From: Marsupella aquatica
Lineage: Eukaryota > Plantae > Marchantiophyta
NCBI GenBank assembly: GCA_973895155.1
Contig: OZ316899.1
Location: 1,325,573 to 1,389,572 of the forward strand
Length of the DNA: 64,000 nucleotides
Direction: 5' to 3'
A program made the translations under genes and the position numbers. Numbering within the stretch: the stretch's first letter is position 1; every line of letters begins with the position of its first letter. This document shows positions 1 to 64,000 of this stretch, piece by piece. The notes under the pieces are model-generated. The model worked only from the letters and a program-made list of their open reading frames with translations, ran no database searches and had not been told where the DNA came from.

Positions 1-600
1 AAACCACATTATTCATATTTTGAATTCCCTTTTGTGCATTCAACATTCCTTTGGATAGAATATTTTTGCTTTCGTCATCCGACACATCTTCACTTTCAAA
101 CTCTTCTTCTGTAACCTCAATCTCAGTATGTGCACATTCATCTAAGCAGTCTAATACTTGATGATTGGGATGAGCCTTGCATTCCTCAAATGCTTCAATC
201 CAAGTCATGCGACCTTCTCTATGAGAATGCCTTAGAAGGTCTTCCATCCTTTGAAATTGATGATGCAACAACATTTTTGCACGACACCAATCTGCATACA
301 ACGGTGATTGTGAATCCCATGAATATTGTGGATAGATTTTTAGCACTATGTTTTTGCCTCTAGTATGCATAGTGTAAGCCCATTTATTCTCTCTATCTCG
401 TTGAGTTACTCTGGTGAAATCACGACAAATTTCACCAAAAGACTCATCACCTAATACGGATGCCCTCTCCATATAATATTCCAAGGGGATTCTACCAAAT
501 CCTGCTTGATTCTGACCTTCAACATTTACTTCCACATGTTGTTCATCAATAGATCTCATGTCAATTGTTTGCACATCATGGCTTGAGTTGAATAAGTTGA

Positions 601-2600
601 TCAAAGCAGATGATGACAAACTTCTTGTCTAGAATAATCTCTTTCTCCTATCATTTTGTTCAACACTCGTGTCACACCATCCCCACCTCGTGCTTTGGGG
701 GCCATATTGGCAAATACCCTCCGCACAACATCAACATATGAATCTATTTTGTATTCAGGTTTTGAAACGTACTTTGAAATGTACATCAAAGTAGATTGCA
801 AAGTCGTTACTGGTTTAAAATCAATGTTTGCTTGCCATCCCAATATCATCAACGTATTGCGGGAATTCAAGAGAGGTTGATTGCATACCAGCTCAAATTT
901 CCAATTGTTTCTCTCAGTTTTAACCATTGTTGTTTCGATTCTCAATTCTTTTGGAAATTCAAATCTACAATGAATCTCACGTGATTTTTTCTTCTGTCAT
1001 AGACAATACCTAGGAGAACATATTATGTGTTGTTGCACTATCAAGCATTTCAACTAGCTCACACTTGGTATCTTTTAGTGTATCGAGCTCTCGAGCAGAA
1101 GAATGGATGATAGCTGCTTCCAAGTTAGGGCAAGGATTTTTTGCAGAACAATCATCTTTCCAATACTACATGAATTTTTTTGCACCTTCCTCTTTTGAAA
1201 AATCAAGAGTATTTGGATCTGGAATGGCTTGATCTCTTGGAAGCCATTGAAATCCATGAATATGTCCACTACTTCTTCCTTGCCATTCAAATCGATACCA
1301 AAAATCAATTGTTAACCATTTTTTCTTCATCACCAACTCAAAAAACAACTTGAATCTTTTATTCAAGTACCAAGCTACTATGTGAGGGTTTTCCACCAAA
1401 TTTTGTATCTGAATTTGAGTTTTGAATGATTCTATATCATCTTGTGCATATTATATGGGCATAAAGCGTTACAGATCAGGCCATTGATGGTCTGCAACAC
1501 TAATTTTAAAAAAGATATGTGAACATCCCACCTTTGGGTCTTGCACCATTGCAAGTAAATCAGATCGCACGTTTGACCAATACGGTCATGTTCCTTGAAT
1601 ATTTTTCTCATGATGTACTATTTCTCGTGCCATAGCTGCTTTGTTGCTTTCAAATTGCCTCATCAAATCTTCCATTGTGATTTGTACTTCATTTTGATGA
1701 TGACACTTAGCATAGAATGCTCCATTGGTTTTTGCTTGCCATCTAAACATAGAATTGGCAGCAAACCATCAAAATCAAGGATGTTGCACAAAACAGGGAT
1801 CTTGTAATCGTATGAGATGTTTGAAATACTCATGGGCATTCATATTATGTGCCCATTGAGATTTTAGATCACACTTGCCATCTAGAAATAGTGTAGGGAA
1901 AGTGTTAGTGATATATGGAGAATCCCCAAACTCATTGAATCGTTGTGGTCTCAATATTGGCATAGATAACGGCTCACTTTGTTGGTCTTCCTGAAATCTT
2001 GTCTGTGTGCGGTCTTCCTTAGTGATTCTTGAACCAAGATTAGGAACCATGCAATCTCTTACATGCAAAGTTGGTTCCAATGCACAATCATTCAAAATTT
2101 CATTATCATTGTCATCCATACCATCACACCCCGACGCACCCTAAACTTATGATGCAAGTGTCGTGCAACCTCTGCTGCATTTTCTTCTCCAACTCGGCCT
2201 CTAGGTTTAAGAAGAATGATGTCAAGATCACTTGGAAGTAATGGTATACCGCTAAAAAACTTGGACCAATCTTGGAATAAATTGAAAATATGAAACTATA
2301 AGCATATTGTAACCCTCTCACTTTTTGCAATTGCATCACAACATGCACCGGAGTTCAATTTTTCCTCTAATTGAGTCAACTTTGGTAGCTCCACACCTAT
2401 GGGCAAACCACATGGTCGTATTTCATTCTCAGCACTATACTTCTTTACTTCATTGGTATCTTTCCGACAACGCATACACCCATAGATGCCTCCTTCACAT
2501 CAATCTCAAACCATCATTCATCACAAATTGGGCAATATTCTATTTCAATTTTTTATATTGCCTTGCAAAAGTGAAGCAACAATGCAGGGTCCTCTTTGCA
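601..2600 (-). pseudogene. Helitron Rep (HUH endonuclease) coding region with multiple stops and frameshifts
   Basis: Rep motifs 1-3 appear in order on the minus strand, split over ORFs 2124-2348, 1775-2119, 1166-1399 and 601-945. Confidence 0.85.
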
Positions 2601-2699
2601 TAGCACTGACTCATCTAATGACCCTTCCAACACCTTTTCATTCCCATGCACACACTCTGGCAAAACAAACTCATTCTCAAATAGAGTTCCCAGATTTTG

Positions 2700-3790
2700 C
2701 ATATCCTCCTCTTCAATGTGATGCTTCTTTTGTCTATATGGTTCCCTCCTCTTGGCCAAACATTGTTTACAAGATATCTGACCATCATCAAAAGTGTCTA
2801 ATGTTTTCACTTGTCTACAAGAAACACATTTCTTTGTAGTGGAAGCTAGTTCTGCTCCTTAAACGGTCTCTATTGCACCTAGAGAACAATGATCATGTGA
2901 AATATGCGGAGAGTCTCTTTCATGGGGCATGTCAATGCACCTCACATTGCCATGTTCAAGAGCGCTCTTATTTCTTGCAAGAATTCTTTCTTGCCCAACA
3001 TTGTTTACAATTTGAATATCATCAAATGTCAATCTGAGTCGTACATCTTCAACTTGCATCAACACACTTGGTGAACGTATCCGCTCTACTCTTGCATGCC
3101 CTAATCTCTCCAAAACTGGTGATAAATCCATCAAAAGTCCTTCATGATTGACCTCCACATGTTGCATCTGATTATCCTCCGGAAGCAATAATGGATGGTT
3201 TTTGTTGAACAATGTTTGCTCTTGATTTGTACCCATCCATTGCGGCGGAAGAATGTCACTCTCAAATAGAGTTGTCAAATTTTGTACATGATCTTTTGCT
3301 CCAATGTGTTGTTTCTTCTTTAAATTATATTGTTCTCTCCTCTTAATTAGCCAAACATTGTTTACAAGATACCCAACCATCATCAAAAGTGTGCAATGTT
3401 TTCACTTGTCTACAAGAAACACATTTCTTTGTAGTGGAGTCTTGTTCTTCTTCTTCAACCATCTCTATTGCACCTTGAGAGCAATGGTCATGTGCAATAC
3501 GTGGAGAGACTCTTTCATGGGGCATGTCAATGTGCCTCACATTGCCATGTTCAAGAGCACTCTTATTTATTGCAAGAATTTCTTCTCGCCCAACATTGTT
3601 TATGATTTGAATATCATCGAACACCAATCTGAGTCATACATCTTCAACTTGCCTCGATACACTAAATGAACCTACATGCTCTACACTTGGATGCCCTCTT
3701 CTCTCCAAAATTGGTGAAAGATCCATCATGACCCCCAAACCATGATTGATTCTTACATCTTGCACCGCAGTATCCTCTGGGATATATAGC
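2700..3790. repeat. ~595-bp tandem duplication in the Helitron N-terminal region, encoding CxxC..CxxC modules
   Basis: TTGTTTACAAGATA...CACTTGTCTACAAGAAACACATTTCTTTGTAGTGGA occurs at 2763 and 3358; peptides KCVSCRQVKTLHTFDDGWVSCKQCL and ...KTLDTFDDGQISCKQCL. Confidence 0.85.
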
Positions 3791-4354
3791 GACAATTGGT
3801 GTTCTCCGTCGTTTGGAATATTCATTTCTCATGCATCCTGGGCTTGCAGCTCCAACACAAACATAACAAGAATCCCTTGGGAATTGAAAATCATCCCTTG
3901 GTTTCTCATGTTTTCTGAGTTTGCACCACAACAAACTGTCATGTGTCCATCCTTTACAATCACTACAAATATTTTTTGTACTCTCATCACCTTCACAAAA
4001 ATGAGCAAGTGTTCGGTTCAACAAGCATTGTATGCATCGAGAACACTCCATCGATGACAACACAAAACCAAAGTATATCTCCAACAAAAAAGAGTCGCAT
4101 CCAAAATAATGTACTAGATTAAGTGACTATATGCGGGTTTGTAGCAAATGACTAGGTCATTGCTACCACCGACTACAACAAACTTGCACAGTCCAAGAGA
4201 ATACAATAGAAAAATTATCTATGAATGACCCTAATGATCAAGCGCTTCCCTCCATGACCACCTAGGCAGATGGAAGGTTGCAAGCAACGCCTATGGCGCC
4301 GCTTGCCCCAGAAAATGCCTATGAGGTCGCTTTGGCCAAAAAAAAGGCAAAAGA

Positions 4355-4382
4355 AGAAGAGAAGAGAAGAGAAGAGAAGAGA
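4355..4382. repeat. (AGAAG)n microsatellite
   Basis: About 5.5 consecutive AGAAG units read directly. Confidence 0.9.
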
Positions 4383-5555
4383 GACTCTTTGTTTTATGCT
4401 AATCATCTCTAAGTTCCTAATTAATGTCACACCTAACTTCATTAGCTACTAATTAATATTAAACCTAACCTAATTAAAAGCACACCCACCCATTCTTCTA
4501 GAATTACTCAAATAAAAATCTATATCTATGTTGGAAATGAGTGAGAAGTCTAGAAAAGGAATAAAAGCACATATTTTTTTGGTTTTGATGTTGACCCCCT
4601 CTTTCAAGAAAAGGAAAGATTTATAAAACCTGAAATCTCTCCCTTCTTTGTCTTTTTTGTTCCTCCCCTTAAAATACCCTTAAACCATCCATAGCTCCCC
4701 ACTTCTAAGATCGAATATCCGTTAGCTAGTTTGATACACTCAACTAGTGTCTGCCCCCTCTAGCGAGAAAAAAATACAAACAAAGACCATTTTGATCATC
4801 TCTCCCTTAAATATCCTTAAACCTCTCAACAATCAAAGAAAAATTTGTCTAAACCCTTTTTATTTCTCCCTTTAAAGTAATCCTCCATCTCAGCCAAAAA
4901 ATAAAAATGTCTCTTTTTGTATTTTTTAATTTCCCCTTCTTTAAAATACCCTTGATCCTCTATCCCTTTAAACTCTCAAAGAAAAGAAAACAATGAGATC
5001 AACCATGGGGCATGCTCCTTACTTGTAGTTTCTTCTAAAAAAAGAAGAAGCCCGTTTAAAAATCTTTTTGAGGTGACCAATTTCACCCAAAAAGAAAAGG
5101 AAACAAAAAGGAAACAAACAGGAAGCCCCCTTTAAGAGTGGTACCTTTGCAAGGTGACCAATTACACCCAAAGTGATATATATAAAAGCATTAAGAAATT
5201 CTAACAGGTAAAAAACAAAGACATTACATGGTGAGAGAATCAAGTACACATTACATTGAGGGGGGAGCATTTAATGTACTTTCATTTGTGTGTAATACAA
5301 TACTCTCCTTATACTCCAACACCCCATGGATGAGTACTGTACAAAACTAAAGAGTGTTAGTGTGAGTGAGAATATTGCGACCAAAGTATATTTTTGTGCC
5401 TCTAAACGTATGCGGAGAAAACTGTATGCGGAGAAAATACTTTGGAGGCATTTTTTGCCCCCCATCACATAACTGAACTTTCAGTTCAGCCAATCATTAG
5501 GTCATCTCAAACTTTTAAGGTTGGAGAGAGGGTCACAAGCACATGACAGCAAAAA

Positions 5556-6189
5556 CAGCTTTTCATCAACCTAACTTGCCTAAATCTCTGAGGTGTCCTC
5601 CAAAGGAATGTATTTGCTTCCCTGTCCCCCATACCATATATGGGTTAGTGCTAACCCAACATCAGGTCCCCACTGCCAGATGTCAAGGTGTGATTGCCCC
5701 GGACTAACCCGTCCGAGTTAAGCTTCCCCCTCCCTGTGGTGGCCTTTTTTTTGCGACATTTTTTTCTTTGTAAAAACAAGGCAAGAAAATGCAGGGAAAA
5801 TGAGGTACAGAGTGACAATTTTGTTGCGCCTCTGTGTGTAAACCCAGGGGCGAAGGTTGCAGCTGCTCAATGGTCGAGAGTGAAGGTATGACACTGCCGA
5901 AAGTGGGGAGGCAAATTTGTAAACATTTGCGACAATGTTTCCTTTGTAAAAATGGGGCCAGGAAGTCAATGTTGCGTACTCCTGCTGCATTTTGCAAGGG
6001 CTGCGTATTCGGGCTGCGCTTCCTCCCGAATCTGAAGCTTAACTTGAGCGGTTTAGTCCAGGCCAATCATGTCTTGACACCTATCATTGGGACCCATATA
6101 CAGTATGGGGGGCAGGGAAGCAAATAAATTTGTTTGGGGGACACCTAAGAGATTTCAGCAAGTTAGGGGGACAGGTTGATAAAAAGCTG
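5556..6189. mobile_element. Non-autonomous foldback element (Mutator-like MITE) with long imperfect TIRs
   Basis: 5556-~5726 is an imperfect inverted repeat of ~6034-6189 (CAGCT...AGCTG termini). Flanks ACAGCAAAAA (5546-5555) and ACTGCAAAAA (6190-6199) form a 9/10-matching 10-bp TSD, in the Mutator size range. Confidence 0.7.
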
Positions 6190-6679
6190 ACTGCAAAAAT
6201 GCCTGAAACTATGGCCGCAACCGGTTTTTCAGGCATGCGGAGTGTTTGGGGGGAAGGAGAATGTGAGAAGGGTCGTAAGGCCTTAGTTAAGCGTGGCTTT
6301 ACAAGACCGTTCACTCACTTTTCTTGTAAAGCAAAGCATGGGGGCACTTCATCGTCTAAAGTAAGTTACTCAGTATACAGGGGCAAACATAGTACAAGCT
6401 GGAGCAAACGACGCCCAACCTCATGTAAATCAGCAACACCCACTTTGAGAGCGAGAGTGCATGGAAAAGACGTAAATGGGGCCCAGCAGTTTGATAGCTC
6501 CCAGATTTTGTGGGGAGGAAATGTGTGATTTTGCATGAGAAGATCTAAAAGCTCATCCTTTCTTTCAATCAATGGTGGATCTTCAAGCATTGGACAGAAG
6601 AAAGCTTGAGCAAACAGGTCCTTGTGTTTACTAGACCCATCCAACGAGATGTAGCCAAAAAATAGAAAAATTAAACTCC

Positions 6680-7871
6680 GCCTGTTCCATTCAATTCTGT
6701 TCAATTGGGAGACCTATGGCAACATTGAATCATATGAAACCAAGAGAGATTTTGATGTGGTCATTGTGCTGTGTGGCCGAATGGGCATCAGAGGCATTCA
6801 GGATTTATGGTCTGCTGAACGGAATGAGTGGCGTAATCTGAATGAGCAACTAGAACACCTTCGAGGCTTTACTCTACTTGAGAAAACTTGCTGCAGGGAG
6901 TTCTTACAAAAGGTCAGTGCTATAGATGGTTGCAGGATGAACTATGTTACTGGTTCCCGATGTTGGCGATGGGCTGACAGACCTGATCCTATCAATACTT
7001 TTAGGATATCCAATCTGAGGGCATACATGTTGATTCGCCCCCAATCAGAGACTACGACGGCCTGAATCACACTTGGGGTAGCATGAAAACGGAAGGTGAA
7101 TGGAATGTAGGGTGGAGTGGACTGTGGCGCTCTGACCTTTCCTCCCGTGCTAAGACATTTCTTTGGAGAATATTGGCTTCAGGTCTCTTTACCGGGGTGC
7201 GAGCCAGGCACATTGATAAAGGAGAAGGGCATTGTAAACTGTGTAGTGGAGAAATAGAAACTATCCCCCATCTTTTTGCACAGTGTGCTCATGCCAAGAG
7301 ATGTTGGTCACTGGCTGCCACTTGTTTTTCAGGGACCTTTATGGATTACTCGGATAGACTACTAGATCTACTGATTCTCACAGCAGCGAAGGACCCCAAA
7401 CAGTAGCCAAACTATTTATTCTCTATCAGATCCTTTGGTCTTTATGGCAGAGTAGGAATGTGCACATGTTTCAGGCCAATGGCTGTAGGACATTTGATCT
7501 TCGCTTTATTCTCTCAGAGGCTGCTGACCATGCATCGGCGGTGGGCCTGTGTTTACCCCCGAGCAGACGACACACACGATTGTTACGAGTGAAGGAGATC
7601 CTTATCCAGGAAAGATTAGTGTGGCTAAACAATTGGCAGACTTGGATTACATCTAGATAGGAATTATGCTGGCCAATGGGGAATGCAATACTTGAGCTCT
7701 GCTTTCACCTGGCGTAGATCACTATTCTCGTGGTGGACAGCCCGGTCTCTGGGCTTTCATCGCATGTTGTTGTTTCCGCTCTTCAGGCGGGGTGGTTGAT
7801 TGTGTGTTGTGGGACACTTCCTGTTTTTCCTTGCCACGGGGTTTTCGTGGTCACTAATAAATTAAGAAAAA
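6680..7871 (+). mobile_element. LINE (L1 clade) 3' fragment including zf-RVT-like zinc finger
   Basis: ORF 7083-7406 LWRSDLSSRAKTFLWRIL..CKLCSGEIETIPHLFAQCAHAKRCW matches the CCHC-type domain after LINE RT; A-rich TAATAAATTAAGAAAAA at ~7855-7871 is a plausible 3' end. Confidence 0.75.
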
Positions 7872-8332
7872 CATTTCCAAGGAAGAGAGATTTTGTCAGG
7901 TGACAACCATGATTTGTACAAAGAAATTGAGGCAAAAGGAATGTTCGACAAAGAAGACCAATGCACTATTGAATTATGCTCGTGAAAAGGTCATAAGTTT
8001 TTTGTTGTTCCTGCCTGTGCAAATTTTGATTGTGAAAATTTGTTCATGCATTTTGGGATTGCAATAGAGTACTCTTATCAGTTGTATCATTGTGATGCGG
8101 CTTGACAAGAGGTAAACAAAAATTTCTGGTAATGATTTGCCTCAATCAAGTGTTGCAAGTCATCATGGTTAAAGTCATCCAATCATAGCAACCAGCTTTG
8201 GTCACATTGACAAACACCATGCATCTTTTAAAATTGCCTCATTGGGGACTAACGTCTTTTGCAATTGCATCCCAGATCCATTTGGAGGTTAGATTGTGAA
8301 TCTGTATTTGTGGATGGAACCTTGTTGGCTTC

Positions 8333-8629
8333 TGTAGGAAAATTGTTAACTCCAGACTAGATAGCAATGCGGAACATGAGAGCACTCAATCTCACACTAC
8401 ACCAACAAGACACCATGATCATGGAGAAACTCTTGAAGGATCCATAGTTCATGAGATTGAACATGTGAAGAATGAGGGAGAGAGTGCTCTCCCTCCAACC
8501 TATACCCCCCAAGGGGGACTAAGATGTGTGGGCCTAAGTAAGTGGATCTTATCCTAAACTAACCAAAGGTCAACTAACCCTAGTAAGGCCAAACTAACTA
8601 TAGTCGGGAACTCAAGTCAATTCCTAACA
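8333..8629 (-). repeat. 3' LTR of copia element 1
   Basis: TGTAGG...CCTAACA; direct repeat of 12015-12306 (about 93-94% identical by eye, one 5-bp indel). Confidence 0.95.
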
Positions 8630-8640
8630 ATCTCCACCTT
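8630..8640 (-). promoter_or_regulatory. Polypurine tract
   Basis: AAGGTGGAGAT on the minus strand abuts the 3' LTR. Confidence 0.85.
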
Positions 8641-8696
8641 GACTCTAGTTCACACAATGAGTTAGGTGATATACAATATGTAACTAAGTAACATAT

Positions 8697-9732
8697 CTAC
8701 ATAGTCTTCGGTTTGGCCCTAACATTAATTATATCCACACAATGACTAAAGCTACTGGTAGGTAAAATTTTGGTAAGCATGTCTGCTGCATTCTCCTCTG
8801 AAGCCACCTTCTCCAGAAGCATCTGCTTCATATCAATCACCTCACGGATGAAGTGATAACGAATATCAATGTGCTTTGTCCTTGCATGGAACACATGGTT
8901 CTTAGCCAGATGCAAATTAAGCACTTTGACTATCACACAACAGCACCAGTCTTTTAGGTGAAAGACCCAAATCACTCACCAATCTCCGTAGCCAGGTCAG
9001 CTCCTTGGTTGCCTCGCAGGCAGCCATGTACTCAGCCTCAGTAGTAGACAACGCAACATAGGATTGAGTTGCCGACTTCCAGCCGATACAACCTCCACCC
9101 AACATAAACACATAGCCTGTAGTAGACTTCCTGTTATCCAAGTTACTAGTATAATCTGAAATAATCTACAAAACCTCCCAACTCTAATGTAGAGTCTGCT
9201 TTACCGTCAAATAAAATCCCACAATCTAAGGTACCTTTCAGATATCGCAAAACCCACTTCACCGCTTCCCCGTGAAGTTTACTAGGGTTTGCCATAAATC
9301 TGCTCAAAATGCTAACGGCGTGGGCAATGTCAGGTCTAGTGCATGTCATTGCATACATCAAACTACCCACAACACTATCATAGGGAACCTGTTTCATTGC
9401 TAGTCTATCACTCTCACTAGAAGGGCAATCATTCTTTGAGAGTTTAAAGTGGGAAGCCAATGGAGTACCAATTGGTTTTGCATTCTCATCTCATACTTGG
9501 CAAGTACTTTCTCTAAATACTACCTCTGAGACAACCATAATTGCCTCTACTCCCTATCACAATGAATCTCCATCCCTAGAAACTTCTTGGCCTGACCCAA
9601 GTCCTTCATTGAAAACTCCTTACTCAACATTGCTTTCAGATGGGCAACATCAGACTTATTCTCAGCCAAGATTAGCATGTCATCCACGTATTGTGTCAGC
9701 ACAATGTAACCAAAGCGTGAGTAATTCTCCAC
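8697..9732 (-). pseudogene. pol: Copia RT (C-terminal half) and RNase H fragments
   Basis: YVDDMLI (9547-9732); YDSVVGSLMYAMTCTRPDIAHAVS (9146-9460); DNRKSTTGYVF..STTEAEY (8917-9141); HARTKHIDIRYHFIRE (8697-8975). Confidence 0.9.
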
Positions 9733-9759
9733 CTCCGAGTTTTTCTCCGCTTCTGCCGT

Positions 9760-10941
9760 AGCGACTTAATCAAAGTTACCTCACCTTTGATAACAAAGAG
9801 CGCACCATCACATGCAGTGAAATGATATCCACCAGCTTCCAAAGCACCAAGAGAAATCAAGTTCTTAGAGATGTCTGGTATGTGTCTGACTTCCGTCAAT
9901 GCTTGCACAACACCATCAAACATCTGGAATTTGATAGTCCCCATGCCAACAATCTCACATTGTACCCCGTTGTCGATTTCCACGCTACCAGTACACGGTT
10001 GGTAAGTAGAGAAGTAAGATTGTGTCGGACACACGTGATAAGACAAACCCAAATCCAACATCCATTTATTGTCATACACAAAATTAATAGCACCAATACA
10101 TAGCACTTCAGCACCATCCTCATGATTAGCAATCACTATGCCAGCTGAAGATGAAGATGCACCATCAAAAGTAGGACGCTTTTGCCTGGTCAAAGAAGGG
10201 CAAGACCACTTGGTGTGGCCCTTCTCATGGCAATGCCAACATTGAACCTTCTTACTACGAGACTTAGATTTAGATCTGTTCTGAGATCTAGATCTAGATT
10301 GATCCGCAGTACGCTCAGTTGATCTACCTCTAACCATTAAGGCAGCAGACTCATCATCATGGGAAGATAGATGTCACTTGCTCCATTCTGCAAGAATAGT
10401 AGCCTTCACCACATCCAACTTCAACGTAGGCTTGTCATGCGTGATGACCGTTACCAACGTCGAAAAGCTCTTCGGAAGCGACATCAACAAATGCATTGCA
10501 AGGTACTCATCGATCAACTTATCTCCCGCCGTGGTCACCTCGTGCATAATCTCATCAAAGAGACTAAGATGATCACGCATGTTTCCACCATCCTGCAACT
10601 TCAATTTGAATAGTCGCTCCAACTGGTAAATGCGAGTAGTCAATGAAGTACTTTGGTATAGCTGAGTAACCATATCCCAAATCTTCTTGGCGTTGCGATC
10701 CATCCCCAACACGTTCTTGAGAATGTTGTTTGCCAAGAACAACTCAATTGTATTACACGCCTGCACCGAATGTCTTCCCACTCCTCATCTATAAGAGTCG
10801 AGGGCTTCACTCCAGTGATGGTCTTCTCAAGACCCTGCTGGATCAACATGTTGGTCACCTTCCAAGTCTAGAGGCTAAAGCTGACCTTCCATCAAACTTT
10901 TCCACCTCAAACTTTGGCGCCGCAAACTTTTGTGAAGTCAT
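9760..10941 (-). pseudogene. gag: Copia gag (with zinc knuckle) and aspartic protease
   Basis: ATG at 10941 (MTSQKFAAPKFEVEKFDG); UBN2-like gag (ORF 10374-10781); CWHCHEKGHTKWSC knuckle; degenerate protease WMLDLGLSYHVCP (ORF 9696-10337). Confidence 0.85.
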
Positions 10942-12000
10942 TGATGCTGACACAAACACACATGAAACACAAGTACCAAAATACCTCTACACACAATCAC
11001 CAAAAAATGAAATTTGGAAAAAGTGGAACTGTAATGCACCACTGCATAGCCTGCAAGGTACACTACCAATATCTGAAAACGATTTGGCAAAAAATTGCTT
11101 CATAAAAAACTTATCCCAAAAAAAGATTTTTTTTGTTTTTTCTCTCCTCAAAGCACCTGCGGAACGGTGTTCCGTGGGTCCCCTTTTTCCCCACCACAAA
11201 GCTTTCACGGAATGATGTTCCGTGGGTCACTATTTTCCCCACCACCAAGTTGTCGTAGAACGGTGTCCCGTGGGTCAGTAATTGCCCACCAACGAACCGC
11301 GACGGAACAGTGTTCCGTGGGAGACTATCTCACCACCACTGAGCTGCAACGAAATAGTGTTTCGCGGGTGAACTTTCTCACCACCACAAAATCACTTTTC
11401 ACTTGTTATTTTCTCTTTGCCCTAAACAACAACCACACCTCACCGCTACGGTGCCCAGCGGCTACATACTCCACTCGTACTCCACCACACAAATTGTCGG
11501 CGTCGCCGCAAATTGTTGCGCAACGCAACCCAAGAGGTGAACGAAGAAAAAATTGAGAAAAAACCACAAAGAAAAAAAATAACATCAACGTTTTCCCAAG
11601 AAAACATCAACCCAAGACCCCGTAAGAGATCAAGCCAAGGACAAAGACTCCATAGCCAAAGAGATTAGGCTACAAACAACAAAACATAAAACGATATTGC
11701 TCCACACTCGCCGGATGAACCGCTGAGAAACTTTCACCAAGACAAAGTGCCCGCCTATGCGCACAATGAAGCGCAAGACTGTCCGCCTGACAGTACATTC
11801 AGAAAACCAGAGACACATCCGACACTTCTGATGTGAAGTTTCAATCGGGAAACCGTCACTCATTTTGAACGCAAAACCTCTTGCGCACAATGACCAGCGA
11901 CATGATCACACAAATTGTTGAGAACAATCTGATCCGTCACCACAATTCAACACAAAGAATACTCTCACCACTGTCCAGGCAACCGAACGTCGAACACAAA

Positions 12001-12012
12001 GCTCTGATACCA
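12001..12012 (-). promoter_or_regulatory. Primer-binding site, tRNA-iMet
   Basis: TGGTATCAGAGC on the minus strand, 2 nt after the 5' LTR. Confidence 0.95.
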
Positions 12013-12014
12013 CT

Positions 12015-12306
12015 TGTAGGAAAACCTTCAGCTCCAGACTAGACAGCAATGCGGAACATGAGAGCACTCAATCTCACACTACACCAACAAGACACCACGA
12101 TCATGGAGAAACTCTTGAAGGATCCATAGCTCATGAGATTGAACATGTGAAGAATGAGGGAGAGAATGCTCTCCCTCCAATCTATACCCCCCAAGGGGGA
12201 CTAAGATGTGTGGGCCTAAATAAGTGGATCTTATCCTAAACTAACCAAGGGTCAATTAACCCTAGTAAGGCCAAACATAGTCGAGAACTTGAGTCAATTC
12301 CTAATA
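12015..12306 (-). repeat. 5' LTR of copia element 1
   Basis: Direct repeat of 8333-8629; outer end reads TA on the + strand (mutated CA). Confidence 0.95.
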
Positions 12307-13849
12307 GCTTCCCATACTGAGAAAGAGTTCACTAAGAAGGTTACGTGTCAAGCCTTCACATTTTTCTACCTTTGTTCTCTTGTTGTCCCACACACGCAGA
12401 AGTCAAAAAAGGGTGGAGCATAGTGGTGGACCTAGCCACCCAACACCCGCCAATCCCAACACTCTTGCCTAAGTGCCCTTGGTGTCCAAATGCCTACACA
12501 AAACTCCTTGAGTAAGCAACTTGGTACCTCTAGCACCACTAGTGGGAACTCCCATACGAAGCCACACTTGCTCCCTAACCCGATCGTCGCTCAATGATTT
12601 TCATTGCCTGTACAAGCTGCAACCAAACACCTATGTAAGTAACTCATCAGGATCTAGGAACTCCAAGACCAATGTCTAAACTCAAGTTCAAGAAACCTTA
12701 GTAATTAAGTCAGCAAATAGAACCTATTGGGCCCGTGTGGCCTTGCCATAAGTCAAAGCCAAAGTCGACATCCACTGCTTGTCCTGAACAACCCTTCTAT
12801 TGGGTGCTGCCCATGTTTCCCCACTTTCTATCCATCACTGGTGACCACCCTGCTTGCAGAACATGCTCATGGCCCAAGTACTAGCTTGTCCCTAAAGCTT
12901 GTCCCAAATGTCAGGACCAGTTTGGCCCCAACTCTAGCAACCATTTTCAAGGTTTCAACCCAACCCAGAGTCTGGGGGACAAATGCACTCAAACCTCAAC
13001 ACCCACACCTACATGGCATTGCCTCCCCAAGGCAACTAAGCTTCCGTGGGAAACAAAATGCGGTTTGGATGCTATTTTGGCAAGATTTGGCAAGCCCTCC
13101 AGTTAGCCCCCACAAACCTTGAGAACCCAGGTCCCCTGTAGTTTGCAATGAAGAACCAAAAGTAGACTTTAAGGTCTCCAAACTTGGTATTTGTTCATGT
13201 AAAGAACAAGTAGGAATGAAATGACTAATTTAGTGTATTCTGAATGGTTTTGAGAGCTTTTACTCATAAGCTCTATAATTCTAAATTGTAAAGTAATGAA
13301 AATGATTCAAATAACAAACAAATGAGTAAAAATCATCCTTTCAGGGTATGAAGAAAGAGGTTGATATATGTCAAGGTTCCTTTTCTTCATAATTCCATAT
13401 GTAAAGATTTGCAATAAGGAATCTATCATTCAGTTCAGGCTTCAGTATGTATACTAGCTAGAGAGTCATATTAAGGTGTCGTCAACACGCATTTCCTTTT
13501 CTTCCCAATTGATACTTGGGAAATGACTTATAGACTACTACTTCAACATTTGGGTGGTACTATGATAAATGAATGTCCATAGCATCATTCACGAATAGAA
13601 TCAATGTCTATATGATGAGAGAAATCTTAGCATTGCATGCTCAAGCAATCCTCTTTCACAATAGCATAACACCAAAAGTTTAAAGACAAGGTCAAGTCAC
13701 CGGCATGACGGAAATTGTTGACTCAGGTCTTCAAAACGGGTAGAAAAATTTCATTAACATTTTACATGGGGTGGTGCAACAACACCAAAGTTCAAGGAAA
13801 AAGGGAGACTCCTTAATGCAAACACTAGTACATTTTAGGGCCATTATCC

Positions 13850-14400
13850 AATAGCTATTCCGTCGGATCCCTTCGGAAACCTCATTTTGGAAAAATCACC
13901 TATCCGATGCACCCCGCTTTGCAATATCCCATACGATCCCTATTGGACATGAACCATTGGACTTACTTTGGACTCTCTGTTGACGATGCCAACGGAATTT
14001 CTGATTCAAACCCCTTTGCAAATCAGACCTTTCAATCTAATACACATCGGACACTAACAAACAGACCCAGTCTCAAAACGACAATCATCCGATAGTAATG
14101 GTATGGGATATTCCGATAGTTTTTGCTACGTACATTACAATGGGTTTATTATCGGAGTTTGCGACACATTGAGTATCGGAGTTTGCCTTTGGAGAATTAT
14201 CGGATGGTGCGTTAGACCTAGTATCGGATATTGCGATGCAATGAGGTTTGCAAAATCCAATGAAGTTGCCATCAAATGTGTCGTTTAGATGTTTTGGTTT
14301 TATTGGAGGGGTCCAATGTGGAAAGGATCGGATGTTGCGAAGGTGTTTGAAATGGAAGGACCGATGAAGGTGCAAACGGATCAACATCGTAATGGATGGC
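13850..14400. repeat. Dispersed TCCGAT/ATCGGA/TCCAAT motif cluster (CACTA-like subterminal repeats)
   Basis: Many short motifs in both orientations; the same motifs recur at ~15945-16080 and ~17320-17485. Confidence 0.5.
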
Positions 14401-15118
14401 TTTGTTATGATAGCTAAGGTTTCATGGGTGGTTATTTGGGGTTTTAGAAGAACATCAACCAATATATTAGGGTCCAAATGAGGCTCAAAACATGTGGTCA
14501 AAATCTCATATAAAAAAAGGGGATGACCCCGATATGTACAAAATGGAATGGGTACGTCTACCTAGTAGACCCATCTCAATGACTGTTTGCTCCATGGGAA
14601 CACTTGAATGGAGCACTAAGTAGAGACTACACTCCATGGCACCTCCTAGGATCTAATCAAAGCTATTGGACCTACCTACATGGCACTAACCTCTAAAACG
14701 GTGTGCTCCATCCCTTCTTCTTCTTGTGGCGAGAGCAAAGGTGGGGAATAGGTGCAGGATTGCAAGAATCCTCTTCTCTCTGACTGCCCACAACTGGTGG
14801 AGCCACCTACTGACCAGATGGTGGGTCTAATCCTGTTCTACTCCCTGACCCACTAGCTAGATGCACCGCTAGGTTGCCCAGGCAGGGTAGAAGTCCCACC
14901 AACCCCTGACACAACAGAGTGAAAGGAGGCCTCACCCCCCAACAGACCTGCTAGAGTGATGGGAGGCCGCGGCTGTGGATGATGCATGTGGCCCATGCCG
15001 TGCTGTACTGCCACCTAACTCACGGGGTGGCGCTAGACCCCTAGAGCCACCATCGTCCAAGTCACCATTGCCTCAACGAGGGGGGCTAGGTATAGCAAAT
15101 ACTCCTTGACAAGGGGGG

Positions 15119-17336
15119 CTAGGTGCACCAGATACTCCTTGACGAGGGGGGTAGGTGCAGAGCATACTCCTGAGCGATGGTGTGGGCCTGCACGCCTCTA
15201 CTACCCCCTGAAGGCCCCGGCCTCGCAGCCCGCGGTGCTCCCCGTGACTGATGGGAGCTCACACCATCAGCAACATGTGACCCACCTCCCTTCCCTCCCA
15301 ATGTGAGGGTAACATGAGGTATCTGGGCAGTAGGGGCAACTCTAGGAACAGTCTGGGAAACTATAGGAACAACCCGGGAAACTCTAGGAATAGTCGAGGT
15401 AGCTCTAGGCTCCCTCGTCAACCCTGCTTCATATCCTGAGTCCTCATCATCTGACTCCCCAAACCCCTCCTCCTCCTCCTGCACATTACAATTAATTAAA
15501 GTAAGGAACTTGGTCAAAGCTCTACAATGTACTAGTGCTCTAGCTAAGCAAAACATTGTCCCAACTTAGGTAGGGGGAGGGAACAATTACCTCTCCCAGC
15601 TCATCCTCAATCTGTCGCTTTAGAACACGGGTTCCCTCTCTTTTGGATCAATGGGATGGCCATACTCTCTCTCCTAACATTTCAAAATTAAAAGACCACA
15701 TCAACACAAACAAATTTAGTTTCAACTCTATGACTTATATATAACTTCTATAACTTACTTAACCCCTAGCAAATACTCTAAACCCTAAAAAAATCACAAG
15801 TGAACTCAAGAAAGGGTCCATTTCGGGATTTCATGCAAGTCAAGCATCCCTATCCTATGCAATCAAAAAAGCCCTAAACCCTACCCTTCAAATCCACATA
15901 TAAAGCCAATTTAAACAAAATAACCCAAATTCACTCAAACTATACGGGTTCCGATGCAGCATCCGATGCGGATTCTATTGGACTACTATCGGACCCCTCC
16001 TCCACAAAATTTGAATGATACAATGTCCGATGCAGGTTCTGATGCGGGTTCCAACAGACAACCATTGGACTTAACAGTCCCGAGAGTAAAAAAAAGGGAT
16101 TGGAATGTGATAAAGCAAAACGGGACAACCAAAACGTTCACTCTTTGCAAGAGAAGTCAGGTGGTTAGGGAGAGGAGCAAGGGAGGAGGGAGCTAGGAGG
16201 GAGGAGGGAGGAGCCACTTACAAACTCGACCTTCAATCGATTGGAGCCGCCTTGCCCCATCTGGTGAGTCACAATGGGCCTCTCTTCTACTCGCTTCAAT
16301 GCTGCTATGATGTTTGCAGGAGGTTTTTGAAGTCTTGTTGCTTGAGCTGCCCATTGTCAAAGGTTCAGTTGGAGGGGGGCCATGTCAATATCCTCCCCAA
16401 CAGCTTGCTTTTCTTCTGCAATCCTGATTTCATTGTCCCAATGTCGTCTCTTTAGCCAGGCTCAAACAAAGAGCTCCTCCTCAAGCCAAGCTGTCCATGC
16501 ATCCCGGGGAATGACATCTGGACACTGGTGCTCCCTGACCACCTCTGCATCTATTGGCAAATCAGTAAGGTAATCCCTCATCTTCTCTCGCACATGATTA
16601 CTTGCATCTAAAATAGAGGCTGAAATTTGATCGTTAGAAATCTGTCTTCAAGGTGGGCTCCGTTCTTGAATCTTTCTTTGATTTTCTCCCAAACCCTGGT
16701 CCTCTCCTCCTCTGTCTTCTTGCCCCAGTAGTCTAGTGGCCCAAAATTTGCCCTCACAACCTGCAAGAATTGGCTGCGGAACAAATTGTAGCTCCTACGC
16801 ATTGGAGCCCCACCTGAATTGATAGCCACCTCAGGTTGCAGAGCCCTCTTAGCCTCCCTTCGCCTTTGCTCCTCAACTCGCAGCCTCTCTGCCTCCCTAG
16901 CTTCTCTTTGAAGCTTTTTCTTCCTTTTTCGAGGAGAGAGAGCCTCCTCACCATCTGCCCTAGCCCTCTTTGCCTCCTTTCTCTTCTTGCTCGCCTCTTT
17001 CTCTGTTGTGAAGCCTGCTGTAGCAGCCTTCTCTTCCTCACCTTTTAAGGCATCAAGCAAAACCTGAAGCATCGGGACTACTCTTGCTGCATCCTCCACT
17101 AAAAGCCCTGCCTTGGCCACAAACAACTCCCTCATTGTCTCCTCATATGGTCGGGATGGCCCAGCCCCGTCTCCCCCATCACCCAATCCTTCTTCCCCCA
17201 CCATCTCTCCTCCTCCCTGAGCTCCTCCCCTCTCGGCCTTGGAAATTTTTCTCAAATGACTGATGTGCGAAGGAAGCCCCGTAGTATGCACCTTCGCAAG
17301 CGCATCGGGATTTACGGATTTCAAAATTTGAATCAA
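15119..17336 (-). pseudogene. Spliced, decayed CACTA TnpA-like (Ptta/En-Spm-type) ORF
   Basis: ORF 16608-17336 (..YWGKKTEEERTRVWEKIKERF..), downstream fragments HQMGQGGSNRLKVEF and EREYGHPIDP, and a GTAATT...GTGCAG intron (~15484-15590) joining ..IEDELGE to EEEEGFGESDD. Family call is by loose resemblance plus the flanking subterminal-type motifs. Confidence 0.45.
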
Positions 17337-18089
17337 GTCCGATTGTTTCTGCTTTGGAACGTCCGTAGCGTATAGTATTGAATGTCAAATTGGACCTTCC
17401 AATGCGGGTTTCATTGGACCCCTCCTTCGCCTCGTTATTCCTTGCTTTTACAAAGTGTGATACATTGGTAACGGTATCGGACCCCTCGCGTAATGTTATT
17501 GGATAGGGGTTATGTAGGGGTTTTGAATGTTGGGATATGAATTGACTCATATGTGGGAAGGACCGGTTGTATTAACATTTAATCATCATGTATGTTTGAA
17601 TTGGGTTTTATAGGGCCATACATGTAGACACATACCGCAGGAGATTGGCGACGGTGTTGTGGATGTGATATATCAACCTTCTTGCAATTTTGGGGTTTGT
17701 ACCTGAATCCAGGTTTTTTTGTGATATACTTTGGTTATCCATGTTCAATTTGCTAATATTTGTCTTTGGGTTTGATGTGCAGTACCTTGGTTTTGAAGGG
17801 GTCGTTAGGTAGGGTGTTAGCTAGGTAGGTTATTTTTCAATGCACTATGCATAGTGTGAGACCGCGCATCCAAAAGGTATGATGCCCCATCCATTTATTC
17901 CTTGATCCTTTAGGCTATTTCAGGTTTGGCATGCAAGTTTTTATCATATGTGCTTGAGCTTGTTTTCAGCAATTCTAGATCACGCATGCTCATTATGAAA
18001 ATGTCCACCTTGTAGAGATTTTGGATATCCCCACACTTTATGTGTAGAGAATACAACACTGATATATTCTCATTTTCAGATTGACCCTA

Positions 18090-18430
18090 TATTACCGTCA
18101 TTTAACACTGTTGGTTAAAATGATGGTAATACATTTTTTGTCATTTATCACCATTGTCCAGAGTGACTATAATGTTGCTAAACACTGATTTATCATTGTT
18201 GTTATTAATTGTGTCATTTAGGACATGTATCTAAATTGACCATTTAAGGAAATTGGGTCATTTTGGTCGCATCAGTCATTACAGACATTATACAAAATGA
18301 CGCAAAAGTTAACATTTTGTCATTTCGGTCTATTGGTCATTGTGGACAGTCATTCCCCGGTCATTCTTTTTGTGTCATTAGAAATTTTGGTCATTTATTC
18401 ATCTCCGTCATTGGGTGATTGGTCATAAAG
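18090..18430. repeat. GTCATT motif cluster (probable transposon subterminal array)
   Basis: At least 12 exact GTCATT copies, same orientation, in ~330 bp. Confidence 0.7.
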
Positions 18431-18832
18431 GGCCCTGTTTTCTTCTATTGTCACTCTCCTGCTTTTGTTTCTTCCTCACATGCAGTTCATTGGTCAATGT
18501 GGGATCCAACGCTGGCATTTCAGGAGAGTCATCCTCATGAGTACCCTGTTCATGCACAGAAATAGTGTGGTTCACATTGCACAACCGCACAGCTTGGACT
18601 TGGGCTTCTTCCTGCACACACAAATGAAGACATAATTTACTACATGGCCCAAAACCGGAACCTTAGAAACCAAATTCCAATTGAAACATGACAGTGTGCC
18701 TCTACATACCAGAGCTTGCGTGGACTGCATTTGTTGCACAAGGTGACGATGTCTGCCCAAGCAGGCACTATTTACCCCGTATGTTCCCTTCATCTCTTGA
18801 ATATAGCCACCTTCACCCGATGGCAACTTGTC

Positions 18833-19743
18833 CTACCCTATGTTTGGAAGACCCCAACTTCGAACCCAATCTTCCAAAAAGGGTTTCCCACATGCAAAGC
18901 AACAGGGTGCTCTTGTTTTATCCCCCAACAATGTAAATAAACAATGTGGATGATACATGTGGCCACAACTTGCTGGAACCCAGTTGAAACAATGGTACCC
19001 GTGGCAACAAATTGGACAATTACTCACAAGCACTTCCGTTCCCACTATTGTAGTTGATGTGGGAACAAAGCAAGGTTGCACACTGGACATGGATTGGACA
19101 AAAGAGACTCCAAAATAACCAGTTCAGACTTTTGAGCTGCTGCAGACCACTCAAGGGGCTTCAGGTCTGCTTCCAACTGTGACTCCACAACTTTTAGACA
19201 AGCTACCTTCTCTGGTACCCGTTCAAAGCGCTTGTTGTTGGTATCTATGAGCTTGTCAAATGTTGCCATCCCCTTTAGAATAGATGATTCATTGTTCTTC
19301 AACGCCTCCATGTCCTTGTTACCATCCTCCAACTTCTGCCGTAAGATAACAATGTAGCTATCCTGCCCCCCCCAGAAAAGAAAACAGCACATGGCAACAT
19401 TATTTTGCAGTTCATCATGCATCAATGCCTCTTCCTGCCAAACCAAATCCAACCACCCAACCAAACATACATAGCCTACAGGTATTTTGAGCAACACAAG
19501 GACAGGCCTATGGTCTGACAAGCAGTATACCTCCTTGTCTTGCTCTCCCTTCAGCTCCTCGAGCTCCATTTCTGTTGACAAGTCATCATGTAGGGTGTCC
19601 CTTGCCTGCATTTTGCTTCTCACCTCACCCAACTCTTCCTCTAGTTTGTTACGTTGCTCTTGAATGACAGAGATGACGGCTGGATGATCCCGTTTTGACC
19701 CCTCCAAGCTTTCCATAGTCTTCTGAACCGCACTGATGCGCTG
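18833..19743 (-). pseudogene. 3' half of a coiled-coil + RING-H2 gene interrupted by the 19744-23735 insertion
   Basis: Coiled-coil ORF 19045-19743 with a probable in-frame GT-AG intron 19336-19530, then a 1-nt frameshift into CPIC..SCGHMYHPHC..CFAC (RING-H2 spacing). Confidence 0.75.
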
Positions 19744-20625
19744 TGTCACGTCGTCGGCTACGGCCTTAACTCAGACTTCAGCTTAGACGGGCACATCCCT
19801 CGTAAATTTGAGGGTTCGGGCAGGAAGGGAAGCATGTAATGCACCTTATTCTCGTAAACTAGCGCTAAGTGCGCATACTGCTAAATACGGACACCTCCTA
19901 GGTATGGTTTGTGTTCCGCCGCCGGAACGTACCTTAGTCGATAGCAGGATCGACCCCGGCTTAAGGGCTTCTAAGCCTTCGTGCTGTCCGCCTTCGATCC
20001 GGATTCGATGATACAGGTCCTCAACCCGTGCTCGCAACCACTTACCCACAGGCTGCACCCTGTGCACGTCTCGGGTAGTGCGTTCGGCCTGGCGCTGCCA
20101 CCCGTATACGAGAAACCCACACACATACACGCGCACATGCATACAATCTCGATTTACACGAAGGAAAATGATGGGAAAGGATTTTACTACAAAGGGAACA
20201 TATGCGTACACTTAGTTGACCCGACAGCCCCGGAATGAACAGGTTCAAGGCCGAGGGTGCACACTACAACGGAGCCCGGCTCCGCACTCGCCCGACGAGC
20301 TTAGTCCTACCCCCTCCCCTTGGTACTCTTTCATTCCCAGAGGTCGGGACTCCCCGCACATACCGCGGACGTCCAACTCTGCAACTAAAAACCCCCCTGC
20401 CTCTACCGAGGGGTGCACTAAATACTAAGGGACGAGGGATGGGGTGTCCTCTCGCCGAAGATTCTAACTAAGCTGACAGTCAGGCCGGAAAATGGCTGTG
20501 TCTTATTAGAAGATCCTAATCTACGCAGACTGGACAGCATGGCAGCGCTGCTGTACCTAAGGCAGGTGCCTATCCCAAGAGCTTGACTAAGCCAGTCCTA
20601 ATCCTAATCTATTCCTACTCCGCTG

Positions 20626-23269
20626 CTAATGCCTGGCACGCTTGCCAGAGCCGCCCGAATGGGAGCGGCCATCCCGCTGCCTTCGAAGCCTATCTTTGTC
20701 CGCCTTGAGGAGCTGGACCTGGTCCAGCAGAGATTCGTTCTCTCGCCTCGCCGCGTTCGTCTCCTCTGCTGCCTCCTGACATGCCTCCTCCAGCTGCTGG
20801 GCGTCGCTCGTCAATTTACCCGCCAACTGGTCCTGCTTCTCGGCCTCGGTTTGGAACCGCGCCACCTCGGCCTGCAGCGTGGCTATCTCCACCGTGTCCC
20901 GCTGGGCCCGTTCCTCGGCCTCCTCCAGGTCTTTCTGCCAGGTGACGGTTTGATTCTTCAAACTGTCAATCTGGTTCCGGAGTCGTGTAATCTCGGCCTC
21001 GTTCCCAGCTTTGGCCTGTTTGGCTAGGGCGGTAAGAGCGTGCGCCTTTGCTAACAACTCATCGGCGGCTGCAACCTTGGGTCGTAGTTGCAGAAGCTCA
21101 GCCTCTTGAGCTGTAACTTCGTTCTTTAGGTACACGGACTCCACCCGGTACCGCTCTATGCTCTGAAGGGCCTCTGACTGGGCCCGACCTGCCTTTACTA
21201 CGGCAACCAACTCCTGATTGAAGAAACAGGCTACCTTCCGGGCCATGAACTCCCCGGTATCCCGGGCAATTTGATGAGAGAAATCTCCCAGAAGCCCGTT
21301 CAGAAATGTACCCGGTACGAAGAGTTCTGGGTGGTCCAGGTTGTGCCTGTCCGGTAGTTGGGCACGGGCAGACGTCAACACGCGCGGGGGCTGGGGCAGT
21401 GACGTCCAGCCCTGGGGACGTAGTGTTGGAAGGGGCTGGAGTGTCCTCCTGCACCAATGTCCGGTTCTCCAGAATAGCCACCGGTGGGTCTTTGGGAGAC
21501 CCGGGCTCGGGTAAGATCTCCGCCGTACCGACTTCTCTACTTAGCTCGGCTTGTTGGGTTGCATCAACGGTTGTGACAACCGACCCATCCGGTACCTCCT
21601 CGGTTACGACTACAGCTACTTGTGGAGGTGGGGTGGGTGAAGCTGGCGTGTCCGCTGGACTTCGGGCCTCGGGTTGGGGCCGTCTCTCCAAGGCCGGGAA
21701 AACCCACCTAGCTGGGACCAGCTTTGTAACGTTGACACGGGGAAGGGTTCGTCGATCAAACCGGGCGTACCACTCAAGAATGATCTCGATGTGGCTAGCA
21801 AAATACGCCTTCCCGCCAATGTACAGCGTCTTCCTTTGCCGCTCCATCTCTTCATGGAATTTCTTAGCGAAGTACGACGCCCACTTCCTAGGTCAATAGT
21901 TCTTGACCTGGATAACTTGGGCGGCGGAGATCTCCCCCCGGGGTTCCATCATGTGGAGGGCGTACCTCTGGAACTCCAGTCGCTCAGCTATCTCGGGGAT
22001 GAGGCAGGTCTTCATCACGAACCCGTTGTCCACTGCTCCCTCTGAGGGAAAACTTGAAGATTGGTACTTGGCTCCCTTGCCCCCGGGAGCCCGTGATTCG
22101 ACTCGATGGTCACCTTCGGGTAACCCGAAGATCATCCTGAGCCGTTCTTCCGTGAGGGACATACTCCTTCCCCGCAGCCGAGTATGTTGACGCGCGTCGT
22201 CATAATTCCTGACGAACTCCGTCATGTCCTGCCCGTAGTACCTGCAAGTGTTCCAGGGGAGGGAGGCGAGGTGCTCGAATCCTTGAGTCTTCAGGTACAC
22301 TGCATGCTTGGGATGGAGGATGTTTTTGTGAACATTTTCCCCCATGCGGTGCATTGTCACCTTGGCTACGGCTACCGTGGCCAACGGTAACCCGGATGCA
22401 GTGGTGGATTCCTTCCTCTTCTTCCCCCGTGACTGGCTCAGGGAAGGTGACACTTCCCCATCCTCCCGATCGGGCCTGGGTAGTGCCACTGCCGTTAGTA
22501 ACGGGCCCGGGGCGGCCATGGTCACCATGTTGTCTGCCGGGGCCGCTCCTGGGGTCAGAGCATGGGGTGGGGACGATATAGTGTCGGCCCCCTGAGCGCT
22601 TGTTCCTCTGGGCCGCCTGGTCAAGGGTGGGGTAGCCTCGCCGTCATCGCTAAGATCCACGACGTTGATGACGGAGCGTACTTGTGCTGGTTGGGCGATC
22701 GGTGGTGGGGTTTGGCTAGGCTGCGGTTGAGGCTAAAGCTGAAGTTGAGCTTGAGGTTGCATGGGTACGGGTACGGGTACGGGTTCGACTGAGTTGGTCA
22801 TGTTGGTTGATGGCCGAGTTCCCATGAAGCTCTGTAGGTGCTGGTAGAAGTTCTCCGAAGCGAGTGCAGACAACCTTGTCGAACGGGTAGTGTTGGACTC
22901 GCTATTGATGATAGCCCGAACCTGAGCAGGGATGTGGTTGAAGTGATGTCGTTGAAAGTCGATCGTACCCAGGATATTGAAGACCTCGTCCGGAAGCCGA
23001 AGCAATGCTTCCCAGAAACCGATATATTTGTCTCCGTTGAAGAAGTACCCAGATACTTTTGCTGGTCGGTAAAGCTCGCTCTGAGACGGGTAGTCAAAGT
23101 TAAGGATGTAGTGGTGTCGTCCTGCTAGGCGGATGGCTCTCTCGTACTTGCGTTCGATTTCGTATCGGCGCGGGTTGGCGTGTTTTAATGAGTGGGCCAA
23201 GTGCCTTCCGGTAGATAGGAACTGCGTCCAGAATCGAATGGCCGAGCTGGAGAGGATCGTGTGCGACAT
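20626..23269 (-). pseudogene. Family-1 unit-encoded protein (~880 codons reconstructed): N-terminal domain, Pro/Gln linker, conserved LPW/FGLPxG domain, C-terminal coiled coil
   Basis: ORFs 22733-23269, 21893-22660, 21098-21847 and 20626-21381 are colinear pieces whose lesions fall at different places in copies B and C. Confidence 0.8.
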
Positions 23270-23370
23270 TCAGAGGAGATAGTAGTGGCGACTTAGAGCA
23301 AACGAGAGAGCTGGGGTCGAAGCTGGCGCGTGGACTGATGGACTGGTGCACTACAAAGGGTTGGCTCCCC

Positions 23371-23377
23371 TTTTATA
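23371..23377 (-). promoter_or_regulatory. Putative TATA box of the family-1 unit
   Basis: TATAAAA about 100 nt upstream of the ORF ATG; conserved at 45172 and 45530. Confidence 0.6.
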
Positions 23378-23735
23378 CCTTGAGGGCTTGTCGATCCCCC
23401 GACGTCTCCTCGACGCCCATAGGCTGAACCGCTCACGGTTGTGGTGTACCGGCCACTCCACCGGTCTGAGTCAGCGCGTGTCAGTGGCCGCTTCTTAAGT
23501 ACGTTATACGGACCCGAGGGAGGGGCCCCTCCACGCTCGTAACCCGGGTGTGCGAATAGCGACCCACCGCCAGTCCGAACCTGAATTCCCCCTTATTGCC
23601 TAATGATGTCCTACCCATAATGATTACCTAAATACTGTCGTTATGCTAATAATAGCGGCCTAAAACACTCCTAACGCGCGTGCTAAGCGCAGTTAGACCG
23701 AATCACTCATTAACCGCCGTACCAGTGGCGTCACA

Positions 23736-24745
23736 CGCTGACGAGTCTCTTTTAGACTACATTCAATTGTGATGATTTGCCCATCCAGAATGCACAGCAA
23801 AAGACTTCTTGGCAATGCAGGGAGAACAGGAGCCTCGGGCTTGGTAGGGAGAAGCTTTATCTGGGGGACACAAAGGGCCGCAGCTTCCAATGGTTTGGGA
23901 TGTGGGCTCCCCTTGCTGCAAGAATCCACTATCCTTGGGTGAGCTTTGTCCCTTGCCGTTTGATTCTCGGTAGAAATCCGTGGGACGGGCTGTGGGAGAT
24001 GCGTTGAAGGGTCATCCACAAGCCACTTCAAATTTTCTTCATCAAATTCCGCAGGCACTGGTGGTGAATATAGACGTAGCCTCCTTACGCAAGGAGGCCC
24101 GTCTGGCTTACCCTTACCATCTCGCTCCCATTGGGCAATTTGCCCCTTCAGCTTGGACACTGCATACACACACCAGTCCACCTTTCGCCTTTGGATCCTC
24201 TCTGCATAGGCCCCTTTGATGAAAGTGAATGATAGAAAGCCATTCACTGGTGAGTTGTAACCATCCACAACTTGGGATAGCTGCAAAACCTCCTCAATTG
24301 GAAGGCCGACACAAAGACTCAGCTTATACCCGTTCATGTCTTTCTCTCCAAACACCTCGGCCAATTGTTCCTTGGAAATGTCTTTGATCTTATGAGGATT
24401 AATACCTTCGTTTGGAAGACCAAATGTGGTGTGGAAATACTCTGCGTCCTTAACGTAATCTTCATGATCCCATGACTCTATAGGTACCTCCACCTTAGCC
24501 TTTCCTTTTAACGCTTTGGTACTCTCAAATAGGGGAGCAGGAGAGTCAGTCGTAGCATGGTCCGTAGCTAGGGAAGCAGAAACTTTGGGTTTGCTAGTAG
24601 TTTGTGCTCTGCCGCTATGAGGGATAACAGGGTGTGGGACAACTATCTCTAGTTCTCCTAACTGAATGGTAGAAGTTGGAGGAGCTTCTGGCTTATTAGT
24701 TGACGCATCCATGACTGCATTCGAACAAAGTATAGAAGGTATCAC
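23736..24745 (-). pseudogene. 5' half of the interrupted RING-H2 gene (domain with FGLPNEG..NGY..KVDW..YA)
   Basis: Open frame; removing 19744-23735 and one TSD copy gives ..CSLKETRQR-ISAVQKTMESL.. in frame. Confidence 0.8.
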
Positions 24746-25189
24746 TGAGGAAAGCTAGTGTTCAATGGTGAAAACTTCAACTACCATCGGGCGCACACCT
24801 ACAGTAATTACCTCAGGGCTGTTGCGGATTGAAAATGGATGTTCAATCACCAATGACTTGCAGGTAAATTTTCCTCCACTGGCTTCAGGCCAACCGTGCG
24901 CCCTGCATCCAATTTATACAAATGACGAGTCACTTTAAAAGGTTCGATTACTGAGAAGGCTTGTACTCAATCTGTGATTCATTGGTATAGTTGTTTGAAA
25001 ACTACAAACATGGCGCTATGACCTATCGGAAGTCAGCTAAGGGAACCAAAACAAAGCTAGCTATTGTTTCAAGAGTTTCATGATTGTGCAAACCAAACCT
25101 AAGGTGACCGGTGGAAGCTTAAGACACCATATGAAGAATAGATTTCTGATATAGCTGTTCAATTCAAACTTAATCCAGAATTTGCAAAT

Positions 25190-25379
25190 TGTTAGAATAT
25201 ATTTAACCCTTAGTCCATATGATGATACAAAGAGGTATGCAATACCTAGATATAAAGAGACACAAGACTAGGAGAGGGTAGTTACAACTACCCCAATGTA
25301 CAACATAAAATAAGCCACATTGGCTTAAAGGAAAATCAATCATCTTTTGTTGGTGTATGTATATTTTCATAGTTTAACA
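25190..25379 (+). repeat. 5' LTR of copia element 2
   Basis: TGTTAG...TTAACA; 189/190 identical to 30573-30762. Confidence 0.97.
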
Positions 25380-25391
25380 CGTTATCAGCAC
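25380..25391 (+). promoter_or_regulatory. PBS complementary to the anticodon arm of tRNA-Ile (half-tRNA priming)
   Basis: CGTTATCAGCAC directly after the LTR; its reverse complement GTGCTGATAACG matches eukaryotic tRNA-Ile(AAU) GUGCU-AAU-AACG if A34 is inosine. Confidence 0.7.
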
Positions 25392-25537
25392 GTGATTTTG
25401 CTCCTCCAACAACTCTCGAGCTACTCATAGGCCTCTTATGAATTTTTTCCCTATTCATGTGAACGAAGCATCGAACAAAATTCCCCAAGACACATTTCTT
25501 TTCTTTCGCCAAGTACACCACAAAATTTTCATCGACT

Positions 25538-28500
25538 ATGACAATATTGGAGAAGCTCCAATTCCCATTGCTCGCAACAGATGGCGACAATTATTTATCT
25601 TGGGCACAGAATACAGAAATTGTTCTCAACATGAAAGGCCTCGGCGACATTATCTTAGCAGATATCAATGGCACATTACAACAAAAGGCTCAAGCACTGT
25701 ATATCATTCGCCATCACCTCGTTGCCGAACTACAACTTGAATACCTTACAGAGTTTAATCCCCGAGCCCTATGGGACGCTCTCAAATTGAGGTTCGACCA
25801 TCTGCATCTAATTTCCCTACCAGCTGCATGAAATGAATGGATTCATTTACGAGTTCTAGACTACCCTACAATTGCCAAATTCAATAGCGCCTTATTTCGG
25901 ATAACTGCTCAGCTAGCAGCCTGCGGTGAACCAATCGATGAAGCAGCAAAGATTGAAAAGACTCTTTCTACATTCTCGGCAGTGAACATGCAGTTATCGC
26001 AGATTTATAGACAACGCCATTTCACCCAATTCTCAGATTTGATTGCAGTCATGCTCCTAGCTGAAAAGAATGACCTCCTCCTTTTGAGGAACTCTCGCGA
26101 GCGACCACCAGGCACGCTTCCTAAACCGGAAATACAATTCACGAATACCAATAGAGGTCATTCCTCTTACAATCGACCTCGTGGCCAATTTAATGGCAAT
26201 CCAAGTCATTTCAATAAATTCCACAAGAGACAACAATTTCGCACAGACAAAGGGAAAATCTACAAGCCTCCCATGAATTCTTGGTATCGTAACCCCAATC
26301 ATATGCCAAATAATCCTGCACAGGATTATCCCACAAATAATCAGCCCAAGTGTTTCCGTTGCGGTGGGACAGGGCATATCCAAAAGAATTGCAGAGTTCA
26401 AGCTCACCTAGTCAAACTATACCAGGCCACCCTCACAACATCCAACACCTTAACAGCCGCACATCACTTGGAGATCGATGACGATCTCTCCAAATACACG
26501 GTTGCACCTCCCCCACCAGAGGTTCATATAGTATCCCATGAAACGAATGACACATCTCTCGCCGGTGCTGATATTTGCATTCTTGACAGCGGCACTTCTC
26601 ACTCAATCCTAAAAGACAAATGTTATTTCCAGCACATATACCCATCAAATAGACCTGTGACTACTATCACAGGTATAAACCAATTAGAGGAAGGCCATGG
26701 ACCTGCCCAACTTGCCCTTCCTCAAGGCACAACCATTAAAATTGCATCTGCCATATATGCCCCACTCGCAACACGGAACTTACTAAGTTTCCATGATGTC
26801 CGCCAAAACAACCTCCATATACGCTCTGCACCCGACAACCACATAAACTCTCTACAGATTTTTTGAGAAACTGATAATGGCCCTATTACACTAGAGACAT
26901 TACCACTCCATCCCCCCGGCGTTTATGCCACTAAGATCATGTCTTACAATTCCCAACGACAACAATTATCCCCCACAGAATTATGGCATATCCGCCTCGG
27001 CCACCCAGGCCCAGGGATGTACCATAAAATTATGAAGGACACCATTGGCATACCAAAAGGAGTACACCCATCCACGAAGTTAGACACTTGCATCCCCTGT
27101 GCACAAGGCAAATTTATCACTCATCTAGCTTCCACTAAAAACACCTATCAAATCCCTGACTTCCTCTCACAGATCAATGTGGACGTCTGCGGACCTATTG
27201 ATCCACCGAGTGGACCATTTAGGTTTTTCCTAGTAATGATATGCTCCTCAACCAAATGGTCCTCTGTTTCTTTAATTTCCACAAGAAACCTTGTCTTTGC
27301 CAGACTGCTAACACAACTTATACGTCTTCGCACTCAATTCCCTGACTCTCCTACCAAAATAATTCGAATTGATAATGCTGGCGAATTTACATCACCAGCA
27401 TTCGATGACTTCTGTCAAGTCCTGGGCATCACAATTCAATACTCAGTACCATATGTACATTTCCAGAATGGTACTGCAGAGGCATTAATAAAACATTTAC
27501 AGATGATCTCGAGACCTATGCTATTACAGACACAACTCCCACTTACAGCCTGGGGACATGCTATACTCCATGGCGCTGCACTACTGCGATATAGACCATC
27601 GGCTTTTAATATTTACACACCACACCAACTAGCATATGGCTCTATACCAGATATTACACACCTGAAAGTGTTTGGCTGCCTTGTTCTAGTACCCATTCTT
27701 GGCCCCAAGCACACCAAGATGGGACCACAGCGTCGACGTGGCATATATATTGGCTACGACTCTCCCTCGATAATAAGGTATCTCGAACCCACCACTGCTG
27801 ATGTGTTTCGAGCTCGATACCAGGACTGTAAATTATGTGAAGAAATCTTCCCAACACTTCTAACTCCAGCACAACTCTCCAAACAACCTGTCTCAACACA
27901 CACATTAGAATGGACAACAAAGGATCCATTCTGGAATGATCCTCGTACTCAATTGACAAACGATGAAGTGAAACGCATTCTGAATCTCCATCAAATTATG
28001 GAGAAAATACCTGACGCATTTAATGATGCTACAAATGTAACGAAATCACATATAGAAGCAGCCAATACTCCTATGAGAATTCATATACCAGATACTTGAG
28101 CCACAGACCTCGCTCCCAAGGCTAAGCGAGGTAGACCTTCAGGTTCCAAAGACTCTAGACCACGGCAAAAGACACCTGTATCAACACATTTATCCTTACA
28201 ATTACCGCCAATTATACAGGATGACAATGAAGAAATCTCCATCCACTATATGCATACTGGACATTTATGGCATCGCAATTTAACTAAACCAGATGAGCAT
28301 TTTGCTTTTCTTATATCCCAGATATAACTAAAGATTTACCAGACCCTTGGACAATTAAAGAAGCACAACAACGACCAGACTGGCCCAAATGGAACTCTGC
28401 TATTAACTCCGAGCTTGATTCTCTGATATCTCGTCAAGTTTTTGGAGAACTCCGAGTCGTCCCTGTTGCACAACACCTAACTGGGTATAGGATTATATTG

Positions 28501-30209
28501 ATACGCAAACATAATGCCGCAGGTGAAGTAATCCGCTACAAAGCCAGACTTGTGGCTAGAGGCTACACGCAAATATATGGCAAAGATTACGACCTTACTC
28601 ATTCACCGGTCATGGACTCCATTACCTACCAATATCTGATTGCTTTTGCCCTCACACATCAAATTCGTATGCATCTTATGGAGGTGGTAACTGCTTACCT
28701 TTACGGTATACTTGATACTGACATACAAATGCAAGCTCCACCTGAATTAATTCAGAGGGTAATTTTCCACATTAAGGGGGAGCATACAACCTCCCCAACC
28801 CCGGACCTAAAGTCGGGTATTGTAAGATTGTCCCTACACAGGACTTTAAGGACCACCTCATTCACTCAGGCCAGATGATACCTGCTGAAATACATGACTC
28901 ATCAGCGGTCCAAAATAACAAGGCCCAGCAAATTGCTAATGGTGAACAGTCAGCGGATTCACCATTGAATTATACTGACTTACTCGCTGAGGTAAATCCT
29001 GTTCACCACATAATCAATAAAGCCAAGAAATCAGAGAAAGCATTTGCTGTACAGGTTCTTAGGTCACTCTATGGTTTAAAACAGAGTGGTCGCATCTGGT
29101 ATAAACATTTCCGTGCTGAGATGCTTGCACTTGGTTTCGTGAATGAGGACATTGCTCCTTGCCTTTTTATCAAAAGACATGGCACTGAATTTATAATCAT
29201 AGCCATATATGTCGACGACATTAACCTAATGGGTACTAAACTCATTATGGATCAAACCATTACCACACTTAAGAGCATATTCGAAATGAAGGATATTGGT
29301 CAACCCCTATTTTGTATTGGCATTCAATTCAAACATTTATCCAGCGGTATTCTTATTCATCAATCTACATATACCAGAAAACTATTAAAACAATTCAACA
29401 TGGACAAAAGCTATCCAGTCACGACACCTATGGAAATTCGATCTTCGAACACATCCAGAGATCTATATAAGCGCAGGACCGAACACGAACCAATCTTGGG
29501 CCCAGAGAAACCTTACCTCTCTGCTATAGGAGCCTTGATGTACCTGGCGAATCAAACTCGCCCAGGCATCTCTTTCGCTGTCCACTTGCTTGCCCGCCAC
29601 AGCTCCCAACCGACTATTAGACATTGGAATGGCATTAAGAGGATACTGCGCTACCTTCAAGGTACAATTGACACTGGCCTCTATTACCCTAAAGATGTGC
29701 CTAACGAATTGATTGGTTACGCAGATGCAGGTTACCTTACAGACCCCGATGATGCGAAATCCCAGACGGGATATGTATTTCTACAAGGACATACAGCCAT
29801 ATCCTGGAAAAGTACCAAGCAGACTTTGACGACCACATCCTCCAACCACGCGAAAATCATAGCACTATACGAAGCCAGCCGAGAATACCTGTGGCTTCGA
29901 CAGCTTATCAATCACATCCAGTCGTCTACAGGCCATGCAATTCTTACCAAGCCTACTATCATCTACGAGGATAACAAGCCTTGTGTTGATCAGATAGTTA
30001 AAGGCTTTATCAAGGGCGACCGAATCAAACATATTGCCCCCAAATTTTTCCACACGCATGAACAGCACGGGGACCAAATCAACGTTCAATGGATACCTTC
30101 TAAAGATAATCGTGCTGACCTTTTTACGAAGCCCTTACCTCACATTCTTCACAAAGCGCATTCGACTGGAATAAGCCTCCGTAGATTATCGGACTTCACT
30201 GCAATCTGA
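25538..30209 (+). pseudogene. gag-pol: Copia gag-pol polyprotein with several stops and frameshifts
   Basis: MTILEKLQF..GDNYLSW gag; CFRCGGTGHIQKNC knuckle; ILDSGTSH protease; LWHIRLGHPG..CIPCAQGK and IRIDNAGEF..QNGTAE integrase; YKARLVARGY, SLYGLKQSG and YVDD RT; GYADAGY..HIAPKFF RNase H. Confidence 0.95.
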
Positions 30210-30563
30210 CTTCCCCACCTCTTCCATAAACTTCTTACTCCATTGCGACACGACAATACTTTTTTTCCCCACGACACCTTCTCTGTTCTATGCATATTCT
30301 ACTGAACGTATGTTCTCCATACTCGACCATTTCAACACATCCTATCGAATACTCGTTTAGATTTAGCCATACATGATTACACTCCTGCCCACCTATTCTT
30401 ACTAGTTTTAACTCATTACATGTAAGGTAGTGACACTCTTTTTACCCCAGAAGAAAGCAGGGGGTTTTTAATGAGGTCATACCCCAATGAGTTTTTCCAT
30501 TATATTCAGAACTAGGCTTAAATTTATTTCCAAAATGGTTACTTTAAGAAACATAAAGTAACC

Positions 30564-30572
30564 AAGGGGGAG
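30564..30572 (+). promoter_or_regulatory. Polypurine tract
   Basis: AAGGGGGAG abuts the 3' LTR. Confidence 0.9.
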
Positions 30573-30762
30573 TGTTAGAATATATTTAACCCTTAGTCCA
30601 TATGATGATACAAAGAGGTATGCAATACCTAGATATAAAGAGACACAAGACTAGGAGAGGGTAGTTACAACTACCCCAATGTACAACATAAAATAAGCCA
30701 CATTGGCTTAAAGGAAAATCAATCATCTTTTGTTGGTGTATGCATATTTTCATAGTTTAACA
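30573..30762 (+). repeat. 3' LTR of copia element 2
   Basis: Direct repeat of 25190-25379. Confidence 0.97.
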
Positions 30763-31543
30763 CAAATGACGTTTAACATACCAAGCTATTGTACAGTTCG
30801 ACTGTCAAAAAAGCTCCCCTCAATTTGAACTTCCTTCACTACCTTGGCTGTGTTGCCAACAAAGCTCCTTTCGAACCTCCTCCACTGACTGCCGATGTCT
30901 AGCTTCAAGCTATTTCACAATGAAAGCTCCCCTGTATTCTCAATGGTTTGAACGAGAGTCCTCTAAATCAATTGCGACCAATGTGACTCAATGCGTCCAT
31001 GGAAGGTAGACCTCAGATTATCTTGCTAGCCATCGTTGCTCTCCCTTCCTCACCCGACATTGAAACGTTCACTACTTTCTGATTTCGGCAACTATGGTTT
31101 TCAAGCTCGGTTTTCACCATCAAAAAGTTTGAGCAATTGTGGAATTCTGATAAAACTTGCCGCGTCTGCAAGTCCTTACCACTATTGTCATTGTCGCGGC
31201 TAGGATGGAAGGACTCAGAGTCCTTGTTTTCAAATAGTCCTTGACAACGCGGGATAATAGGACATAATTATCGTCCACTTTCCAAAGTCAATTCAAGCAG
31301 GCTACTTCCTCGAGGACATTTATTAAACACTTCTCGCATGTAAGTACTTTATGACTTAAATTAGAGTTCTAGGCTACTAAATCCAAAAATGGTTATAATG
31401 GAATCATTTCTCAATCATTTAATTCTAGCCTTTGATCTGTGAATTTTCAATCTTGGCCATTGAGGGATATGTTGCACATTTAATGCAACATGGAAAGGAC
31501 TTGAGTCCTTGTCTAGGAGAAAAAAGGACAAAAATGGTAGTCC

Positions 31544-32660
31544 TCAATCATGCAATCCACCAAGTCCTACTCCACTCCAATCAGTGTGTAGCTGAAATGG
31601 TCGTCCCGAAACGGGTCTTCTCAAAATAGGTGTTGACACCAATCTTTCCTTCAATTCTTGGAAAGCATGCTCTTGGTCGTCACCCCAAATCCACTCCTGG
31701 TCCAACTTAGTGAGTATAGTTAAAGGCTTGGCAAGTTGGCTAAATCCTTTAACATACCATCTATAATAGCTCGCCAATCCCAAGAATGCACGAACTCTAC
31801 TCGCATCAGCAGGACGAGGAATCTGTGTAATGGCCTCCACCTTAGTCTCTTGCACGCCCAATCCTCCTGGGTAGATAGTGTAGCCCAAATACTCAATTTT
31901 GTCTTGGAAGAACTTACATTTGCCAGGATGGAGTTTCAACCCATGTTCTCTCAATCTCTCCAACACAATCTGCAAGTGTCTCTGATGTTCTTCCACCGTA
32001 TCAAAATAGACCAAAATGTCGTCAATGTAACATCTCACAAAATCCAAACCTGCAAGAATTTGATCCATAACTCTTTGGAATTCAGCTAGTGCATTCTTCA
32101 ACCCAAATGGTAAGAACAACCACTGATACAAATGATCTTTGCCATAAGAATCAATTCCCCAAAATGTTGTCTTGGATCTATCAGAATGCCTAATTGGCAA
32201 CTGATGGTACCCCGCCTTGAGGTCCAACGAACTAAATATCTTTGCATGCTCCACAGCATCAAAGATCTCCTCGGTGTGGGCATGGCATATTGATCAGATT
32301 TTGTCTGACGATTAATAGGTCGATAATCACCACACATTCGCCTATCTGTGTAATTGCCATGCACATCCTTCTTGGCTGGCATCACTGTGGCAGATGCATA
32401 CTCCCCGTATGAGATCTCCACCAAACCAGCCTCCAACAAATCTTGAGTTCTACTCTGGATCAAAGCCCTCTTCATGTCACTATATCGATATGGTCGTCGA
32501 AAGATTGGCGCATCACTAGCCAATTTGATTTGAATACCAGGACCCTTCAATGTCCCTAAATCCTTCATACTAAATGCAAAACAATTCCAATAATTCTTCA
32601 AGAATTGATGCATGCAACGGCTCTCCCTCCTGGTCAACTTAGGACCAATCTGTGATTGCC
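31544..32660 (-). pseudogene. Gypsy reverse transcriptase and RNase H start
   Basis: Canonical gypsy RT motifs including YIDD; one frameshift near 32270. Confidence 0.93.
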
Positions 32661-32661
32661 A

Positions 32662-32850
32662 ACTCTCCATCAAAGCTATGACATCTTCCTTTGGAGTTGA
32701 AGAGGCCACAAGCCGTGGGCTGTGACTCTCCATCAAAGCAGTGACGTCTTCCTTGGGAGTTGAAGAGGCCACAAGCCGTGGGCTGTGACTCTCCATCAAA
32801 ACTATGATGTCTTCCTTTGGAGATGAAGAGGCCACAAGCCGTGGGCTGTG
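32662..32850. repeat. Three 63-bp tandem repeats (21-aa ESHSPRLVASSTPKEDVTALM) in the MTase-RT linker
   Basis: Units start at 32662, 32725 and 32788. Confidence 0.9.
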
Positions 32851-33049
32851 GATGGAAGAGTCAGTCGCTCATTGCTATTCATCAATAGTTTGAGCAACCT
32901 TCTTCTGCTCAACAATATGTTCTGCCTTGGCCAATCCTGCCATAGGTCTATCAATTGTTTGCTCGCCCCCAGCTGTGACCGCTACTGTCTCAGTAGGCCG
33001 CAAGCTCACCAATGGACGATCTGTAACATTAGAACTATGCATTATTTTG

Positions 33050-33880
33050 CAATTGTTCAGCTAATCCCAAGCTGATAATCCAAGTCAAGCAATTGAAATC
33101 CATGGCTTGACCAAGGACCTGACAACGTGAATGCTCTGACACCGAGGCCACTGCCGTGGTGCTGGTAAAAAATCCTATAGCCCGCTCTCTCTCATTAGTG
33201 GTAGGCTCTACTAGTCATTGTAGAGTTGTATCCCACACAAGTCCAGGGCCACTTGCTCAAAATGCGTATGAAGCAGAATGGCTCACAAAAGTGGGTAATG
33301 CACAACGCGGACGCCCAACAACATTCACCACTGCCAATGGTGGTCGATCAGATTGGGTAACACTTTGTGCACGACGCCCTGGATCCAAAATACTATCCAC
33401 CACTAAGGTTGTTGAGCGAGGTACACCATCAAATGCTCGCTTTAAGACCTCACATGGTATCAAGTTAGTCCACCATAATCGTGGGCGATGTGCACGAGAA
33501 CCCACACGTGCAGCATCCAATAACACAGCAGGTCCAATCCAAGATCGCACTTGATGAACACTAGCAACAATTCGATGATGATCATCACCCAATAGTGGGA
33601 CATTCTCCAAAATGTATGTAGGAGAATGTGTCTGATGCATTTGGAGATGGCGCAACACCCATAACATCTCCCAAAATAATGCAGATCTTGGATCATGAAA
33701 TCCATGTCCAATTCCAGCCCGAGATTGACCCTGACATGGCCAACCCGCAATCACCAAATCAATGGGGCCAACACAATCCAAATGATCCGCCCCCAATAAT
33801 GAAATATCATCAGGCAATGCATGCTGATAGCCACGAACGGCATCCACTGGCAACAAATGTGGATAACGTTCCACCACCTA
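33050..33880 (-). pseudogene. C5 cytosine DNA methyltransferase domain inside pol (motifs IV, V, VI, VIII, IX, X; motif I absent)
   Basis: DLVIAGWPCQGQS (IV, catalytic PC), DPRSALF (V), YILENV (VI), AHRPRLWWTN (VIII); past two in-frame TGA stops, EPTTNERERAIGF (IX-like) and VLGQAMD (X-like). Confidence 0.88.
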
Positions 33881-34282
33881 CTGCCACACAATAGGAGTGG
33901 TATCCAATGGTGAAAGGGTCACCGGTCCATCTGCAAAAGACTGTTGTGCTCCTGACTCCGGTGTAAAAGCATGACGCCAGGCATCATGTATCAATTGGGC
34001 CGCATTTTGTTGCAAGGCCTCTCCAGTACCCCATACTAGTGCCACAATAGTATCAACAGGTAATCACCCATCATGTGTTCCTCATGTGGCTCCTCCATTG
34101 CTGGAATATCTACTGCATGTGCATTACCTTCAATCAACTCATCAGATCCAGTAATCAAACTATTAAATGCTGCCAAAGACAATGGTGCAGATTTAGGACC
34201 TCCCACAGGTCCACTAAATTGCACTGGAAATTGGCTCAATTGAGCATCTCTAGATTGCCAATGGGGTTGATACGACACCAAC

Positions 34283-34579
34283 TCATCCCAAATCAAGAAC
34301 AAATCCCATAGGATAAAGTACTGTACATCCCACTAACACATCATATGATTCAGCCTTAGTCAAAATAGCTTGAGCCTCGATCCGTGAGTTATCCTTTGGA
34401 TGATCCTCTTGAATCCTAAGTTCAAGTGCTCGTCTGCTGATATGTTGTTTGGGTGTAGGTCCTCCCAATGAAGTCTGAATGGGAAAGGGACACTCCTCCA
34501 AATCATTTGGACGCAATCCCAATCCTTGTATCGCAGACTTACCCAACATCAAGGGCTGAGCACCAGTATCCAGTAACAC
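34283..34579 (-). pseudogene. Gypsy aspartic protease
   Basis: LLDTGAQPLMLG and YDVLVGCTVL motifs. Confidence 0.85.
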
Positions 34580-35285
34580 TCATTCTGGCTGGTATATCGC
34601 TCCAAAAGGCCCAACTAATTGGAAGATACCACTCCGATTATCCAATGATACCACACTAGGTTTAAACCTAGTTCTCTCAAAGGCAGGGCGTGCTGGTAAC
34701 TCCATCAACCTCGCCGCTGCTGCTTGCCATGTTTCACCACTAGCAATAGGTGGAATCAACTCCACAACTTCAGATTTATGCATTGTCTCTGCACGAGAAG
34801 CAACAACTGGAGTGTCTTCACATAATGTGGCCACCAATCTGAACACTTCAGCTGGACTAACTCCCAATGTCATATTTTTTGCTGAAAATAACGGGGGGCA
34901 ATGGTCATTCAAAGTTGTCATAGAAAACACAAAGCGATTCTTCAACTCCAAAGCAAATTTTCTCTGATTTTCTTCCAAAGCGATATTTTGCTGAAAGTGA
35001 TTCTTCTGTCCAAACTCAATCTTCTTCAACTTCTTCCAGAACTTTCTTTTAGAGATCACAACAGGTTCAAGGATGGTTGATTGCTTTGAATATATTGGCT
35101 CTAAATGATGTCAAAAAGTTTAAAAGTTTATCAGTTTTACCACATATCTCCATATTGCCATTCCACATAACCCCCTTCTCAAATGTGAAGCGACCTCGCA
35201 AACACCATCATCTTCTAGGGCCACGCCTTATTTGGGGAGGCTGTGCCAAAGTATAAATATCCAGTATAGTATACTCAATATCACT

Positions 35286-35393
35286 TGTCATGCGGACACA
35301 CATCCATACACAACTCACATCGCGGCACACCATGTAAACAAGAAAACAGATAATCACACAATACACAACACATGTACGCCAAAATCCATAACA
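35286..35393. repeat. 108-bp LTR-like repeat, copy 1
   Basis: TGTCATG...CATAACA ends; about 94% identical by eye to 35777-35884. Confidence 0.75.
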
Positions 35394-35776
35394 ATCTCTC
35401 GCAAAACGGGACCCCGCTGCAAGGTATCACTAGGTCGAGCCAAACTCACCCGCTAGCCATGCGGGACTCCAAGTCTATACATATAGCAGAACCCTGCCAA
35501 TGTTGCTCTACATGCCAACCAATATACACTCTCTCTCTCTCTCACCATAGCCACACTCACATGAGCTCTACTAGTGCCGAGAGGCTCAACTTGGAGGAAT
35601 GAGGAGCTAATCTCTCATTCTCCAAGGTATACCCCCATGGCACAAAGACATGGTAACCTGGGTGAAGAGGTCACCCCTACCAGGTGACCTGCTATGCCAG
35701 GTCACCCTCCCAAACTCACAACACAATCATGTGCAACCAACAAAGTTGCAACTCAAATGCAACATGGGGTGACAGC

Positions 35777-35884
35777 TGTCGTGCGGACACACATCCATAC
35801 ACAACTCACATCGCGACACATCATGTAAACAAGAAAACAGATAATCACACAACACACAACACATGTACGTCAAAATCCATAACC
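35777..35884. repeat. 108-bp LTR-like repeat, copy 2 (candidate 3' LTR of the INT-PHD element)
   Basis: Direct repeat of 35286-35393; preceded on the minus strand by purine-rich AGGAGGGC (PPT-like) and ~170 nt after the PHD stop codon. Confidence 0.65.
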
Positions 35885-36057
35885 GCCCTCCTAGCTGGTG
35901 GTTAGGTCCCGCTAACTACAGCTAGCCCAAAAACTAAAAGGAAGTATACACCTTTTGGGTGCACAATCAAGAGGCCGGGTGCAAAGGAGCCCCATTGTTA
36001 ATCGCCTGCCTACAATCTATACTACCTAATGAGTTTTATGCTAACTGAAGCCACTCT

Positions 36058-36096
36058 CTATCTACAATTGGGACACAACCACCATCCTTTAGGAAC
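36058..36096 (-). pseudogene. C-terminal tail of the integrase PHD finger (VPKGWWLCPNCR*)
   Basis: Continues ..LTPPLDSVP from 42968+ in frame once 36097-42967 and one TSD are removed. Confidence 0.88.
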
Positions 36097-39000
36097 TGTG
36101 ATACCTTGCCAGGATCACAAAGTACCTAGTTAAGCCTAAAATAATGGCTAAATAAAAATTAGTTAGATAGTATAAGGTAGAAATAAAGACCAAAGCCGAT
36201 TACAACACGTCGTGGGGAGGATTGCGATAGGATCGGATCCAACGGTTGTGATTAAGCGGGATTAGAGTTATGACCTAATCTGGGCTTGATCACACAAGCC
36301 ATCGGGAGGCGGCTTTGCGGGGAGGGGACCGACACTCTGTGTACTTGCTCATTCTCTTGTCGCTCGGGACCTAGGAAGGCGGAAGCAGCTGCCGATCAAT
36401 TGAGGAAGGTGGGTAGGGAATTGCTCAAGCTCCTCTTTCATTCGGTGGAATGATCACAGTGAATCAAGCGGCTAAGTTTTGGGGCTGTTTGCTTGAAGAA
36501 GCACGGCAGCTCATACCAACTTACAAAGTCGTTGAGCCGGAACAAGCAGCAAGGGAACGGGTGGAGCTCGCGCGGTTATGGGGAATTCATAAGACGGCTT
36601 TTGTGGGAACAGAGGAGGTACTCAAGAAATTCTTATGGATTCCCACCAGTGCCAAGCTTGACAAGTTGCTGATCAAAGAGAATCGAGTCATTGGAATTGG
36701 GAGGCGATTAAGAGCGCTGGGCAGCCGGTTTGGGAGTTGAAGGGTCACACTTTGGCTTGGACCAAGGAGGCCATTTTTGGAGAGTTTTCAGGGACTGAAG
36801 AGATGAAGCGAAAGGGTAGTTTGGCGTCTACAACACCAGCTAAGCGGAACCGGTCTGAGAGGCAGGCCAAGGTCGTAGCCGTGCCAATTTGAGATAGGGC
36901 AGTAGAGGATAAGTTTATGGTGGGTTGGGCGGATAGGCTACATGCCAACTTATAACTGCAGTTTGCACGAGAAGAAGATGAGGTCTTCTGTGCTATCCAG
37001 GATAACAAGTATTTTGGATACATGAACAACACCGGCTTAGAGGGATTCATCCGGTTGCCATGGCGATTAATTGACATACCAGAGAAAGATCTATTAGACT
37101 TTGTAGGATACTGGGAGGCTTCTTCTAACACGACGCTGATGTATGGGAAGGTGGTGGAATTAACGCCAGCACTAATTGAAGCCATCTTTGCTCTTCCACG
37201 AGGGAATAAAACTAAGGTGGAGCAGCGAAAGACATTGCCGGATAACCAAATCCGATGATTTCCAGGGCCCTCTACTAAGAATGGGTTCTTTAGAAATCAA
37301 TGCACTAATGCACATGTGGGGCAGTTGATTCATTTCTTAAGAGTCACGCTACACTGTACATTGCCAAGAGCAGATATCGGCAAGGCCCAGGTATTTTTTG
37401 GGGAGAATATCGATTCAAGTCGAGACTACAATGACTATCTCTTAATGCAGTTAAAGAAGGCATTAAATGAAGAGAAGCAAAGTATTGGGGAAGGAGAGGT
37501 ATCCAGACTAGGGTACCATCTGCAATTACTTTGCCAATTTGCAAGAAGCCAATCTTTTGCACCCGTGCTACCGCTACAAGAATGGATGCCAATCACAGCA
37601 CCCTTGGAGGAGGACGAGGAGCCCCTAAACAAACGACGGAAAGAGAAGAGGCCGACAATACATGCAATTCAGGGATGGGAGAATTCCCCTCTCAAGGTGG
37701 TAACATATGATGTGGTGAGAAATCCATTGCAACGGCCTACTCGTAATAATCCATATGCAGGTATTCAACTGGTAGAGAGGAAGATGACTACCGAAGAAAG
37801 AAAGAAACGGGATGAGCAAATGGATTCGGAGTCAGAAGATGGAAGCCGAGGCCGAAGTCAGGAGAGGCCAGTCCTTAGAGCTTCTAGCCGGGCCCAAGTG
37901 GAGGAACCTGTGGAGGTAAATCAACCAGTGGCAGCCCAACAATACTCAGAGGAGGAGATTGGGGGCTTTGCAGACTGAGGAGGCCGGCATACTCGATAGT
38001 CAGGTTAATGTGGATGACTACGACGATGATTATGTCAATCATGGGGAGAGGCCGGTGCCGGGTGTGAGAACGTTGGAAAGGTTTTGTAGAAGACTTCCCT
38101 CAGTATTTTATGGCAAGCCGGAGGATCAGAAAACCCCAGAGTCTCCGCCACCGGATGTGACACCATTGGAATTTGACCGGATGAAGGAGGCCGAGGCAGG
38201 TTTGAAGGAGAAACTCGCCAAGTGGAAGGTCCAAAATGACATACAAGAACGACAGCTACCAGGTGGTGATTGGTCGAAGGAAATCAAACGGCTTAGTGAG
38301 AAGCAGGCCGAGCCTCTCACTGACTTTGATCAATTATGGGCAGATTATCAAACGGAGAAATTGCAAAAGTATGCCAAAGCAGGACGTGGATCACCGACTG
38401 GACGGTCTCCCGCTAGTGGCGTGGTAGCCGAGAATACTGACATGCCAAAACTGACATAAATATTGTCAAGGGTAACTGAGGGTAAGACAATGCAGTTGGT
38501 TGCGGATCTGGCCAAGACATTCATTGGGCCAGCAGGTACTTATGGGATGCCTCTCAAGGCCACTCCAAAAGAGGTCGAAAGTATGGCCGCTCACATTTGT
38601 GGGATTGTTCCTACAAAGGCAGCCGTAGTCGAGATAAGTAATGCCGATGAATTTGGAGCTGCGGTAACAGGTTCAGACATAGGTACCGCCACCATGGACT
38701 ACCGGAATGTGAAGCCGTGGAAGATCGAGACAGAACGTATTGGAGAGTAGGCTTGGATGGAGGAAGTGAAGGCCAACACTATCCAAGCCGTTTCCTAGGA
38801 GGATGCTACCGATGCCGAGGCCAAGGCCGTTAAACCAAGACCCGAAGCCGGGGAAGCCGAAGGGATCAAGCCGGAGCCGATTGCAGGAGGAGGTGTAGAG
38901 TCGGAAGATTTGGGCTTACCCCCGGTCATCTGACAATTAAGGAGGGCCAGTCATTGGTTGGAAGGAGGACGTGGCGGTAGCAGAAGGGCTTGGGCCAGAA

Positions 39001-42000
39001 GGGTGCGGCCGTTGTAGGATGGGACAGGGCAAGTAGCGCCCTATCGGCTTAGGTAATATTAGGTGTTCGGTTCCCGCATGGTTCCGGGTTAGTCAAGTTG
39101 TGTTTAGTGATTGTGGAATGGCTCGATATAGGTTTATGTAAGAAACTTGTCATTTTTTTGCTTTTTGAACAAGGAATAGTAAGAAAGACGTTTTAAGTCT
39201 TATCGGAGTAACTAGGTTTTAGGAACTTAAGTAGGTAGAATAGGAAAGATAGTGGAATGGAAGGTTATTGAGTTGTAAGCAAGTGACAAGGGATAAGAAA
39301 GTTCTTTATGATGGGGCATACAACGTTCCATCCTTATTTAGAATAGCCGACTATTCCGAGCCGGAGAAACAACCCGACACTTGAAGTCTTAGTTTTGGTT
39401 CAGATTTCTCCCATAGATGCTAGGAGGTCCCTAGAGCACCCCTAAAAAGTTAGATGTCAAGTGGGGTCTCAACCTAGGGTTTCCTTGTGTTTTGGTGTGA
39501 CTTAAATTAACAAAATAGCGGGTCCCGGGAAGAATAGCTGATGAGTAAATTTAGGAGTTCCAAGTGGGTTAAATATGGTCCACTCTATCCCTGGGAACTT
39601 GTGGTAGAACCTGGGTATCTTTGGTTACTTTTTGGGAGCATCTCAAAGTTGAGAAGAATTTTGGAAAACATAATTAACCCACTTTACCTAATTTTAGAAA
39701 ATTGGTGATAAGTTTTTGTCTAGATATTAGTAAACCAGGACATAGTCCTATGTCTATAAAATCTGTAGATATACTCAGAAGTCATTTTGGACTCATGTGT
39801 GATTTTTTGGGGCGGTCCAAAACAGCCTGGAAATACTGTTTTCCCAACAAAAAAATTTAAATTTTTTCTAAGTGTCAACCGCGTCGGCGGCGACCACGAC
39901 TTAAGCACGAGGCCGGGGCGACTCAAGCACGAGGTCAGGAACACCATAAGGGTCAATACATGAGATGCTTGCTTCGAATTGGGATCAAGAGGCAACTACG
40001 AAATTGAATTGAGCTGCTATAGCTTCAAGCATGGGATGCTGATCAGAATTGGCTGGCCGCCTTGATGCTGCTGATTGGAATCAAGCTGCGTGCTATGGAG
40101 AAATAGGCTACTGCTGATCAAGAGCTAGTTGGCTGGCTGTGAGCTATGGTGGGCTATGAAATTGAAGGGCTGGCAGCTGATCAGACTTACTACTGCACCA
40201 GAATTAGAAGGGCTAGCTTCAAGCACGAGATGTTGAGTGTTGGCTGATTAGTAAGTATGCTGCAAGCTCAATAGTGTTGCTGCTCTGCTAGCTACAAAGT
40301 TCAGAAGGGTGAGCTATGGCCGGCTGCTGGAGAATAGAGCTAGGCTGCTAGCAAATTGATTTAATGTAGTAGCAAACGGACCAGCTGCAAGGAAGGAATT
40401 AAGAGGGCTAACTGCGAATTGGTGGGCTATGGCTACTGCAAAATTCTGCTGCAATTTTGAATCACTTGCAAGGCTGGATGGCTATGGAGGTGGACTGAGA
40501 AGGGTGCTGCAAACCTGGTTGAGCTGTAGATTGACTTGCTGCCATTCGAATCCAACAAAGAATGATGCAGTTTCAGATTGAATTCAAGAGAGAGAAAAAT
40601 GGCTGCGAAAATTGATGTCCTTATCAAATTCTTCATAAGAAACGTGAGTATAATGAGAGTACTCTCCCCTAGTGACACCTGGAATCTCCATAAGAGGCGT
40701 GTAAGGTAAGTGTAATCGGGTCACCGCTTACACCCGCTTTACACCAAAAACAGGCCTTGGGAGAATGGGCATAACTTTGGCTAAGGATATCCATTGGGGC
40801 CCAAATTTTGTTGTGTTGAGTTAGGGGAAGGTAAGGCACCCCTTGGTGAAGGTGGAAACCAAGAAAAAGAATCACTCAAATATGTTTTTTGCCGAGGCCA
40901 CAAGGGGGTCCCGATGGCTTGCAAACCAAAGTCGGCATAGGGGAATGAATACCAGATTTAGGGGCTGACCTTTCTTGCACCCATACTACTTTAGTTAGGC
41001 TCTAGGGAAGGGTACTTACCTTTGTTCAAAGGTGTAAGGCCATCATGTTAAGAAAAGTAAGTATAGGGGGTAATTTACTTAGGGTAGTAAAGGGGTTATA
41101 AGTAAAATAAGGCCATCTTTGACTAGGCACAACTTGAGACTCACTCACTCTTTTTGCGAGCTTTCAAGTGGATTGGGAAGCTGGTGAGGAGGAACATAAG
41201 TGGGAGCAGGTTTGGAGGTCAAAGCATGCAATTCATGTGTGGCATATTCCAGGGCTTGGAAGGAGGCCAAACAATAGGTTGTAGGGTGGGCTACGAACTA
41301 TAGAGTTGGACTTTGTGTGTTAGGAGGATTTGGAGGAGGAGTAGTTGGACCCCAGGTCAAGCTTGGTGTGGTGTGGAAGGAGAATAGTATATAAGGAGTA
41401 AGTTTTCATTTGTTAGGGATCGGGAGTCTCATCTCTTAAGTGGAATCTCTACCTTGCCAAGGTAGGGCTAAGCTTGAGAAGGGAGAGGTGGTCCATGCTT
41501 AGTGTGGAGAATGTGTAGTGAACTTTTGTTGTAAAGGTGATGCAATAAAAGGAGACTTGCCAATCTTCATTGTGACCATTAAGTGTGAGTGCATTTGAAG
41601 TATATGAGAGCAAGAGAAGGGTCCATGCTATGATGTAATCTTGGTCTAAGCTCAAAGGGGATGTGCTAGTATAAAACCAAGGCCAAGGAGGCAAGGTTAA
41701 GGTAGAGCACTACTTTGAGACTTAGAAAGGATTATAGCTTGAGGGTGGAAAGTACTTTGCTTGGTGTGTGGTGTTAACAAGAAGTAAGAACAAGAGGAAG
41801 AGTCCTTAGATAGAGGAGCCTTCTCTAGAGCTCAAAGGGGATGTGTGGACCCAAACCAAGGCCAGGGGGGCAAAGTTGAGGAGTAACACTACTTTGAGGG
41901 TCTTGAGGAGACTTAAGCTTGAAGAGGAAAGTACTTTGGGTTCTTGGATGTTTGTGTGAGAATCTACTCTAAGGTGACAGCTTGGAGTGGAGATCTCCCT

Positions 42001-42967
42001 TGCTGATCCTTGGAGCTAGTAGAGGAGAGGGGAAGGGTGTGAGTGCAAAAGTAGTCAAGGGGACTACCTCTCTAGAAGTGGAGAGTTGAAACTACTTATG
42101 TATGGAGTGATTAGACATTGTAAGCACATTTCAGAAGTTTTGTCAATCCTTTGTGACCCTGGTATGACATGGAGCAGGTAGTAGGTAGTTTCTTCGGAGA
42201 AAAGCCACTTAAGCTCCTTGATAAGTGTTTGACAGCGATTGTTAATTAGCAGGTTTATTGCGGTGGAAGGCCGTGATTTGTGGTTTTGATTTCCGCCGAT
42301 TCCCCTAGATGCGCTGCAAGGATAAAAACCTGGGCAGCGTGGCTTGGGGGGCTTTTTCTAGTCAAGACTCTAGTGTAAATCAGTATTACTAGCATAGGAA
42401 GCTCTTGGCTAAATCTAGACCGCGGATTATTAGTAAACCACAAGTTCCCATAGATTTTTGTGCAATTGCTTGAATTGAGTTGGCCTTGTTGCCTAGTTCG
42501 CAGATTCTTGCCAATCATGGTGTTGTGTGTTATGATATTTGTTGCTTGATCGATTTGAGTCAGTTAGAGTGATACTGTGAGCTAATATGATTGCATTGTC
42601 TTGATTGAAGACTGCCAAACCAAACTCTGAGAGAAAGGTGAGGATTGAAAATGTTTTGTTGGTTAAAGTGTGGGTTGAGTCGGTCTGAGAAAAACCTTCA
42701 GCCGGCTTAAGAGATTAAGCTGTAGGGGTACATTCTGGGGGCGGAATACAAACATACTCGACGAAGTCAATTAAGGAATTAGGCATCTCAGCAATACACA
42801 ATTCACAAGCCCATTGAAAGAATCGGTCCAGCATAGTGTGGATCAAAGAAGTAGACCGCGTTTCCAAGCCAAATAGTAGCCAAACCACCATAAGCGGACC
42901 ATAAGTAGTGGTTCATAGCCAGTTGCGGATGGTTCTTGGGGTTAGAGGTGTTGGGAAACGCACCACA
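36097..42967 (+). mobile_element. Giant solo-LTR-like unit, family 2, copy D (6871 bp, probably with nested sequence)
   Basis: TGTGATAC...GCACCACA ends; perfect TSD GGAAC (36092-36096 / 42968-42972); termini and ORF homologous to 53107-57818; no gag/pol. Confidence 0.88.
36450..38932 (+). pseudogene. Family-2 unit-encoded protein, fragmented
   Basis: ORFs 36450-36740, 37022-37258, 37316-37978, 37959-38459 and 38463-38750 align in order with the protein of 54020-57708 (FWGCL..AARER.ELARLW; GLE.F.RLPW; PGVRT..ESPPP..LPGGDW). Confidence 0.82.
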
Positions 42968-43957
42968 GGAACTGAATCAAGAGGTGGCGTCAAACACGCC
43001 AAGTGCCAACCTCTTGAGCAACCATCACAAATCAACATGGTTGCAGCTCCACGGGCGGATCCACACAACATACACCGTAAGCTTGCAGGTATCACTGCTA
43101 GACTAGGATCAATGCTATCATCAATGTTTGAAAGGTGACAAGGTGCACAGTTGCGCACATGATCTTTCCAAACCATACCATCACGACCTTCTAAAACCAG
43201 AATGTCTGATGACAAAACCTTCTGCACTTGTAGAATAGTACGTCTGGCAGTGACATCCAAAGTAGTAGGTGCTGTCTGTTGTAGATACACATAGTCTCCA
43301 GAATGAAATTGCCTGATGCTAGGGCAATATCCTCCTCCCCAAATAGTGGCATACCTCAAAGTATCCCGATGCTGCGCAATAGCTAAGTTCTCAAATGCCA
43401 TGGGCATCACTCTCCAAAACAAGTTTGCCCGTTGAGAACAAGCTCGCATCCACATGTCAGGGTCATCCAACTGCAACACCTCAACAACCTCCCTTTGAAT
43501 GGCTGCTAGCAACACTGGCTCCCTACCATAGAGCAACAAATATGGTGAAAAGGATGCAAGAGATGCTTGCTTACTGAATCGATATCCCATTGCTAACCAT
43601 GATAGCTGGATATCCCAATCATTCACGTGACCCTTCTACAAGCCATACTTCCGCAATCCTCTCTTTACTATCTAGACAACTCTCTCTGCCAATCCATCTG
43701 CCTGTGGATGATCCCTAGACGTCGTACGGTGATCAATCAATGCTTGATCACACAAGGCCTAAAAATCTCCACAAAACTCAGTCCCCTGGTCAGTCAAAAC
43801 CTCAGCAGGAGCACCAAAATGGCTCAATTCACGGTCCAGAAAGGCATAGGCAACTCCTTCACTACCTTTATCTGGCAATGCAACCAACTCAATCCATTTA
43901 GAAAAGTGCTCCACCATCACTAAGGTATAACGGTTGTGACGTCTAGTCAATGGTAAG
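42968..43957 (-). pseudogene. Gypsy integrase core and C-terminus with PHD finger
   Basis: LVMVEHFSKWIELVAL..VLTDQGTEF core, SPYLLLYGREP, then CMLC..ICDGCSRGWHLACLTPPLDSVP. Confidence 0.9.
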
Positions 43958-44861
43958 TGTCACATCATTATGAGTGGTAGTATAGGATATCGGACTATGT
44001 AGGTTTGAGGCTTTCATATGTGTGTTATCTAAATGTTTTAGGGTTAGTGTATGTTTGTGAGGGATAGTTATATATCTCTTTGTGTTGGCTCAAAGGTCTC
44101 ATCTTTTGATGTTGAGCCTTTCGAGCAAAGCTCTAGCGGCTATGGTGTGGCTGTCTAGGTTGTGTGTACGTAACGTGGATTCCTTGAGGCGCAAGGTGCA
44201 TTTGGCTTGACATAAGTGTGTGATCGTGTCAGACAGGATTGTGTGTTTGATTGGCATCAATCGTTGTTCAATTGCTCTTGAAGATTACATCAAAAGATCG
44301 ACTTCAAACTTTGTTGTGCGGACTGTGCAGACAGAAGTTTGATTTCATTTTGGTTTTGTTGTTGACAATTTGTGGTAGCTCGGATCGGGTGTTGTTATTG
44401 AATGGATCGTTGGTATCTCGATCTATTGCAAGTTGGTGCGACGCTTGCATAATTCAAGTGAAGCTTCAAGTTGTTGTTGCTAAGTTGTGGTTTTGGAGTT
44501 GCGGTCTTCATCGATATGCGGTGCTGCATCGTGGAGGACTGATTGTGTGATTGACAAGCGGATGTTGCTGTCAACAATTTGTGTGAGACAGACGATGGTG
44601 TCTGGTCCTATTTGGTGAAGGGAAAGTAGTCGGATGTGTGACTCTTTGTGGTTTTGATTGAGGTGGTTCGATTGGGAGCCCGATACTTGATTATGTTTAC
44701 AATTTTTTTAGGATGCAGTTCTGATTTGCATCAAGTTCCTTGTTGATGGATAGTGCGTTTCTATGAAGGAAACAACGTTGAATGTTGGTGAATTGTGTTG
44801 GCGGCTGTGACGCCGCCGATACGGTGGGTAATGAGTGATTCGGCCTAACGATGCTTAGCAC

Positions 44862-45577
44862 GCGCGTTAGGGATATATTAGGCCGTAATTATTAGCATAA
44901 CGACAGTATTTAGGTAGCCATTATGAGTAGGAAATCATTAGTCAATAAGAGGCGTTCGTGTTGGGCTGGCGGTGAGTCGCCATTCGCACGCCCGGGTTGT
45001 GAGCATGTAATGGGCCCTCACCTTTCCCCCTCGGGTCCGTATAACAAACTTTGGGAGGTGGCCACTGACACAAGCTGACCCAAACCGGCGGAGTGGCCGG
45101 TACACTGCAAGCGTGAAAGACTCAGCCTATAAGCGACAAGGAGGCGTCGGGCGATCGACGAGCTTCTAGGGTATAAAAAGGGGACCGATCCTTGGCAGTG
45201 CACCAGTTCATCAGTCCACGCGTTGGGGGTATCTTAGGCCGTATTTATTAGCATAACGACAGTATTTAGGTAGCCATTATCAATAGGAAATCATTAGTCA
45301 ATAAGGGGCGTTCGTGTTTGGGCTGGCAGCGGGTCGCCATTCGCATGCCCGGGTTGCGAGCGTATAATGGGCCCTCCACTCTTTCCCCTCGGGTCCGTAT
45401 AACAAATTTTGGGAGGCGGCCACTGACACGCGCTGACCCGGACTGGCGGAGTGGCCGGTACACTACAAGCGTGAAAGTCTCGGCCTATAAGCAACGAGGA
45501 GGCGACAAGCAATCAACGAGCTCTCAGGGTATAAAAGGGGGCCGATCCTTTGCAGTGCACCAGTTCTTCAAACCACG
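44862..45577. repeat. ~358-bp tandem duplication of the TATA-containing promoter segment in copy B
   Basis: Two copies joined at a CACGCG microhomology; TATA at 45172 and 45530. Confidence 0.88.
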
Positions 45578-45634
45578 CGCCAGCTTTGATCTTAGTTCTC
45601 TTGCTTATCCTTAGTCTCCTTCCATCTCCTCTTA

Positions 45635-48212
45635 ATGTCGCACACAATCCTTTCCAGTTCGGCCATACAATTTTGGACGCAGTTCCTGTCTATCAGAGGG
45701 CACTTGGCCGACTCGTTGAAACACGCCAACCCACAACAATACAAGATTGAACGCAAGTATGAGAGAGCCATCCGCCTAGCAGGCCGCCATCACTATCTCC
45801 TTAACTTTGATTACCCGTCTCAGAGCAAGCTTTACCAACTCAAAGAAATATCAGGGTACTTCTTTGACGGAGGCAAATATATCGGCTTCTGGGAGGCATT
45901 GCTTTGGCTCCCGGATGAGGACTTCAATATCCCGGGCACGATCAACTTACAGCGGCACCACTTTGACCACATCCTCGCTCGGGTCCGGGACATCATCAAC
46001 AGCGAGTTCAGCGCTACCCAATCTAGCAGGGCGCCTACACTTGCGTCAGAAAACCTCTACCGGCACCTACAAAATTTCATGGCAACCACACCATCGACCA
46101 CCACTGCCAGCCCAGCCGTGCCCGCACCAGCTCAGGCTCAGGCTCCGCCTCAGCTTAGCCAACCCCCGCCCCTACAGGTGAGATCCGTCATCAACGCTAT
46201 GGACCTCAGCGACAATGAAGAGGCTACCTTACCCCTGCTCAGGCGGCCTAGAGGAGTAAGTACCCACGGAGCCGGCACTACATCGCCCCTTCCCTAGGCC
46301 CGGACCAGAGTAGTGGCTCCAGCAGACAACACGGTGACCGTAGCCGCCCCGGCCCCAATACTAACGGCGGTGGCACTACCTACACCCGATCAAGAGGATG
46401 GGGAGGTGTCATCCTCCCCGAGCCAGTGTCAGGGAAGGAAGAGGAAGGTACCCGCAGCTATATCCGGGCTACCCATGGCCACGGTAGCCGCAGCCAAGGT
46501 AACAATGCACCGCATGGGGGAAAACGTGCATAAGAACATCCTCCACCCCAAACATGCGGTGTACTTGAAGACTCAGGGGTTCGAGCACCTTGTCTCTCTC
46601 CCCTGGAACACCTGTAGATACTATGGGGAGGACATGATGGAGTTTGTCAAGAATTATGCCGATGTCCGTCAGCATACCCGGCTGCGGGGGAGGAATATGT
46701 CTCTCATAGAGGAACGGCTCAAGATGACCTTCGGGCTATCCAAAGGCAATCACCGAGTTGAATCACGGGCTCCCAGGGGCAAGGGAGCCAAGTACCAATC
46801 CTCGAGTTTTCCCTCCGAGGGGTCAGTGGACAACGGGTTCATGATGAGGACCTGCCTCATCCCCAAGATAGCTGAGCGGCTGGAGTTCCAAAGGTAAGCC
46901 CTCCACATGATGGAACCCCGGGGCAAGATCTCCGCTGCTCAGGGGTTATCCAAGTCGAGAACTATCGACCTTTGAAGTGGGCTTCGTACTTCGCTAAGAA
47001 GTTCCATGAAGAGATGGAGCGGCAAAGGAACTTGCTATACATCGGTGGGAAGGCGTATTTTGCGAGCCACATCGAGATCATTCTCGAGTGGTACGCCCAA
47101 TTTGATCGACGAACCCTTCCCCGGGTCAACATAACTAAGTTGATTCTGACTAAGTAGATCTTCCAGCCTTGGAGAGACGGCCTCAACCCGAGGCCCAAAG
47201 TCCGGTGGCGACGCAGGCCTCACCCATCCAACCTCCACAGGTAGCGGTAGCCATGGCCAAAGAAGTACCGGAAGAGACAGTGATTGCAACCTTAAACGCA
47301 ATCAACCAGGCCGGGCCTGGTGCAGAAGTCGGGGCGGTGGAGGCCTTGCCCGAGCCCAAAGGTCCAGAAGACCCACCAGTGGCTATTCCAGAGGATGGCC
47401 CAATGGTGGAGGAGGACACTCCAGCCCCTTCCAACACTACATCCCCAGGGCTGGATGTCACTACCCCGGCTCCCACGCGAGTTAATGTCTGCCCGTGCCC
47501 AACTCTAGACGGGCATAACTTGGACCACCCGGAACTCTTAATACCAGGTACATTTCTAAATGGGCTTTTGGGAGATTTCTCCCAACAGATAGTCTGGTAT
47601 ACCGGGGAGTTCATGGCTCAGGAGTTGGTTACCAATCGCAGTAAAAGTAGGTCGGGCTCAGTCGGAGGCCCTTCAGCGGATAGAGCGGTACCGGGTTGAA
47701 TCCGTGTACCTAAAGGATGAAGTTGCAGCTCAAGAGGCTGAGCTTCTGCAACTACGACCCAAGGTTGCAATCGCAGATGAGTTGTTAGCAAATGTGCATG
47801 CCCTTACCACCTTGGCCGAACAAGCCAAAGCCGGGAAGGAGGCCGAGATTGCACGGCTCCGGACCCAGGTTGACAGTTGAACAACCAAACTATCATCTGG
47901 TAGAAAGACCTAGAGGAGGCCGAAGAGTGGGCCCAGCGTGACACTGCGAAGATTGCCACCCTGCAGGCCAAAGTGGCATGGCTTCAAGCCAAAGCCGAGA
48001 AATAGACCCAGGTGGTGGACAAGCTGACGAGCAACGCCAAGAAACTAGAAGAGGCATGCCAGGAGGCAGCTGAGGAGACGGACGCGGCGAAGTGAGAAAA
48101 CGAATCTCTGCTGGACCAAGTCCAGCTCCTCAAGGCGGACAACGACAGGCTCCGTAGGCAACGGGATGGCCGCCTCCACTCGGACGGCTCTGGCAACCGC
48201 ACCAGCCATTAG
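45635..48212 (+). pseudogene. Family-1 unit-encoded protein, copy B
   Basis: MSHTILSSSA.. to ..GSGNRTSH*; colinear with 20626-23269. Confidence 0.85.
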
Positions 48213-49127
48213 CGGAGGGTTAGGCTTAGAATAGACTTAGAAGTAGCTAAAACAGGCTGGTAGGACAAGTGCCGGCCAGAAGATAGCGGCGCTGACACAT
48301 TAGCCAGCCTGTGTAGAATAGGTTAGACTAATAGGACAAGCAAGCACCAGCTTAGTAGGGATATAAGTTAGCGTAGATTTGGGCACGAGGCCAGGCCGGT
48401 CCTCAACCCTTAGTATTTAGCGGACCCCCTAGTAGAGGTTAGGAGGGGGATTTTAGACTCAGAAGTTGGCCATTCGTAGTACGCATGGGGAGTCCCAAAC
48501 TTGGTGAAGTACCGGAGTACCAAGGGGAGGGTATACGACTAAGTTTGCTGGGCGAGTGCGGAGCTGGGCTCCGTTGTAGTGTATACTCCTCGGCCTTGGG
48601 CCCGGTCGTTCACTAGGTGTCGGGAAATGAATGAAATCCTTTCTCCTTAATTCCTTCGTATAAATCGAGATTTCTGTTATGTATGTATGCATGTATGAGT
48701 CTCGTGTGCAAGTATCAATGTCGGGCCAAACATGTTATGCCAACCGTGCACGGGGTGCAGGATATGGGTACGGGGTTGCGAGCCCGGGTTGAGCTCTTGT
48801 ACTAACGGATCCAGATCAAAGGCGGTAACACAAAGGCTTAAAAGTCCGTGAGCCAGGGTCGACCCCGTGTCGACTAAGGTACGTTCCGGTGGCGGAACAC
48901 AAACTATACCTAGGAGGTGTCTATACATAACATTAAGCGCACTTAGCGCTAGTTTACGTGAATTAGGAGCATTCCGTGCGTCCCTCCCTGCCCGAACGCT
49001 CATATTCACAAAGAATGTGCCTGTCTAAGCCAAAGCCTGGGTTAAGGCCTAGGCTGACGACGTGACAACGGGCCAGCTTCGACCCCAGTTCTCTCGCTTA
49101 TCCTTAGTCGCCTTCTATCTCCTCTGA

Positions 49128-51763
49128 ATGTCGCACACAATCCTTTCTAGTTTGGCCATACGATTCTGGATGCAGTTCCTATCTATCGGAGGGCACTTGG
49201 CCGACTCATTGAAACATGCCAATCCGCGCCGATACAAAATTGAACGCAAATATGAGAGAGCCATCTGCCTAGCAGGCCGCCACCACTATCTCCTTAACTT
49301 TAATTACCCATCCCAGAGCAAGCTTTACCGACCCGAAGAGATATTAGGGTACTTCTTCAACAGAGGCAAATATATCGGCTTCTGGGAGGCACTGCTTTGG
49401 CTTCCGGACGAGGTCTTCAATATCCTGGGCACGATCAACTTACAGCGGCACCACTTTGACCACATCCCCGCTTGGGTCCGGGATATCATCAACAACGAGT
49501 CCAGCACTACCCAGTCTACACTTGCTTTAGAAAACCTCTACCGGCACCTACAGAATTTCATGGCAACCGTACCATTGACTACCGGTGCCAGCCCAGCCGT
49601 GCCCGTGCCCGCACTAGCACCAGCTTAGGCTCAAGCTCAGGCTCAAGCTCAGGCTCCGCCTCAGCCTAGCCAAACCCCGCCACTAGTCGCCCCGTCCATA
49701 CTGGTGAGATCCGTCATCAATGCCGTAGATCTCAGCAACAATAAAGAGGCTACGTTACCCCTGCTCAGGCGGCCCAGAGGAGCAAACACTCAGGGAGCCG
49801 GGACTACATCGCCCCCTCCCCAGGCTCGGACCCGAGTAGCGGCTCCAGCGGACAACATGGTGACCATAGCCGCCCCGGCCCCAATACTAGTGGCGGTGGC
49901 ACTACCTATACCCGATCGAGAGGATGGGGAGGTGTCACCCTCCCCGAGCCAGTCTCGGGGAAAGAAGAGGAAGGAACCTACAGCAAGATCCGGGTTACCC
50001 ATGGCCACGGTAGCCGCAGCCAAGGTGACAATGCACCGCATGGGGGAGAACGTGCATAAGAACATCCTCCACCCCAAACATGCGGTGTACTTGAAGACTC
50101 AGGGGTTCAAGCACCTTGCCTCTCTCCCCTGGAACACCTACAGGTACTACGGGGAGGACATGACGGAGTTTGTCAAGAATTATGATGACGTCCGTCAGCA
50201 TACTTGGCTGCAGGGGAGGAATATTTCCCTCACAAAAGAGCGGCTCAGGATGATCTTTGGGCTACCCAAGGGTGATCACCGGGTCGAATCACAGGCTCCC
50301 GGGGGCAAGGGAGCCAAGTACCAATCCTCGAGTTTTCCCTCCGAGGGGTCAGTGGACAACGGGTTCATGATGAGGACCTGCCTCATCCACGAAATAGCCG
50401 AGCGGTTGGAGTTCCAGAGGTACGCCCTCCACATGATGGAACCCCGGGGCAAGATCTTCGCTGCCCAGGCTATCCAGGTTGAGAACTATGGACCTAGGAA
50501 GTGGGCATCGTACTTCGCTAAGAAGTTCCATGAAGAGATGGAGCGGCAAAGGAAGGCGCTATACATTGGCGGGAAGGCGTATTTCGCAAGCCACATCAAG
50601 ATCATTCTTGAGTGGTACGCCCGGTTTGATCAACGAACCCTTCCCCGGGTCAACGTAACTAAGTTGGACCCAGCTAGGTGGGTCTTCCCGGCCCTGGACA
50701 AACGGCCCCAACCCGAGGCCCGAAGTTTGGCGGCCATGCAGGCCTCACCCACCCCACCTCCATAAGTAGCCATAGCCGTAGTTGTGGCCAAAGTGGTACC
50801 AGACAAGGCAGTAATCGCGACCTTAGACGCAATCAACCAGGCCGGGCCGAGAGTAGAAGTCAAAGCGGTAGAAGACTTGGCTGAGCCCGAGGGTCCAGAA
50901 GACCCACCGGTGGCTATTCCGGAGGACAGGACGATGATGGAGGAAGACACTCCAGCCCCTTCCAACCCTACATCCCCAGGGCTGGATGTCACTACCCGGC
51001 CCCTGCGCGAGTTAACGTCTGCCGGTGCCCAAATCCGGACGGGCACAAACTGGACCACCCGGAACTCTTCATACCGGGTACATTTTTTAACAGGCTTTTG
51101 GGAGATTTCTCCCAACAGATTGTCCGGGATACCGGGGAGTTCATGGCCCAAAAGGTAGCCTACTTCTTCAATCATGAGTTGGTTACCGCAGTAAAGGCAG
51201 GTTGGGCCCAGTCGAAGGCCTCTCAAAGGATAGAGCGGTACCGGGTTGAGTCCGTGTACCTAAAGGATGAAGTTGCAGCTCAAGAGGCTAAGCTTCTGCA
51301 ACTACGACCCAAGGTTGCAGCCGCCGATGAGTTGTTAGCAAATGCGCACGCCCTTACCGCCCTAGCTGAATAGGCCAAAGCTGGGAAGGAGGCTGAGATT
51401 TCACGGCTCCGAACCCAGGTTGACAATTTAAAGTACCAAACTGTCATCTGGCAGAAAGACCTGGAGGAGGCCGAAGAGCGGGCCTAGCGTGACACTGCGG
51501 AGATTGCCACCTTGCAGACCAAAGTGGCATGGCTTCAAGCCAAAGCCAAGAAACAGACCCAGGTGGTGGACAAGCTGACGAGCAACACCCAGCAACTGGA
51601 AGAGGCATGCCAGGAGGCAGCTGAGGAGACGGACGCGATGAAGCGAAAGAATGAATCTCTGCTAGACCAAGTCCAGCTCCTCAAGATGGACAACGACAGA
51701 CTCCGTAGGCAGTGGGATGGCCGCTCCCACTCGGACGGCTCTAGCAAGCGCACCAGGCATTAG
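49128..51763 (+). pseudogene. Family-1 unit-encoded protein, copy C
   Basis: ORFs 49128-49628, 49704-50765, 50784-51158, 51098-51373 and 51512-51763 are colinear with copies A and B. Confidence 0.85.
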
Positions 51764-52795
51764 TAGAGGGTTAGGCTTAGAATAGAACTAGGAGTAGCTA
51801 AAACAGGCTGTTAGGACAAGCGCCGACCAGAAGATAGCGACGCTGACACATTAGCCAGCCTGTGTAGAATAGGTTAGACTAATAGGACAAGCCGTAACCA
51901 GCTTAGCAAGGATATAAGTTAGCGTAGATTTGGGCACGAGGCCAGGCTGGTCCTCAGCCCTGAGTATTTAGCAACCCCCGGTAGAGGCAAGGGGGGGATT
52001 TTAGACTCAGAAGTTGGCCATTCACGGTACGCGTGGGGAGTCCCAAACTCGATGAAGTACCGGAGTGCCAAGGGGAGGGTATACAACTAAGCTTGTTGGG
52101 CGAGTGCGGAGCCGGGCTCCATTGTAGTGTATGCTCCTCGGCCTTGGGCATTCGTTCACGAGGTGTCGGGTCAACCAATCGTAAGTGTATGATCATAAAT
52201 GAATGAAATCCTTTCCCCTCAATTCCTTCGTGTAAATCAAGATTTATGTTTATGTGTAAATGCATGTATGAGTCTCGTGTGCAAGTATCAATGTCGGGCC
52301 GAACACGTTATGCCAAGCATGCACGGGGTGCAGGTTATGGATACGGGGTTGCAAGCCGGGGTTGAGCACTTGTACTAATGGATCCGGATCAAAGGCGGTA
52401 ACACAAAGGCTTAGAAGTCCGTAAGCCGGGGTTGACTCCGTGTCGACTAAGGTACGTTCCGGTGGCGGAACACAACCTATACCTAGGAGGTGTTTGTACA
52501 TAACAGTACACGCACTTAGCGCTAGTTTACGTGAGTGAGTTAGGAGCATTCCGTGCATCCCTCCCTGCCCGAACTCTCATATTTACAAAGGATGTGCCTG
52601 TCTAAGCCAAAGCCCAGGTTAAGGCCTAGGCTGACGACGTGACAGCGGCGCGCAACAAAATAAGGCACCGCGGAGAGGCAAGGCGGCTGTGACTTAGGGC
52701 ACAGAGGAAACAACAAATAGTGAATAGTGATTTTCCCGTCAATTGCGGCATGTTTGGCGCATGACTTGAGCAAAGAGAGTCTTGGTGGGGAGGCG

Positions 52796-53106
52796 CCCAC
52801 AACCCACGGCCTGTGGCCTCTTGTAGTTTGGTTGCGTGGGTAGTCACCCACAGCCCACGGCCTATGGCCTCTCATAGTTTGGTTGTGTGGGTTGGCACCC
52901 ACAGCCCACGGCCTGTGGCCTCTTGTAGTTTTGGTTGCGTGGGTAGTCACCCACAGCCCACGGCTTGTGGCCTCTCATAGTTTGGTTGTGTAATTTGGCA
53001 CCCACAGTCCACGGCCTGTGGCCTCTTGTAGTTTGGTTGCGTGGGTAGTCACCCACAGCCCATGGCTTGTGGCCGATTCATCTTGGTTGTGTGGGTTGGC
53101 ACCCAC
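52796..53106 (+). repeat. ~51-bp tandem array, left part (6 units plus start of a 7th)
   Basis: CCCACAGCCCACGGCCTGTGGCC.. units alternating two tail subtypes; interrupted by 53107-57818. Confidence 0.92.
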
Positions 53107-56100
53107 TGTGGTGCGTCCCATGGCTCCCCAAACCCAAGAAACCCCCCGCACAAGCCGATTCCCGCAGGTTTCATCCTCGACAAGGCCGTTTCCGCGGCTT
53201 AGCGGCATGGGACGCTGCTAATCTCCTCTACTACTACTATTAACATTTTACACACATATACTGGCCAGATCCTTCATCGGGTCATGAGATACTTAGCTGG
53301 CCTATTCTAGGCCCTCCCTTGTATTCCTCTCCTGGTCTTCCATTAGGTATGTTTGGATTCCGCCGCCGGAATGATCCCCAATTGGCTTGGTTAAGCCGCT
53401 AAGACCTCTCTCAGCTCAACACATCCAACTCTCACTCCCTTGCTACTTCCCTTCATTGATGTGGGCACTCTTCACACAAGTTAATGCGACACACAAATAG
53501 CAAAATGACTCCTTTTGATTGAGTTATACCATGCACTTGCCATACAAACAGTACATCTCATACACAAGCTCTACGAACTAAGCCGTGAGGCCAACTCTAT
53601 TTAGTTCTTAGGCATGAGGAAACATGAATATACACAAGGGTCACTGTATAACTAATCGAGAGCTTCTCTTACTACTTGATCCCAGCCCTACTGGTGCAAC
53701 TAAAAACTTGCTAAAGAAGAGGCCCTGAACTCCCCGCAGCCCAGGTACTTATCCTGGTTGTGGATCCACCTAATTCCCTTCAGCGTAAGCCTAATCTACT
53801 TATCTGTAATCTACCTAAAAGTAATCTACCTATGTACAGCGAGGCAGGAGCACAAATGTCGCCCTTACTTGTGGATCCGCAATCCCACTAATCTAAGTGT
53901 CAGGGCCATCTCCTGGTCCTGATCCTTAGTCTAAACTTGGAGATCAGCGCCCGCCCTGCCCACTCACGCCTCCTACCTCCACGTCCGCCCTCCCTAAAAG
54001 GGACGGCTCCCTTACACCGTCACGACCCTGGTGGCTGGGCCTCAATGGACGCCCCCAACGCTTCCTCCGTAGCCACTGCCGTTGGTCCGTCCTTTGACAA
54101 ATTACCTACCCCGGACCTTAACTCTTCATCGGCCTGACTGGGTCCACCTTTGGCTTCGGTCTCAGCATCAGCCACGGCCTCCCCGGCATGTTCTAGTGGA
54201 GGATCTGGTACCTTGGCTTCATTACTGGTTGTCCCGGCCTCGGCCTTGCCATCCCCACTTCCTAGGATTGGTGGATCCACCGCCTTGTCGATGCCGGAGG
54301 TTGGTGTCGGGTTTATCTTCTTGGTCACAATGGCTTGAGAAGCCGTATAACTCCCAGACCCAGAAGATTTCCGCTTCTTCTTCTTCCCTATTTTGACAGC
54401 TGGTCCCTTCCCCTTGCTACCTACCTCCGGCACCGGGGCGTGTGTATCGGCTTGTCTTTCGGCCAGTGCCCCTCCTGGTAACGGAGTTCCCACAATTGGA
54501 GTTGGACCAGATGAAGCTAAGCACTTAAATATTGCGGCCTGTTTCTTCAGCCGCTCCGTTTGGTTGTCGGCCCGCCGTTGTAAGTTCTCCATCTTCCTGG
54601 TGGTTTCCTCCAACTCCTCCTGGGCTTCCTCCAGGTCCTTCTGTCCCTCCTGCAGCTCCTTTCTGGCTTCTTCCAATTCCAATTTTAAGGTAGCCCTCTC
54701 CTCCTGGGTTGCTCTTAGCTCCTTGTCGAGCTCTGCTACGACCTCAGACTCCATCTTATTCATCTTGGCATAAGTCTGGTCGAGCTGGTCGTCCTTTTCA
54801 TGCAGGTCGGCCTTGAAGCTGGCGGTCAAGGACGCAAGCTCCTGTTGCAGCGCAATAATCCCTTGATAGGATATCCCTAACTCGGCTTCCTTCTGCTCAA
54901 GGGCTCCGCGAATATCCTTGAGCTCTCCTTTCAACGCCCTCTCCCTTCTCTGAGTCTCCGCCATGGCCCGGTTGTTGGCGGTTATGTGGGCCTCCTCTGC
55001 GTCCCTCGGCTCCTGCTTCCACTTTTCCCTGTCCTTGACCGCGCTGGCCAACTCTCCTTGGGTCCGAGTCAGTTTATCCTTGATAATCTGATTGCCAGAC
55101 TGAGTGGCATCCAATTGTCCTTGCATGATGTTTAGCTCATGCCGCTTAATCCGCAGCTCATCTTGGGCTTTCTTGGCCGCCTGCAGGACTTCCACCTCTG
55201 CTTCCTTCTCCCTAAGCCGTCGGATGACCTCATCCTTCTTGCTTCTCTCCAAAGCCATTGCTTCTTCTAATCGGTGCTTCTCCAACATCTCCCTCTGGAA
55301 AAAAGGTCCCTGCTCCAACTCCTCCCCAAAGATGCTGAGCGCCAGGTCCCCACACATCTCCCCGTACTCCATGGCTCTATCTTTAGCATAGGTGGAGTAA
55401 GTAGAAGTCATCGGCATCAACCACCTCGGCCTCTGTTCCCAAGCCGCCTTGCGGATTTCTTCTACGGTGGCAAGAGGGTTGCTTCTTTTCTTGGCAAGCC
55501 GCCTGATGTCCTCCGGCCAATCTCCTCCTGGTAAATCTTTCTCCCTAACCAAGGCTGCTTTCTCTTCCTCCCTAAGTCGCTCCTGAAATTCTTGTGCCGT
55601 CTGCTTAATGCCGTCAAAGCTCGGGGGAGCAACCTCTGGTGGGGGAGACTCGGGGCTACTCTGCTGGGTGGGGTCCCCTCGAACTACTCTTGGAAGCGTG
55701 GGGATAAATCGGCCACAAGTCCTTACTCCTGGAACATGATGATCCGACCCATAGCCGGAGTTATCATTGCTGTAGTCCTCCACTGCCTCCTCCACTGCTT
55801 GGACTCCCGGCTTCCCCCTCTGTTCCCCTGGTCCTGCCATGAAAATGGCCTCACAGATCACGGGCTCTTGTTCCTCCTCTGGGTTCCAGGCTGTCCTCTC
55901 CCTCTGCTCTCCGCGGGAAGGAGCCTTAGGCTGCTCTGCCTCCGATTCGGGGCTTGAGGCTCCCACATACATTCGCACTCCCGGCTTGTGTTCCGGCCTC
56001 CTTCTCTCCTTGGCTCCGGTAAAGGGGTTGTCCCTCCTGAGTCGGCTTAGGCCGGCCTCTGGGGCAGTGTCCTATACCGGTGCCGTTGCCGTTGTTGGTG

Positions 56101-57818
56101 CTGTTCTCTCCTTCTCCAGCATTTTCAGCAGATTCTGCATGCCTGATTGCTGCATCGGCAAGTCTTCTTTCCTTGGCCAAAACACCTGCTTGATCGTAGG
56201 ACTGGCAGGCTGGTTGGGCTCTTCTGTTGCCGGCCTCTGCTCCGGAACCTCCTTCGGTGCCCTTGCCGATAGGGGAAGTACTGGGGCAAAGATTTGACTT
56301 CTGGCATACCAGCACAACAGCGGCATGTGATAGCCAAGCCGGGACACGCTTCCCACGCCGATCACCTGCTGTTCCTCCTTCAAGATCTTCTTCAGTTGGT
56401 TGAGGAGGTACCCGTTGTAATCCCGGCTTGGGTCTGGCCTTTCTGCCAAGTAGACCTGAGCCTTGCCGATCTCTGCCCTCGGCAAGTTACAATGCATGGT
56501 CACCCACAAGAAATCGATCATCTCTCCGATGTGTGGGTTGGTGCAGGTGTTCCGGAAGAAGCCATTCTTCATTGATGGTCCTGGGAACGACCGGAACTCC
56601 TTGTCAGGTAAGGTCTTCCTGGTATCAACCTTGGTCTTATTACCCATCGGCAAGCCAAACACCTCGGCAATCACCCAGGGAGTGAGATAGAAATCCTTCC
56701 CATACACCCTCGTGGAATTGGTCTCGGGTTCCCATGATCCCACAAATTCTAATAAGTCTGAGTCCGGCACCTCCGGCTTCAGCCATGGTAATCTTACGAA
56801 GGTTTCCAAGCCGGATCCGGCCATGAAGCCCTGGTACTTCTTGGTCTGCATGGCCGTAAAGCATGCATCCTCCTCCCATGCAAAATGTAATTGCACTTCC
56901 TCTGGCAGGGTCGCCACCCAGCCTTTCCAGGTGTCATCCCTTGTTGGAATGGCATTGATGGGATCGACCTCCTCCTCTTCGGCTTCTCCCTGCCTCCTGT
57001 TCTGCTGCTCTGCTGGTTTCCTTGGTGTCGCCGACCTCATCTTTTTGCCGGGGTGGCCTCTTCGTTGTTGTTTCCTTTCCTCTTCATCTCGGCTGCCGTG
57101 GATGTTTCTCCTAGCATAGTTGCCTTTGTCCACCCTTCCGTGCTACCATTCAACTCCCAGTGCGCGTCGTTGCAGCGGTTGATGGCTTCTCAAATGCCGA
57201 CGATTCTGTCTTTGCAAAATAGAAGGTCATCGAGCTGATTGGCAGTAGGAGTCCACAAGAACTCGGCCTTGATGAGTTCTCCTCCTAAGAAGGCAAACTT
57301 CTACAGCTCCCACAGTCGAGCAAGCTCCTGCCGTTCTCGAGCTGCTCTCTCCGATTCTTCATCCTCGTAAGTCCCAATGTACTCAGTTGCCCGTTCGAAC
57401 AGGCATCCCCAAAAATGTGCCACGTGATTGACGTTGCTCATACCCTCCTTGACTCGATCGTTGGTATCTATTCCCACCCACAGTGCTTGCCTAAGCAGCT
57501 GATAGTATTTGGCCTCCCGTAGTCGTCTGCCCAGTTTTTGCTTGCAATTGAGCCACCATTCCTCGCGAGCGGTCCTTACCCCTCTCCTCCTCTGGTCTTC
57601 CCTCCCGTTGGTCACCCCTAGCCGCCGACACTTAGCGTGCCCTAACCCTAATCGTGTTCTCTCCCCCGACGTCCTTACTTCCGGCCTCGGTCCGGGTTCC
57701 ATAGTCACCCTTAATTGTTTATATTTTCCTTGTCTTGTTACTATACTAAGGTGTTTCCAGGGTACACTCCTGCTTTTACCATGTAAACCGGCCTAGTGAT
57801 TCCTGGCTAGGCATCACA
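53107..57818 (-). mobile_element. Giant (4712 bp) solo-LTR-like unit, family 2, copy E
   Basis: TGTGATGC...GCACCACA (minus strand), perfect TSD CCCAC (53102-53106 / 57819-57823), no gag/pol, no terminal direct repeats. Confidence 0.92.
54020..57708 (-). pseudogene. Family-2 unit-encoded protein (~1200 codons reconstructed) with LPW/FGLPxG domain and long coiled coil
   Basis: 57133-56072 and 55978-54020 are in the same frame separated by one stop; 57301-57708 supplies the N-terminus. Confidence 0.85.
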
Positions 57819-58042
57819 CCCACAGCCACGGCCTGTGGCCTCTTGCGGTTTGGTTGCGTGGGTAGTCACCCCCAGCCCACGGCCTGTGGCCGATTCATCT
57901 TGGTGGTGTAGGTTGGCACCTACAGCCCACGGCCTGTGGCCTCTTGCAGTTTGGTTGCGTGGGTAGTCACCCACAGCCCACGGCCTGTGGCCGATTCATC
58001 TTGTTTGTGTGGGTAGGTACCCACAGCCCACGGTCTGTGGCC
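57819..58042 (+). repeat. ~51-bp tandem array, right part
   Basis: Continuation of 52796-53106; about 11 units in total. Confidence 0.92.
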
Positions 58043-58059
58043 TAGGGTTCTGGAATCAC

Positions 58060-59621
58060 GAAGTCTTCCAATAATGCAAAGCTACTTGGTGAACAACGGA
58101 CCGGTTTCACTCGAAGTGGAGTGCAGTTTCGGCCAACAACATACGTAGTGTGATATGCAAACGATGCGTAATGCCACATTGTTTACACCTTTCATGACAT
58201 GGAAAGGGTTATTTCAGCATTTGGAGGGTCCACCCATGGATGATTACCATGAGTTTCGGAAGACCCATTTGGCTGATATTGAGATATGGAGACAACATTG
58301 GTCACCAAACTATGTGTCCATCACTTACGGCACAAGTGCAGTTCTCAACCTGTTGCCCCGGCTGTTGCTTCTTCTAGTAGCACTAGCCAGAGTGGCACTC
58401 CACCAGTATCCACTATTACTCCTACCGGTGAAATTGTGGGTGGGAGTGGAGTTGTGCCAACATTTAACCTTGTGGTGAAGTTCTTTGATGTGTTGAAGCA
58501 GAACTACCAGGGTGTGAGAACTGATAAGTTGAAGGGTCTTCAAGATTTTCAGCGCAAGACTGGAGAGCGTCTACGCGAAGCATACACTTGTATGCAAAGA
58601 TTAATTACAGTCACCAAGGGAGTGACAGAGGCCCAAGCAGTTCAATTTTGGTATGCAATTTTAGATAGAGAGTTGCGGCGTAGAGTAAGAGACGCCACTC
58701 TGTTGAGGGATTCAGATCCCACATTGGCTATTGTTTTTGCACGAGCGCATTGAACTCAATATGGTGAATGAGAAGGTGGTGACTTCCGGATTTGTCAAGG
58801 AAGGCTCACCAAAGGTTGCATCTACACCCACACTGCAACCTACTGTAAGGAAGAGCCAGAGGGAGAAGCCTACAACACGGGAATCTACTAGTCAGAGACC
58901 TATGCCCTCCTATGCTGGATAGCAATCAGGATGTTGGACTTGTGGTGGGGATCATGCACAAAGATATTGCCCGGATAATAGAGGGTCCGGAGGGGCATCT
59001 ATGCCCGATCAACGATTATGTGATCATTGTGTAGTTTCTGGTCACACCAAGGATAGGTGTTTTATACTCCATCCTGAACTACGACGGGGAGGATCGCGTA
59101 CGTATGATCAGGGAAGAGGAGGTAGAGGTGGTGGTCGTGGCCGTGGTATGCCATATGCAGGGAGACATGGAGGTGATGCTCCTGCCACTATCATAGATCC
59201 AAAGGATGCAAAGATTGCTCAATTGGAGCAACAACTAGCTGCCATGGCCAGTTCTCAAGTTAGACCCACTTCTGGTGATGGAGCTTCTACATCTTATGGA
59301 GCTAACGGAGACTTGGCCACCATGGGATTCATGTGTGGCACTGCCCATGTTGATGCATTGGCAGCTTTGACTCAAGGAGCAACCAAAGCCCTTGAGCCCC
59401 GAGGAGCAATGGTAGAGTTGGATCCTCAAAGGGGGGAATCTCGTCGTCAAACAAAGCTTCCCCAATCGTTTACATTGTTAGAGGCAGTTCAAACTACCTC
59501 TATGAACCCGGTTAAGACAAATCCAAGTGTGGATAAGTTGGTGGAATCGGATGATGTTGCAACAAGGATGGCAAGTACCTTGATGGGGGCGGCCACAAAT
59601 ATTGTGCCTGATGTCGGATGA
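58060..59621 (+). pseudogene. gag: Ty3/gypsy-type gag with two Cys/His knuckles, truncated before protease
   Basis: ..KLKGLQDFQRKTGERLREAY.. gag-like core; CWTCGGDHAQRYC and CDHCVVSGHTKDRC knuckles; RGG-rich nucleocapsid segment. Confidence 0.7.
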
Positions 59622-60644
59622 ATGAGCTTTTAGGCTTGTTGGAAAGATATTGGAAAGGGCTACATGAAGAATTTTGGAGCCGACTAAAACAAAGAAGTTG
59701 AAAATATCTCAAACCGATTCTCCGAGATATTTTGGCACTTGCCTTTTAAATCATTTTTACACCTCTTTCCTTCATTTGAGCTTTTACATTGGTTAAGTAG
59801 GAATAGAATACCAGGTGACTCATTTAGTCACCCTTAGAAATTTAGATTTCAAAAGGTCTTAGTTATCTCACCTTTTTAAGTCCCCATGTTTAGATAGGAA
59901 TAGATCTTAGTCCTTTAGGAATCTTTGGGCATCTCAGACCATTAAGGGAGCCTATACTTGGACTCCCAAGACTATTTTCAATGTCTTTTCTTCCACATTG
60001 ATTTTTGACCAAGTTGTGGGTCTTTCTCTCATGCCAAATTGGGCTTAGGAGAGAGAATCAAATGAAGGAGAATTGCACCATCATCTAGATAGAATTCAAG
60101 CATTTCATGCACCAATTTAAACATTCAAGTTTTGGATGTATAATATAAAGCAGCAAGTCCGGTGGTCCTGATTCTGACAATTGTGATAAGGGAGCGGCCC
60201 GCTGCCGCCGCACCTTCGGAATCTATCGATGATTTGTGGAGAGCTTGAATTAGAGATAGAGAATAGAATAGAATTGAATGAATGAATAAGGCAAGTCTTT
60301 GAAATCTAGTAAATAAGGGAATTATATTGACTCCTACAACATAAAACCGATCACCATTGGTGTATAAGGAAGTTGAAGAGAAGAGAAAACCTGCTTATCT
60401 ATTGAGAAGAAGGAGAGCCTAAGGAATTTCATTGTAGGATTTGTGACATAAAAAGCATTTCAGGATTCTGTTACCAAAACAGTAAAGAAATCACTTTAGG
60501 ATTTCAAATCACTTAAAACCTGAGTAAATCGTTTTACTTATTCCTTACGGGAACGAATCTTGGTGTTTTAGAGATAATTTGTATAAATATGATGTTGTTC
60601 TACTTACCACATGAATGCTCATTATTGACTAAACTTTTCCTAAA

Positions 60645-60765
60645 CATCATGACTAGCTAATTTGTGTCATTATGCTAATAACTATGGATTTCTAAGTCTA
60701 CTTCGTATGTGCTTAGCACGGGTTAAACCATTTTACTCATTACCAGCCGTGCTGGTGGCGTCACA
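60645..60765 (-). repeat. LTR tip related to the family-1 terminus
   Basis: Minus strand starts TGTGACGCCACCAGCACGGC..TAATGAGT..TTATTAGCATAA, homologous to the start of copies A and B; matching left end and TSD not found. Confidence 0.6.
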
Positions 60766-61569
60766 GTGACAATCGGATTTGAGGGCCTAGGCATGAGCAC
60801 TAGTTTGGCTTGATCACAACAGGCTAAGGCACTCGGCTTGAAGACGCCTAACTAGAAAGTCATGGGCATTGCGAGTTGGTGGCGCGCCCAAACATGCGGG
60901 TTGGGGTCCAGGTGGGGGGCAAAAATTTGGGGACCAAAGTTGGTCAGGGGTGGTAGGTCTCCATAAGCATATATGAGGGTAGTGGTGTCTCCCTGGGGGC
61001 TAAGGGCGAGCCAAAGTCGTGAGCTACGACGGTCGCGACACTAAGGGAAAATGCCAAACGGAAATGACAATAACTTCACAATGGGAAGTCCGTTGGAGGA
61101 CTTCTTGGGTGCGTTAGAAAGATCTCAAGGAGGATTACATCCTCCTGAGCTCAATGGGGTCTAGGGGTGCCAAAGGTTCTTGGGGCTTATTGGGGCCATC
61201 TTGCATGCTTGCCAAATACACACCATGCAATTTATCTAGGGCTGGCTAAATTGCTAAGTGCGGAGAGGAGGAGACAAGTTCAAAGTTGGCGCAAGGAGTG
61301 AACTAGTGAGGCAAAGGTAGGGAAAGCTTGCCTTTTCTACTCCTGTAGTGCATCAAACAATCGGCTCCTCCTGTTTGTGATAGCCAAGCTTATCACCCCC
61401 GAGGCTTACCGATCACTCCTCTAGTCCAAGTCAGAGCTTGCCATAGATTCGATACCGGATCAGTTATACGGATCTGAGGCTGACAGCCATAACACGCTCC
61501 TAATCCGGTGGTACGTCAAGTGCCATACCGCCAACCCAAGCGTGAACTCCCATCATTACTGGCCTAATC

Positions 61570-61690
61570 ATCATGACTAAATAATTTAGTGTTGTTATGC
61601 TAATAACTATGGACTCCTACGTCTACTTTGTAAGTGCTAAATACAAATTAAGCCGTATTGCTAATTACCGGCCGTGTTGGCAGCGTCACA
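61570..61690 (-). repeat. Second LTR tip related to the family-1 terminus, abutting a LINE fragment
   Basis: ..GGCAGCGTCACA at 61690; similar to 60645-60765. Confidence 0.6.
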
Positions 61691-62965
61691 TGCCCCCACC
61701 TCTGCAAGATTAAGGTTACTACTATGGAATGATTTGAAGGTTTTGCTGCCACACAATGATTGGGTGTTGTGTGGAGACTTCAACATGATGGAACGTAGAA
61801 CTGACTCAACTGGTACTTCATCGCTGATCCGAGGTAGGAAGGCTGAGTTCTGGAGATTTTTTAAGATGAGATTTAATTTGACGAATGCACAGGATCTTAG
61901 AGGAGGAGCTTCTGGCCCTCATTTCACATGGAGGAGGAATATAAATGGAGTGATGATACAGTCCAGATTGGACAAGATCTACTAAAGCAATATGGGAGGA
62001 TGGCTTAGCAATGTTGAGCCTTTCCATGATGGGGGATCGGCTCTTTCCAATCACAACCCAGTACTGTTGAATGTAAGGCTCTCCGGATTGACAAAGACTG
62101 AGGAGAGAGGAAAAGTAAGGCTTTTTATGGCTAACCCAGCTTTGCTGCGGAGAAGGGAGGATATGCAACTACCGGAAGAAGCCTGGAGCATGGGACAAGG
62201 GAACTTTGAGGACCCTGGTCTTTGTTTTGCCAAAGGAAGCTGGAAATTGCATCAAACACTCAAGGAGATACAAGCCAAACCAAGAACAATTGAGGTGGAG
62301 ATGGCTTTTCAGAGAGCTCAGCTGTTGGCTCTTACAATAGCCATTCTAGAAAACCATTTAGAGGAGGATATTGTTGGGTTCATGGATGCTGAAGACACGG
62401 TGCATGCTTTGAGTTGGAGGAAACATACAAGAGGTTGCAGTCTAGCCCAAATCAAGCGGTTAGGTGAAGGACAAGAATCAACAAAAAAAATCTTTGCCAC
62501 TGTGAAAGCCAAAAGATCTTGAGAGGTCATGACTTCCTTGAGTAGGGAGGATGGGAGTACTATATTTGACCCTAGTAGGATTTTGAAGGAGGTGGAAGCT
62601 TTTTGTGAAGCGTTGTACAATCCTATCTGAAATGGAGACGGAAGGGAGACAAGTAACTAGAGCTAGACTGCTTGGCAACACAAGTTTTGCAATTTCTGGA
62701 GCTGAGATTTTAAAGATGGAGAAGCTCCCTTCATGCCATGAGGTGAAGGATGTGTTGTGGCTCCTGCCTTGTGACAAAACACCAAGGCCTGATGGCATGA
62801 CAACTGAGGTCTTTAGAGCATGCTGGGGTTTTCTTGGTCAGGATTTGGTGGATATGATACAAGGGTTCTAGCTTATGGATGCCCTTGATTTTGGGATTTG
62901 TGAAGTGATTGTTAAATTCATACCCAAGAAACCTGACAAATGCTTTTTAAAAGACTGGCGTCCAT
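61691..62965 (+). mobile_element. LINE (L1 clade) fragment: AP-endonuclease C-terminus through RT N-terminus
   Basis: WVLCGDFNM, SRLDKIY and SNHNPV endonuclease motifs; KTPRPDGMTTEVF..FIPKK..KDWRP RT-start motifs. Confidence 0.85.
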
Positions 62966-64000
62966 TGTGAGCCGCTCAATTAGTGGGTTAAATTAGTTTT
63001 AGGTTAGATTTTTTCTTTTTTGTTCTAAGTAAGCATATTATGCCTATAAATGAGTGGGAAGTAGAAGTGAAACTGAAGTCAACTCTCTTCAGTAAAACAG
63101 AATAAGAAAGTTTCATTAGTTTAAACCATGGTTAACTTAACAGTGGATTAGTGGATTAGATAGGTAATCAGATCCTTAGAGTTTGTAATTTAGGCTGAGA
63201 TTTTTTCTGAAGGTTCTAGGCAGGCCCTGGAGAACCCTTGTAAAAGAGCAAGTCATTTCGACCGTTCAATTAGAAGCTATTTACAGTGGAACAAAACTTT
63301 AAATAGACAACTTGCAGGACCTAGGGAAAATAGCCATAGAGCAAAAAATGTATTTTGAGGCTAGCCATGGTGTTACTATACCTAACACTATCCCTTAGAA
63401 TTATTAAACCTAGTTTTGGACTTATAGATACTTTTTGGGAGTGGTCCGAATTCTGTAAAAGTAGCTATGAATTATGACGGATTGCAGACTTTGAACAATT
63501 ATAGAAAAGCCAAGTTTAGTTATATATCAATTCTAAGAATTGTTTTAGGAAGCCCTAGGGCTAGGAAAGCCAGGAGTGTGTTCATAATAGTTTTTTTTCC
63601 TTATGAGTGAATTTTGAGCTATAAGTGAAGACGGCTAATGTTAAATGCCATAAGTAGCACTTAAAGGGAGACTTAAAGGGAGGAATGTTCTTTGTGCATA
63701 CAAAAGGGTAATTCAGCTGCGTAGAGAAACGTGGTGGACTCATTTACATCTGTAAAGGGAAGGGTTACAATGTAAAAGAGCTAGCTAAGGCCAGGTGTCG
63801 AGCCCAGAATTCAATAGAGCAAAAATCAAAGTGAAATTGAAGGGAGAATGGAGCTCAACGCTGCAGTTGAATGGAGAGCCAATACTCCACCAAATCAAGT
63901 AAGAAGAATTGGGCTGGAATGCTGGGCTCAAGGAGAATCAGAAGACCTGAACTAGAAGAGGAAATTCTGGAGCATGAATTAAAGGAGGAGATCGAAGGGA
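62966..64000. mobile_element. Probable LTR-type insertion interrupting the LINE RT, running off the window
   Basis: LINE coding stops abruptly at DWRP and is followed by TGTGAGCCGC and non-coding sequence. Confidence 0.35.

Follow-up and report, generated by a model that had tools for sequence, protein, structure and literature searches.

Introduction

Retrotransposons bearing a DNA methyltransferase (DNMT) have a precedent in algae, as a first-pass annotation of the DNA considered here rightly stated (PMC5890265). In KnitGypsy-Dnmt3 of Klebsormidium nitens the methyltransferase lies in the Pol frame of a Gypsy element with DIRS-like repeats and shows a Ka/Ks under 0.2; the Klebsormidium enzyme produced no methylation in yeast, a result that its authors called inconclusive, and retrotransposon DNMT3s of dinoflagellates carried out de novo CG methylation in the same host (de Mendoza et al. 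2018, PMC5890265). SymbioDIRS-Dnmt3 of Symbiodinium likewise joins a Dnmt3-like domain to a retroelement with split repeats (PMC5890265), and the EpiLTRs are LTR elements combining a DNMT with a chromatin-reader domain, which their authors set apart from the streptophyte Gypsy-DNMT3 elements (bioRxiv 10.64898/2026.05.21.726589). Later papers refer to 'streptophytes (Gypsy-DNMT3)' and, in their accessible portions, leave land plants unnamed (bioRxiv 10.64898/2026.05.21.726589; PMC12344493). What DNMTs do for the retrotransposons that carry them has been a question since 2018, the sole plant-side example described being an alga whose enzyme gave no signal in yeast.

Here we describe a fragment of such an element, and its relatives, from a window of 64,000 nucleotides in the liverwort Marsupella aquatica. 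The family resembles KnitGypsy-Dnmt3 in carrying a Dnmt3-like domain in a Gypsy element, in placing it between protease (PR) and reverse transcriptase (RT), in its DIRS-like split repeats and in the purifying selection on its DNMT, with a ratio again under 0.2. The K. nitens protein KFL_009030040 (P0217) has the order PR-DNMT-RT-RNase H-integrase and is 44% identical to the window copy over 194 residues. The two differ in that K. nitens-type proteins and their metagenome kin run from DNMT into RT without a stop, whereas the present family has a conserved stop at this point, and in that the hosts of the present family include land plants. SymbioDIRS-Dnmt3 is a DIRS element with a tyrosine recombinase, whereas the present family has a protease, a DDE (rve-type) integrase after RNase H and a PHD finger; a DIRS identity was ruled out by the presence of this integrase instead of a tyrosine recombinase. 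EpiLTRs differ in having a DNMT4-related DNMT, a DAM domain and a chromodomain (bioRxiv 10.64898/2026.05.21.726589). Troyka was also rejected, requiring CG...CG termini and a 3-bp duplication (PMC12440569) where our relatives show TG...CA and 4 bp.

The species table of PMC5890265 includes Physcomitrella and Selaginella, and the word Marchantia is absent from the accessible parts of its text supplements. No passage on PHD, Marchantia or methyltransferase was found in the accessible portions of a classification of plant LTR elements (PMC6317226), and those of PMC11244446, PMC11982613, PMC10952607 and PMC5784723 added nothing on the present family. Our literature search, with subscription journals and Repbase mostly outside its range, found no publication on bryophyte copies or on the stop between DNMT and RT; the supplementary trees of the 2025/2026 papers may already include Marchantia copies. 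As far as these searches reach, the kind of element is known from an alga, and its land-plant hosts and expression layout are new.

Structure and decay of the window copy

Six-frame translation of 34894 to about 31560 on the minus strand shows, in order, a protease, a linker, a C5 methyltransferase, the three 63-bp repeats, an RT and the beginning of an RNase H (Table 1); the RNase H is truncated and both ends of the copy are cut. The motifs that the first-pass annotation had listed in order on one strand, from protease through C5-methyltransferase motifs IV to X and a repeat linker to RT and RNase H, are all present, and the methyltransferase that it placed between protease and RT was recovered by a PF00145 search of the unbroken stretch 33877-33260 (E 6.4e-11, 42.7 bits, curated cut-off 22). 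Catalytic motifs IV (PC), V, VI (ENV), VIII, IX and X can all be recognised, and the protease matches Asp_protease_2 weakly (E 0.0036), below the cut-off.

Table 1. Features of the methyltransferase-bearing Gypsy family in the window
Feature	Position	Strand	Evidence or remark
End of gag-PR linker and aspartic protease, with stop and frameshift	34290..34894	-	72% identity to P0179 residues 164-374
Protease motif LLDTGA	34576-34559	-	six-frame translation
PR-DNMT linker, frameshifted	33881..34289	-	tblastn with P0179
DNMT3-like C5 methyltransferase, internal stops	33050..33880	-	PF00145, alignment to P0179, family profile
Motif GWPCQG (motif IV)	33745-33728	-	
Motif DPRSALF	33694-33674	-	
Motif ILENV (motif VI, ENV)	33613-33599	-	
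Motif RAHRPR (motif VIII, RPR)	within 33517-33470	-	
Motif ERERAIGF	33193-33170	-	
Motif LGQAMD	33115-33098	-	
C-terminal tail of Gag-PR-DNMT frame, frameshift near 33041	32878..33049	-	match to P0179 C-terminus; indel relative to other copies
In-frame stop TAG CAA TGA, predicted readthrough site	32869..32877	-	same position as C-terminus of P0002 and P0179
Three 63-bp (21-codon) tandem repeats, frame-preserving, between stop and RT	32662..32850	-	repeat family D15
Reverse transcriptase, frameshift near 32272	31826..32661	-	PF00078, E 1e-31
RT motif YIDDIL (YIDD)	32029-32012	-	
RNase H start, truncated at about 31560, where homology ends	31560..31825	-	PF17919, E 2e-10
RNase H motif LHTDWSG	31591-31571	-	
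Family-member 3' end: coding end, polypurine tract, B-GC-A-B split repeats	35286..36021	-	
B repeat copies	35883-35777 and 35392-35286	-	
Integrase and PHD finger, same family	42946..43956	-	70% identity to Sphagnum-like elements; PHD E 1e-7
gag and zinc-knuckle fragment, same family	58143..59610	+	opposite strand to PR-DNMT-RT

Motif I, which binds SAM, is absent from this copy, 50 residues having been deleted around 33880 relative to the closest relative (P0179). The copy is interrupted by stops at 33880, 33259 and about 33220 and by several frameshifts, and such lesions are spread over PR, DNMT and RT. Because motif I is deleted and stops and frameshifts are present, the window copy is, judged from its sequence, a dead pseudogene that cannot be active. 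The CpG observed/expected ratio is 0.44 in the fragment, 0.68 in a young copia element of the window and 0.28-0.98 across relatives, a measure that cannot tell self-methylation from host methylation.

In relatives the enzyme is better preserved: motif I is kept, with LDLFGG exact in 50 of the 60 loci covering it, and the catalytic PC is kept in at least 72 of 77. A family profile of 28 sequences ranked DNMT3A first (2.5e-22), followed by DNMT3B, DRM2 (6e-10), DNMT2 (4e-8) and HhaI (3e-6). The structure model of an intact relative (P0004, pLDDT 94) found DNMT3A as its best Foldseek match (E 1.7e-18, TM 0.83 by target), all 31 of the 31 matches listed being DNMT3A/B/C or their complexes, so that the best PDB matches by sequence and by fold are alike DNMT3A/B. 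Since the motif order is not rearranged, the family enzyme is by these comparisons DNMT3-like and not DRM-like. A viral donor was considered and rejected because matches in IMG/VR were few, weak and partial (6 phage methyltransferases, E 1e-4 to 1e-9).

A family of liverwort and Sphagnum elements

Protein searches returned 57 homologues of greater length and 171 of about the same length, with 120 of these 171 listed. Among the matches listed, named homologues come from Marchantia polymorpha, M. paleacea, Calypogeia fissa, Riccia sorocarpa and three Sphagnum species, the best named plant homologues being 60-70% identical. By this homology the window copy belongs to a multi-copy Ty3/Gypsy family common to liverworts and Sphagnum mosses, with the full order gag, zinc knuckle, PR, DNMT, RT, RNase H (RH), integrase (IN) and PHD. 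The first-pass annotation held that a DNMT is not a standard domain of land-plant Gypsy elements; the present one is no oddity of its genome, since many relatives turn up in records from named liverworts and Sphagnum.

A metagenome scan confirmed 105 loci, of which 80 were kept. The nearest domains were PR upstream and RT downstream of the DNMT in 35 of the 80, and a further 41 are consistent with this order but have lost one side to a contig end or an internal deletion, making the PR-DNMT-RT order compatible with 76/80; the remaining four have RT-RH-DNMT-IN. This supports the DNMT as a regular domain of the family and not a one-off insertion. The 80 loci were chosen by their DNMT from a few related metagenomes, so members lacking the domain are invisible among them and the loci are non-independent. 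Two loci of the main, Sphagnum-like family (L004 and L007) share 91-92% identity with a protein from Sphagnum troendelagicum.

Contig depth offers a check that is less biased towards the DNMT. In run X1 depth was 31,000-53,000 in DNMT bins, 36,000-66,000 in PR and 27,000-63,000 in RT, against 340 in an adjacent unrelated stretch, and run X3 gave a similar pattern, with summed DNMT depth equal to that of PR and RT and about 100 times that of the adjacent stretch; depth of this kind is not a copy number, and both runs may include the window's own source. None of the 15 contig joints listed, out of 38, skips the DNMT. The first-pass annotation had also proposed a dN/dS comparison among copies, and this points to purifying selection: between lineages the ratio is 0.16-0.19 for the DNMT (six pairs with measurable dS, though near saturation; three further pairs saturated), compared with 0.20-0.37 for PR. 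On domain order, depth and substitution ratios, the DNMT is a regular family domain under purifying selection.

In a careful DNMT tree of 33 rows, made like our other DNMT trees without host DNMT3 sequences, the window copy groups with P0179 (97/99), and the pair is nested in a clade that also holds Calypogeia, Marchantia and the Sphagnum-like family (97/99), a placement that suggests a bryophyte or other seed-free plant as host. The sampled elements with a first frame ending after the DNMT all fall into a single clade of 14 rows (91/99), which stands apart from the Klebsormidium branch; a joint clade with the K. nitens elements received 88 in a quick tree, and in the careful tree the two are separate branches with the joint clade unresolved. 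Groups in the RT tree, which had no proper outgroup of DNMT-less Gypsy elements, agree with those in the DNMT tree.

Elements of the order RT-RH-DNMT-IN-PHD share the DNMT clade and the PHD-bearing integrase with the present family and form a clade of their own within the 33-row tree (99/99); they differ in that the DNMT lies between RNase H and integrase, in one frame. A profile search points to a very large clade, of which the best 150 clusters (50% identity) all score E below 1e-73, and most of these clusters with other domains show RT-RH-DNMT-IN(-PHD). This large sister clade takes in L072, L074, L077, L080, P0207-P0225 and many of P0229-P0375, P0207 being a transcriptome record. Since the DNMT occupies two positions in the polyprotein, it has either moved within the polyprotein or been captured twice.

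A conserved stop codon between methyltransferase and reverse transcriptase

Unbroken gag-PR-DNMT proteins are encoded by ENA, JGI and Logan contigs (P0180, P0203, P0037, P0040, P0041 and P0045), and intact natural Gag-PR-DNMT frames by P0011, P0180 and P0203. The contig-encoded proteins stop 65-183 residues past motif X, and a single in-frame stop separates the DNMT from RT-RH-IN-PHD, RT being in the same frame. The junction codon is a stop in all 52 metagenome copies that cover it (33 TAG, 19 TAA), or 41 distinct copies after merging near-identical ones, whereas other codons in the same 210-nt window are stops in at most 7 of 46 copies. By this frame structure the DNMT closes the Gag-PR frame in this lineage and lies outside the RT-bearing frame, which corrects the original description of a methyltransferase embedded in an RT-bearing pol frame; of the intact PR-methyltransferase-RT frame envisaged there, the continuous Gag-PR-DNMT part exists, and the continuation into RT is broken by the stop in 52/52 copies.

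The codon after the stop is CAA in 50 of the 52 copies, and CAA CCC follows in 46, all of the main Sphagnum-like family; other lineages have TAG CAA CCA (L014, L069) or TAG TAG CCA (L051), and the window copy has TAG CAA TGA. Plant viruses such as TMV share a readthrough consensus, CAR-YYA after the stop, and both SIRE1 and MuLV use in-frame stops (PMC2194720). The full consensus is matched in L014, L023 (with TAA) and L069, and CAA CCC and the CAA TGA of the window are incomplete matches. The resemblance to TMV, to MuLV gag-pol and to SIRE1 pol-env lies in the in-frame UAG with a CAA-type 3' context (PMC2194720), and the present elements differ from MuLV and SIRE1 in that the predicted readthrough stop comes after PR and DNMT rather than at a gag-protease or pol-env boundary. 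In every lineage examined, the codons that follow the stop share the frame of the sequence on either side. A stem-loop 3' of the stop is inconsistent (z of -2.7, -2.7, -1.7, -1.2, -0.6 and 0.0) with little covariation, and as a stimulator of readthrough is a lead only. From its conservation and context we consider it likely that the stop codon is read through.

Element ends and neighbouring sequences

Complete relatives start with TGTCA and end with ACA, giving TG...CA termini, and an exact 4-bp target duplication flanks 8 of the 11 copies with both ends; the other three comprise one cut by a contig end, one with a 3/4 match and one with a damaged 5' end. Four complete relatives have split terminal repeats of the form A-coding-B-A-B, in which B is separated from A by two additional bases, and six copies have the A-coding-B arrangement, which would arise by recombination between B repeats. 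The window holds a polypurine tract and B-GC-A-B end of this type at 35903-35286, which may or may not belong to the DNMT copy. At the ends of L030, L049, L052 and L070, and at 35777-35774 in the window, B and A are joined as CACGACA-GC-TGTCA, like an unprocessed circle junction.

Other pieces of the family lie further off. The integrase-PHD piece probably comes from another copy. The gag fragment breaks off at the very residue with which the PR fragment (34900-34894, minus strand) opens, with a 4-bp overlap, TGCC, and a single copy may have been split into these two by an insertion and an inversion of 24.7 kb; one exact contig runs across the gag junction, and others terminate at 59593 or 59607.

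Other sequences were noted elsewhere in the window. A young Ty1/copia element at 25190-30763 has 191-nt LTRs that are 99.5% identical, and at 45572-52648 and 19744-23678 a 3.5-kb unit occurs as a tandem pair (86%) and a third time in inverted orientation (77-80%), no convincing Pfam match being obtained for the long ORFs of this unit. Two related long ORF regions at 54023-57792 (minus strand) and 36417-38747 (plus strand), one stretch of which runs for 683 codons, are also without a Pfam match, and the latter lies inside a 7-kb insert by which a family member is broken in its PHD end. Two 51-bp tandem arrays (52785-53106 and 57817-58043), on either side of a long minus-strand ORF region, repeat the core of the 63-bp linker unit (CAGCCCACGG-C/T-TGTGGCC), a core that also resembles the sequence just 3' of the family stop codon. 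At 1169-1450 and 2556-3780 (minus strand) a Helitron helicase-like fragment lies next to a duplicated segment that weakly matches the SBP domain.

Discussion

Our favoured reading is that the window holds a dead Gypsy fragment whose active relatives probably make the DNMT at Gag level by way of a leaky stop and methylate their own cDNA before integration. With the stop placed after the DNMT, translation of the first frame in active relatives would yield Gag-PR-DNMT in bulk, and occasional readthrough would add the RT-RH-IN-PHD extension. By analogy with other LTR elements, the enzyme would be packaged with Gag and released by the protease inside the particle, in excess over RT. The nearest double-stranded DNA would then be the element's own cDNA, and there is about an even chance that this is methylated in the particle and that new copies arrive already marked. 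Copies methylated in advance could damp runaway transposition, or the cDNA could be disguised as host DNA, as has been proposed for algal elements. Klebsormidium-type elements encode DNMT and RT in one frame, and so a supply at Gag level is not needed everywhere.

The stop need not imply readthrough, and RT-RH-IN could instead be translated from a spliced RNA or from an internal start, with the DNMT still made alongside Gag. Splicing has to be weighed because an AG-GT lies a few codons 5' of the stop in four lineages (the Sphagnum-like family, L014, L051 and the window copy) and the TAG is itself a valid 3' splice site; two Marchantia gene models (P0010 and P0017) join across the DNMT-RT junction, although these are automatic predictions that conflict with one another. 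Ogre elements splice between PR and RT, a precedent that counts on the same side. A pyrimidine-rich tract before the TAG is, however, absent from L014, L051, L069 and the window copy, and the stretch beyond the stop keeps its frame in every lineage examined, the window repeats being exactly 21 codons long. An internal start could use the ATG two codons past the stop in the main family, but this codon is unconserved (GTG or AGG elsewhere). We therefore regard either route as improbable and retain readthrough as the preferred explanation of the junction.

What the enzyme acts upon is a separate matter. The PHD finger carried by the integrase across the clade could guide the DNMT in the nucleus to integrated copies or target chromatin, or the domain could have a DNA-binding or structural role, and no activity was seen for the Klebsormidium enzyme in yeast; but most copies keep their catalytic and SAM-binding motifs, and the stop would place most of the enzyme on the Gag product, away from the PHD-integrase, and we consider these roles unlikely, if slightly less so than splicing or an internal start. 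Since the window is a nest of shattered and nested elements, one might also suspect a host DNMT3 fragment or separate mobile piece inserted once into a single Gypsy copy. This is refuted by dozens of loci, and four named plant genera, in which position and linkers are shared, by the agreement of DNMT and RT trees and by a DNMT depth that matches PR and RT, and we give it next to no weight.

More broadly, and tentatively, an old and large clade of bryophyte Gypsy elements could have shifted a captured DNMT3 to the Gag frame with a leaky stop behind it, so that particles filled with DNMT deliver methylated cDNA; we hold this wider scenario to be somewhat doubtful as it stands. The position of the stop past the DNMT nonetheless yields a concrete prediction of where the enzyme should be found and in what amount, and because relatives occur in Marchantia polymorpha, for which genetic tools and methylome data exist, the role of the DNMT becomes testable. 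In moss, CHH and de novo methylation are the work of the host enzyme DNMT3b (PMC6453930), and the Marchantia methylome paper describes five host DNA methyltransferases (PMC5784723). The transposon DNMT of the present family is found in many gene models of Marchantia, and annotation must reckon with transposon DNMTs among those models beside the five listed host enzymes. If the wider scenario were true, model liverworts would carry many uncounted DNMT3 genes, and new copies of land-plant transposons would from the start bear silencing or self-mimicking marks of their own making, independently of host RdDM and DNMT3.

Follow-up and report, generated by a model that had tools for sequence, protein, structure and literature searches.

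The window, as we call the whole stretch of 64,000 nucleotides of Marsupella aquatica DNA that was analysed, contains several fragments of one retrotransposon family, among them an integrase (INT) fragment that ends in a PHD finger, broken in two by a nested insertion. The features are as follows:

31574..34834, minus strand: truncated copy with a methyltransferase (MTase), comprising the gag C-terminus, protease (PR), DNMT3-like MTase, linker, reverse transcriptase (RT) and the start of RNase H (RH)
35286..35883, minus strand: terminal split direct repeats, in the order B1, 'gc' + A2, B2
35884..36057, minus strand: untranslated 3' region whose last part is a purine-rich, PPT-like motif (35905 to 35884)
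36058..36096, minus strand: PHD finger part 2 (V-PKGWWLCPNCR, zinc ligands 7-8, then TAG at 36060-36058)
36097..42967, strand unassigned: nested insertion of 6,871 bp, bounded by TGTG...CACA and flanked by a target duplication of 5 bp
42968..43956, minus strand: integrase fragment, from the core just past the first Asp via an SH3-like C-terminal domain to PHD residues 1-35
42970..43074, minus strand: PHD finger part 1, zinc ligands 1-6 (C-C-C-C-H-C), Pfam PF00628
58107..59600, plus strand: third family fragment, gag N-terminal region including a CCHC knuckle

The integrase fragment is 76% identical over 337 amino acids to an INT-PHD ORF of Calypogeia. In Pfam, an rve domain was recovered on the minus strand from 43956 to 43768 (E 1.5e-9), and the integrase fragment also gave a PHD at E 3e-7; the finger part from 43074 to 42970 alone scores 35.9 bits against PF00628 (E 7.5e-9), where the gathering threshold is 24 bits. 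The D motif (LTDQGTEF) and E motif (GLAER) are retained and the first Asp motif is gone. Since the fragment begins around four residues past the first catalytic Asp and contains three in-frame stops (43761-43759, 43674-43672 and 43638-43636), this integrase copy is dead. Its finger breaks off at a Val codon (42972-42970) that lies inside one of the two copies of the GGAAC target duplication (36092-36096 and 42968-42972). When the insertion and one GGAAC are taken out, the translation reads ...PPLDSV, followed across the junction by PKGWWLCPNCR and the stop. The finger joined in this way possesses 8/8 ligands of the C4HC3 pattern with canonical spacing and measures 45 residues, the length found in 55 of 57 full-finger homologues. 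An uninterrupted natural protein that is 92% identical, P0034, reads ...PPLDSVPDGRWLCPNCR and ends there. In addition, a contig from the public run X5 matches 42966-43154 at 97% and then continues leftwards as window positions 36062-36091; because it passes directly from the one to the other, it represents the empty site. Considering that both P0034 and this contig read straight over the junction, a chance joining is excluded, and the complete finger that the first-pass annotation had reconstructed across 36097-42967 is corroborated.

The insertion itself is a multi-copy mobile element of no assigned class. In runs X3 and X5 the read depth is high across 42600-42967, and many matching contigs stop at 42967/42968 and then enter differing flanks. 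Self-BLAST of the insertion revealed no LTR pair or long TIR, and TRF and ARAGORN both came out blank. The largest ORF is degenerate (around 600 codons, 36956-38747, plus strand) and had no match in the ESM Atlas, and none of five ORFs matched Pfam.

Downstream of the stop the 3' end of the element follows. The PPT-like motif equals the motif at the same position in a Sphagnum element in 21 of 22 letters. It is followed by B1 (35883 to 35777), 'gc' plus A2 (35776 to 35393, starting with TGTCAC) and B2 (35392 to 35286, ending in GACA), so that the 3' end of the INT-PHD copy lies at 35286; the two window copies of the 107-nt B repeat are 95% identical. The Sphagnum element (L005) has the same B1-gc-A2-B2 layout; it carries A1 at the 5' end and is flanked by a target duplication of 4 bp. 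Pairs of B-type repeats were found at three Klebsormidium loci (L002, L008 and L009). The A1 repeat of the window copy is gone through truncation. The stretch 43958-44805, which like the A repeats of the family starts with TGTCAC, was considered as A1 and rejected, as no similarity was found.

The neighbouring copy at 31574..34834 shows colinear tblastn matches to three full-length relatives (L001, L005 and L007). It matches Pfam DNA_methylase (PF00145, E 6e-11), RVT_1 (E 1e-31) and RT_RNaseH_2, and its linker contains three tandem repeats of 21 amino acids. The MTase (33877 to 33032) is DNMT3-like, given that its best PDB matches are DNMT3C, 3A and 3B. The third fragment was recognized by tblastn with the gag ORFs of L001 and L005 (46-75% identity). 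The possibility that the INT-PHD and MTase fragments constitute one permuted or tandem copy was rejected, as repeats of its own close the INT-PHD copy at 35286; a single copy also fails to account for the ~400 bp of unrelated sequence that follow 35286 and for a neighbour that begins inside gag. The INT-PHD and the MTase-bearing pol of the window are thus two separate truncated copies and not one pol. The INT-PHD copy is an ordinary dead fragment among nested transposons and as such is uninformative about function.

The connection between the two modules becomes clear from the relatives. On single elements of Calypogeia (L001) and Sphagnum (L005) the gag, PR, MTase, RT and INT-PHD pieces of the window are colinear, with identities of 65-66% for the MTase, 71-74% for RT and 73-76% for INT-PHD. 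All six full-length relatives (L001, L005, L006, L007, L010 and L011) have the composition gag-PR-DNMT3-like MTase-RT-RH-INT-PHD, and 61 database polyproteins carry both MTase and INT-PHD, the chlorophyte ones in the order RT-MTase-INT-PHD. In this way the supposition of the first-pass annotation that the integrase and the MTase-bearing pol belong to one family holds, including the co-occurrence in full-length copies on which it would hinge. The order RT-RH-INT is found in all colinear relatives, and the rve domain in the window fits Ty3/Gypsy. The position of the MTase varies: streptophyte-type elements have it between PR and RT (PR-MTase-RT), chlorophyte-type ones between RH and INT (RH-MTase-INT); in the latter (e.g. 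in P0135) the MTase directly precedes INT-PHD within one ORF. On the INT-PHD tree, MTase position clusters strongly but with 3 changes rather than 1 (FastTree only; we claim no reciprocal monophyly). Three intact relatives of the streptophyte type carry the MTase in ORF1, and ORF2, which lies behind an in-frame stop, ends in the PHD.

An element with these features has been described before. KnitGypsy-Dnmt3 of Klebsormidium nitens, reported in 2018, is a Gypsy element whose pol contains a DNMT3-like C5-MTase (de Mendoza et al., PMC5890265) and in which DIRS-like split direct repeats replace plain LTRs (PMC5890265, Fig. 4c legend). Compared by this published description, both traits recur here. 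A DNMT3-type MTase is present in the adjacent window copy and in 6/6 full-length relatives, but not in the INT-PHD fragment itself; of the repeat set A1 ... B1-A2-B2 the window has B1-A2-B2 and Sphagnum L005 the complete set. The Klebsormidium homologues of INT-PHD are 48-50% identical and are followed by the same kind of repeats. The hosts differ, being bryophyte-type genomes in our case (relatives in Calypogeia, Marchantia and Sphagnum). By domain content and repeat layout the element is most likely of the DNMT3-carrying Gypsy type known from Klebsormidium, down to the split direct repeats, and considering identity and anatomy the window INT-PHD is almost certainly the 3' half of a dead Ty3/Gypsy copy of that kind. 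Each of the three Klebsormidium loci begins at a contig end inside the element, so that no contig of this alga spans both MTase and PHD. The PHD is mentioned neither in the text of PMC5890265 nor in the supplements searched, and the pairing of PHD and MTase is undiscussed in that description of the family.

A word search yielded 350 INT-PHD homologues, the best in liverworts (Calypogeia, Marchantia) and a moss (Sphagnum), with Klebsormidium at 48% identity; an exhaustive HMMER search gave 1,728 matches, 249 of them with E<=1e-30. The Marchantia annotation labels the short relatives just 'PHD-type domain' proteins. Within the family the PHD directly follows the SH3-like C-terminal domain, 0-14 residues ahead of the stop, and in the bryophyte subfamily it is 45 amino acids long and C-terminal. 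The full C4HC3 pattern is present in 207 of the 292 retrieved proteins; the invariance of the zinc ligands in our protein alignment (alignment A1) is partly circular, since its rows were picked by that pattern. The PHD is conserved in the family. Most pairs are saturated, and dN/dS of the 45-codon PHD is usable solely for the two closest pairs, where synonymous sites are unsaturated, non-synonymous change lies well below synonymous change and the value is 0.17-0.21.

In a phmmer search of the PDB the closest relatives of the finger were PHD2 of DPF2/DPF3 and PHD1 of KDM5A/B. The fold was assessed on P0034 and not on the joined window reading; its AF2 model displays an SH3-like barrel and a PHD with block-mean pLDDT of 83-94. 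The modelled PHD superposes on PHD2 of DPF2/DPF3 with an rmsd of 0.4-0.7 A, and on the PHDs of DPF2, DPF3, BAZ2A and UHRF1 taken together with 0.4-1.0 A; the matched structures include BAZ2A with unmodified H3K4, UHRF1 with an unmodified H3 tail and ATXR5 with H3. All of the nearest solved PHDs are readers of the unmethylated H3 tail. Over a broader set (DPF3b/DPF2 PHD2, KDM5A/B PHD1, BHC80, AIRE, UHRF1, BAZ2A and ATXR5) the likeness amounts to sequence E-values of 2e-9 to 1e-5, 39-47% identity and an rmsd of 0.4-1.7 A, with ..MLxCDxCxxGWHxxCLxPPLxxxPxGxWxCPxC as the shared pattern; like readers of the unmodified H3 tail, the finger has the PxGxW segment and an Asp in CDxC. The suggestion of the first-pass annotation that the finger is of the H3-tail-reader type thus agrees with both the sequence matches and the predicted structure. 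We conclude that in sequence and modelled fold the PHD belongs to the class of unmodified-H3-tail readers, for which binding is predicted. One difference concerns the acidic cluster ahead of the first beta strand, which many H3K4me0 readers share with the algal members of the family (PDD) and which is replaced in the bryophyte subfamily and the window copy (ARG/KGG). The specificity of the latter may therefore differ or be relaxed, and a specificity for H3K4me0, as suggested by sequence and model, is a serious candidate to which we give slightly less than even credence.

What, then, might the finger do? That it arises by chance, through misassembly or from a host PHD gene deserves virtually no credence. 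The bare Marchantia labels would suit a host gene, but the Pfam and homologue E-values (as low as 1e-113), the frame that runs on from rve, here as in every relative, the uninterrupted natural copy, the empty-site contig and the terminal repeats that come after the finger of a truncated, stop-containing copy refute all three. It is similarly improbable, though not to that degree, that the PHD is a merely structural zinc module or has a ligand different from histone H3 (a host factor, DNA/RNA or a protein of the element, for example). Some PHDs do have non-histone partners (according to PDB titles that of UHRF1 binds PAF15 and Stella), and the loss of the acidic cluster in the bryophyte subfamily would fit; nevertheless, the finger shares its CD.C Asp, its PPL..P.G.W.CP.C segment and its fold with H3-tail readers, and its best matches are 42-47% identical with an rmsd <=1 A. 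A further proposal is that the DNMT3-like MTase encoded by the element is directed or permitted to act by the PHD, in the manner of the ADD domain in DNMT3A, either in an uncleaved polyprotein or in a complex, so that the element would methylate DNA where H3K4 is unmethylated. The ADD domain of host DNMT3 recognises H3K4me0, MTase and PHD occur together in every sampled relative that spans both regions, the pairing is retained despite two MTase positions in pol, and in the chlorophyte-type the two share a single ORF. We nonetheless consider this coupling unlikely: a stop, RT and RH separate MTase and PHD in the three intact streptophyte-type elements, protease processing is expected to part them, the finger is always joined to the integrase C-terminal domain, and it is a canonical PHD with no ADD family among its Pfam matches.

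The explanation that we favour, and hold to be reasonably probable, is a DNMT3-carrying Gypsy integrase with an H3-tail-reading PHD that tethers integration. The PHD would hold the integrase-cDNA complex to nucleosomes through the N-terminal tail of histone H3, most likely one unmethylated at K4, and this tethering, like that by the chromodomain of chromoviruses, would make new insertions less frequent at active promoters. PHD and chromodomains have already been put forward as integration guides (PMC6673714), and by analogy we lean, if only just, towards a targeting role here. In chromoviruses, the chromodomain-bearing Ty3/Gypsy elements (Gao et al. 2008, as cited in PMC6673714), a small histone-tail reader likewise sits at the integrase C-terminus, with, as far as that account goes, the same proposed tethering to chromatin state. 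Here the PHD replaces the chromodomain, for which (PF00385) neither the window pieces nor P0121, P0135, P0138, P0214 and P0236 gave a match, and the target mark of the family is probably unmodified H3K4 rather than the H3K9me of chromoviruses.

The DNMT3 family offers another comparison. Like DNMT3A/3L with their ADD domain, a single genetic unit here encodes a reader of predicted H3K4me0 type together with a DNMT3-type catalytic domain, and to that extent the echo of the ADD-plus-catalytic design perceived in the first-pass annotation is real. It does not extend to the finger, which lacks the GATA-like part of an ADD and matches only canonical PHD families in Pfam, nor to the arrangement, as reader and writer lie at opposite ends of the element with the stop, RT, RH and INT between them in the three intact relatives. 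Given this separation over ORF1 and ORF2, the analogy fits the whole element rather than one protein; an ADD-like single-protein design is unlikely in these relatives, and the streptophyte-type MTase, in its upstream gag-PR-MTase frame, most likely acts as a separate protein. Among other green-lineage elements, REM1, reportedly described by Perez-Alegre in 2005, is said to be a PHD-bearing Chlamydomonas LTR element. A PHD is also listed for Gypsy-7a_cRei of Chlamydomonas, ahead of INT, in a figure legend (PMC9940879). By these accounts both resemble the present family as Gypsy elements with a PHD as accessory pol domain, and differ in that an MTase is not reported and, for Gypsy-7a_cRei, in that the PHD comes before INT.

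A more far-reaching reading, which we regard as possible though rather doubtful, is that PHD-integrase and DNMT3-like MTase together make up an ancient and obligate chromatin system with two modules, belonging to one green-lineage Gypsy clade, and it is equally tentative that this clade spans chlorophytes (Haematococcus, Scenedesmus), Klebsormidium, mosses and liverworts. The persistence of the pairing at two MTase sites would then imply selection for a functional link. If so, the element might enter H3K4-unmethylated chromatin and subsequently methylate itself or its surroundings, and if in the chlorophyte form a single MTase-INT-PHD protein did so, it would be a true parallel to the ADD and catalytic design of DNMT3.

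A retrotransposon-borne DNMT3 raises the question why a parasite would encode its own silencing enzyme. In the relatives sampled, from green algae to liverworts, the DNMT3-like MTase is invariably accompanied by an integrase-fused PHD of the unmodified-H3-tail class, and this pairing makes the question concretely testable. Intact relatives are available for that purpose, both in Marchantia, a tractable model, and on metagenomic contigs.

On the reverse strand, window positions 43956 to 42968 encode a retroviral-type integrase of which the distal two thirds remain; the Pfam rve model matches the residues of 43956-43768 (E 1.5e-9) and the Pfam PHD model the final 35 residues (43074-42970; 35.9 bits, cut-off 24). 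The reading is broken at 42968 by a block that starts with TGTG (36097), ends with CACA (42967) and is flanked on both sides by GGAAC (36092-36096 and 42968-42972). Past the block the same frame continues as V-PKGWWLCPNCR up to a stop at 36060-36058, which adds zinc ligands 7 and 8 and completes a C4HC3 finger of 45 residues. The join was checked by translation alone; the pieces were searched separately and a natural intact copy, the metagenomic protein P0034 (155 aa, 92% identical), stood for the whole. Two independent results establish that the join is real: P0034 runs without interruption through ...PPLDSVPDGRWLCPNCR to the protein end, and a 321-nt contig of the public sequencing run X5, 97% identical to 42966-43154, extends leftwards as window 36062-36091 and represents the empty site. 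Removal of 36097-42967 and one GGAAC thus indeed yields the full PHD finger proposed in the first-pass annotation.

A word search with a 222-residue piece as query recovered 350 homologs, nearly all with PF00628. The best belong to Calypogeia fissa (76%) and Marchantia polymorpha (72-74%), both liverworts, and to the moss Sphagnum fallax; the homolog of Klebsormidium nitens reached 48%. The window's own stop-free pieces were compared by tblastn with the DNA around homologs. In Calypogeia (L001) and Sphagnum (L005), gag C-terminus, protease, methyltransferase (MTase), RT, RNase H and integrase-PHD lie in one colinear element, with identities to the window pieces of 65-66% for the MTase, 71-74% for the RT and 73-76% for the integrase-PHD. 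A second Calypogeia subfamily (L006), a JGI contig (L007), an ENA contig (L010) and an NCBI assembly contig (L011) share this layout, which makes six out of six loci. An exhaustive HMMER search gave 1,728 matches (249 with E<=1e-30). Among the matches listed, in which domain order was scored by a local scan with the window's pieces, 54 proteins have the order RT, MTase, INT-PHD and 7 the order MTase, RT, INT-PHD. Another 59 start just ahead of the RT, and at the loci checked behind such proteins (L007, L010, L011) the MTase was found upstream. The colinear loci and the polyproteins with both domains show that these elements are a single family, as had been supposed for the integrase and the neighboring MTase-bearing pol; the alternative of separate MTase-bearing and PHD-bearing families was considered and is not what we found. 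The MTase is DNMT3-like, with DNMT3C, DNMT3A and DNMT3B as best solved matches.

Membership of one family does not make the window fragments one copy. The following pieces were located:

after the PHD stop, reverse strand: 3' stretch of 174 nt with a purine-rich end motif
35883-35777, reverse strand: repeat B1, 107 nt
between B1 and B2, reverse strand: 'gc' plus A2, a 384-nt block starting with TGTCAC
35392-35286, reverse strand: repeat B2, the 107-nt repeat again, ending in ...GACA
58107-59600, opposite strand: a third family piece, gag N-terminus

The purine-rich motif shares 21 of 22 letters with the Sphagnum element, which likewise has B1-gc-A2-B2. The 5' end of the Sphagnum element also carries A1; its termini are TG..CA, and it shows a 4-bp duplication (ATCT). 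As B1-gc-A2-B2 follows the PHD stop, the INT-PHD copy ends at 35286, and a single copy comprising both the INT-PHD and the MTase-bearing fragments is ruled out by these repeats of its own. The neighboring copy (34834-31574, reverse strand) lies around 400 bp past 35286 and is 5'-truncated, reaching from inside gag to the RNase H start. The family ends, A1 ... [PPT-like motif] B1-gc-A2-B2, are not plain LTRs (window 35286-35905, reverse strand; L005 3135-3473 and 11741-12331; Klebsormidium L002, L008 and L009), and the junction B1|gc|A2 (..ACGACA gc TGTCA..) resembles joined element ends. In the Klebsormidium loci equivalent repeat pairs directly follow the PHD. The arrangement in the window and in Sphagnum corresponds to the DIRS-like one stated for KnitGypsy-Dnmt3 by de Mendoza et al. 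(PMC5890265).

DNMT3-carrying Gypsy elements have been known from Klebsormidium since 2018 (PMC5890265), and a 2025 paper still cites only that report (PMC12344493). That retrotransposons can carry PHD fingers is known in general (CR1, REM1, Gypsy-7a_cRei). The text and the accessible supplements of the 2018 paper do not mention a PHD (PMC5890265), and our literature search found no paper linking PHD and DNMT3 in retrotransposons. In Klebsormidium, INT-PHD and equivalent repeats are present; MTase and PHD were not found together on one contig, the examined loci (L002, L008 and L009) all starting at contig ends within the element. The window feature is a further, dead member of a known element type; the part worth pursuing is the clade-wide pairing of PHD and DNMT3, with two MTase positions.

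Within one INT-PHD clade (proteins P0131-P0268; P0122/P0280 of Haematococcus, P0196/P0284 of Scenedesmus) two orders occur: a streptophyte type, PR-MTase-RT-RH-INT-PHD, and a chlorophyte type, RT-RH-MTase-INT-PHD, followed by a tail of 300-500 aa for which no Pfam match was found. The named RT-MTase-INT-PHD members belong to Haematococcus lacustris and Scenedesmus, both chlorophytes. Domain order clusters strongly on the INT tree (3 changes over 103 rows; FastTree only).

The relatives L007, L010 and L011 look intact, each being a single frame of 2,027-2,496 codons that is interrupted just once, by a stop (at 4131, 3409 and 5408, respectively) between gag-PR-MTase and RT-RH-INT-PHD. The stop contexts in this set are TGA CAA CTA, TGA CGG and TAG CAA CCA, presumably resembling known plant-virus readthrough signals. 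Given this stop, most MTase of the streptophyte type would lack the PHD from the outset, and the remainder should be cut away from it by protease processing. Of the suggested DNMT3-like combination of chromatin reader and methylation writer, the part that stands is that the element as a whole is predicted to encode both; an ADD-like single protein is not what the streptophyte-type sequences point to. In chlorophyte-type proteins the MTase directly precedes INT-PHD in one ORF, so that a fused form is conceivable there. In the neighboring window copy the MTase-RT linker contains three tandem 63-nt (21-aa) repeats (32662-32850, reverse strand; ..SPRLVASSTPKEDV..), which correspond by position to the in-frame-stop stretch of the intact relatives.

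The nearest solved domains of the finger by sequence are those of DPF2/DPF3 (PHD2), KDM5A/B (PHD1), ATXR5, AIRE, KAT6A, UHRF1, BHC80, BAZ2A and CHD4. The AlphaFold model of P0034 (81-row alignment; mean pLDDT 76, block means 83-94 over the finger) consists of an SH3-like barrel with the PHD behind it. Foldseek placed the finger on PHD2 of DPF2/DPF3 (rmsd 0.4-0.7 A), and also on BAZ2A with unmodified H3K4, UHRF1 with the unmodified H3 N-terminal tail and ATXR5 with H3; H3K4me3 cage readers were absent from its best matches. The top whole-model matches were Tudor-PHD cassettes (PHF1, MTF2, UHRF1 TTD-PHD), with a high rmsd because domain orientation differs; in the model, barrel and PHD resemble a two-module histone reader. 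Near-invariant positions among the 81 members include the Met that precedes the third Cys, the CDxC Asp, the Gly before the pre-His aromatic and the P...P.G.W segment; all eight zinc ligands are invariant in these rows, which were picked by the C4HC3 pattern. Finger dN/dS is around 0.2 in pairs with unsaturated synonymous sites. In every case the PHD is joined to the C-terminal domain of the integrase. Considering this position and the analogy with chromoviruses, which have a chromodomain on their integrase, the best-supported role of the PHD would be to bind H3 tails lacking K4 methylation and to tether integration there. A chromodomain-like analogy has already been suggested for retrotransposon PHDs in general (PMC6673714). 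In the alignment of PHD family members (alignment A1), the first strand is preceded in algal members by acidic residues (a cluster, often PDD), as in many K4me0 readers, and the bryophyte subfamily and the window copy have ARG/KGG in its place. The cluster (PDD/DDAD) is kept in Klebsormidium, a second liverwort subfamily and chlorophyte members; its loss in the bryophyte subfamily may possibly reflect a shift in binding target.

The INT-PHD copy is dead. It begins around 4 residues past the first-catalytic-Asp motif of its relatives (WSLDFAG.LP...), retains LTDQGTEF (second Asp) and GLAER (Glu), and contains three in-frame stops (43761-43759, 43674-43672 and 43638-43636) and no frameshifts. 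Sequence upstream of 43957 is unrelated to the element: 848 bp of non-coding DNA (43958-44805) with a TGTCAC start cut the integrase at 43957, followed from 44806 by 4-kb repeated units. Possibly this stretch is one end of a further nested element; its other side was not found. As to the block 36097-42967, many contigs of the public runs, X5 among them, match up to 42967/42968 and continue into unrelated flanks, and depth is high over 42600-42967; this identifies the block as a mobile element present in multiple copies, whose end lies exactly where the first-pass annotation placed it. It is high-copy in runs X1-X3 and X5, and its right end at 42967 adjoins many different flanks. Neither an LTR pair nor a Pfam or Atlas match was found within it; it contains a degenerate ORF of around 600 codons without known domains, and its GC skew is strongly positive. 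Around 800 bp beyond position ~31574, where homology to the neighboring MTase-bearing pol stops, lies a Ty1/Copia element (25190-30763, forward strand; gag CCHC, integrase, RVT_2), which is young given that its 191-bp LTRs are 99.5% identical.
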